A stretch of 64,000 nucleotides of DNA, taken from Macrostomum lignano. Lineage: Eukaryota. The DNA is taken from positions 248,001 to 312,000 of the forward strand of contig NIVC01000236.1 in the NCBI GenBank assembly GCA_002269645.1, given 5' to 3'. The position numbers were made by a program, and so were the translations under genes. Under the pieces are notes generated by a model that worked only from the letters and a program-made list of their open reading frames with translations, ran no database searches and was not told where the DNA came from. Of the stretch, positions 1-64,000 are shown piece after piece. Position 1 is the first letter of the stretch. Each line of letters opens with the position of its first letter.

Positions 1-808
<808 letters not shown>

Positions 809-3480
809 AGGAGGCAGGGAGGGAGGAAGACGGACAGGCAGATGGATTGCTCAAGTTCAGCTCAAGAACCATCAAGCGCCCCCACACAGCGCATTCCTCT
901 GCTTCAAAGAAGTCAATTCCAGAGCCAGGCAACTCTTCGGCAGCAAGCCGGTCCGTGGCCTCGTCCGCCTCCTGACCCAGTTCTCAGTTCCCCGATCAAG
1001 TCTATGAAGATTGCATTGCCGCAAGCGGGCTGAGACTGCGCAATGAAATTGCCGTGGCGCCACGTCGCAACCGCCGCCCCCAGCCCCCCAATTTACTCGC
1101 CCCTCCGGCCACGTCAGCGGCTCGCTTGGCTGGCCAATTGTTTTCTAAAATAGGAGAATCCAGTAAATAGGAAAATTCCCGCCTGCCCCATTAGAGCCAA
1201 TCACCGGCCTCGCATCCGAGCGCCCCGCGGCTCCCCCGGCGCAGGGCCCGGGGGCTACTTATTGGGGCGAGGCGGTCGTCCAGAAGCCTGCGCGCACCTG
1301 CCGACTCCGCCACCGACGCCAAGAGAGGAGGATCAGCTTCCACTACCGACTGTTCAAAGTGAGGAAAATTCTTCAGGATAACTTCTGAGCCTATTCAGAG
1401 AGTCTGTGAGTTTCGCCATCGCAACTTTCGCTTATTTACCACACTCTAGGTGGGGGGCTGGAAACTGTTTTGATCCTCTCAAGATTGCTGCTCAGTGCGG
1501 CGCATTCTCTCACCTTCTCACTTTGGACCCAGCAGAGGGTGGCTGCTGACAAAGTCCTTGTTGTTTCTGCTGCAACTTCTCGCTATCTGAGTCAGCAGTG
1601 GCGAGTCCTCAGCTCTCCTTTGTCTCACAGAGCTGAGCCGGCTGGGAGTTGGACTCGGGCAGTGCAGCTCAACAGCAGTGGGAGTACTTGAGTGCCGGCT
1701 GCTTCATGGGCATTGTTGAATGGCAGAGCAAGAAACCACTTGCAACAATTGCTGATAGCTCGCATTGGGCCTCGAAACCAAACTGCCTGGATGCGGGGAA
1801 GGAAGGAGACGCAGAGCTGCAGTCCCTGCCTGCCGATCTGCTGCTACTTCGCCACATTCTGACAGGCAGAACCAGCGCGTCAGACGCAAGCCCTCCTCAA
1901 GAGGAGCAAGTGGAGCTGCTCTCCACGTCAGAACCATGATTCCCCCCTTGTGCCCAGCTTTCGGATGTCTCGGCTGGCCCGTTTTTGCAGCAGCTGTCCA
2001 AAATTTTCCTATTTAGAAGATGAGAGAAGAGACTGAATGGAGCAGCGGCTTTGCCATCGATCAGCCCTCGGTTCGATTGCTTGCATTGTGCTCGCGCTGC
2101 TCGGCGAATGCTGAATGCCGCTTCCCACGCTGCCACGACCAGCGAGTCCCGGGCAGGTGGGCGGGGAGTGGGATAATTGCTTTCTTCCTCTGCCCGGCAA
2201 CGCGATTGGCAATGTAAAACTGGGGAACCGGACAGCGGAATTCGCTTCCACGAGCCCGGCTGCCCGCCGGATCTCCGAGGCCGACTGCGGCAGGGCAATA
2301 ATTTCTTGAGTCGGTCAACATGCCGGAGAAGGAGGTAATTACCACCTGTTTGCTCTGGCCACCCAGAGCCACTCGCACAGCACACAAAGTTTTTTCTTGT
2401 TCGCCATTTCTTGCCTGCTTCGATGAATATTCAATTGCGAGCGGAACATTTTCTGCTCCCGGCTGCTCCTTGATGCTCGAGTTTAGCGACAAAGTGGCCT
2501 CACTAATCTTTCAGTTCCTCAAGCAGCTCTTTCCCGAGTGGAAGGTGTGAGGGAAGTTTTTCCCCGACTTCTCCCCATCCGACTGGTTCGTAAATCACAG
2601 TCAAGTGGCGCCCGCCCCGATGAAGAGGGAGCCGGGCGGGGGCGGGCATGGGAGGAAAGCGGGACAAATGGCTGCTCAGATGATCAATGACTCGAAGGTG
2701 GCCGGGGCAGCCAGGCGGCAAAGCGAATGGGATCCGGGGCTCCAGTTTTCATGCTGCAGTTCGGTGTTGCTGGCTGCCTCCGCTACTTTCCGCCCCCTCC
2801 CCCTGTCTGTCCGCCCCTCCCCCTCCCCTATCTCGGCGATCGGTGAAGCACGAAAATCAAAGTGGCCAGCCAGTTCAGGAGGAAGCCCGTGTGAGAAGAC
2901 TGATGACGAAGAGGGGCTGGAGTTCCCCAGATCCCGAAGCGGGAAACTTAGCGCTGACAGTTTTTGCAGAAAACTCGAAGCTGACCGATTTCAAAGTTAA
3001 AAAAATCGATGTCACCAATCGGGTGACAAATGGAGGGGGGGCAGAGCCCCATCTCTCCCGCTCGGTTTTATGGCCCAAGCTGAAGAAGGTCAGAGGAAAC
3101 CTCCTGAGGTCTCTTGTGTGGCCGTGAGCTATTCCGCTGCTCTCAGCTACTTGGCAGTTTCTCCTGGAGAGTTGCACACACTCTGGGCATCGGTGCAGCC
3201 ATGGTTCGGGTGGTTAGGAAGAATCGCATTTTTATGTCAACTCCGTGGTTAAATAGCTGCATGAGAAGCTCATTGAGAAGCTGCTGCTCACCTTCACTGC
3301 CTCATCATCAATGATTCGGATCAGTGCGCTCTCTCTGAGCAACGATACCCCCACGGCTGGGCTTGCTTGTCACGCTACGGCAAATTTGACAAAGAAGTGC
3401 ATGTGGCATCGCGGAGAGGAGCCGCGAGCTTTTCTGCCTTCAACTTTGAAGTGCTTGAGGACCTGCTCGCCCATCGGGTC

Positions 3481-4145
3481 CTCGCCCTCCAAGCACCTCC
3501 AAACACTTCCTGACTCTCGCCCTCCAAGCACCTCCAAACACTTCCTGACTCTCGCGCTCCAAACACCTCCAAACACTTCCTGACTCTCGCCCTCCAAACA
3601 CCTCCAAACACTTGGACTCTCGCCCTCCAAACACCTCCAAACACTCCCTGACTCTCGCCCTCCAGATACCTCCAAACACTCACTGACTCTCGCCCTCCCA
3701 ACACCTCCAAACACTCACTGACTCTCGCCCTCCAAACATCTCCAAACACTCTCTGCTTCTCGCCCTCCAAACACTCTCCGACTTTCGCCCTCCAAACACT
3801 CTCTGACTCTCGCCCTCTTAACACTCTCTGACTCTCGCCCTCCAAGCACCTCCAAATACTCCCTGACTCTCGCCCTCCAAACACTCTCTGATTCTCGCCC
3901 TCCAAACACTCTCTGATTCTCGCCCTCGGATCACCTCGAAACACTCTCTGATTCTCGCCCTCCAAACACTCTCTGATTCTCTCCCTCCAAACACTCTCTG
4001 ACTCTCGCCCTCCAAACACTCCCTGACTCTCGCCCTCCAAACACTCTCTGATTCTCGCCCTCGAAACACCTCGAAACACTCTCTGATTCTCGCCCTCCAA
4101 ACACTCTCTGACTCTCGCCCTCCAGACACTCTCTGACTCTCGCCC
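3481..4145. repeat. Minisatellite, 25-bp core (TCCAAACACTCTCTGACTCTCGCCC) with longer variants
   Basis: Seen directly. Confidence 0.92.
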
Positions 4146-5118
4146 GAACGCAGCATGGAAGTTGAGCAATATCATCGGTGATTGAGTAACGCATCAAGGA
4201 ACCAAGAGCATAAAGTTTGCACTATTTTGGAAGCTCGTTGGAGCCCGGGCAGGGGGAAATAATTGTCCTAGCAAAATCTGCAATTCTTTTGCAGATCTTG
4301 CAAGTTTACGAGCCAATTGGTACATTTATAACTTTCCTCAACTCAATCGATTGCATGCGTTTTTGTTACTAATCGACAAATATTTTTCCATTTCTTTTTA
4401 TCTGCTTTTTCATGTGCCATTTGACACTGCTTTGGACAATTATTTCCTCATGGGAGGCTTCAGGACTGCCCAATCCGTGTTTCTGCCCAATCGAAGCGAC
4501 CCCTCCCTCAGAAAAGCGATCCACTGGAAGCGTGACCGTCCATCCCACTTAGCAGGTCGGAGGGAAAACAAGAAAGCAACACAAGATCACCTTGATTGCA
4601 AGCAAATTAGCAGATGAAGGGCAGAGGAGGCTGACCTGAAATTCAACCCTCAGCGGCGGGTAAATTGGCAGCTCCGCGGCTTCCGTGTCCGGTTTCCGAG
4701 CTCACCAGCTGAACGGAAGGTCCTGGGATGCCCAGCTGCAGGGATTCCACCTGAACTGTTTCTCCAGACCCACCGGTCATCTGTGTGTTTGTCCTCTCTG
4801 TGCAATAGAAAGGGAATCCCCCCCTCGGTTCTCCTTCTTTCCCGCCAGCCCCCCGGCCTGCAAGCAACTTTTTGAGTAGCAGGGGATCAAAGCGATGGGG
4901 AGACGAAGTGGAGACGGCGCTGGCGGTTGCCAACCAGACTGCTGGGGTGCCAGGCAGCCCCCATCAATCAAAGCCGAATGGGGCGGGGCGGGAGGCTGGG
5001 ACAGCTGGATTGATGTTGCAGATTAGTAACAACCTGACCCAGGCGCGCCGCTGCATTCCGCCTCCCCTTCAGGTGAAGCTCAAACAGAGGAATTGCGCCA
5101 AGCAAAGGGAAACGCAAG

Positions 5119-6727
5119 ATGAAGTCCGCAATCTGCTTGCCGAGTTTGCTGCTCCTGCTGCTGGCCGCCATCCTGGGGGCCTCCGACAGCGCGCGTGAGT
5201 CCGTCTGGTATTGTGTCTGTCACTGTGTCTGTCTGGTATTGTGTCTGTCACTGTGTCCGCCTGCTATTGTGTGCGTCACTGTGTCCGTCAGGTATTGTGT
5301 CCGTCACTGTGTCCGTCAGGTATTGTGTCCGTCACTGTGTCCGTCTGGTATTGTGTCCGTCACTGTGTCCGTCTGGTATTGTGTCCGTCATTGTGTCAAT
5401 CACTGTGTCCGTCAGGTATTGTGTCTGTCACTGTGTCTGTTACCGTGTCTGTCACTGTGTCCTGTGTCTGTCACTGTGTCTGTCACTGTGTCCAGCACTG
5501 TGTCCGTCTGGTATTGTGTCCGTCACTGTGTCTGTCACCGTGTCTGTCACTTGTCTGTCACCGTGTCTGTCACTTGTCTGTCACTGTGTCTATCACCGTG
5601 TCTGTCACTGTGTCTGTCACTGTGTCTGTCACTGTTTCTGTCACTGTGTCTCTCACTGTGTCCTGTGTCTGTCACTGTGTCTGTCACTGTGTCTGTCACT
5701 GTGTCCAGCACTGTGTCCGTCACTGTGTCCATCACTGTGTCCGTCTGGTATTGTGTCCGTCACTGTGTCCGTCTGGTATTGTGTCCTTCATTGTGTCAAT
5801 CACTGTGTCCGTTACTGTGTCCGTCTGGTATTGTGTCCGTTACTGTGTCCATCTGGTATTGTGTCCGTCACTGTGTCCGTCACTGTGTCCGTCTGGTATT
5901 GTGTCCGTCTGGTATTGTGTCCGTCACTGTGTCCGTCACTGTGTCCGTCTGGTATTGTGTCCGTCACTGTGTCCGTCACTGTGTCCGTCTGGTATTGTGT
6001 CCGTCCCCGTGTCTGTCACTGTGCCTGTTTGTTATTGTTTCTGACACTGTGTCTGTCTGGTATTGTCAGATCGAATCGTGCAAGTCTGATAAAAATCGGT
6101 TAAGCTGTTTTTTTAATATTTCACACATACCTAGATATATAGAGACAAACCTTATTTAGTATAGTAGAATCTATTTTCAAAGAAAAAAGAATTGATTTAC
6201 CAATGGAAGCCTAAAGCTACCTTTTTCGCCGTGTTTCAGCCGTCTCCAGCGACATCGCTCACGTCGACTCCCTTGCGGTGGGCGAGCGCGGAGCCCCCGA
6301 TGCGTCCGATGCTCATCTGCTCGAGGCTGAGGAGAAACGGGCACGCGGTTTTCTAGGAAAGCGAGCACGTGGTTTTCTAGGAAAGCGAGCACGCGGTTTT
6401 CTAGGAAAGCGAGCACGTGGTTTTCTAGGAAAGCGAGCACGCGGTTTTCTAGGAAAGCGAGCACGCGGTTTTCTAGGAAAGCGAGCTCGGGGATTTCTCG
6501 GAAAGCGAGCCCGTGGTTTTCTTGGAAAGCGAGCACGAGGCTTCCTAGGCAAGAGGGCGCGTGGTTTTCTTGGAAAACGTTCCAGAGGTTTTCTAGGAAA
6601 GCGCGCCCGCGGATTTCTAGGAAAGCGCAACGGCAATTACGACGACGAATATCTGATGGACGAAGACAGCCATTCCGATCATGACGAAGCTGCTTTCGAG
6701 GACTGGCGTGACGAAGGTGACGAATGA
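5119..6727 (+). CDS. Neuropeptide prohormone encoding 11x ARGFL-amide and 1x SRGFL-amide (2 coding exons, 187 aa)
   Basis: Exon 1 5119-5194 encodes a signal peptide (MKSAICLPSLLLLLLAAILGASDSA) and ends at donor GTGAGT (5195). Exon 2 6240-6727 follows TTTCAG in matching phase 1. Twelve 24-nt cassettes (6341-6628) encode xRGFL-G-KR, i.e. a Gly amide donor plus a dibasic convertase site. An acidic tail follows. Upstream UTR acceptor at 5071-5072; AATAAA at 6934-6939. Confidence 0.93.
5197..6068. repeat. Compound minisatellite (GTCCGTCTGGTATTGT / GTCACTGT) filling the prohormone intron
   Basis: Starts immediately after the donor; it accounts for the Cys/Val-rich ORFs at 5119-6159. Confidence 0.92.
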
Positions 6728-7210
6728 ATTGCCCTGAGCATGGACCATCAAGAACTGATCAGCGAGTTCCACGGGTGATGAAAACTAGAGAACCAGCCAG
6801 ACTGAACTGATGAGCCCTGATGCCCGCTCAGAGAAGACAGTTTTGCCTCCCAACCCGATTTTAATATCCCTCTTCTTCTGAGCTTAAAATCCATCCCAAA
6901 TGCTGTTCGCCAGTCACTGCGGATACCAAGCAAAATAAACGATGAGCAACTTTCTGTTGACGAGCCCCGATGTTCCCAGCTGGCTCGGGCTGCAAAAATC
7001 AAAAAAAAGATTTTGTCAGATTTTTCCGTTTGCCACATATTTGCTGTATAGCCTAGTTCAAGTAGCGCAGTGGGAAAACGTCTCCTAAAAATAATTTGCC
7101 ATTGCCAATATGTCAATGTTATTTTTTTATTCCGTTTTAAGCACTTCTTTAGGACTAAATGCCAGTAATTTCAGCGAAAACGAAGGCAGACGTCTTGCAG
7201 CGCTACATTC

Positions 7211-8273
<1,063 letters not shown>

Positions 8274-9062
8274 TCTTCTCGAAATTGATCAAATCGTTGA
8301 CTTATAGTAGTGCATTCCGATATAAGTAGAAACATTCGTTGAGTACAATAGTCCGCATTGTTACCAGGCTGTTACTAAATCAGAAGTTTCTGTCGTTATG
8401 TATAAATAAGCCTATTTGATCTTTCACCCTTCCCCCCTCTGCCACTTTACAGAAGACAAAACTTTTGCGTTTCATTTTCCAATCCGATGCCCCAGTCTTT
8501 CACACAGTGTAACACGGTGTGTTTTACTTGACAAATTCATTCGGAGACTTCCCACATTTGCACTGCTAAAACGATGATAAAACGGGAATAGAAATCCTGG
8601 CCTCAAACGCGCCCGACCTGCCCGACCGACCGAGGCTTTGAAGTTCAGCGGAGCGGCTCAAATCTGCTGACCGAAGCCGCCCACCTTCGCCGTGTCCGAA
8701 TTCCATAAGCCTTGTGGATTTGAAGCCAATCGAGCGAACCGAGTGGCGTCCCGGAGCCGCTCTCCGGATCGGCCCAGTTGCCACACAGTGAATGACCGCT
8801 GAGTCACCTGAGTCACGGAGACCCTGGGCTGCCATCTGGAGCGCCAACAGTGCAGAGATACGGAGAATTCACCTTAAAACGCGAACAAAAAACTTGATGC
8901 AGCCGAACGGATTCTGTAAAATATGGCGCAGAAACCGGCCACCTGTCCGTTCGAACCGGACATCTGCAGCGGGGTTCGGCTAACTCCGGCCAGCGAAGCA
9001 TCTCAGTCCGGTCATCGGGTCAATTGAAGGTTCACAATAGCAATCTTTCCCGATCGAGTCTT

Positions 9063-9972
9063 GTGTCTCTTCTCAACTCTCTTCTCTCCTGTCTTCTCTA
9101 TTCCTCTCATCTCAGCGCTCCTCTCATCTCAGCTCTCATCTCAGCTCTCATCTCATCTCCTCTTTCGCCTCTCATCTCTTCTCTCTCCTTTCCTCTCTCA
9201 TCTCAGCTCTCCTCTCATCTCATCTCCTCTTTCGCCTCTCATCTCTTCTCTCTCCTTTCCTATCTCTCATCTCAGCTCTCCTCTCATCTCATCTCCTCTT
9301 TCGCCTCTCATCTCTTCTCTCTCCTTTCCTCTCTCTCATCTCAGCTCTCCTCTCATCTCATCTCCTCTTTCGCCTCTCCTCTCTTCTCTCTCCTTTCCTC
9401 TCATCTCAGCTCTCCTCTCCTCTCATCTCCTCTTCCGCCTCTCCCCTCTTCTCTCTCCTTTCCTATCATCTCTTCTTTCGCCCTCCCCTCTTCTCTCTCC
9501 TTTCCTATCATCTCTTCTTTCGCCCTCCCTCTTCTCTCTCCTTTCCTATCATCTCTTCTTTCACCCTCCCCTCTTCTCTCTCCTTTCCTATCATCTCTTC
9601 TTTCGCCCTCCCCTCTTCTCTCTCCTTTCCTATCATCTCTTCTTTCGCCCTCCCCTCTTCTCTCTCCTTTCCTATCATCTCTTCTTTCACCCTCCCCTCT
9701 TCTCTCTCCTTTCCTCTCATCTCCTCTTCCGCCTCTCCCCTCTTCTCTCTCCTTTCCTATCATCTCTTCTTTCGCCCTCCCCTCTTCTCTCTCCTTTCCT
9801 ATCATCTCTTCTTTCGCCCTCCCCTCTTCTCTCTCCTTTCCTATCATCTCTTCTTTCGCCCTCCCCTCTTCTCTCTCCTTTCCTATCATCTCTTCTTTCG
9901 CCCTCCCCTCTTCTCTCTCCTTTCCTATCATCTCTTCTTTCGCCCTCCCCTCTTCTCTCCTTTCCTCTCTCA
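9063..9972. repeat. Pyrimidine-rich degenerate minisatellite
   Basis: Almost entirely C/T, with units such as CTCCCCTCTTCTCTCTCCTTTCCTATCATCTCTTCTTTCGCC. Confidence 0.9.
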
Positions 9973-10518
9973 TCTGGCCTGCAGCCATGAGCTGGATTTC
10001 TATCTGGCCCTTGAGGCATAAAAATTGGATGCTACAGTTCGCGTCATCGTGAGTTGGCAGTCCAGTTTCTGCTTCAGGGTCTCCTTGGCTGAGCGAACCG
10101 CTCCAGCTTGCTGGGCAGCCCCAGCCAACCAGCGCTGCGCCTTGCGGCTTGAGCGCCACACCAGAAGACAAGATAACTAAAACAGGGGAAAGCAGCGGAA
10201 CACGCGGAGGGGCTCCCCAATACCCCGGCCTTGGCAACCAACTGACTTATCGGTTTTTTATTTCCCTGTCAAGCGGAGAGTGAGCACAGGGACATGCGGC
10301 ACCGTTCTGCAGACGGCAGCCAAGCGCCAGGTACACTCAGGACCATCGGAGGTTCAGGTTGTTAAACTCCGAGCTGAGCTGGGACACCTGCGGTGAGCTG
10401 CTCTACAAGCAATAACTTGAATAATTTTCCTGTAGCAAATCCAGATGTACCTGTGAGCTATTCGAGTTATTTTCCAGGAAATGCTACAGAAAACTGGCAT
10501 TTACTCCACCGAATTTGA

Positions 10519-10738
10519 ATGATTGCAGGCATGATTGCAGGCATGATTGCAGGCATGATTGCAGGCATGATTGAAGGCATGATTGCAGGCATGATTGCAG
10601 GCATGATTGCAGGCATGATTGCAGGCATGATTGCAGGCATGATTGCAGGCATGATTGCAGGCATGATTGCAGGCATGATTGCAGGCATGATTGCAGGCAT
10701 GATTGCAGGCATGATTGCAGGCATGATTGCAGGCATGC
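10519..10738. repeat. 12-bp tandem repeat (ATGATTGCAGGC)n
   Basis: Seen directly. Confidence 0.95.
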
Positions 10739-11877
10739 TAAGTGGACAGAAATAGATGGGGCGCGAGACCTGCCCTCAACAATGGATGGTGTCCCATCTT
10801 TCACCCCCCTTCACTCATCCTCGTTAGCCGGCGTCCAGCCTCCGGCAGTCCTTCATCAGCCAGACCCCACGGTCGCCATTCAGCTACTCCCCGGTCAGGC
10901 CGGTCATTGTTCTCGCGACGCGGGACAAAGTACCCCGCCAGAGGCCTCAAATCAATCATCTCTTGGGAAAAAATCCCCTGCATGGTTAGGCAGTGGCCGC
11001 GCGCGAGGCCTCTGTGCGACAACCAGGGCCAGAGATGGGGAGGGGCGGAAGGCGCCGCTCTCGCCTTTGAGTTTCCGCCCCACCCGACCTGTCTGAGCCC
11101 TCCCGTCCGGTCTTAATCTCACCTTTGTTCCTCCGTATCCCCTTCTGTGCACTATTCCCTGACAGCGAGCTGCGGGGGATCGGAGAGGCTGGGAATCCCA
11201 ATCTTACACTGACAAGGCCTGCAATTTTGCTTTGAGTTTTTAGCACGCCTCTCGCCGAATACGTGGGCACGGCGAACAGAGGGCGAACAGAAGGCGAACA
11301 GAAGGCGAACAGACGGGCACTTGGCTTCGAGCTGTCAGTCAGGCAGTCATCTTATTGTCACTAAGTTCCCAGTCCACAGTGCCTAAGTGCCGCCAATGCA
11401 GTCATATGCATGCTGACTGGAAGGGGCCGGGCCCGCCTCATTAGCGCTCACCGGCCGGGTGTCGGCTTTCCTCCCCTGCGCCGACCCCGGCCTCCCTCAG
11501 CCGCCGCCTACTTATTAGCCGCTCGCTAAAACACACGAGGCGGCCTCGCACAAAATCTCCGGCTCAGTTTCCCGCGACCCGCATCAGCTACAGTCTCTCC
11601 CCCCTCTCTCTACGCCTTTGATTCCCTCCTAATGCTGGCTTCATCAATTCACCCAGCTTCTTCCAGCTGCTCCGCTTTTTGAGCTTTCAATCTCTCACCT
11701 GCAATCAGCCCCGCTTTCAGCGATGCCTTCTTGAATGCGCGGCAGCTCGCAGCCTCGCGTGCCCTTTTCTGTCTGCTTTTGTCTCCGTTATGATCCTGTG
11801 CCTGCTCACCTGGCTGGGAGTCTCCGGGATGCTGCAGGCTTGCTGCATCATTTCAATTTCCATTTTTAATACTACTG

Positions 11878-12990
11878 CCTCTCCCTCACTCTCTGCTACT
11901 CTCCCTCACTCTCTGCTACTCTCCCTCACTCTCTGCTACTCTCCCTCACTCTCTGCTACTCTCCCTCACTCTCTGCTACTCTCCCTCACTCTCTGCTACT
12001 CTCCCTCACTCTCTGCTACTCTCCCTCACTCTCTACTACTCCCCCTCACTCTCTGCTACTCTCCCTCACTCTCTGCTACTCTCCCTCACTCTCTGCTACT
12101 CTCCCTCACTCTCTGCTACTCTCCCTCACTCTCTGCTACTCTCCCTCACTCTCTACTACTCTCCCTCACTCTCTACTACTCTCCCTCACTCTCTGCTACT
12201 CTCCCTCACTCTCTGCTACTCTCCCTCACTCTCTGCTACTCTCCCTCACTCTCTGCTACTCTCCCTCACTCTCTGCTACTCTCCCTCACTCTCTACTACT
12301 CCCCCTCACTCTCTGCTACTCTCCCTCACTCTCTGCTACTCTCCATCACTCTCTGCTACTCTCCCTCACTCTCTGCTACTCTCCCTCACTCTCTGCTACT
12401 CTCCCTCACTCTCTGCTACTCTCCCTCACTCTCTGCTACTCTCCCTCACTCTCTGCTACTCTCCCTCACTCTCTGCTACTCTCCCTCACTCTCTGCTACT
12501 CTCCCTCACTCTCTGCTACTCTCCCTCACTCTCTGCTACTCTCCCTCACTCTCTACTACTCCCCCTCACTCTCTGCTACTCTCCCTCACTCTCTGCTACT
12601 CTCCATCACTCTCTGCTACTCTCCCTCACTCTCTGCTACTCTCCCTCACTCTCTGCTACTCTCCCTCACTCTCTGCTACTCTCCCTCACTCTCTGCTACT
12701 CTCCCTCACTCTCTGCTACTCCCCCTCACTCTCTGCTACTCTCCCTCACTCTCTGCTACTCTCCCTCACTCTCTACTACTCCCCCTCACTCTCTGCTACT
12801 CTCCCTCACTCTCTGCTACTCTCCCTCACTCTCTACTACTCTCCCTCACTCTCTGCTACTCTCCCTCACTCTCTGCTACTCTCCCTCACTCTCTGCTACT
12901 CTCCCTCACTCTCTGCTACTCTCCCTCACTCTCTGCTACTCTCCCTCACTCTCTGCTACTCTCCTTCTCTCTCTGCTACTCTCCTTCTCT
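11878..12990. repeat. 20-bp minisatellite (CTCCCTCACTCTCTGCTACT)n
   Basis: Seen directly. Confidence 0.96.
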
Positions 12991-13620
12991 CTTTGCAATT
13001 CTCCATTATGAAGTTGCAATTTTTTCCTTTTCTAAAATTGTATTTTAAAGCTACATAAATTCAAAATCCGCATCTTGATGATGCCACAGCACGTGCAAAA
13101 TCTAATATGGATAGGACTGCATCCGCGGGCCCGCCGTCTGACATTTCATCGACTACGTTTGAGGCGGGGCTGCCCCATCGCCCCTCGTGCCCCCGCCTCC
13201 CCTTCCCATCCCATCTCAGACAGTCCAGGAGCAAAAATGAACAAGAAAAAATGAGCGCTGAAATTGCTCAAGAAAAACGAGAGGGAAAGTCTGAGGCCAG
13301 TCTCAGCCCACCCGGCCGCCTGCGCCGCCTCCTCCGCGCCGCACCTGCCGTTTCCAAGAATTCATGAAACACGAAAATTGCTGCCAGAAAGCCAGAGGTT
13401 TAAATATTCATGCTTGACAGGCAAGCGCTGCGAGAGGGGGCTGCAAATGAGTGGCCAGGTAAGTGTGACGGCTGGGATGAGAGGAACAATGCAGAGACAA
13501 CGGGCCATGCGAGACAGCCATGGGGAACGGGAAGGAGATGCAGAGAGGGGAGCGAATGGAGAAGGTAAAAGTATATAGTATACTAATGCAGAAGACGCCC
13601 AGGGTTAACAAAATTAAAGC

Positions 13621-15905
<2,285 letters not shown>

Positions 15906-16545
15906 CAGGCTCCAGACAGGCTCTGGAAGCGAATCCCAGACTTGTAGGCGCACGAATTAATCCAGAAGAAATCCTCATCAGATTTGCGCCGAGCCAGTCA
16001 GCCGAGCATCCACCCGCTTTTGTCATTCCGGGCCAAGAGACGCCTGCAACTTATCGATCTGGTTATGACTGATCCTCCTCGCATCCCTGAGAAGATGGAG
16101 ACGGCTCGGGAAGAAATCCCCCAGTTTTTAACTCACTTGAAATTCCGTCGCATCTGGTAGAGGACCCGATTCGGACATATTTCTGCCCAGCTCCGGTTCG
16201 TCTCCCGCGCTGGAATTTGTCCCTTGGAGGCGCCCCGGCCCTAATAAAATTGATTGATCCGCTGCCCGATTGATTTTGCTGTCTCTGGGCCGCTCATTTG
16301 CATGTTGAGTGTCCGGTGGGGTCGGCGCCCATGGGACGGCTGTTTCTTTTTGAAACCGCCCCCCCCCCCTCAAAGAGTTCTGAGAGGCCGCTGCTTCGCT
16401 GCGAACTTTCATGGACTCGCGCCATTATGATAATTAGCATAATGGCCTCTGGGATGCCGTGCTCTGCTGGCTCGCAACCGAATTATTACTTCCTGCATCA
16501 GCAGCTTTAAAAGGGCATTTTGGGATGCAGCTGTGGGGGGAGGAG

Positions 16546-18902
<2,357 letters not shown>

Positions 18903-19603
18903 TGAGCTCGAATTCCGGTCATATAAAGCCAGCTGTGCTTGCAAGCTACAGTGCGTGATTCAGGTGTGACTGAGTAACTCAGGATCGGCTGAGCTCTTGA
19001 CGCCCGTCTCAGGAGGGGGCGGTTGCTGGGAATTCAGCAGGCATTTCCTGAATTGCGCGTGGCGGGTAGGGCGGCACAGCTATGCAGGCAGCCAGAGCCG
19101 CAGGATGGGTATGGCTAGTCTAACGCGGAGATGCAGCGCAGATGCTGGACGGGTGACGGGAAGCCGTGGGAGGCGGAGCAGCCCCATGCGAGCATTGTTT
19201 TAATTCTACAGCTGGGGAATCAATACAGTGCAGTGCGGCGGCGCCACCCTCCCGCTCCGCCTCAGCGGCTGCAGCGAGCTTCGAAAAACTGCTGCGGCTT
19301 CCCCGGGCCCGGCGCTTCTTTGCTCCCCATTTGAGGGCGGCTCAGCAGCCGCTGAGACAAAGCCTAAAGCGTTTTCCGTGTTGCGGAACCGCCGCGGGAT
19401 GATGCAGCTGCTGCTGATGCTGCCGCCGGAGGGCCGCTTGAAGAAAATCGAGGAGGCTGTCTTGTTTGCGCCGAGTATTTGTGAGACTCAAAGTTTTTCC
19501 TGACCGCTTGGTTCCTGAATCAGTAGATGCGATTGAGGATAATTTTGTTTGCAACTGCCTAAATGTTTGCGATAGTTGCTACTCTCAGTACTGTAATTGT
19601 TTA

Positions 19604-21925
<2,322 letters not shown>

Positions 21926-22640
21926 GAAATAAGCAGGCAGGCCAAGTGCATCTTCAGTGAATTTCACCGCCTGACCACTGAAGAGTGGTGGCTGGCACAA
22001 TGGCGGTCCAGCTGCACTGAGTGGAGGCTGGGAAACGCCAGCGGTGAGGAAGGAAGAAAAAGAGAGTCAAGCGGGCCCCCTCTCTCATTTCCTGCTGGGA
22101 AATTTCAGCAAACAATGAGCCCTCTGAGCCTCTAGTTGGACAGCGCATTGTGATGCCAGAGCACACAAGGCTGCTTGGATTATAAGATTTTCGGGGCCAG
22201 ATCCTTGGAGTCTGTCTTTGAGTCCCAACGAGGGGGAGGCGCGCGCCGGAGGCCGAGCAGCTGCAGGCCCGCAGTGTGACAGAAGAAATTGGTGAAGGCG
22301 GAAACTCCAAAGTATAAAATTAGAAGTTTTTCGGGCATCCCGCAAACCCAAGTAGATTTTATAATAAACAGCATCTGGGCAGCTGCTGGCCAATAGAAAG
22401 CAGGGGGCTCTGACAGCCCCAGCCGTATTTTACCCACTCTCTGGCCTACTCAGCCAGACTCCATCATTGCTGCTCACAGCTCCCGTCTGTCTGCTTTGGA
22501 CATCTTTCTGTTGGTTTCCTCCGGTTCGTAAAGGTGAAGAAGATTGTGCTTTGTTCATACTGCTGCTTCTGTAAGCAATTCGATAGTCTACTGATCTCCG
22601 CATGACGCTCGGCATGGTGAGCATGGTTTGATTTCCAAAT

Positions 22641-23767
22641 CCCGATCCCAATCCCGATCTCAATCCCGATCCTGATCCCTTTCCCGATCCCGATCCTAAT
22701 CCCGATCTCAATCCCGATCCCGATCCCGATCCCGATCCCAATCCTGATCCCAATCCCGATCCCAATCCCGATCCCGATCCCGATCCCAATCCCGATCTCA
22801 ATCCCGATCCCGATCCCGATCCCGATCCCGATCCCGATCCCGATCCCAATCCCGATCCCGATCTCGATCCCAATCCCGATCTCAATCGCGATCCCGATCC
22901 CGATCCCAATCCCGATCCCGATCTCGATCCCAATCCCGATCCCGATCCCGATCCCGATCCCGATCTCGATCCCGATCCCGATCTCGATCCCAATCCCGAT
23001 CCCGATCCCGATCCCGATCCCAATCCCGATCCCGATCCCGATCTCGATCCCAATCCCGATCCCGATCCCAATCCCGATCTCGATCCCAATCCCGATCCCA
23101 ATCCCAATCCCGATCCCAATCCCGATCCCGATCCCGATCCCGATCCCAATCCCGATCCCAATCCCGATCCCGATCCCGATCCCGATCTCAATCCCGATCC
23201 CGATCCCGATCCCGATCCCGATCCCGATCCCGATCCCAATCCCGATCCCGATCTCGATCCCAATCCCGATCTCAATCGCGATCCCGATCCCGATCCCGAT
23301 CCCAATCCCGATCCCAATCCCAATCCCGATCTCGATCCCGATCCCAATCCCGATCCCAATCCCAATCCCGATCTCGATCCCGATCCCAATCCCGATCTCA
23401 ATCCCAATCCCGATCCCGATCCCAATCCCGATCCCAATCCCAATCCCGATCTCGATCCCAATCCCAATCCCAATCCCGATCCCAATCCCGATCCCAATCC
23501 CAATCCCAATCCCAATCCCGATCCCAATCCCAATCCCGATCCCGATCCCGATCTCAATCCCGATCCCGATCCCGATCCCGATCCCGATCCCGATCCCGAT
23601 CCCGATCCCAATCCCGATCCCGATCTCGATCCCAATCCCGATCTCAATCGCGATCCCGATCCCGATCCCAATCCCGATCCCAATCCCAATCGGGATCTCG
23701 ATCCCAATCCCGATCCCGATCCCGATCCCGATCCCGATCCCAATCCCGATCCCGATCCCGATCCCAA
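22641..23767. repeat. (CCCGAT)n/(CCCAAT)n hexamer array
   Basis: Seen directly. Confidence 0.96.
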
Positions 23768-24435
23768 TACTAACCCATGTGATATTCAGGCTCCAACTCA
23801 TTCACTAATCAATACTTGTTCTCTCGTCATTGCAGTTGAGTTCTTAAAAATCGCGGCACCAATTTGCTGCAGACCTTTCTATAGGGGAATCACGGGATCA
23901 CCTGTTGCCGCTCCCACGCAGGCCCCCCACTCCGTACAAGGCCGCCCCTAAAAAAATTCAAATTGCTTGAACTTTTGTTAAAGAAAAATGAATGCTTTTT
24001 TAAATCATGCCGCTCAGCTTTGACTGGGGAAAATTTCCTCAATCAGCAAAATTTGCCGCTGCTCGCGGGGCTTTGAGTGGCATAATTGAAGCTTCAATGA
24101 GAAAAGATGAGGCAGAAAGCTAAAAGCGGAGGTGACGGCTCTCCTTCAAGAAGGAAAGAAGAAGATCTTTTGCTTGGAGCCGTCTGTGCTAAAAAAGGGC
24201 GTCGCCCCGCCGTCTGCTTGTGGCAGGAGAGGCAATTCACGACTCCGCCTTCCCGACATCGCCATGGCGCAGAGCTGGGGCGGCGGTCGGAATGAGTTTC
24301 CCGCCCCCCCCCCCCAGAGTCCTCCGGCGAAAACCGGAGTGTGCGCCAGAGAAATGTGATTAACATGGCGGGTGATTAATCGGCTTGCGGCCTCTGCAGA
24401 GGTCCCTGCTCACTGCTGCCACACAGCGGGCTGGG

Positions 24436-24850
24436 AGAGAGGGCAGAGTGAGGGAGAGAGGATGAGATAGGAGAGGGGTGAGATAGGAGAGGGGTGAGAT
24501 AGGAGAGGGGTGAAATAGGAGAGGGATGAGATAGGAGAGGGGTGAGATAGGAGATGGGTGAGATAGGAGAGGGGTGAGGTAAGAGAGGAGTGAGATAGGA
24601 GAGGAGTGAGATAAGAGAGGGGTGAGATAGGAGAGGGGTGAGGTAAGAGAGGAGTGAGATAGGAGAGGGGTGAGGTAAGAGAGGAGTGAGATAGGAGAGG
24701 GGTGAGGTAAGAGAGGGGTGAGGTAAGAGAGGGGTGAGATAGGAGAGGGGTGAGATTGGAGTGATAGAAGAGGTGCTGGGATTAGAGTGATGGAGGGTGT
24801 GATATAGGAGAGCGACATGAAGGGTAAGATAGGAGATAGGAGAGAGGGAG
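24436..24850. repeat. Purine-rich 16-bp repeat (GAGATAGGAGAGGGGT)n
   Basis: Seen directly. Confidence 0.9.
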
Positions 24851-25237
24851 GGGAACTTAAGGTGAGGGAGGACAGCGGGGAGAGAGACGCGGGGAAGCGC
24901 TGTCTTCACTAGCTCGACATCAAATCTCGTAATAGAAGAATTGGAATGAGCGACAGGCAGGAGACAGGTGGAAGATGAGCGCACGGCCTTGGTGTGTCGG
25001 CATGAAAGTGCAAGCGACAGGCAGGCATCCGGGGTCGGGCAGTCCAGCTGACAGGCTGAGGCATCTTCAAACTTCGAGAAACACAGAATCGCAAGTTGTC
25101 AATCAGTCAGATCTGCTGTGTCACGCGAGACTGGGAGGCTGCATTGAAAGCTGCGGTTTTCAAGCCGACTGATGCGAAACAGAAAACATTCTAGCTTTTG
25201 GCTTGCCTGCTTTCGCTTTTTTTGTTAGTCTACTAAA

Positions 25238-25518
25238 TGGCTCTCTCATGCTCATTGCTCATGCTGGATGGTTCTCTCATGCTCATTGCTCATGCTAGAA
25301 GGTTCTCTCATGCTCATTGCTCATGCTGGATGGTTCTCTCATGCTCATTGCTCATGCTAGAAGGTTCTCTCATGCTCATTGCTCATGCTAGAAGGTTCTC
25401 TCATGCTCATTGCTCATGCTAGAAGGTTCTCTCATGCTCATTGCTCATGCTAGATGGTTCTCTCATGCTCATTGCTCATGCTAGATGGTTCTCTCATGCT
25501 CATTGCTCATGCTAGATG
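25238..25518. repeat. 31-bp minisatellite (TCTCTCATGCTCATTGCTCATGCTAGAAGGT)n
   Basis: Seen directly. Confidence 0.93.
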
Positions 25519-25699
25519 GTTCAGCCGACTGACTGCTGCCCCATCACAGCGGGGTAAATTGGAGCTCAGCTTCCTTTTCTACTCTTTTACTGTTGCTGCC
25601 AAGTCTAGTTGCTGTGCACTAACCGCAGCCGTTTCTGCTCAACTTGTAGTGCTGGCTGTGTGTGTATTCAATAACCTTCTTGGGCTAGCGATCCGTTTG

Positions 25700-26415
25700 A
25701 TGCTATCCTCCGGGTGTCTGATGCTACCCTCCGGGTGTCTGATGCTACCCTCCGGATGTCCCTGATGCTACCCTCTGGAATTCCCTGATGCTACCCTCCG
25801 GATGTCCCTGATGCTACCCTCCGGATGTCCCTGATGCTACCCTCCGGATGTCCCTGATGCTACCCTCCGGATGTCCCTGATGCTACCCTCCGGATGTCCC
25901 TGATGCTACCCTCTGGAATTCCCTGATGCTACCCTCCGGATGTCCCTGATGCTACCCTCTGGAATTCCCTGATGCTACGCTCCGGATGTCCCTGATGCTA
26001 CCCTCTGGATGTCCCTGATGCTACCCTCCGGATGTCCCTGATGCTACCCTCCGGATGTCCCTGATGCTACCCTCCGGATGTCCCTGATGCTACCCTCCGG
26101 ATGTCCCTGATGCTACCCTCCGGATGTCCCTGATGCTACCCTCCGGATGTCCCTGATGCTACCCTCTGGAATTCCCTGATGCTACCCTCCGGATGTCCCT
26201 GATGCTACCCTCTGGAATTCCCTGATGCTACCCTCCGGATGTCCCTGATGCTACCCTCTGGAATTCCCTGATGCTACGCTCCGGATGTCCCTGATGCTAC
26301 CCTCCGGATGTCCCTGATGCTACCGTCCGGATGTCCCTGATGCTACCCTCCGGATGTCCCTGATGCTATCCTCCGGATGTCCCTGATGCTACCCTCCGGA
26401 TGTCCCTGATGCTAC
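25700..26415. repeat. 23-bp minisatellite (GATGCTACCCTCCGGATGTCCCT)n
   Basis: Seen directly; ends about 45 bp before the acceptor at 26460-26461. Confidence 0.95.
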
Positions 26416-26480
26416 CTTTACGTCCGGTTTCTGAGCTAATTAGTCACCCCTGCAACTCCAGGCCGCGAGCCCTCGTTGCC

Positions 26481-29400
26481 ATGGAGAATCCCGGCTGGTC
26501 GGGCAGCCCGCTGGCTCAGAAATCCTCGGCCGGCGGGCAGCTGCCGCAGCGCAAGCCGGCAGCGCCTGAACTCGTCACCCCGGGCGTTGTGGTTCACCCG
26601 GCCGAGGCCGGCACCCCGGCCACCCTCGTCCACAAGGGCAGCCGAGTGCTGATGCTGCGGGCGAGGGCCGGACAGACCGCCTTCCCGATGTCCAGCCTGC
26701 AGGCGGCGACCGGCGGCGGCGGCGGTGGCGGCAGCGGCGGCGGCCCGTCCACGTCCGGGACGTCCGGACAGCAGCCGCACCACTCGCTGCAGCCGCTGCC
26801 GCTCAAGTCGGTGGCAGGCGACTACGTCAGGTGGGTTGTTCTTTGTTTAAATCGGCGCGGAGTTTTTAGTTCGATAACACAAAACAAAAACAAGAACTGA
26901 CATTGAAAGGTGCATGTGAACTTGAACTTACCTCAGTACCTGGTAGACGTCCTACCAGAGTCCCTCGCCTTGAACTTTCCATCCAGAGAGAAGCGAGCTG
27001 ACAAGCAATACGGCAAAGCTAGAAAGAAATTACGTCGGATGTACTTTCAGAGAAAAGCCGACTGTTCTAAGGTCTGCAGACTTTCTGGCCATAGAATCAC
27101 GCGGCAACCTCGTGGGCATTCTGCCTCCTATGTACATTTAAACGGACGCTTGTCGTCAGAAAATCTACAAACGTCAGAACACGATCTTTCCCTTAAAAGT
27201 ACATGTGGCTCAACTTAATGATCGTTATGCCGTGTTGTTTGCCTGCTCTCTGATCCTCTCTGCTCCCACAGTTTTAAGCTGAAAGCTATGGCCGGGAGCT
27301 AGTCAAGTAGACTATGGCCGGGAGGCTAGTCAGGTAGTCTATGGCTGGGAGGCTAGTGAGGTAGTCTAAGGCCGGGAGGCAAGTCAGGTAGTCTAAGGCC
27401 GGGAGGCTAGTCAGGTAGTCTATGGCTGGGAGGCTAGTGAGGTAGTCTATGGCTGGGAGGCTAGTGAGGTAGTCTAAGGCCGGGAGGCTAGTCAGGTAGT
27501 CTATGGCCGGGAGGCTAGTCGGGTAGTCTATGGCCGGGAGGCTAGTCGGGTAGTCTAAGGCCGGGAGGCTAGTCGGGTAGTCTATGGCCGGGAGGCTAGT
27601 CGGGTAGTCTATGGCCGGGAGGCTAGTCAGGTAGTCTATGGCCGGGAGGCTAGTCAGGTAGTCTATGGCCGGGAGGCTAGTCAGGTAGTCTATGGCCGGG
27701 AGGCTAGTCAAGTAGTCTATGGCCGGAAGGCTAGTCAGGTAGTCTAAGGCCGGGAGGCTAGTCAGGTAGTCTAAGGCCGGGAGGCTAGTCAGGTAGTCTA
27801 TGGCCGGGAGGCTAGTCAGGTAGTCTAAGGCCGGGAGGCTAGTCAGGTAGTCTATGGCCGCGAGGCTAGTCAGGTAGTCTATGGCCGGGAGGCTAGTCAG
27901 GTAGTCTATAGCCGGAAGGCTAGTCAGGTAGTCTAAGGCCGGGAGGCTAGTCAGGTAGTCTATGGCCGGGAGGCTAGTCGGGTAGTCTAAGGCCGGGAGG
28001 CTAGTCAGGTAGTCTATGGCCGGAAGGCTAGTCAGGTAGTCTAAGGCCGGGAGGCTAGTCAGGTAGTCTATGGCCGGGAGGCTAGTCGGGTAGTCTAAGG
28101 CCGGGAGGCTAGTCAGGTAGTCTATGGCCGGAAGGCTAGTCAGGTAGTCTAAGGCCGGGAGGCTAGTCAGGTAGTCTATGGCCAAAAGTTAAAAAGTGAG
28201 AATCCTAAATGAAAAGCGCTATTTTGAGCTAATTTTGGGCTGTAGTAGCTGGACCAAAGGAGACGCAACAGAGATTTCATGCAATCTTAAGGCTCTGGAA
28301 TGCTTTCTTGTCTGCTACCGCACAGTTTTAATAGAAGTGTAACAACGCCAACTAATAAAATAATTTTACCTCCCTCAATCAATGTCACCTCCAATCAATG
28401 TTAATTTACATTTGCAATTTACAATCAGCTAATTGCTTTATTGCTCGCTAATCATGACGCCCGGCTACTCAGCCAGACTGTGACCCTGTGAGAACAATTA
28501 CCTGATTGCAGCCCATTGTACTGTACCGCCTGTGAGCGGCACGTTGGCCGGCTCTTTGCTTTGTCAAATAACTAAACTGCCCCGTATGCATTCCCAGGCC
28601 AGATGTCTGGATCAGCAGCCAGCCCACAGAATGGCCACAGCAGCCTCAGCGCAGGTGACTCGGGGTTTCATTGCATTGTAAATAAAGCTGCAATTGTCTC
28701 CAGTGTGGGAACTGCTGAGGCAGGTGTTTGACAGGGAGAGACAGGAAGAGACAGGGAAAGACAGGGAGAGATAAGGGAGAGACAGGGAGAGACAAGGGAG
28801 AGACAGGGAGAGTCACGGACAGATAGGGACAAACAGAGACAGACAGGGACAGACAGGGACAGACAGGGACAGACAGTAAGAGACACAGACAGACGGGGAG
28901 AGACACAGACAAACAGAGACAGGCAGAGACAGGCAAGACAGACTGGGACAGGCAACAGACAGGGACAGACAGGGACAGGGACAGACAGGGACAGGCAGGG
29001 ACAGACAGGGACAGACAGGGACAGACAGGGACAGACAGGGACAGACAGGGACAGACAGGGGCAGACAGGGACAGACAGGGACAGACAGGGACAGGCAGGG
29101 ACAGACAGGGACAGGCAGGGACAGACAGGGACAGACAGGGACAGACAGGGACAGACAGGGACAGACAGGGACAGGCAGGGACAGACAGGGACAGGCAGGG
29201 ACAGACAGGGACAGACAGGGACAGGGACAGACAGGGACAGGCAGGGACAGACAGGGACAGACAGGGACAGACAGGGACAGACAGGGACAGACAGGGGCAG
29301 ACAGGGACAGACAGGGACAGACAGGGACAGGCAGGGACAGACAGGGACAGGCAGGGACAGACAGGGACAGACAGGGACAGACAGGGACAGACAGGGACAG

Positions 29401-32400
29401 GCAGGGACAGACAGGGACAGGCAGGGACAGACAGGGACAGACAGGGACAGACAGGGACAGGCGGATTCAGCACTCAGAGGCCAGTCTGCACGCATGCATC
29501 AAACGCCCAATCGCTCAGTTTGACTCCCCCGCCGACTTCAGAGGTGCCAACTTCTTCGTCCGAGACGAGTCCCCCATGCCGGACTCGGGGCCTCGTCTGC
29601 AGCACCAGCGCCAGCGGGATCGTCGAGACGACAGCGAAGACAGCGGCAGCGACGGTCAAAGCGAAGGCGACCCGAAGGCGTCATCGTCAGAGGCGGCTGC
29701 TCTAGCAGCGGCGGCCGCGGTGGTGGGTGGTTCGATGCAGTCGGATGAGCACGAGAATGTCCTGGCGCAGGCGCAGTACCAGGCCAGACAGACTTTTCCC
29801 AGGTAGGAGCGACTAGGTAAATCATTGAGTGACTGACTGACTGACTGACTGACTGACTGACTGACTGACTGACTGACTGACTGACTGACTGACTGACTGA
29901 CTGACTGACTGACTGACTGACTGACTGACTGACTGACTGACTGACTGACTGACTGACTGACTGACTGACTGACTGACTGACTGACTGACTGACTGACTGA
30001 CTGACTGAATTATTGAGTGAGTGAGTGAGTGAGTGAGTGAGTGAGTGAGTGAGTGAGTGAGTGAGTGAGTGAGTGAGTGAGTGAGTGAGTGAATCCAAAA
30101 TGAAGCCAAAATAAAATGAGATCAGAGCACTGATCGTGGAATCCACTGCAAAAAGAGCCAAAACTTCGGCATTTCAGGTTCGTGATTCTCCACTACTCTC
30201 CGTTCAAAGCAGTGTGGGACTGGGTGATCCTCATGCTGGTGCTGTACACCGCGGTGTTCACTCCGTACACGGCGGCATTCTTGCTCAACGAGGACAAGAC
30301 CAAGATGAAACTGAATGAGGTGCGGGTTTTGAATTGAAAGATTTCAGTTTCAGATAGTGTAGATAGCGGATAGATCAGTCCTAGACAGCTGATAGATCAG
30401 TTCTAGACAGCTGATAGATCAGTCCCAGACAGCTGATAGATCAGTCCCAGACAGCTGATAGATCAGTCCCAGACAGCTGATAGATCAGTCCCAGACAGCT
30501 GATAGATCAGTCCCAGACAGCTGATGGATCAGTCCCAGACAGCTGATGGATCAGTCCCAGACAGCTGATGGATCAGTCCCAGACAGCTGATAGATCAGTC
30601 CCAGACAGCTGATGGATCAGTCCCAGACAGCTGATGGATCAGTCCCAGACAGCTGATAGATCAGTCCCAGACAGCTGATAGATCAGTCCTCAGTCCCAGA
30701 CAGCTGATAGATCAGTCCCAGACAGCTGATGGATCAGTCCCAGACAGCTGATAGATCAGTCCCAGACAGCTGATGGATCAGTCCCAGACAGCTTATAGAT
30801 CAGTCCCAGACAGCTGATAGATCAGTCCCAGACAGCTGATAAATCAGTCCCAGACAGCTGATCAACCCAACCCACTTCCAGGACTCGAAGACTCGCTCCT
30901 CCGTGTCGCAGTCAAACCACCCGGATCCTCTGGTGATCATTGATCTCATCGTGGACGTCACCTTCATCGCGGACATCCTCATCAACTTCAGGACAACCTA
31001 CGTGCACAATGGCGAGGTGATCAGCGACCCGCAGAAGATCGCCCTGAACTACATGAAAGGTGAGCTGACGGTCGGGGGTTCGAATTTCTCGAACAGAAAC
31101 AGCTGGTCCTGAGGGAATGAAATGTTGCACTGGAAAGCTGCGTGTTTTGAGCTTTGCTTGAAAATTGTCTTCTTCTGCTGCCCCCTTCTGCCCCCCCCGG
31201 GTTTCTCTCTCGCAGCCCAAAAGAAACACGAGCGCGGGCAGGAGAGCTGAGGCAGCGCCGGTCATCGACCCGGCCATCGACCCGGCCATCGACCCGGCCG
31301 ATTTGTAGTAGAAAACGGGCGCTGCTGCGAAACTCCTCCCCAACAGCTTCGCTCGCTTCAGTCCCGTCCCCTGCGGGCGCGAACTGCAAACGACTCCAGG
31401 GGGGGGGGGGGATTGTGAGCTGGTGAGGGAGCTTGCAGTCTTTTTTTCTACCTTTGTTTCTTCACGTGCCAGCCTGGCTCAGTGAATAGGATGCTAAGCT
31501 CGAGAGTCTGATGAGATGAGGCTGAAGGCCGCAAGGTGGTGCTGATGGGGCGGCTGCCCCCCGAGGCCTCGAATCGGCTTGAAAGGCGAGTTTTCGGGTG
31601 AGAGGGCGAGAGAGCGGAGTAGCCGGGCTTGCTGCAGCTGGGCTCCCCACCTGCATCCCCAACTAGTCTGGCGCGTGCCGAAGCAGGGCCAGAGTGATGC
31701 CGAGCGGAGGCTGGGAACCTTAGATGCAGGCATAAGCCCAGCCAGCCCTAGCGGCTCAGCTTCCTCACCTCCCCATCAAGCTGGCAAAGCTCGCGGGCCG
31801 CCCCCGCCCAGCTGTGTAAAGCTTGGGACGGAAGGCGCTCATTAGGAAGCTGCTCAACGAGGGTGAGGCGATAAAGGCGCCTCATCCGCCCAGCTTCCTG
31901 CGGCCTTCTTTCATTGGCGTCCCCAAATTTATTTTTATTTAAACGACGCAAAAAAAGAGTGCGCGGTGGAAAGGCGGCTGCATTTTCGTGGCGCGAGGTC
32001 TCGCAATCGAATCCCGACTCTCGGGGAGGGGGGGTGAAGCAGCAGAAGCTGCGGGCAGACCGGCCGGGGCTTTGAGCCTCCTTTGTCCTGATGTAGCGGC
32101 TTTGTGAGATCAGCCGGGAGAAACGAGCGGCGTCTTCTTAGAGCGCCCCGCCTGTTAAACGCGGAAGAGAAACAAAATACGACTCTGCCTCAGCATGCGA
32201 AAATATGTAGCAACACTTTTGCAAATGCGGAACTCAGCGTATCTTTGATTCAGTTTTTAATCAGCCTCTCTGATCCCTCTCCATCTCTGATGCCCCCTAT
32301 CTCTGATTCCTCTCCATCTCTGATCCCTCCCCATCTCAGACCCCTCCCATCCCTCAGATCCCTCTCCATCCGCCTGATTCTTCTCCATCCCCTGATCCCT

Positions 32401-35400
32401 CCCCATCCTTCTGATCCCTCCCCATCCTTCTGATCCCTCCCCACCCCTCACCATCCTCTGATCCCTCCCCATCCCTCAGATCCCTCCCCATCCCTCTGAT
32501 CCCTCCCCATCCCTCAGATCCCTCCCCATCCCTCCCCATCCCTCTGATCCCTCCCCATCCCTCAGATCCCTCCCCATCAGATCCCTCCCCACCCCTCCCC
32601 ATCCCTCTGATCCCTCCCCATCCCTCAGATCCCTCCCCATCTTTCAGATCCCTTCCCATCCCTCTGATCCCTCCCCATCCCACAGATCCCTCCCCATCAG
32701 ATCCCTCCCCATCAGATCCCTCCCCATCCCTCAGGTCCCTCCCCATCCCTCAGATCCCTCCCCATCCCTCAGATCCCTCCCCATCCCTCAGGTCCCTCCC
32801 CATCCCTCAGATCCCTCCCCATCCCTCAGATCCCTCCCCATCCCTCAGATCCCTCCCCATCCCTCAGATCCCCCCCATCCCTCAGATCCCTCCCCATCAG
32901 ATCCCTCACCATCTCCTTAATCATTCGGTCCCCGATGCCTCCTCAAACTCATTATTCCAACCTTCTATCTGGCCAAACTGCACTGAACCCGGAGCATGAG
33001 AGAGTCGGCACGCTATGCAGATGCTCAGTGCTCTGAATTGCTTTGTGCAAGCTCTCTCTCTCTCTCTCTTTCTCTCACTCACTCAGATCTCTTTTCCCTC
33101 TGGCCAGCAACAGAGGGGGGCGGGCGGCGAGTTCGGTCCGACCCGATTATCAGCTAATTGACTGGAGCGGCCAACCCCCCGCTGCGCTGATCAATATTGG
33201 CGCCTCAGGATGACTTCATATGAAAACTGTTGTTGGCGCCGGGCCAGAAGTATTCAAACTGCAGCCCCCTCCAGCCTGGTTTGAAGCTCACCACTCCCTC
33301 TCCCCTTCCTCCTAGTCGGTTAGAACCCATTTTGAGCTGAGCAAATCCCCCCTGCCGAGCTCTCGGAGTTCGTTTCGCACTTCTCCCCGCCCTCGGTAAT
33401 CCCGAGCTGCGGAGAGGCGGCATGACGGGCCTCCTGAGCCTCTCCAGAGTTTAGAGATGGGGGATTTGTCAGGGGATAAACTTTGCCAGGTTCGAGTCAA
33501 AGAAGGGAAGAGTGCTCCTTGGGGTGAGGGGTGGAGGCTGAGCCAGGCCTCTTCAAGAAGAAACTTTCTATTATTTTCAAGCAACGCGGGCCGCAGCAGC
33601 GCATTTCGGATCCACAGTAACAGTGCAATCGCGCTGCAGCCAGCTGAGGGCTCAGCCGAAACAATGCTGAGGGGGCTTCCAACTCAGCCCCGATCCCCAA
33701 TTACCTGCGTGAGAAGTAAATCGCTTTGAGTAATTAAAGCATTAGTGTGAACTGTATATGAAAGCAGGTGTGCTGCAGGGTGTTCAACAACACGGCAGAG
33801 CCAGCAGATGAGTGCCTGCAGTCCTTAATGATGCCCGCAGCCAGTGGAAAGTGAGCCAGGGAGGGGGGGGCCGCAGTCCAATGGTCATCGAGTGTCGCGC
33901 CACTCATTAGCAGCTCCTGCAGGCTGACAGACAGACAGGGCGCCTGCGACAAGAGTCCTCCCTGTGCTACATCACACAGGGAAAAGTTTCCCTGCAGTGG
34001 GAGCTATGCCCTCACTTCCCTTCCCCAATTAATCCGGTGTGAGTTTCGCTCCCCTCTCTCCCACGCCCGGTTGCTAGGCGCGAGGCGGAAACGAAGTTAA
34101 GCCTGGGTTTGGCCTCGGAGGTGGGAAATTCAGATGAGGAGAAATTTAATTTAGCGGATGTAAAATAACCAGAATGTCCCCTTGAAAAAGTGTAGGTAAA
34201 ATGCAGCACTGCGGGATAATTGGAGCTGCGGATCCTAGCCGGGGGCTGCTCTTGGGCACAGGGGGGGGGGAGAGTTGGAAGTCGGTCGGCCGGTCCTTTG
34301 CCTCTGGTTCCTCCAGGGCCGGCGCACAGAGGCAGCATGGCGCCCGTGGCCATTAGGAGGAAGAGGGCGAACTGCGGGACAAATGGCAACCAAAGTCCTC
34401 ACAGGTGGAGAAGTGGAGGAACCCCCAGGGGATTTGAGTTACCTTTTGCCGCTCTGCCTCTCCCTGCAAACTCGAAGCCTTGAGACAAGAAGGACGGGGG
34501 GCAGAGTGCGACGTTTGCCCGGAGATCAAGGGGGCGGGGCAATCAGGGCCGGGCGCACTCAGCTCAGTTTTAACTAGAGATGCTGTTTTCAGCTGGAAAA
34601 GAAAAAGCTCCCCATAGCGGGAAGCTATTAATCAAGGCGAAGTTCACCTTTTTGGGACAGAGGAGTCCTGTGTTCGATTACCAAGGAAGATGAGAAAGGC
34701 TGGAGCTGCAGCTAAAGCTGGAGATGAGGCTCAAGTTGAGGATGAAGCAGAAGCTGGGGATGAGGCTCAAGTTGAAGATGAAGCAGGAGCTGGGGATGAG
34801 GCTCAAGTTTGGGATGAAGCTGGAGCTGGTTATGAAGCAGGAGCTGGGGATGAGGCTCAAGTTGAGGATGAAGCAGAAGCTGGGGATGAGGCTCAAGTTG
34901 AGGATGAAGCAGAAGCTGGAGATGAGGCTCAAGTTGAGGATGAAGCAGAAGCTGGGGATAAGGCTCAAGTTGAGGATGAAGCAGGAGCTGGGGATGAGGC
35001 TCAAGTTGAAGATGAAGCAGGAGCTGGGGATGAGGCTCAAGTTGAGGATGAAGCAGGAGCTGGGGATGAGGCTCAAGTTGAAGATGAAGCAGGAGCTGGT
35101 TATGAAGCAGGAGCTGGGGATGAGGCTCAAGTTGAAGATGAAGCAGGAGCTCGTTATGAAGCAGGAGCTGGGGATAAGGCTCAAGTAGGAGATGAGGCTG
35201 GAGCTGAGGATAAGACTGGAGCTGAGGATAAAGGCTGAAGCTGGGGATGAGGCTGGAGCTGGGGCTGATGGCACCTGGTGTCCCATTTCCAGGCTGGTTC
35301 CTCTTGGACGCCATCGCCGCCATCCCATTCGACCTGCTGCTATTCGGCAGCGGCGGCGCCACGGACACGATGACCATCACCGGGGTGCTCAAGACCGCCC

Positions 35401-38400
35401 GTCTGCTGCGGCTGCTCCGAGTGGCCCGCCGAATCGACCAGTACAGCGAATACGGAGCGGCCGTGATGCTGCTGCTGATGGCCACCTTCACCCTGGTGGC
35501 GCACTGGTTCGCCTGCATCTTCTACGCCATCGCCTATGTAGAGCGGGACGGCCTACCCGCCAAGGTTTGATGAGGCAGTTGTTGGGAGATCTGGGGAAGC
35601 TGCGCCAAAATCAACTATGGGGGGATTAAACGTGAATCTACCGTGAATCTTAAATCATAAATCTTGGGCGGGAACAAGAAGATCAGGGGAAATGACAGTT
35701 AAGCTTGAGGATCAAGGGAAGTGACAGGCGAGTCAGAGGATCAGGGGAAGTGACAGGTGAGTCAGAAGATCAGGGGAAGTGACAGGTGAGTCAGGGGATC
35801 AGGGGAAGTGAAAGGTGATGCAGGGGATCAGGGGAAGTGGCAGGCGAGTCAGAGGATCAGGGGAAGTGACAGGCGAGTCAGAGGATCAGGGGAAGTGACA
35901 GGCGAGTCAGAGGATCAGGGGAAGTGAAAGGTGAGGCAGGGGATCAGGGGAAGTGACAGGCGAGTCAGAGGATCAGGGGAAGTGACCGGCGAGTCTGAGG
36001 GTTCCTAAAAGAGGGATTCCAATTTGAGAATTTCGAAGATCGACAGGTTAATGACTCATGCTCTTCCCACGTCGCAGGTTGGCTGGCTGGACCACCTGGC
36101 GAAGACATTCAACAAGCCGTTCCTGGAGAACTCGACCACCGGCATAGTGACCGGAGGGCCCGACATTCAGAGCAAGTACATCACCGCGCTGTACTTCACC
36201 TTCACCTGCCTCACCAGCATCGGGTTCGGCAACGTCAGCCCGAACACAAACGCCGAGAAGATCTTCACAATATTCGGCATGCTGATCGGCTCGCTGATGT
36301 CCGCCGCCATCTTCGGCAACGTCAGCAGCATCATGCTGCGGATCTATCAGGGCTCTGAAGAGTTCCACGAGAAGAAGACCAGCATTAAAGAGTTTATCAA
36401 GTTTCACAAGATACCCAAAAACCTGGCTCACAGGTTGCAGGAGAGTTTCCAGGTGAGCTGTGAGCTATTGGTTCTGTGAACCGGTGAGAGAGTGCGCACC
36501 GGTGAGAGAGAGTTCACACCGGTGAGAGAGTGCACACCGGTGAGAGAGTGCACACCGGTGAGAGAGTGCACACCGGTGAGAGAGTTCACACCGGTGAGAG
36601 AGTGCACACCGGTGAGAGAGTGCACACCGGTGAGAGAGTGCACATCGGTGAGAGAGTGCACACCGGTGAGAGAGTGCACACCGGTGAGAGAGTGCACACC
36701 GGTGAGAGAGTGCACACCGGTGAGAGAGTGCACACCGGTGAGAGAGTGCACATCTGTGAGATAGAGTGCACACCTGTGAGATAAAGTGCACACTGGTGAG
36801 AGAGTGCACACTGCTGAGACAGATAGAGAGTGCACACCGGTGAGAGAGTGCACACCGGTGAGAGAGTGCACACCGGTGAGAGAGTGCACAACGGTGAGAG
36901 AGTGCACACCAGTGAAAGTGCACACCGGTGAGAGAGTGCACATCTGTGAAATAGAGTGCACACCAGGGAGAGAGATAGAGAGTGCACACCGGTGAGAGAG
37001 TGCACACCAGTGAAAGTGCACACCGGTGAGAGAGTGCACACCGGCCCACCTGTTGCAGAACTCCTGGAACTACACTAACGGCCTGGACACAAACGTGGTG
37101 CTGAAGACATTCCCTGAGTGTCTGCAGGCCGACATCTGCCTGCACATGAACCGGAACCTGCTGAATAATTGCCCAGCGTTCAAAGGAGCCAGTCCGGGAT
37201 GCCTCAGGGCATTCAGCATGAAGTTCAGGACAACCCACGTGCCACCGGGTGAGTTTTACGAGCACGATTGGCTTGTGAAAGATGCAGTTAAAGTTCTTTG
37301 AGCACTTTTTATATCGCTCCTTGCACTATCGCGAATCAGCTTTCCCCGAAGTGAATTCCATTTCTCACAATTACAAATGTATGAGTAACCGATCTCGATT
37401 GAACCCAACTGCCCGCCAAGGCGACACCCTGGTCCACCCGGGCGACATCCTAGAGAACATCTACTTCGTGGTCCGCGGCTCAGTTGAAATCTCCCAGGAC
37501 GACACCGTGATGGCCATACTCGGCCGCGATGACATCTTCGGCGACGAGGCGATGCGCGCCGTCCGCGGCCACGTCGGCCAGTCGCTGTACACCTGCCGCG
37601 CTCTCAGCTACGTGGACCTCAACAAGATCAGCGTCGGCGACCTGAAAGAGATTCTCAACGTTTACAACGAGTGGGCGCCGATTTTCAAGCAGAATTTCAA
37701 AGTGACGTTCAACCTGACGGAGTCCGACCAGCAGGCGCTCAGCTGCTCCATGGACGACGAGACGCTGCGCTTCATCCGGCAGAAGAAGCCGCTGCTGCAG
37801 ACCAAGAAGGCTCGGAGCATCACCTCCTCAGGGCCGAGTGAGTGATGCAGTTTGCAGCTTATGAAGCTTTGACCTGATGCGGTTTGAAGTTTTGCAGATT
37901 TGTCGGTAAAAAAAAAGAATTGACCTTAAAATGTACCTACAGTCTTGGTTAAAAAGTACACGCTTTTTTAAAACAGTTGACGAGACTGTTTTAATCCCTA
38001 CAAAGAGCAAAAGTACACCATCTATACGAAGAGTGCTATCGCAAAAGTACACCATCTATACGAAGAGTGCTATCGCAAAATTACACCATCTATACGAAGA
38101 GTGCTTTCGCAAAAGTACACCATCCATACGAAGAGTGCTTTCGCAAAAGTACACCATCCATACGAAGAGTGCTTTCGCAAAAGTACACCATCCATACGAA
38201 GAGTGCTTTCGCAAAAGTACACCATCTATACGAAGAGTGCTATCGCAAAATTACACCATCTATACGAAGAGTGCTTTCGCAAAATTACACTATCCATACC
38301 AAGAGTGCTTTCGCAAAAGTACACCATCCATACCTTCGCAAGAATCGCAACCCTCCACTTGGCAGACACTCCCGGTATGACCCGGCAGGCCTCGGAAGTG

Positions 38401-41260
38401 AGCAACGCGCATCCCGGACATCCGCACATGCAGAAAAGCTACAGCGCTGTCGCGGTCACCCTTTCCAAGTGGAAGTCGGGCGGCAGCAGCGGAGGCGGCG
38501 GCGGTGGAACCAGGAGTCAGGAGACTCGGGCGCCTGGGGACAAGTCGGTTGAGAATATTACTCACCGAGTGGACACTCTGAACACGTGAGCAGGGGCGCA
38601 TAGGATGTGGACTGAACAGCGCTAAGTGGTGCGGATTTTTTGAGATTTCAGAGTTCCTTTTAACAACTCGCTAAATTTTCTTGCAAAGTGCACTTAGCCT
38701 ACTTACTTTTCGGCATATGTGTGCGCATGACTTTCTAAACTATTTTAGACTTTACAAATAAAGGCAGTTTAAGTGGCACAAGCCCAAAGCACAAAGCGAA
38801 AACAACTCGTAATTAGTGCAGTCAGGTGTGATGTACATTAGCGAGTGCCACTAAAATGTACATGGCTGAGGAGAGCAATAAAATGGGAGGCGGGTAGAGC
38901 CAGGCCGGGGTAGGACTGGAAATCGATAAATTTTAGCCAATAAAAAGTGAAGGAGGAAATTGAAATCTTACACAGCCTAGTCCCGAGGTCAATCTAGTCC
39001 ACGTTGATTATCAATTTTACTTGCAGCTCAAATCTAACCGCAAGGCTCCAAACAGACGCCCAATGGAAAGTAGCTTTAAAACCTCCAAAAGTCTGATGGA
39101 AGCACTGCTTACCATGCGCACACCCTAGTTTCAGTCTAGGCAGAAGTCAGATGGATTCAGATCAAATATAATCTATGGTAAAATACACACTCCGTTCCGG
39201 TCGGCTATGGTAAGCAGAACTTTTAGAACGATATCTTCCCTGATAGAAGGCTGCTGCATGCTTATTTTGCCTGCTGCATGCGTGCACCGGGAACCAAAAA
39301 CTGTCAAGAATTCAAGAATGCCATTGCTGCAGAAAGCAGGTCTCCAGACACAGTCCTGGTTCACCTGGACACGCAGGGCAGCAGTAGATTATTCGTTTGA
39401 TTCTTTCAGCTCGGTAGCAGACGCGACACCGCTTAGTTGGTCTTGGCTGACTTGGTGCAAGTCAAATGAGTATCTCGATCCAGAAGGTACTTGGCCAACC
39501 GATAAGAACCAAAGCATTTGTCGACAAAAATGCGGTAGCCTTGGTACAACAGATCTTGGCAAAGCTCGACAACAATTTTTTCGCTGAATGACAGATTTTC
39601 GCTTTGTGGATCTAAAACAAATCTACGATTCTCTTCCGGAGTAGCATGAACTCGAAAGTTGAACAAGTAGCCTGTTTCAGACTCACAAGCACAGTACAGC
39701 TTGATGCCGTACCTGGCGCGCTTAGTTGGAATGTACTGCTTGAAGCCTAGTCGTCCTTTGTTAGGAACTAACGACTCGTCAACACTCATTTCTTCGTCAG
39801 GTCTGTAGATTTTCACGCAGGTGTCACGCAAATTGTTCAAAAATGAAGGAATCTTGTATAACTGATCACCAGGTGTGGGATCCTCAAGGCAATCATAAAA
39901 GCGAAGAAAGCCGAGCAATTGCTTGAAGCGGTCTCTAGAGAGCGCCTCAGGTGCTTGAAAGTATGTTGTCAAGTGGTAGCTGTCAGTACTCCAGTAGTCA
40001 TTCATCTCAGTCTTCTTGTTGCTTCCCATGTACTTCTTGACTTCCTACATTCGGTCCACTGTGACAAACTCAAAGGTAGGTCATCAGCATCCAAGGAATG
40101 AATTGCTGCCCAAGCTCTACGGTTAGTCCACATAGCTAGGTTTTCAAACAACGAATCAGACAAGAATAAACCTAAGAAGAAGGAAGTTGAGTGCTCAACA
40201 CCGGCAGGCACTATTATTCCAGGATTCAGGCCAAGTGTTCCGAAAAACTCAATGCGTCGCTCCCAACGATAGCAGGCCGCCATGACAATTCATCAGCTTC
40301 GTCCTCATCAACACTGTCCAGAACATCCGACTCACCAGAAGAATCACCTGATAAGACGTAGTCCTCGTCGTCCGATGTCATGAGTTCAGACACTTCGTCC
40401 GCTTGGGCCATTTCAAGCTCTTTGAGAACTGGTTTTAGTATTCGACTCAAACCAGTCTGAGACGAATAAAGTATAGGAAACAAAAACTTGATAGAGTTCA
40501 AAAACCACAGTAATATAAAGTGCGACTGTATAAGCTGTTAAAGAAGCTAGACGAGTGAGGAGACAGATCAGCTTCTCTGTTTGAACTGACTGGGGCTAGG
40601 AAAAAGCACGTTTCTTATACTGTTCGTGTTGCCCATCCCTCTTGTACAGGGACCATAGTGTGCTTTCAGTCTAGAAACAGGCAACTTAAATGTACAGTTA
40701 TGCTTAATTTTCTACTCTGAATGCCGGCTGAATGTCTATTGATAAGCATTGCTTACCATGCCGACCAGAACAGAGAAAATATATCTATGGCTCAGTCAGA
40801 AGCCAAATAGTCTATGGTAAGCACTGCTTACCATCCGACTGGAACGGAGATGATTGAAATTTAGGCTAGTTTAGGCTAATAGGCTAATAATAGAAGAGTG
40901 GCCCGAGTGTTTCTACTGAAAGGAATTTGGTCAAAGATTGCTCAAATCAAGTGAACACTGTTCAGACCTGTTTTTATTTCGTGACCACCCCGCAGCCGCA
41001 TGGAGACCTTCGAGCGCCGGCTGTTCAGCACCGTGGACGGCATCTTGCAGCTGCTGGGCGAGCAGCCCCGGGTGCGGCTGAAGCGCGGCAGCATGAGCCG
41101 GCAGCAGAGCGCGCCAGCTTTGAAGCGCTCGCCGAAGCGCAGCGGCCCGCGGCTCCTCCGCACCGCCACGGAGGTCTTCGAGGCCATCGACTCGCACACT
41201 GCCAGGCTGAATGCCAAGGAGGGTGACAGCGACGGCCGCGCCGAGAAGAAAAAGTGCTGA
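26481..41260 (+). CDS. KCNH2-like: ERG-subfamily (KCNH2/6/7, seizure/unc-103-like) voltage-gated K+ channel, 11 exons, about 935 aa
   Basis: Phase-consistent GT-AG exons: 26481-26830, 28598-28654, 29461-29802, 30178-30319, 30882-31059, 35293-35564, 36078-36452, 37059-37248, 37421-37837, 38366-38585, 40996-41260 (2808 nt). Motifs: [13 protein letters not shown] (S1), [14 protein letters not shown] (S4), [10 protein letters not shown] (pore), C-linker/CNBHD ([18 protein letters not shown]) and a C-terminal coiled coil. The first three exons are less certain than the core. Confidence 0.93.
27286..28183. repeat. 27-bp minisatellite (GGCCGGGAGGCTAGTCAGGTAGTCTAT)n, KCNH intron 1
   Basis: Seen directly. 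Confidence 0.95.
28730..29460. repeat. 10-bp repeat (AGGGACAGAC)n, KCNH intron 2
   Basis: Seen directly; abuts the predicted acceptor. Confidence 0.95.
29826..30091. repeat. (GACT)n then (GAGT)n, KCNH intron 3
   Basis: Seen directly. Confidence 0.95.
30370..30862. repeat. 22-bp minisatellite (GATAGATCAGTCCCAGACAGCT)n, KCNH intron 4
   Basis: Seen directly. Confidence 0.95.
32270..32910. repeat. C-rich minisatellite (CCCCATCCCTCAGATCCCT-like), KCNH intron 5
   Basis: Seen directly. Confidence 0.9.
34695..35265. repeat. 36-bp minisatellite (GATGAGGCTCAAGTTGAGGATGAAGCAGGAGCTGGG)n, KCNH intron 5
   Basis: Seen directly; ends about 25 bp before the acceptor at 35291-35292. Confidence 0.93.
35680..36000. 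repeat. 29-bp minisatellite (GAGGATCAGGGGAAGTGACAGGCGAGTCA)n, KCNH intron 6
   Basis: Seen directly. Confidence 0.93.
36480..37044. repeat. 18-bp minisatellite (CACCGGTGAGAGAGTGCA)n, KCNH intron 7
   Basis: Seen directly. Confidence 0.95.
38008..38332. repeat. 34-bp minisatellite (AAAAGTACACCATCTATACGAAGAGTGCTTTCGC)n, KCNH intron 9
   Basis: Seen directly. Confidence 0.94.
39190..40849 (-). mobile_element. Defective piggyBac-family DNA transposon in KCNH intron 10
   Basis: Transposase remnants run from ATG 40411 to TGA 39312. They include an acidic N-terminus, YWS...SRDRF, SVDESLV...[23 protein letters not shown], and a C-terminal Cys-rich domain (KRCRVC...[17 protein letters not shown]). There are frameshifts and a large internal deletion. 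An imperfect inverted repeat lies at 39190-39217 and 40824-40849. No clean TTAA duplication was seen, so the ends are approximate. Confidence 0.85.
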
Positions 41261-42610
41261 TCGGACTGGACATCAGCGAGCTCAAATACATGTAATTATT
41301 CCGTTTCCAATAGCGAATGCAGAGCTGAGTTGGCTAAGGCTCTAGTGAAAGCGATGAAAATATCTTTCAAATTCAAACATTTCAAACTACCGCTTCGAAC
41401 CACCGTATGCTCGTCTAATCAGCAATCAGGTCCCAGCAACTGTAAATTATGGGTTGATTTCTTCGCAACACTTTTAAGATGTCTTTATGCTCAGTTTTTA
41501 CTTTTAGCAAACTATATTTTCTCTGCCTTTGAATAGCCACAATGACTGCGATTCCACCTGATCCCCCAGAGAGTAGCTCGATCAATGATGCCATCAACTA
41601 CTTTGGCGCGAATTCGAATCGGATTTTGTCCACAGAATATCTTAGGCCACAACTAGCTGCAGTGCTTTTCCATTGCGGCCGCTCATTTCCCATTTTGCAC
41701 ATGCTGTGCAGGGCGAGCTGCACATGATGTACACTGTACATCCTAACCTATTGAAGCAATCAACATATAATCATTTTAAAATTACCATGCAATAAAAATT
41801 GATTTACTAATTATTATCGAGTCAAATATAAAATAGAAAGCACATTCAAATCTTATTAAATCTAAAATAAACGCCTTCATTTACGCTTAGCGTCAAGTGA
41901 GAGTCAGTCAAGTCAAGTACCAAGGTGTGTCATGTTGACTTTCAGCACTTGTTCCTTTAGAAATCTTGCTTAAAAGTTTCCTTCGAGCAGATCAAAAAGT
42001 TCAAAACGTAACTGAAAAGACTCGGTAATTGCAAATTAACTTACAGCATTAGAAGTTTTGTTTATTTCAATATTTGCATGCCGATACGGATGGAAGAGCA
42101 GATGCTCTGCGAAAACTTCGTCTGTGAGGGCAGCTTTCCATGCAGGTGGTAGTTAAGACCGTCCCGCTTGCTCAGGTTCGCTCAGGCAGCCAGCTGACAC
42201 GGCTCACACTGGCATGCTGTGCCCCCTTCAAGATCCATGACGAGCGGGTCACCATAGCGGCATTCTGTCGCCGCACACGCCGAATTCTGTCGCCGTCGAA
42301 TTGATTTATCGGCGACTCCAGCTGGCAGATCACTTCATCCGCCGTGAGCTAGGAATCGTACTCCTGCACCAGAACAGGTACAGGAGGCTGCTGCTGGCGC
42401 TGCAGGCACTCTGCCATGCAGCGAGAACAGGCACGCTTTGCTGCTGATGCCACCGCTGGCGCCGACTCTGTAGCCTTGGTCCTTGTCCAATGACGACTTA
42501 CGAATAAGTAAAGCACTAAGGATAGGGGCATCGCGCCATCGATTTTATGGTGAGGAACCAAACCAAAATTACAAAAACGAGGAAGTTTTATATTTTTGGA
42601 GTTGGTGTTG

Positions 42611-42715
42611 TTATAATATAGTAGCTCCGTAGACGTACTCCTCCTCGGATAGATCGTGCCTACGACCGCTGACAACGCGCTGGGTGTCGAAGATGAGGAA
42701 CAGGGCGAACAGCAC
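42611..42715 (-). pseudogene. Fragment of a Lifeguard/TMBIM (Bax inhibitor-1 family) C-terminal region
   Basis: Translates as VLFALFLIFDTQRVVSGRRHDLSEEEYVYGATIL*, resembling the Lifeguard motif LFxxFLxxDTQxxxGxRxHxxSxEEYxxGAxxxYxD. A TAA sits where the conserved Tyr is expected. No other exons were recognised. Confidence 0.55.
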
Positions 42716-44794
42716 TGATTTTTGGTGCTGCAGACCAGACTACGTCAGCATGTAATACTCATTTGGTGCCAGCTCATCGCAGGTACTTATTTCTGCGCCG
42801 CCGGCTCACAATATGGCGCAGGTGCTCATTTTATCGCCGCAGGCACTCATCTTGTCGCCACAGGCACTTATTTCAGCACCTTGAAGCAAAATTATGGATT
42901 TCCATTAGGTTGTGCATAAGAACTCTAACCGTGCAACATTCCGACGTCCTTGATCTGACATGCCCGTCGAATCCGACTTCGTTGAGCGTCTTTGACAAAC
43001 GGGTACTTTTACATTAAACCGAAATTTGGTCGATGTCGATGTATAATCAAGGATGACCTTAATCGTCCCTGCGTATATTTTCTTCATCCGACGGCAACGA
43101 TGACATCCACTACTGATGCTATACAGCGTGTGCAAAAAGAGAACCCCGCAACTCTTTCTCGCCTGGATGTTTTGCAGTGAATTCCTGAATACTTGATTAA
43201 TCTCTCCATTGGGCACGTCGTTTCGCGCATAGACTCTAACTCGGGCGTAACGTAATAAGTAGTTCATGCCCTACTACTAGAGTGTGTTACTACTTAGGTG
43301 GTCTAGTACATGTAGTAGGCCCAGGTCGCACCATGTCACAAATCAAAATATTTGTCTTGTAATTTCATCAGTTTTAAAACTATTTAAAAATAAGATGTAG
43401 GTATATGGATTGATTTTTTTCTGATCGTTTTTTCTGATCGTTGATCACAAACTATAAGGTTAAATCAGATTCTCGGATTTGGTAAAAACGGTAGAATAAG
43501 AAACAACAAATGCAGTACAGTTCTTCCAAATTTTTGGTCAAAGTTGATAGCAACAACATATACTTATCTTTATTATTTTCTTGTTTAGGTATTTATGCAA
43601 TATTTTATTCGAAATAAATAGCATTTGTATTTGCATGGCATCAATATTTAAATGCCGTTTCAAACATCAATTTTACATAAAAATATATGTATATATTTGC
43701 CATTTTGTTTTTAAATACAAGAAACGTGCTGGGCCGCTGACAACAGCATAATGATTTATTCTTATGGAATATAATTAGGAAAAGAACCAGTTTATAGGTT
43801 ATACTACTTTCTAATAAAACATTAACTAGAATTATATATTTTTCTTATCTTTGAGCATTCTACTCAATACTTTTTTGTTGATTGACATACAGGGACATAG
43901 AAATGGGCCATAGACCAGCACCAATACATAATTCCTATTTACCCAAACTTAAATCTCATATATTATTATAACACAAGTTATTTTAATATTTTAGCTTAGC
44001 ATATGAGTTTTCTGTATTGCAAGGTTATTATTAATATTAGTATTTAAACTGTCTTTAAAATGCTTCAATAGAAATAAGTTGCATTGTATCAGTTTGGCAA
44101 GATATTATTGTTTTAATATTATTTGGTAATATCATATGGGAATGCAAAAGGCTTGCATTCAGATAACCAAAAATATCCAAGAAAGCAAATGCTTTTTAGT
44201 GCAGTTATATTAATACACTATTCTCATGTTGAATGGTCAAGTCAAGATATTATAGTAACATTAACAATGGTATCACACTAGGCATTGCCCAAAGTCACAG
44301 CAATGCATGCCAATATTTTTATTCAAATCAAATCAAATCATTCCAAAAATTCTATTGTAAATTATATCTTCTAGAATGTGGTTAATGCAATGGCAATAAA
44401 ACTTTTTTAGTATCATTATTTTATATTATCAATGCTAGTTTAGACAAAATGAATCCATATTAAAAAGCTATAGATACAACTAAAGCAGTGGTTTTTTCTA
44501 GAATTTCTATTATTTGCAAATGTAATTTCCTGAGTTCTTAAGCAGTCTTTAGGATTTATCTTCTAGATATATCACTTGTATATCTATATTATTAGATAAA
44601 AAAATATTTGAACTTGATTATCTAGCTTAAGAAATGTTTCCTCTAAATTAAATGGACCCTTTTGATATTATTTCAAAAACTATAATTTGCTTTTTTGTAT
44701 TTGTAATTGAGTAGAAAAGGAAAGCAATGTTTACAAAATACTAACTAGCTAATGCAAAATTTTTATTCATATTTTTTTGCATGTGCTAATAGCA

Positions 44795-47700
44795 ATGTTA
44801 AAGTTTGAAACAAAAAAGGATGAGCATGGAAAGCCAAAGATCACATTTCAAGTTGGTAAGTTTTTGAGTTTTATATTAATGGTCAGTTTTAAATTTCTTT
44901 TTCTGTGCTGTTTGTTGCTGAAGTAAGCCTTTATTAAAAATACTCACAGAGGAGCCACCAGTAGCCAAGCGGCGTCCTGTGAACTACAAGACCAGGGAGC
45001 AGCCGTACCCACTTCGGCCTGCTGCGCCAGCTGCAACTGATGGCCAGCAGCAGCAGCAACAGCAGCAGCAGCAACAGCAACCAAAGCAGAATCTGCAGCA
45101 GCAGCAAAAGCCTCAGTTACAAAGCCAACAACAAAAGCCACAACAGCAGCAGCAGCAGCAGTCACAGAAGCAGCAGCAACCGCAGAAGCATCAGACCCAG
45201 CAGAGCTCAGGCGGAGTCCTCACGGACACCCAGCTAAAAGCCATCATTGATTCCGTGGAGAAGCTCACCTCAACTGGCGATCGCGACGTCAAAATTGAAT
45301 TCGGTGAGTTGGGAATTTCAACCAGTCATGTTAAACAACCAGCGTACCGGAATTCTAAAAGGCTATGACACCCCCGTTGGTCAACTCATTGGCTGCTTGC
45401 GACGCCCCCAAGGTGAGCTTTGCGATTCACCCCGCTGTGATTGGGCAGCAGCTCTAAGACGCTATTGTCTAAATTTCAAACATCACGGACTGTCTAAACG
45501 CTGATCAATAATCTGAGCCGAGCACACATGGCACGGACTGTGTTGAGGAATCATCCAGGAAAGTCGAATAGGCGGGGGCAAGAATGAAAATCAGATTAAA
45601 CCAACAAAATAAACGCTAGAATAACAGCCAAATCGATAAAAAAGTGGGATTAATTGAGCTATAAAATATTGAAAACTTCTGACCGCTACTCCCGCAGACG
45701 GCGCGCACAATCGAGTGAAGATCGAAGGCCGCGTGCACCGCTGGGACGAGGAGCCTCCAGCGGTGAGAGGCGGCGCGGACTTGTCCAATGAAAAGGCGAA
45801 ACGGCAAGCCGACGCGGATGACGCGGACAGCGCCATCGGCCGGGACTCGGATGTCGATGAGCCGCCGCCGCCTCCCAGACAGTCGAAGCGGCAGTCGCAG
45901 ACTCAGCCAAGGAGGCCGGCAGCTGCGGCAAAAGACGGCGCAGGCCGCAAGACCCCGGCGGCAGGCGAGTCCATCCTCGGCCTGCTGCCTAAAACTGCCG
46001 GCGCCGCGGCTGACGGCGCGCAAGCAGCCGCAAAGCCGCGCCGTCCGGCCGCCGCTAATGCAGCGGCAGCGAAAAGTTCTCCGGCAAAAGTGCAGAAGCG
46101 TCAGGGTCGCCAGACGGAAGCGGCGGCGGCTGCGGCAGCCGCGGCGGCAGCGTCGGACTCCGTGGACGCCAGGATGCAGCGCCTGATTGACGAAAACATC
46201 GACAAGATGAGCGAGGACGCCCTCGTCGACCTGCTGGCAAAGGCCTTCGAAGAGGAGAAACGCCGACTGCTTGGCGACGATGTCGAGGAGGCCACTAAAA
46301 CCAGCGGCGGCGGTCGGCAGCCGAAACAGCAGAAAGAGAAACCAGCGGAGGCCGTCCCGGCAAAGCGGCCGGAGTCTCCGCCTCCGCCAGCCCCGCAGGC
46401 GGTGCCGCCACCACCGCAAAGCAAGGCGGAGCTGAAAAAGCTGCAGTGGGCTCGGGAGCGCTCTGAGCTGCAGCGGCTGGGTGGCCACTATGACCCCTGG
46501 GGCCGGCCCGGCGGTGGCGCCCCACCCGCCATGCTGCAGACTGCTGCAGCCACGCCGCAACCCCTGCCGCAGCAGTCCCAGCGCCAGCAGCAGCTTCAGG
46601 AGCAGCCGCAGCCTCCAACTCAACACTCTCTGACTGCACCACCAGCGGCCATCCGGAGCTCCTTTGTTGTTGGCGAATTGGCGCCCAACGATGGTCGCTT
46701 CGACGATCAGCGCGAGGCCGAACGGCGCCAGTGGCTGCGCGAGCTGGACGAGCAGCGCGAGCGGGAGCGCGAACAGCGCGCCACTGGGCGCGGAGGCGGC
46801 GCGCCTGCGGGAAATCCGCTGCTGCTGCCAGGTAAAACAGGGAGCCGACCCACTGCGGGAGACTGATGGAGCGGGATCCCCTGACTGGAGATTGGAAAGG
46901 GAGCGGGATCCCCTGACTGGAGATTGGAAAGGGAGCGGGATCCCCTGACTGGAGATTGGGAAGGGAGCGGGATCCCCTGACTGGAGATTGGGGGAAGGGG
47001 AGCGGGATCCCGTGACTGGAGATTGGGGGAAGGGGAGCGGGATCCCCTGACTGGAGATTGGGGGAATGGGAGCAGGATCCCCTGACTGGAGATTGGGGGA
47101 AGGGGAGCGGGATCCCCTGACTGGAGATTGGGGGAAGGGGAGCGGGATCCCCTGACTGGAGATTGGGGGAAGGGGAGCGGGATCCCCTGACTGGAGATTG
47201 GGGGAATGGGAGCGGGATCTCCTGACTGGAGATTGGGGGAATGGGAGCGGGATCCCCTGAATGGATTTTGCCTGAGGTTATTTATGACGTCATAATCCGC
47301 CCTCCCCTCCCTTCCCCACAGCCGAGCAGCCGCATGCAGCCGCCACCACCGTCAGCTTCGAGCGCGGCCGCGGTTTCGCCGCCACAGACGATGCCACGCT
47401 GCGCGAGGCGGACGCCCGCCGGCGCCGCGAGCTGGAGTACCAGTCCGCTGTGCGCGCCCAAGTTGAAGAGAAGCGGCGCCTCCAGGCGACAGAAAGGCAG
47501 CGCCGCCAGCTTGAGGATATCGAAGCTGAGCGGAAGTTCAAGGAGGACCAAGAGCAGTCAAGGCAGCAGCAGCCAGCGACTCACCGGTCCGCCTTGCCGC
47601 CGCCGCCGCAGCCGCTGGGCTCCACCGACCTCGGCGCTGGGGGTTTCGGCGGAGCGGCGCCCGGGGAGACGCAGCGAGAAGCGGACATGCGCAGATCGCT

Positions 47701-50700
47701 GATGTTGGCGGAGGAGAGTGCCAAGTAAGAGCAGGGAGAGTGCCAAGTAAGAGCAGGGAGAGTGCCAAGTAAGAGCAGGGAGAGAGTGCCAAGTAAGAGC
47801 AGGGAAAGTGCCAAGTAAGAGCAGGGAGAGTGCCAAGTAAGAGCAGGGAAAGTGCCAAGTAAGAGCAGGGAGAGTGCCAAGTAAGAGCAGGGAAAGTGCC
47901 AAGTAGGACCCCGGATTGCCATGTAAAAAACATCGGAGTGCCATGTGAAATCCCGGAGTGCCAAGTAAGATACCGGAGTTCCAAGACCCCGGATTGCCAT
48001 GTAAAACGTCCGAGTGTCAAGTAAGATCTGGGAGTGCCAAGTAAGATCCTGGTGTGCCAAGTAAGATCCCGGAGTGCCAAGTAAGATCCCGGAGTGCCAA
48101 GTAAGATCCCGGAGTGCCAAGTAAGATCCCGGAATTATCTCGCGCAGGCTCGAGAAGCTGCTGGCCCGCATCCAGAAGCTGGACGCTGGCGGCCACGACA
48201 CCAGCAACCTGCGCCGGGGCCTGCTGGCCGAGTACAGCTCGCCCCGCTTCTTGGGGATGCTGGAGTCTGCCGGCCTACTGCACCAGCAGCAGCAGCAGCA
48301 GCCGCCACAGTTCAGAGCCGGCAGCCCGCCGTACCCTGCCGTGCCGTCCCTGGCACTCGGCGGCCTGGGTCTGGCCGGGGCACCCAACGAATCCCAGCAG
48401 CAGCGCCGAGTCCTTAGCGACGAGGCCTTGCCAACCTCGCATCGCAGTGTGGAGCACGCGGTTCAGACAGACGAGTCCACGCTGAGGCAGATCCGCCTGG
48501 CGCAGCAGCAGCAGCAGCAACGTCGGCTGCAACAACTGCAGAAACAGCAGCAGCAGAAGCAGCAAAGGAGCCAGCGGCAGCAACAGCAGCAGCGCCAGCA
48601 CAGAGACTGGGAGGCTCAGGACAGCCATCGGAAGGCGCACGAGCGGCGGTCAGCGGAAGCGCGCAGGCGGCTGGTTAGTGATGCCAGATCAAATTTTTCT
48701 AGCTTAGAAACCAACAATCAAGAGCATCAATGTGTCTGATATGAAATTTTCCATCGTATTTCACTTTGCTTTGCTTTGCTACTCAATCCAGCTTATAAGT
48801 AGCATATAGAGAGCGCCTACTGTCGAATATATAGGAATACGGATACTTCACTCGCTTTGCTACTCAATCCAGCTTATAAGTAGCATATAGAGAGCGCCTA
48901 CTGTCGAATATAAGAATACGGATACTTCACTCGCTTTGCTACTCAATCCAGCTTATTAGTAGCATATAGAGAGCGCCTACTGTCGAATATAAGAATACGG
49001 ATACTTCACTCGCTTTGTTACTCAATCCAGCTTATAAGTAGCATATAGAGAGCACCTACCAACCCGTCAACCCACGCCCGCATCTGTAGGAGGCGAAGCG
49101 GCAAAAGCAGCGCGCCGGCCGCCCGGTGCCCATCGCGGAGCGGCCGCCATGGGGCGTCAAGATGCCCTCGCGCGAGTTCATTCCGCAGAGCGAGCGCGAC
49201 CCCCTTCCGGAGGCGCGGGAGCAGCGCCGTGAACGGCTGCGCCGGCGCCAGGCCGAACTGCTGGCGCAGGTCCGCGTGGGCGGCTACGCGGCGCCGGCGG
49301 CCGCGACAGCGCCTGCGGGGGGCGGCGGTGCGGCCTCGCAAAGACGGCAGCCTGCAAGGGCGGAGCCGGCTGGGAAGTTTCGCCAGGTGAGTCGGGCAGG
49401 GGATTTCATTTGCCAGAGATTCCCTGTGTTTGCCAGAGATTCCCTGTCTGCCAGAGATTCCCTGTATTTGCCAGAGATTCCCTGTATTTGCCAGAGATTC
49501 CCTGTGTTTGCCAGAGATTCCCTGTGTTTGCCAGAGATTCCCTGTGTTTGCCAGAGATTCCCTGTGTCTGCCAGAGATTCCCTGTCTGCCAGAGATTCCC
49601 TGTGTCTGCCAGAGATTTCCTGTGTTTGCCAAAGATTCCCTATATTTGCCAGAGATTCCCTGTGTTTGTTAGAGATTCCCTGTGTTTGTTAGAGATTCCC
49701 TGTATTTGCCAGAGATTCCCTGTTTGCCAGAGATTCCCTGTGTTTGTCAGAGATTCCCTGTATTTGCCAGAGATTCCCTGTTTGCCAGAGATTCTTGTTT
49801 GCTGTGAGACTCTATAGGTGTATTTACACATCTGACCTTGACTTATCCTGGACTCTCTTGTTGAAAAAGCGCTGATGGGAGAAAATAACTACAACAGGAA
49901 TGCAAAAATCTGCTTAAGAAATCGCAGAGTTCCAGTCTGAGCAAAATTTCACACATAGCTACTGGCAGGTTTATTATTTGCATATATTTACTTTTACGTT
50001 TCTGTTTTTCATTATTTAAGTCACGGGACCGGTTCAGGAAAAAGAGTCATTGCTTTAATCCACAGATGCGGACTCGATGAAATCACAGAATTAAATATGA
50101 AGCGCAATACCTGCATATGCGACCAGGCGCATTATTACTTTAACATTTATAGTTTTATGCAGAGCAGAAAATGCAACGCAATCCTCAGGCACATAGCAAC
50201 AGGTGTTTGCCTTGGATGCGGGCAATATTTAATTGAGTAGATTTGGTTCTTATTTGTACCAGCTAGGGCCCCTACAATATCCTGGGCTAGGGATCAGCTT
50301 GTACCAGCTTGGGCCCCTGCAATATCCTGGGCTAGGGATCAGCTTGTACCAGCTTGGGCCGCTGTAATATCCTGGGCTAGGGATCAGCTTGTACCAGCTT
50401 GGGCCCCTGCAATATCCTGGGCTAGGGATCAGCTTGTACCAGCTTGGGCCCCTGCAATATCTTGGGCTAGGGATCAGCTTGTACCAGCTTGGGCCGCTGT
50501 AATATCCTGGGCTAGGGATCAGCTTGTACCAGCTTGGGCCGCTGTAATATCCTGGGCTAGGGATCAGCTTGTACCAGCTTGGGCCCCTGCAATATCCTGG
50601 GCTAGGGATCAGCTTGTACCAGCTTGGGCCCCTGCAATATCCTGGGCTAGGGATCAGCTTGTACCAGCTTGGGCCCCTGCAATATCCTGGGCTAGGGATC

Positions 50701-53700
50701 AGCTTGTACCAGCTTGGGCCGCTGCAATATCCTGGGCTAGGGATCAGCTTGTACCAGCTTGGGCCGCTGCAATATCCGGCCTGGGCTCGGGATCAGTACC
50801 AGATTAGTTTAATTTGTTTAATCTCTGATTGCTTTGAGAAAGTGCTTCTAAAACGAAAAAAATTACATAAATTTATGTCATTTTCATGTCACCGATAACC
50901 TGCAGTTGCTATTTAACCTATATTAAGCTTGTATTCTGGCGCAGCAATTATGAAAGCATCCGGGAAGGGGCGGGCAAGGGGCTCAAAACACAGGGATGCA
51001 ATCGCGCGACACCCTGACCAGGTCGTCGTCCAGAGTCATGAGGCCCATGAAGGAGAAGAACAGGCTCATGGCCGACAGGAAATGCCAGACGTCGTGCACG
51101 TCGTAGAAGTCGAACAGCAGGCAGCGCTGGTTGAGGGCCCGGGACTCGGACGGGCTCAGAGCCCAGTTGCTGGGCTGCTGCATGAAGAAGTACAGGCCCG
51201 CGCCCCAGGTCAAGCAGGAGAGGCCGATGAAGAATAGCGGCTGGAGGTGGATTCGTTCGCCGCTGCGAACTTTCATTACAACATAGAATGCTGTGTACAT
51301 CAGCAGGTTGACCAGGAATATGTACAGCAGGAAGCTGTTGAAGTCCCTCGGCCGGCTTATTGCGCCGTACACTGCGATTGTCCAGTTGATGAGGTTGGCA
51401 GCGGCCAGAATCGCCATGCGGTCCTTGTACATCGGCCTGAAGCACCCGATGCCCTGGCTGCTCATCAGCAGGTAGAACCGCCTGGCCAGGCCGACGTCCA
51501 CCTTCCAGTGGCCCATGTAATACACTTCTCCTGCGGGGTGGGTGGGAAGAGGCGGGGCTGGGGTAAGCTGTTAGTGACCCTGGAGTATCTGGGTACCTCT
51601 GTGACCCTGGAGGATTTGGGTGCTTCTATAACCCCGGAGTATCTGGGTGCTTCTGTGACCCTGGAGGATCTGGGTACCTCTGTGACCCTGGAGGATCTGG
51701 GTGCCTCTGTGACCCTGAAGGATCTGGGTGCCTCTATGACCCTGAGGATCTGGGTGCCTCTGTGACCCTGGAGGATCTGGGTGCCTCTGTAACCCTGAGC
51801 CTCTTTAACCCTGGATGATCTGGGTGCCTCTGTGACCCTGGAGGATCTGGGTGCCTCTATGACCCTGAGGATCTGGGTGCCTCTGTGACCCTGGAGGATC
51901 TGGGTGCCTCTGTAACCCTGGAGGATCTGGGTGCCTCTGTGGCCCTGGAGGATCTGGGTGCCTCTTTAACCCTGGATGATCTGGGTGCCTCTGTGACCTT
52001 GGAGGAGCTGGGTGCCTCTTTAACCCTGGATGATCTGGATGCCTCTGTGACCTTGGAGGATCTGGGTGCCTCTTTAACCCTGGATGATCTGGGTGCCTCT
52101 GTGACCCTGGAGGGTCTAGGTACCTCTGTAACCCTGGAGGATCTGGGTGCCTCTGTGGCCCTGGAGGATCTGGGTGCCTCTGTGACCCTGGATGATCTGG
52201 ATGCCTCTGTGACCTTGGAGGAGCTGGGTGCCTCTTTAACCCTGGATGATCTGGGTGCCTCTGTGACCCTGGAGGGTCTAGGTACCTCTGTAACCCTGGA
52301 GGATCTGGGTGCCTCTGTGACCCTGGAGTAGCTGGGTGCCTCTGCGACCCTGGAGTAGCTGGGTGCCTCTGCGACCCTGGAGGATCTGGGTGCCTCTGTG
52401 ACCCTGAAGGATCTGGGTGCCTCTGTGACCCTGAAGGATCTGGGTGCCTCTGTGACCCTGAAGGATCTGGGTGCCTCTGTGACCCTGGAGGATCTGGGTA
52501 CCTCTGTGACACTGGAGGATCTGGGTACCTCTGTGACACTGGATTACATTGACACTGATTGACACTGTGCACCACGTGATCCCCCTACTGGATCGATTTA
52601 ATCAAATACTTTCCCATCAGTTAATTTTGTATCTAGTTTAACTATAGTATATTGTTACTTATACTTTACTTAGAAGCACTTAATAGTTGAGCATGCTCTT
52701 TGGGTGGTCTCTCTTTTCTGTCCTTCCCGTTCTCTCCCCCACTCTTAGTTCCGGAGTCTCTGATCTGCCCCTCGGATTTGAGTCAGACGGTCCCGCACGC
52801 AGCACTGGATTCTGCTCACGCGCTGGAGTCCCGAGAGTTGCAGATTTCCCTACTGCATACTCCGCTGTCCAAGACTGGGGACTGGGCTGTGCCGCGTGCA
52901 ACTTTTCATTATCGATTGGATTTGCCGATTGGGGAGTGCGGGACGCGCGCTCGCTGAATGGAGCTCACTCTGCCGCTCTCTCCGCTCCGCCAGGCCCTGT
53001 GCTCAGCACACTCGCAGCTGCTGCCCCTATCCACTATAATTGTAGCTAATTCTGTATATGTAGCTAAAACAGAGGAAGCAATAGCAGCTCTGAGATATAG
53101 TTGGACCTGATTGTACTGCTTGGTCTCCTCCCTCCCTCCGCTGCGCTTCTGCTCTCTCTTCCGTTCCTCTCTCCTAGAAGCCGTGTGCGAAAGCAGTTCT
53201 CGTTATATTTGAATTCGTTGCACTCGGCTACTGGCTGACTGTGTTTGATTTGTTATGGATTGATTTGTAATGGATTACGCCTTGATAGATTTGGTGAAAC
53301 ATTGGACTAGCCATGTCGCGTGTTGCTTATCTGACTAATTCTCTCGTACGTTGTTTTATTTGAGGGATTTTGGACTATGGGCTTGTTGGCATTGGGACAT
53401 AATAATAGTAATTATTTTAATAATAATACTAATATAATATATTAATTGATTACACTTGCCCCAATTGGGCCAGATGTGCAACCGACAGCTCAGCCGCAGC
53501 TATTGCGCGGCGCATCTGAAGGCTGCATACGGCTGTTGAATCCACGGACTGGGTGGGGGGAAGGGGGTCGCCACACACAGCCTCAATTACCCCAGCTAAT
53601 GCTGAAGCAATGCAGAGTTAAATGTCTTCATCTTGCTCAAGGACACAAATTGTTCCGAGTGGGTCGAGAAATCGCTTTAACCACAAGGCTAAACCCCCCA

Positions 53701-56700
53701 ATGACGAGTATTAATGATCAACTATTGGGATGTACATAAATACGAGTAGTTATGGTACACATTTGTGCCATTTTTTTGAAAATTTGTGCCAAATGGGATT
53801 TTTAATTTTGACCGAAAGAAATCCTGGCTTTAGTTTTAAAAATCTATGCAGCTCACCTGTGACAAAGAGACTGGACAAGATGAAGAAGATTGTGAAGGCT
53901 ATCCAGAAGAAGCTGGTCCCGTACACGACGCCCACAACGCTGACAAAGATGACTATGGCCATGGCCATGTAGCCAACGTGGGCCGACGCGTTGATATCCG
54001 GGTGCCTGGTCTGGTAGATCTTCAGCATGCACAGCACCGCCAGCACGTACATGTAGGCCGTGTCGAACTGGAAGTTTGAGTAGCTCGGACAGACGTGGTA
54101 GCAGCCGGACATGATGCCCTCCATGATCAGCGCGATGCCCATGGCGTAGAAGATGCCAAAGTGCTGCGGTATGCCTCTGTTGTCCTCGCGGTCTCCTAGC
54201 AGAGCCCGCCGTCGCTTATTGATGAGATCGCGCCGCCTGGTGAGGCCGAGGAACAGCAGGCCCAGGGCCACGTAGCCGATGTTGGAGAAGATGTTGTTGA
54301 AAGCCGAGATCACGCCAAGCGGCCGGGCGCAATAGAAGTTGTAGTAGCAGATGTCCTGGTTGCCGCTGATGCGCAGGATCTGCTGGTAGGTGATGACCAG
54401 CTGCACTACTGGCAAGCCGTAGAATATGCTGATGATGATGAGGTACCAATAGTACAGCCGGTACTTGTTGCGCAGCAGAGCCGGCCGTTTCTGGCACAGG
54501 TCAGCCAGGTAGAGACGACGCGGCCGGCCCTCTTCGTCAGCGGCGGCCGCTGCGGCTGCTGCTTGCGCTGCCGCTGCTGCTGCTTTGTTGAACTCGGCCA
54601 TGATTGGCTGGCGGGCCTCCGCCTCTTCCCCAGGGCTGCTCAACTCCTCTTCGTCGAGGTCGGCGCTTTCACCGTGGCCGCCGCTGCCAAGCTGCTTTTT
54701 GCTGGTTGTCATAGGAACCGCCTGCATAGCGTATTTATGTCGCCATCGCTCATGACTGTGCGTTGGTGGTGACTGCGGCAGCGGCCGCCAAGTGCCGACG
54801 GTGGCGCTGTAATCGGCACACCCGTCGTCTTCGGCGTCATCGGCACCGCAGTTTAACCGGTCGCAGCTTTCGGAGTCTTCCGACAGCTCGCTTTGGTCAC
54901 CGCTTGATCGGGCCTCTAAACGCTGCTGTGCGTAGATGACGACTGCAGCGAGAATGTGGAAGCAGGCAAAGAAGGCAACCGCACCGAACACTGGCAGGTA
55001 GTACTGGCTGTTGTCCAGCGACACGCTTACTCGGAATTTGAATGCCTTGCTGGTCGGGCCGGCTGAGACAGCGCCCAGTGCCCCAGTAACTGCGGCGGCA
55101 GTTGTCTCAGTGGCCGCTGCTGATAGTGTTGTGGCTGTAGTTGCTATGGGCGGCTTGATCTTGTAGACATCTGCCATAACCCTCGGCTGCAAGTCGTTGA
55201 GCCGCGTGAAGCTGCAGTGCTCGCTGGACGGCTTGAGCACAAACACGATGTAGAAACTGTCACCGTTGATGCTGCTTCTCTCCACCGTGAGCTCCGCTCG
55301 AGTTGACATTGTCTGGTACTCGCCAGCGAACTCCACGTTACGCACCAGGTCGTAGACCGGGCAGTTAACCGACTGCGCGCTCATAATCATGCAGTCGGGC
55401 TTGTCGGACTCCGCCGATATGGAGAGTCGTCGGGCCCCGTCAGGGAATACCGCCTTGAAGTACTTCGGCCTTGACGGCGTGATGGTCTGGTGGTAAGTTC
55501 GATCAATATGCAGCTGAAACTCTCGTACAAGCGTCACGTTAAGCGTGAATTCCACTGGCCGCTCGCTCGCTGTTGATACGTCAATGTAGATGGTCTGGTT
55601 CTTGTCCACCGCGCCCTTGGACGCGTCCTCCACCGGGCAGAGCGTACGCGACACATCCGAGTAGCGTCGATCACCGTCCAGAATCTCCGGCACCTGGAAG
55701 GACAAGATCGACCGCTGCTGCCTGACAACAAACAGCACCGGATACTCCCGGCTGGCGCTGGGGCTGGCCACCTGCAGCCTCACCGCCTGCGTCAGGTTGG
55801 CCTTCTCCACGAAGCTGTACACGTACAGATAGTTCACCCAGTTGCTGGCGGCGCCGCGGTGGACGCTTTCGAACTGGCCGCCAATCTGACGCACTGTCGG
55901 CAGCAGCTGGCAGCTGGCGACTGTCAGCAGCAGCGGCCAGAGGCATCGGCAGGCCAGCATTGTCAAGTGGCTGATAGCCCGCGAGGCTCCTGTTCCGCGA
56001 AATTTCTGTAGTCTGAGCGACAGCGCTCAACTTCCTTTTCTAGGCTGCCTTCGCGTCTCCTCTGTTTCTCTCTCCGCTATAAAGGCCAGTCTATTGGCCA
56101 GGCACTCTGGTTCCCTCGCGCTGTCCTGGTTGAGTTGCACATTTATTTTTGTGCAAGTTTTGTCCCCGCATGGCGTTTTTGTTTGCCCAACTAAAAACTC
56201 TGGTGCACTCGTGCGGTCTCCACCCCTACTCCCTCTTTCAAGCTCAAACTCAAGCATTCTTCTGATCTGAGCTACAAAGTCGCTTACAAAGCAATGTTCG
56301 TATCGTATCGGAAATGTACGCAGGTCGGTAAATCTGTCAGTCTAGCTAGTGCCCAAAACTCAGAGTGCGTTAGTTGAGTTGCTCTGTTTATATCGTAGGT
56401 GCACTGGAGCGGAGAAATCGATTTCCTATTGCAGCTGTGCATTTTTTTGTTTGCTTTGATACGCCAACACAATGTTGTTAAGTACTGTACACTTCCATGC
56501 ACGTACTACAATAAAAAGAAAGTGTCTCTCCAAGCCTTTCCGACTCTGAAGGCGCTTACATTGATGTCACATGAAGCTTTTATGTACATTGTGTTTTTTG
56601 ACCAAATAAACGGTTGAAAAATATAAGACGTACAATAGCTGGATTTGATATCAACGTTAACGGACCTTGGCACAGTATTATTTACCCTGCTCATGAACTT

Positions 56701-59700
56701 CATTAAAGTTCATATAACGCTGGCTTATCGAATCCACCCTACTTGTCTCTTACCACCGCGTTAATCGTATCATAAAGTTTTTGTCCTCAATGCGGTAATC
56801 TAATCCTGGGTCATGACCTCAATGCGTCAATCTAATCCTGGGTCATGACCTCAATGCGTCAATCTAATCCTGGGTCATGACCTCAATGCGTCAATCTAAT
56901 CCCAGGTCATGACCTCAATACGTCAATCTAATCCTGGGTCATGACCTCAATGCGTCAATCTAATCCTGGGTCATGACCTCAATGCCCTACCTGACTCATC
57001 TCGCCTATCAAAGCTCCCAGATGCCTGACTCCGCGCACCTCCACCCGCCCGCCCGCAGACCTACAACCTGCCGGATGATGCCGACCCGACCGTCGGATTT
57101 GACGACGATGCCGGCCTGCGCACCCACCTGGCCAGCGAGCGGGCCCGGGCGTCGCGGGTTCGTGACGACGTGCTCGAACCGTTGGACGACCGGTACTACC
57201 TGACGCAGCGACAGAGCCAGCACCTGTCCCAGCAGCAGCAGAACTTCGTTCGCACCTCTGCATTTTTGAATCCGGCCGCTGCCGCCAAGCCTCTGCCGCT
57301 GAGCCGAGAGACCACCTCCAGAGAGCTGGCCCGCCGCGCCTACATCCGCGGGCTCAACCCGTCGCACTACGGTGTTTCCATGGACAACTATGATGACGCG
57401 CGAATTGAGGGGACGCTGCCGGCTAAGCACAATAAGGTATGATATTCTCGGGAGTGTGCGGTTGCTAACCAGACTAACACTTACTCTGGCCATGTCTGAA
57501 GAAACGAAATTATTGAAATGCTTAAATATCTCCGTGCCACAAATGTTTACAGTCCTGACTGTTCCAATAAACAGTTATTGGTGTGCTAACAGTTCCGGTA
57601 CGTGTCTTGATAAAAAGTAATAGCTTATGCTGTGTGCAGTTTTTTTATAGATTTGACCTTTTTAATTTATCGATCAGTAATGATATTGAAAGGAAAATTA
57701 AGAGTAATATACATCTTGATTGTATATTTAATAATTATTTCATTGATTTCTATTATTAATAGTACTTTATTGCTGCTTACTAATTGTGTGCCGCTTGTCT
57801 ATTTAGCGAAATTCTCGCATTTTTGCTAACCTTGCTTATCCATCAAATAGCCAAAGCCCAGCAAGAACAGTCCATCAACTGCCAGCCTCCGGGCGCCGCC
57901 TCATCAGCGCGGCACCGGCGGAAGAATCGTTGCTAAAGCGCGCGCCGCTCAGCCAGCAGCGGTCCGTGTAAATGGGAATCAATATCCATCGATTTTACGA
58001 GGGGTGATCAAAAAGTTCTGCAAGTGACCTCACAAGTCAGTGTTACAGCAGCCGAGGCGTCTAGTCAGTGTCACATTCCCTCAAAGTACTTTCCACCACC
58101 ATCTATACACTGTCGCATGCGTGTGCACCATGTCCGAAAGCAGTCATGGTACTCCGAAGTTGGTATACCCTGTAGAGCTGAATGTACCGCTTGGGCAAGG
58201 TATTGTATGCGTGAAAACAGCCTCCCAAAAATGACGGATTTGATCCTCGGGAACAGCCAAAAGTCACAGGGTACTAGGTCTGGAGAGTAAGGTGGATGGG
58301 GCAGCAGCTGGACCCCCTGCTGCTCCAGGTACGCCATGGTTGAGGCCGCTCTGTGCTGTGCCGCATTGTCATGGTGCAGCAGGAGTCGAGGTCCATGCCT
58401 GGTTCGCGCACGTTCCTGCCGCTCCTGCAGCACGCCTGGCAGAGCAGTGTCTGTGTAGTACCTGGCAGTCACTGTGGCACCCGCTGGAAGGATGTTCACC
58501 GATACAACACCCTGAGAGTTGAAAAAAATGGTGAACATCCGCTTCCGACTGCGGAATCCGGTCTTCAGCACCTCAAGCCTTGGCTCATCTTCTGCCAGCC
58601 AGACCATGTTGGACTGCTTATCCTTCATGGTAAAGAAGGAGATCCAACATTCGTCTCCTGTGATGACATCCGACAGTCGTCGTGGGCCGTGGGGCTCAAA
58701 CATTTGCAGCCGAAAGCGACAGATACGCACCCTCTCTGCTTGCTGCTCCGGAGTGAGAAGATGGGGTACCCACCGAGCGCAGGTCTTTGTGCGGCCTAGT
58801 TGCTCATGCATAATGTTATGAGCACTTCCATGGCTGACACCAAGCTCATAGACAAGGAATCTCAGCATAATGCTCCAATCCTCACGAATTATTGCATCGG
58901 CACGGGCCACGACATCTTCGGTCACGGATGTCCGGAGTCGGCCAGACCTCGGTTCATTGTTGAAGCTGTCCCGGCCTTCCGAGAAATGGCGCAGCCAGCG
59001 GGCAACTGTGTCAAATGATGGAGCAGAGTCAGCTAAAACATTCACTAGATCGGTATGAATCTCAGTCGCTCAGCAGCCAAGTTGCATGCGCATAAAGATG
59101 TAGAAGCGAACACTGTCTTTTGATGTTTCCATCAGCTACCGAAAACACATGGAAAATATAAGGCTGTGAAATTTGACTGGAGCACATTTGGAAGCCAAAA
59201 ATGCATATAAATATAGCAAACAGATATAGCCACATATGTATAAGTTTTGGGATTTTGCCGATTCTATACCTAAAAGCTATAACAAGAGGTTGCAGAACTT
59301 TTTGACCACCCCTCGTATCATGTCTCAGCTTAGTGATTTCTTTATTTGTTCTTTGTTTTTATTCTCTATTCTCTATTCTCTAATCTATGAGACATTTCAC
59401 TAACAACCTTGCCTTAAATTTATTTTTATCTATACTGCCCTTGTCCTCTCGCTCCTTATGTTTTGTGTCTGCACTTTTTGGCTGACTGTTAATTTTGGGG
59501 TGGGTGAAGAGCATGGTACACTGGTCTTGATGGGTGGGTCCACAGTGGGCTGGACTGGACTTGTCCTTAGGACTCGTGGACTCGGGAGCCTGCAGGCTAA
59601 AAATAGAAACTAGCGGGTTTCCCTTCTTGAATTCTGATTCTAGATTATTCTATAATAAACGTGAATCCCGTGAATCTTCTTGTTAAATGGCAGCGTCCCA

Positions 59701-60715
59701 AGATGCCTCCCAAAAACCCCATACCCCACCCCTGTACCCCGTGAACCCCTCCACTCCTTCCCCGTAGACACCCACCCCAACTTCTCTCCTTAGACAGCCA
59801 TCCTCTTGTCCAATGGCAGCGTCCCAAGACCTCACTCCCTCACCCCTTATCCCTCCCCTCTTACCCCTTACCCCTCCCCTCTTACTCCTTACCCCTTACC
59901 CCTCACCCCTTACCCCTCACCCCTTACCCTTCACCCCTCACCCCTTACCCCTCACCCCTTACCCCTCACCCCTTACCCCTTACCCTTCACCCCTTACCCC
60001 TCACCCCTTACCCCTTACCCCTCACCCCTTACCCCTCACCCCTTACCCCTTACCCCTCACCCCTTACCCCTCACCCCTTACCCCTTACCCTTCACCCTTC
60101 ACCCCTCACCCCTCTACCCCGTTGACTTTTCTAGTCTGGGTCCACCCAATTAATTTTCTTTTAGTAGAATCGCTACGGTCTAGTCTGCGGCGGTTTGTTG
60201 ATATCTCAGTGGAGTTAGTGTCCATATGTACATTGCTCCACCGCTACTGTACACTCAGCCGTGAGGGGGCAGTAATGTACGGTCGATCGAAATTTACCAG
60301 CTAGACAGTCAGAAATATAGTTTAAATGATTGGTCCCTTTGACGGCTTGTTTCTAATTCTAGCCACTGCTAAAATTACTTAAAAGTACTTAAATGCACTC
60401 GCGATCTTCTGTACATGACTATCGTTTGCTGATGACTTTGTAATGTAGTTCTAATTAAATTATATTTTATCGTTTAAATTTGCTATAATACATGGCGAAA
60501 TACAAAATAATTGTTACAAATTTCTTGCCGATCGATTGAACTGAAATTGATAATTTGCTCCCTCAACTGTGCTGCAGGACCCGATTTTCCACCCCGGCCT
60601 GGTGAAGGACACGCCGACCGCCAGACAGGACGCCATCCTGCAGCAGCTCTCAAACATTAGGCGAGGCCTGCTGGAGAAGCAAAAGGAAATTGAAACCTCT
60701 CTGTCCGCCGCCTGA
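44795..60715 (+). CDS. CCDC66: CCDC66-like centrosome/cilium coiled-coil protein, 9 exons, about 1135 aa
   Basis: Phase-consistent exons: 44795-44855, 44950-45303, 45698-46831, 47322-47724, 48148-48673, 49090-49386, 57059-57436, 57851-57967 (least certain), 60578-60715 (3408 nt). CCDC66-like segments: LKFETK N-terminus, RRELEYQSAVRAQVEEKRR, ERPPWG...FIPQSERDP, and the C-terminus DPIFHPGLVK...RQDAILQQLSNIRRGLLEKQKEIE. Homology was recognised from memory, not by search. Confidence 0.78.
46866..47262. repeat. 32-35-bp minisatellite (GGAGCGGGATCCCCTGACTGGAGATTGG..), CCDC66 intron 3
   Basis: Seen directly. Confidence 0.94.
47714..48132 (+). repeat. 22-bp and 20-bp tandem copies of the exon 4/intron 4 junction of CCDC66
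   Basis: Units GAGAGTGCCAA|GTAAGAGCAGG and GGAGTGCCAA|GTAAGATCCC. Confidence 0.93.
48780..49058. repeat. About 79-bp tandem repeat, roughly 3.5 copies, CCDC66 intron 5
   Basis: ACTCAATCCAGCTTAT recurs at 48781, 48862, 48941 and 49020. Confidence 0.92.
49411..49795. repeat. About 20-bp minisatellite (CCAGAGATTCCCTGTGTTTG)n
   Basis: Seen directly. Confidence 0.93.
50260..50795. repeat. 45-bp minisatellite (CAGCTTGTACCAGCTTGGGCCCCTGCAATATCCTGGGCTAGGGAT)n
   Basis: Seen directly. Confidence 0.95.
50983..55960 (-). CDS. SIDT: SID-1 transmembrane family protein (SIDT1/2, CHUP-1-like), 2 exons, about 883 aa
   Basis: Exon 1 55960-53857 has a signal peptide, an extracellular domain and the motifs YYNFYCARP, FNNIFSNIGY, EGIMSGCYHVCP, NFQFDTAYMY. 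Exon 2 is 51530-50983, joined in phase 1 (..LFVTG/EVYYMGHW..). It carries NRCxLxxFYD-like HDVWHFLSA and the typical C-terminus DDDL..RD.IPVF. Confidence 0.95.
51575..52545. repeat. 27-bp minisatellite (GACCCTGGAGGATCTGGGTGCCTCTGT)n, SIDT intron
   Basis: Seen directly. Confidence 0.95.
53401..53699 (-). mobile_element. Probable degenerate tRNA-derived SINE in the SIDT intron
   Basis: The minus strand begins with A-box-like TAGCCTTGTGGTTAAAGC, then TGTGTCCTTGAGCAAG..ACATTTAAC (resembles a conserved SINE core), and ends in an AT-rich simple tail at 53401-53447. Confidence 0.45.
56795..56985. repeat. 32-bp minisatellite (CATGACCTCAATGCGTCAATCTAATCCTGGGT)n
   Basis: Seen directly. Confidence 0.93.
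57998..59315 (-). mobile_element. Full-length mariner (DD34D) transposon in the last CCDC66 intron
   Basis: 26-bp TIRs at 57998-58023 and 59290-59315 (1 mismatch); TA duplication at 57996-57997 and 59316-59317; total length 1318 bp. Confidence 0.96.
58071..59132 (-). pseudogene. Mariner transposase with a single premature stop
   Basis: ATG at 59132 and an in-frame TGA at 59072-59070 (codon 21). The rest is open, with WVPHLL, ITGDECW, HHDNA and YSPDLVPCDF; 34 residues separate the 2nd and 3rd Asp. Confidence 0.9.
59835..60117. repeat. (CCCCTTA/CCCCTCA)n 7-bp array
   Basis: Seen directly. Confidence 0.92.
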
Positions 60716-61551
60716 GCTCTGGCTAGCAGAGATTTGAGTTGTTTGGATAATTTATTAACCACGATGACCACGCTCATAAGCATGAGCGAAACATGAGCGA
60801 GTTATTATTATTATTATTACTCCCTAAATTCAAGTTTTATCTGCTTGTCCCAATCCGTGTTTCCATCATTGTATTTCGAATGCCGCTTCCGATTTGATGT
60901 TTTTCGATGTACTTTTGTTTCTGTCGATAATGATTTTCTATTTAATTTATTGCTTTGGATGTACAGCGGTGCGGACTCCATGTAAGTGACTACTACTGCT
61001 TCTGCTCTGTTGTTTGTCATTCTTTATATCCGATTTTTATATTTGCGTAGAATAGAACAGCGTACAATATTTTATAATATTTTTTTAATTAGTAAACTCT
61101 TCCAAAGCGCGTCTGTATTTTTATCCTACTATCAGTAGCACAAGTGGAGATTTGCGTTTATTTTTATTAGCGTTGACCAAAACCGTTGACCGGTCACCTT
61201 TCTCTCCTCTCTCAATCTCTTCAAAAGTAGATTTAATAACTCAACTGGTAATGCTGATTGTTGTGAATTTGTTTTATTTTTGTCTATTTATATTTTGTTC
61301 CGTAGTAGGTTTCTATACTTTGTATTCGTACCACTCTATTTGAATCATAGCTTTTTTTAACCTGCAACAATTCTAACTGTACATGACAGCAACTGAAATT
61401 TCGCCGTGACAATGAAAGTTAAATACAAAGCAAACAAAGTGCTAGCAGTGACAAAGTGACTTTCCTGACATTCTTTTTTAGACTTTTAAAATCACCGGAT
61501 CGGGCTTCCACCTACTTAGATCCTCAAGCAGGTCCGTTGCTGCCCTTCGAG

Positions 61552-61947
61552 ATCCCCAGGCCATGCCTCCAGCTTCCACAGATCCCCAGGCCGTGCCTCC
61601 AGCTTCCACAGATCCCCAGGCCGTGCCTCCAGCTTCCACAGATCCCCACGCCGTGCCTCCAGCTTCCACAGATCCCCAGGCCGTGCCTCCAGCTTCCACA
61701 GATCCCCAGGCTGTGCCTCCAGCTTCCACAGATCCCCAGGCTGTGCCTCCAGCTTCCACAGATCCCCACGCCGTGCCTCCAGCTTCCACAGATCTCCAGG
61801 CTGTGCCTCCAGCTTCCACACATCTCCAGGCCGTGCCTCCAGCTTCCACAGATCCCCAGGCCGGGTCTCCAGCTTCCACAGATCTCCAGGCTGTGCCCCC
61901 AGCTTCCACAGATCCCCAGGCCGTGCCCCCAGCTTCCACAGATCTTC
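61552..61947. repeat. 30-bp minisatellite (CCGTGCCTCCAGCTTCCACAGATCCCCAGG)n
   Basis: Seen directly. Confidence 0.94.
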
Positions 61948-61980
61948 AGACTGAGGTGCCGCTTTGAGAAGGCGCTTGAG

Positions 61981-63156
61981 TTGGCAAAGTCACCTGCTGT
62001 TGCCAACTGCTCAAATTGCTGGTCGCCGCGCTTCGCCCGCCGCTCCGCTGGCTGCGGACTCGCTGGTGCACCGTCTGCCTGCTGGTCTGCCTGGCCTGCG
62101 CTGTCTGCTTACAGCTGCGCACCGAGCTCGGCCGGCGAAAGCTGGTGGCGCACCTGGTCGAGGAACACCTGCCGGCTGCTCACTCGGGCCGGCCGATTGT
62201 GTACGTCGTTGAGGAGCACCAAGAAGGTGAGCAACAGCAATATCGATGCATCTAGAAAGAGTTTCACTGCGCTGTGATGCTTAGTTTGTAGGGGAGCTGC
62301 GTGCTCATGAACTCCTGAACTCAATCACTAAGTCTCTCATGAACTCAATCACTAAGTCTCTCATGAACTCACTCACTAAGTCTCTCATGAACTCAATCAC
62401 TAAGTCTCTCATGAACTCAATCATGAACTCAATCACTAAGTCTCTCATGAACTCACTCATGAACTCAATCACTAAGTCTCTCATGAACTCACTCATGAAC
62501 TCAATCACTAAGTCTCTCATGAACTCAATCATGAACTTCATCACTAAGTCTCTCGCTCTGCCAATGTAATGACTCAGAAGTCAGTCTCAATTTTGCAGTG
62601 CGAAAACGCTTGGCCCTCCAAGTAGGGCGAGAGCGCCGATATATATTTTTTGGCTTTAGGTCTCGACCAATCACGTGCGGCCGCGTAGGCATAACAGGCA
62701 TAAAAAGGGGGGAGGAAAGCCGGGGGTACAGTGTACACAAACTAAGTACAGTGCGTGAGCACCCCACACTGCTAGGCACCCCGTTTAGCAAAAGTCAATA
62801 ATAAACTAACGGAAGAGTTCGCAGGCCCACACACGGCTGTGCACCTGCCCTGGCTTCTCATCGTCATGTGGATACGCAATCTGTGCCTCAGGGTTGGCCC
62901 TCATGAACTCAGGGCGGCAATGCGCAGACTTTGATCTTTAGCAGTATCCTCATCCCTCACTAATCCAGCCCTGCTCAAATGGCTGGCCGACGCTCTGCAC
63001 CGCCGGGGGCCGCGCGGCTCCCGCCTGATGCTGCTGCACATCGACGCGCACTCGGACATGTCGCTGCCCCAGCTGGACGGCTTCCCCTACGCCCGGCTGC
63101 CGGCCAGCTGGCCCGAGCTGGGCGCCATGGTCGACCGCAACGACGAGTTCATCATG
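61981..63156 (+). CDS. UPF0489/C5orf22-like protein (arginase/deacetylase-like fold), partial; continues beyond the window
   Basis: Exon about 61981-62226 (..PIVYVVEEHQE, donor GTGAG at 62227) joins in phase 1 to exon 62969-63156 (ALLKWLADAL..LLHIDAHSDM.., donor at 63157). This matches the C5orf22 pattern VxVVEDHQEVL...LHFDSHPDL. The start codon was not resolved. Confidence 0.75.
62306..62553. repeat. 24-bp minisatellite (CATGAACTCAATCACTAAGTCTCT)n
   Basis: Seen directly. Confidence 0.93.
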
Positions 63157-63499
63157 GTGAGCGGCGATGCCGGGAAACCTCGGGGGGGGGGGTTGCAACA
63201 GCGAGAGACAGCTGCGCGGTGGCAGGAGTGACAAAGTAGCGTCACATGGTTGGGTATTGGAGTGCCAAAAGAGTGACAATTGGAGTGACTTTTCTCACAT
63301 GAAATGAAATGCTGTCACAATGTCTAGCACACGCTTAGCCTGGGCAGTTAATCAAATTTCTCCGTTTTTATTCGCCTGATACCCTTTATGAGTAGCATGT
63401 TTATCTACCGGCGCAGGGGCGTCACCATGGTTTTTATGGTGGGTGGACTAAGCCAAGAATTCTGCATGTACATTCTTTTCAGAATCAGAGTTGTCGGTG

Positions 63500-64000
63500 A
63501 TCATTTTAGCGCCGCAGGCACTCATTTTAGCGCCGCAGCAGGCACTCATTTAAGCGCCGCAGGCACTCATTTTAGCGCCGCAGGCACTCATTTTAGCGCC
63601 GCAGGCACTCATTTTAGCGCCGCAGGCACTCATTTTAGCGCCGCAGGCACTCATTTTAGCGCCGCAGGCACTCATTTTAGCGCCGCAGGCACTCATTTTA
63701 GCGCCGCAGGCACTCATTTTAGCGCCGCAGGCACTCATTTTAGCGCCGCAGGCACTCATTTTAGCGCCGCAGCAGGCACTCATTTAAGCGCCGCAGGCAC
63801 TCATTTTAGCGCCGCAGGCACTCATTTTAGCGCCGCAGGCACTCATTTTAGCGCCGCAGGCACTCATTTTAGCGCCGCAGGCACTCATTTTAGCGCCGCA
63901 GGCACTCATTTTAGCGCCGCAGGCACTCATTTTAGCGCCGCAGGCACTCATTTTAGCGCCGCAGGCACTCATTTTAGCGCCGCAGGCACTCATTTTAGCG
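63500..64000. repeat. 21-bp minisatellite (GCGCCGCAGGCACTCATTTTA)n, runs off the window end
   Basis: Seen directly. Confidence 0.96.

What the first reader, a model, noticed from the sequence alone, without database searches (positions are those of the whole stretch)
5119..6727. Hidden two-exon prohormone releasing 12 copies of an [A/S]RGFL-amide neuropeptide
Seen in sequence: the ORF track splits this gene in two. Its signal peptide is buried at the start of a repeat-derived ORF (5119), and the cassettes lie in a GTG-started ORF (6278). A phase-1 GT-AG intron (5195-6239) joins them into a 187-aa precursor with 12 xRGFL-G-KR units. Units 1-6 are near-identical in DNA, while units 7-12 differ almost only at synonymous positions (e.g. 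GCA CGA GGC TTC CTA GGC AAG AGG). That indicates selection on the peptide, unlike the neighbouring satellites. Established: Gly plus Lys-Arg flanks are the PC1/2, carboxypeptidase E and PAM amidation signature. Inference: the product is ARGFL-NH2, which I cannot assign to a named bilaterian family. From memory the closest motif is the flatworm NPP-2-type RG-x-I-amides, which needs checking. It may be an undescribed peptide-receptor signalling system.
Basis: partly seen in the sequence, partly recalled or inferred. Interest (0 to 1): 0.78.

Follow-up and report, generated by a model that had tools for sequence, protein, structure and literature searches.

The report
Flatworm ARGFL-amide neuropeptide precursor gene
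This is a real two-exon gene of the flatworm Macrostomum lignano that encodes twelve copies of a small amidated neuropeptide (ARGFL-amide), but it is already annotated in GenBank and belongs to a known peptide family (flatworm NPP-2 / spiralian FLamide), so it is not a new signalling system.

Summary
ATG 5119, a GT-AG phase-1 intron 5195-6239 and stop 6725-6727 give a 187-aa precursor. It has a signal peptide, 11 ARGFLGKR plus 1 SRGFLGKR units placed back to back, and an acidic tail. Of 19 distinct base variants among the units, 16 lie at codon position 3, none at position 2, and only one changes the peptide. Neighbouring satellites show no such pattern.

The window is Macrostomum lignano contig NIVC01000236.1. 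GenBank already carries this gene over the same coordinates (BOX15_Mlig001753g3, PAA87360.1, 'hypothetical protein'). That annotation was built from RNA-seq and uses the same junction. Its product lacks 5 of the 12 units.

The peptide is not an orphan. It fits the flatworm NPP-2 motif RG[F/L/M][I/L/M]-amide: planarian RGLIa, cestode RGFIa, schistosome RGFMa. It also fits the spiralian FLamide motif A[K/R]xFL-amide, as in Platynereis AKYFLa, whose receptor is deorphanised. Unlike those precursors, it has no Cys-rich pro-domain.

Verdict: a real gene and a new member of a known kind. Interest is modest. Expression site, mature peptide and receptor remain untested.

The parts
5073..5118 (+). Putative 5' UTR of the ATG-bearing exon. 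It is preceded by a candidate acceptor CAG (AG at 5071-5072), which could serve cis-splicing or spliced-leader trans-splicing. It contains no other ATG and has an in-frame TGA at 5074-5076.
   Evidence: Sequence read. The older ML2-assembly model P0021 joins an upstream exon to exactly this point (...RLFK|VKLKQRN). Whether the site is used is inferred, not shown.
5119..5194 (+). Coding exon 1: the signal peptide (MKSAICLPSLLLLLLAAILGASDSA) plus 1 nt, so the intron is phase 1.
   Evidence: Hydrophobicity profile. The same N-terminus is found in GenBank PAA87360.1 (P0001) and in A0A1I8ISS2 (P0043).
5195..6239 (+). Intron of 1,045 nt, GTGAGT...TTTCAG. It is mostly a 12/28/40-nt minisatellite (5240-6057) followed by an AT-rich tail.
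   Evidence: The junction SDSA|PVSS is present in two independent gene models. A second AG 10 nt downstream (6248-6249) is used by the mis-framed model P0021 and would frameshift the ATG frame.
6240..6340 (+). N-terminal acidic pro-region (PVSSDIAHVDSLAVGERGAPDASDAHLLEAEE) ending in the first Lys-Arg (6335-6340). It contains no cysteine.
   Evidence: 9 acidic against 1 basic residue. It scores -2.2 bits against the profile of the FLamide Cys-rich pro-domain.
6341..6628 (+). Twelve back-to-back 24-nt cassettes: 11 x ARGFL-G-KR and 1 x SRGFL-G-KR (unit 11). Units 1-6 are a young expansion that alternates CGC and CGT. Units 7-12 are older and differ at synonymous sites.
6629..6727 (+). C-terminal acidic peptide NGNYDDEYLMDEDSHSDHDEAAFEDWRDEGDE (32 aa, 15 Asp/Glu) and the TGA stop (6725-6727).
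   Evidence: It is identical in P0001.
6934..6939 (+). AATAAA, the candidate polyadenylation signal, 207 nt after the stop and before the TCTG microsatellite (7211-8276).
   Evidence: Sequence read. Its use is inferred.
1187..1358 (+). Possible upstream non-coding exon (donor AAA|GTGAGG at 1359) that older ML2 gene models splice to 5073. This is weak and may be a model artefact.
   Evidence: tblastn of P0021 and P0043 onto the window and the sequence. GenBank lists no other gene within 10 kb of this gene upstream or downstream.

Best explanation
This is the Macrostomum lignano gene BOX15_Mlig001753g3. It encodes a classical multi-copy amidated neuropeptide precursor of the flatworm NPP-2 / spiralian FLamide type.

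Proposed mechanism:
- The 187-aa prepropeptide enters the secretory pathway through its exon-1 signal peptide.
- Prohormone convertases cut at the 13 Lys-Arg sites.
- A carboxypeptidase removes the Lys-Arg.
- Peptidylglycine alpha-amidating monooxygenase converts the exposed Gly into a C-terminal amide.
- The products are 11 ARGFL-NH2, 1 SRGFL-NH2 and two acidic spacer peptides.
- The pentapeptide is then released from neurons and acts on a G-protein-coupled receptor. By analogy this is a relative of the Platynereis FLamide receptor or a still unidentified second F[V/L/I]amide receptor.

Shown here: the gene structure, the cassettes, purifying selection on the peptide, a transcript-based annotation and the family resemblance. 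Inferred: the processing, neuronal expression, the receptor and the physiological role.
For: Structure and selection.

Identity of the locus: the window is 100% identical to NIVC01000236.1. GenBank gene PAA87360.1 spans the same 1,609 nt with the same junction. That annotation was built only from RNA-seq and transcript evidence, using StringTie/TACO, TBONE and TransDecoder (PMC5730564). A second copy from the ML2 assembly (P0043) has the same junction.

Family resemblance to NPP-2:
- Planarian Smed-npp-2 has a signal peptide followed by 7 back-to-back RGLIGKR units. It is expressed across the CNS (PMC2953531).
- A profile search finds NPP-2 in trematodes and cestodes with RGLL-, RGMI-, RGFM- and RGFI-amide.
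- ARGFL therefore fits RG[F/L/M][I/L/M]-amide.

Family resemblance to FLamide:
- Named FLamide precursors are hits: Urechis (E 1.6e-19) and Platynereis F8UKT4 (E 1.6e-15).
- Their dominant peptides are AKYFL, ARPFL and ARYFL. These have the same length as ARGFL, the same Ala1, a basic residue at position 2, and Phe4-Leu5-amide.
- AKYFL-NH2 activates a Platynereis GPCR (PMC7053711; PMC8557429).

Link between the two families: the NPP-2 pro-domain resembles the annelid FLamide pro-domain (hhalign probability 85%, E 5.8e-6; profile scores reached or exceeded by at most 1 of 2000 shuffles for 3 of 5 flatworm sequences).
Against: - Similarity to every relative rests on the short repeated motif, so E-values are inflated. 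The exhaustive search also pulled in FVamide precursors and junk low-complexity ORFs at E 1e-30 to 1e-44.
- The Macrostomum precursor lacks the Cys-rich pro-domain found in the planarian and trematode NPP-2 precursors retrieved (a reduced Cys pattern in Hymenolepis) and in about half of the FLamide precursors retrieved.
- It has an 8-residue unit with an extra Ala, whereas NPP-2 units have 7 residues.
- It lacks the acidic spacers between copies that are typical of annelid precursors.
- No peptide, expression or receptor data were available. SignalP could not be run. There is no Pfam family for it.
- The GenBank product has only 7 units, so the expressed copy number is unsettled.
Confidence: 0.8

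Rival explanations
1. The peptide belongs functionally to the EFLamide / EFLGamide (TRH-type) system rather than to FLamide/NPP-2, and signals through a TRH-receptor orthologue.
For: Precursors carrying the GSEFLGKR repeat, whose taxon was not determined and whose motif I recognise from memory as the arthropod EFLamide type, are among the hits (P0023, P0039, P0040, P0086). A nemertean precursor has AREFL-amide, which satisfies both motifs (P0010). Conzelmann 2013 groups FLa with FVa/EFLGa as 'fulicin related' (PMC3890597). EFLamide is a TRH orthologue (PMC7294237).
Against: ARGFL lacks the Glu at position -3 that names the EFL family. Position 3 of this peptide is Gly, as in flatworm NPP-2. 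Polyclad flatworms are reported to have a separate TRH-type peptide (PMC13551398). The Platynereis FLamide and EFLGamide receptors are different GPCRs (PMC8557429).
Confidence: 0.08
2. The mature product is the tripeptide GFL-NH2, or a mixture, because an extra cut occurs after the internal Arg (K-R-A-R|G).
For: Collins et al. left the same ambiguity open for the planarian homologue ('RGLIamide or GLIamide'). In KRAR the P4 Lys could favour monobasic cleavage. That rule is established knowledge of convertases and was not tested here.
Against: Ala1 and Arg2 are conserved in 11 of 12 units despite synonymous turnover, and Ala-basic is conserved in annelid FLamides. This argues that these residues are part of the active peptide. 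AKYFL-NH2, not YFL-NH2, is the ligand used for the Platynereis receptor.
Confidence: 0.1
3. The array is just another minisatellite of this repeat-rich region that happens to be open, and the gene model is an annotation artefact.
For: The window holds more than 40 tandem arrays, and the intron itself is a satellite. The GenBank model skips 120 nt without GT-AG sites, which shows that repeats confused the pipeline.
Against: Codon-position pattern of variation with P about 1e-7, absent from seven control arrays. The sequence has a signal peptide, consensus splice sites, a stop codon and AATAAA. The annotation is RNA-seq-derived. The motif is shared with neuropeptide precursors from several phyla.
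Confidence: 0.02
4. It is a secreted repetitive peptide precursor with a non-neuronal role, for example a gland, reproductive or antimicrobial secretion, that converged on the FL-amide ending.
For: No expression data were seen here. Smed-npp-2 is also expressed in the penis papilla of sexual planarians. [quoted passage not shown]
Against: Four of five residues match family motifs from the same phylum and superphylum. The homologues are expressed in neurons.
Confidence: 0.05

Closest known systems
Flatworm NPP-2 precursors (Smed-npp-2, UniProt E3CTL0 / GenBank BK007035, and trematode and cestode relatives)
   Same: Same phylum. Signal peptide followed by copies of R-G-[F/L/M]-[I/L/M]-Gly-Lys-Arg. 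These are back to back in the planarian. RGFI-amide (Hymenolepis), RGFM-amide (schistosomes) and RGLL-amide (Paragonimus) each differ from RGFL-amide by one residue.
   Different: Macrostomum units have 8 residues with an extra N-terminal Ala or Ser. There are 12 copies rather than 2-7. The Cys-rich pro-domain is absent. There is a long acidic C-terminal peptide. No Macrostomum sequence was recovered with NPP-2 queries, so the link is through the motif only.
Spiralian FLamide precursors (Platynereis dumerilii FLamide F8UKT4, AKYFL-amide; Urechis FLamide; ARPFL-amide and ARYFL-amide forms)
   Same: Amidated pentapeptide with Ala1, Lys/Arg2, a variable residue 3, and Phe4-Leu5-NH2, flanked by Lys-Arg on both sides. 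The family is a lophotrochozoan one to which flatworm FLa peptides have already been assigned (PMC3503879).
   Different: Annelid and mollusc copies are separated by acidic spacers. Many also carry an N-terminal C-x2-C...CC...C domain and a conserved RNNFL copy. None of these features is present here. Orthologues of the known receptor were found only in annelids and brachiopods (PMC8557429).
FVamide / PRQFVamide / fulicin-related precursors (ARMFV-amide, PRQFV-amide, SREFV-amide)
   Same: These are the highest-scoring non-Macrostomum hits in the exhaustive search, with the same x-R-x-F-[V/L]-Gly-Lys-Arg cassette logic. They are grouped with FLa as one lophotrochozoan family by Conzelmann 2013.
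   Different: They end in Val rather than Leu. The precursors are much longer, with many spacers. The similarity is purely at the level of the motif.
EFLamide (GSEFL-amide repeat precursors; EFLamide is an arthropod TRH-type peptide)
   Same: An -FL-amide C-terminus and a multi-copy Gly-Lys-Arg architecture.
   Different: The defining Glu is absent, and EFLamide is described from arthropods in the papers read. It signals through the TRH-receptor family (PMC7294237).

Membership tests
Amidated multi-copy neuropeptide precursor (generic) | N-terminal signal peptide | tested here: met
   K2, a 16-residue hydrophobic core and a G-A-S small-residue stretch, judged by inspection and hydropathy. SignalP itself was not available.
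Amidated multi-copy neuropeptide precursor (generic) | Repeated peptide copies bounded by dibasic sites, each with a C-terminal Gly as amide donor | tested here: met
   12 units of xRGFL-G-KR, with KR before unit 1.
Amidated multi-copy neuropeptide precursor (generic) | Purifying selection on the peptide relative to silent sites | tested here: met
   One of 19 distinct variants is non-synonymous, P about 1.5e-7. Control arrays are negative.
Amidated multi-copy neuropeptide precursor (generic) | Transcribed and spliced as modelled | tested here: met
   Indirect. The GenBank model PAA87360.1 has the same junction, and that annotation is RNA-seq-derived. Reads were not inspected here.
Amidated multi-copy neuropeptide precursor (generic) | Mature amidated peptide detected; expression in neurons or endocrine cells | not testable with these tools
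   No peptidomic or expression data were accessible.
Flatworm NPP-2 | Peptide core R-G-[F/L/M]-[I/L/M]-amide flanked by Lys-Arg | tested here: met
   RGFL compared with RGLI, RGLL, RGMI, RGFM and RGFI in planarian, trematode and cestode precursors.
Flatworm NPP-2 | Cys-rich pro-domain (C...C-x2-C...CC...C) between the signal peptide and the peptides | tested here: not met
   The pro-region has no Cys and scores -2.2 bits against the domain profile. The domain is present in the planarian and trematode NPP-2 sequences and reduced in Hymenolepis.
Flatworm NPP-2 | Recovered by sequence or profile search with NPP-2 queries | tested here: not met
   Searches with Smed-npp-2 and with a 5-sequence NPP-2 profile returned no Macrostomum protein. 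The word prefilter of that tool may explain this. The direct BLASTP pair gives E 5e-15, but over repeats only.
Spiralian FLamide | Pentapeptide A-[K/R]-x-F-L-amide as the dominant product | tested here: met
   ARGFL x11 here, against AKYFL, ARPFL and ARYFL in the named and unnamed FLamide precursors.
Spiralian FLamide | Significant similarity to named FLamide precursors | tested here: inconclusive
   E 1.6e-19 (Urechis) and 1.6e-15 (Platynereis). The alignments are driven by repeats, and junk repeats score as well or better.
Spiralian FLamide | Acidic spacers between copies, the RNNFL copy and the N-terminal Cys domain seen in annelid precursors | tested here: not met
   The copies are contiguous, there is no RNNFL unit and there is no Cys domain. 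These features are also missing from some accepted members, such as Pecten and Tubulanus, so they are not strictly defining.
Spiralian FLamide | Activates an orthologue of the Platynereis FLamide receptor (rhodopsin-gamma GPCR) | not testable with these tools
   The receptor sequence was not at hand. Its orthologues are reported only from annelids and brachiopods.
EFLamide / EFLGamide (TRH-type) | Glu-Phe-Leu(-Gly)-amide C-terminus | tested here: not met
   Position -3 is Gly in all 12 units.

The most novel reading that the evidence does not exclude
ARGFL-amide is the sequence intermediate showing that flatworm NPP-2 peptides (RGxx-amide) are the platyhelminth branch of the spiralian FLamide family. 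It shares Ala1, a basic residue 2 and Phe-Leu-amide with annelid AKYFL-amide. It shares Arg-Gly with flatworm RGLI- and RGFI-amide. Independently, the NPP-2 and FLamide pro-domains look homologous (hhalign probability 85%). The only known FLamide receptor has orthologues only in annelids and brachiopods. M. lignano supports transgenesis (and, from my memory of the field, RNAi). It would therefore be a good place to find the 'second F[V/L/I]amide receptor' that Thiel et al. 2021 ask about. That receptor could even be one of the orphan M. lignano channels related to FMRFamide-gated sodium channels, which did not respond to the FMRF-, YMRF-, FVRI- and W-amide peptides tested. I could not check whether Koziol 2016 or McVeigh 2009 already state the NPP-2/FLamide link.
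Probability: 0.45. Interest if true: 0.4.

Novelty: new member of a known kind. Interest (0 to 1): 0.3.

Why it matters
The practical value is modest.

1. It gives a name and a function to a GenBank 'hypothetical protein' of a regeneration model organism.
2. It flags that the deposited product (147 aa, 7 copies) under-counts what the assembled locus encodes (187 aa, 12 copies). This is a typical repeat-collapse problem in transcript-based annotation.
3. It supplies an early-branching flatworm member that bridges two peptide families usually listed separately: flatworm NPP-2 and spiralian FLamide. That sharpens the open question of which receptor F[V/L/I]amide peptides use outside annelids.

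It does not reveal a new kind of signalling system.

Tried and rejected
Papers not held in the library:
- McVeigh 2009 (PMC2749192), Koziol 2016, McVeigh 2012, Bauknecht & Jekely 2015, Conzelmann 2011 and Jekely 2013.
- I therefore could not check whether a 'Ml-npp' entry with ARGFL-amide already exists.
- I also could not read Fig. 1 of PMC3503879, which includes a Macrostomum peptide.

Literature searches:
- Full-text searches for RGFLamide, ARGFLamide, GFLamide, RGFL-NH2, RGLIamide and variants found nothing relevant.
- 'FLamide' together with 'Macrostomum' returns only PMC3503879.

Database look-ups:
No independent cDNA contig with 12 units was obtained.
- Pfam gives no family. A sub-threshold DUF1318 match is spurious.
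- P0035 carries RGPFL-amide plus a Cys domain and could be another intermediate form. It comes from an unnamed eukaryotic contig in an ENA metagenome, so its taxon is unknown.

Hypotheses tested and rejected:
- I asked whether a canonical GT-AG intron could explain the 120-nt gap in the GenBank product. Reading the unit sequence by hand, no GT/AG pair in the 24-nt unit removes a multiple of 24 nt while leaving the units intact. A collapsed transcript or a 7-unit allele is more likely (and reading of the units).
- A raw count of mismatches by position modulo 3 was a poor control, because single recurrent variants dominate some satellites. I replaced it with a count of distinct variants.
- Smed-npp-22 (AKYFRL-amide) was considered as the planarian FLamide counterpart. 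Its pro-domain does not match the FLamide domain profile (-0.3 bits) and it ends in RL-amide.
Full report
OBSERVATION

The region reads as the first-stage reader described.
- An ATG at 5119 opens a 76-nt exon encoding MKSAICLPSLLLLLLAAILGASDSA plus one base.
- The donor is GCGC|GTGAGT at 5195. The acceptor is a pyrimidine-rich tract ending TTTCAG at 6239.
- The second exon runs from 6240 to a TGA at 6725-6727.
- The spliced product is 187 aa. It consists of a signal peptide, a Cys-free acidic pro-region, twelve contiguous 8-residue cassettes (11 ARGFLGKR and 1 SRGFLGKR, at 6341-6628) and a 32-residue acidic tail.
- The mechanical ORF list does split the gene. One ORF reads from the ATG into the intron satellite, and the other is a GTG-started ORF over the cassettes.
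- AATAAA lies at 6934-6939.

IS IT MORE THAN A SATELLITE?

The window holds more than 40 tandem arrays, so the null hypothesis deserves a test.
- The twelve units carry 19 distinct base variants. Sixteen lie at codon position 3, three at position 1 and none at position 2.
- Only one variant changes the peptide (Ala to Ser in unit 11).
- Against the 31% synonymous fraction expected from random change of the consensus unit, P is about 1.5e-7.
- Seven other arrays in the same window with a period divisible by three show flat distributions.
- Units 1-6 alternate CGC and CGT, which points to a recent expansion of a 48-nt double unit. Units 7-12 are older and have diverged only silently.

WHAT AND WHERE IT IS

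A protein search identifies the organism as the flatworm Macrostomum lignano. The best hit is PAA87360.1 / BOX15_Mlig001753g3, a 'hypothetical protein' encoded on contig NIVC01000236.1 of assembly GCA_002269645.1.
- The fetched locus is base-for-base identical to the window over 16.7 kb.
- The annotated gene spans exactly 5119-6727.
- So the gene is not hidden. It is in GenBank with the same start, the same SDSA|PVSS junction and the same stop.

According to the genome paper, that annotation was produced solely from RNA-seq-guided transcript assembly with experimentally defined boundaries, followed by TransDecoder (PMC5730564). The junction therefore has indirect transcript support.

A second copy from the older ML2 assembly (A0A1I8ISS2) is embedded in a fused gene model. 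It has the same junction but a different number of units and an Asn-to-Asp change. This is consistent with the partly duplicated genome of the sequenced line.

One discrepancy is worth recording. The GenBank product has 147 aa. It equals the genomic product minus exactly five ARGFLGKR units. No GT-AG pair in the 24-nt unit can remove 120 nt and leave the units intact (my own reading of the unit sequence). The shorter product therefore most likely reflects a collapsed de novo transcript or a 7-unit allele mapped onto a 12-unit locus.

Two older models also splice an upstream exon (about 1187-1358, donor GT at 1359) to an acceptor at 5071-5072, which lies 46 nt before the ATG. That site may be a cis-splice acceptor or a spliced-leader acceptor. 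I could not decide which.

FAMILY

The peptide is not an orphan, for two reasons.

- The supplement of Collins et al. 2010 lists Smed-npp-2 as a signal peptide, a Cys-rich pro-domain and seven back-to-back RGLIGKR units. The predicted product is 'RGLIamide or GLIamide'. It is expressed across the planarian CNS and in the penis papilla.
- Searches with that sequence and with a five-sequence profile recover NPP-2 in many trematodes and in Hymenolepis. The peptides are RGLL-, RGLI-, RGMI-, RGFM- and RGFI-amide.
- The family motif is therefore R-G-[F/L/M]-[I/L/M]-amide, and RGFL fits it.

Second, the search with the Macrostomum protein returns the named FLamide precursors of Urechis and Platynereis, and dozens of unnamed relatives.
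- Their dominant products are AKYFL-, ARPFL- and ARYFL-amide. These are pentapeptides with Ala1, a basic residue at position 2 and Phe-Leu-amide, as in ARGFL-amide.
- FLa and FVa are treated as one 'fulicin-related' lophotrochozoan family (PMC3890597).
[quoted passage not shown] Their alignment figure includes Macrostomum. I could not see the figure, so this very peptide may already be catalogued.

ARGFL-amide sits between the two motifs. In addition, the Cys-rich pro-domain of NPP-2 resembles that of annelid FLamide precursors.
- Profile scores are 13-18 bits for three of five flatworm sequences, reached or exceeded by at most 1 of 2000 composition-preserving shuffles.
- hhalign gives probability 85% and E 5.8e-6 over 32 columns.
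- Caveat: I located the flatworm domains with a cysteine pattern derived from the annelid ones, so the shuffle test is partly circular.

LIMITS OF THE ASSIGNMENT

- All similarity involving the Macrostomum protein lies in the repeated motif.
- The exhaustive HMMER search scored FVamide precursors (ARMFV, PRQFV, SREFV) and meaningless low-complexity ORFs at 1e-30 to 1e-44. E-values therefore cannot be taken at face value.
- The Macrostomum pro-region has no cysteine and no match to the domain profile.
- Its unit has an extra Ala relative to NPP-2.
- Its copies lack the acidic spacers of annelid precursors.
- NPP-2 queries did not retrieve it.
- Thiel et al. [quoted passage not shown]

I therefore file it as a new, macrostomorphan member of a known kind. 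It works like NPP-2 and FLamide. Strict orthology remains to be shown.

MECHANISM

Inferred from established prohormone biochemistry:
- signal-peptide removal near residues 20-22;
- convertase cleavage at the 13 Lys-Arg sites;
- carboxypeptidase trimming;
- amidation of the Gly;
- products: 11 ARGFL-NH2 and 1 SRGFL-NH2, plus acidic pro-peptides.

A minor alternative is further cleavage after the internal Arg to give GFL-NH2. The conservation of Ala-Arg argues against this.

The receptor is unknown.
- The only deorphanised relative is the Platynereis FLamide receptor, a rhodopsin-gamma GPCR activated by AKYFL-NH2.
- Its orthologues were found only in annelids and brachiopods.
- This led Thiel et al. 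to ask whether a second F[V/L/I]amide receptor exists.
- In Platynereis, FLamide is expressed in a ciliomotor neuron.
- A role in ciliary or muscular control of this worm (which, from my own knowledge, moves by ciliary gliding) is a reasonable guess, but it is only a guess.

RIVALS

- A TRH-type EFLamide affinity is suggested by precursors with GSEFL-amide repeats and by the nemertean AREFL-amide among the hits. It is contradicted by the absence of the defining Glu.
- A non-neuronal secretory role cannot be excluded without expression data.
- The 'mere satellite' reading is effectively refuted.

VERDICT

This is a new member of a known kind, and possibly already catalogued in papers I could not read. 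Interest is about 0.3. The value lies in naming a hypothetical protein, correcting its copy number, and providing a bridge between NPP-2 and FLamide.

Noticed in passing
window 6341-6628, compared with GenBank PAA87360.1: The deposited protein for this locus has 7 peptide units, while the assembled DNA encodes 12. The difference is exactly five units (120 nt), and no canonical intron could remove them. This is probably a repeat-collapse artefact of transcript-based annotation, or a shorter allele.
   Followed up: partly
window 53750-55966 (- strand): A single uninterrupted 738-aa ORF matches the SID-1 dsRNA-gated channel family (PF13965, E 7e-124). This may be relevant to systemic RNAi in this model flatworm.
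   Followed up: partly
window 39433-40029 (-) and 58071-59045 (-): Transposase remnants. One is a piggyBac-type DDE_Tnp_1_7 fragment (E 4e-42). The other is a mariner/Tc1-like ORF (Transposase_1 plus HTH_32).
   Followed up: no
window 37282-37845 (+): A 187-aa ORF with a cyclic-nucleotide-binding domain (PF00027, E 1e-10). It is probably one exon of a larger gene flanked by minisatellites.
   Followed up: no
whole window, e.g. 1-841 (GGCA), 7211-8276 (TCTG), 13737-15906 (12-mer x181), 16546-18904 (CTGT), 19603-21927 (ATAG): Tandem repeats are extremely dense, with more than 40 micro- and minisatellite arrays in 64 kb. Several generate long spurious ORFs on both strands. This matches the published 15% simple and tandem repeat content of this genome.
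   Followed up: partly
window 985-1358 and 8648-8788: The older ML2-assembly gene models A0A1I8ISS2 ('Transmembrane protein') and A0A1I8IRI5 ('RRP7 domain-containing protein') fuse low-complexity upstream and downstream pieces to the neuropeptide exons. The second uses the AG at 6248-6249 and the wrong frame of exon 1. Both UniProt names look like artefacts.
   Followed up: partly
related proteins P0179, P0181-P0198 compared with the annelid FLamide precursors among P0002-P0042 (no window coordinates): The Cys-rich pro-domain of flatworm NPP-2 precursors aligns with that of annelid FLamide precursors (hhalign probability 85%, E 5.8e-6). This suggests the two families are homologous beyond the peptide motif. 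In Hymenolepis the domain is reduced, and in Macrostomum it is absent.
   Followed up: partly
L002 2001-2657 (ENA metagenome contig ERZ21939214:ctg11863l): A single-exon precursor (P0035) from an unidentified eukaryote combines the Cys-rich pro-domain with five RGPFL-Gly-Lys-Arg copies. It is another possible intermediate between RGxx-amide and xxxFL-amide. The taxon is unknown.
   Followed up: no
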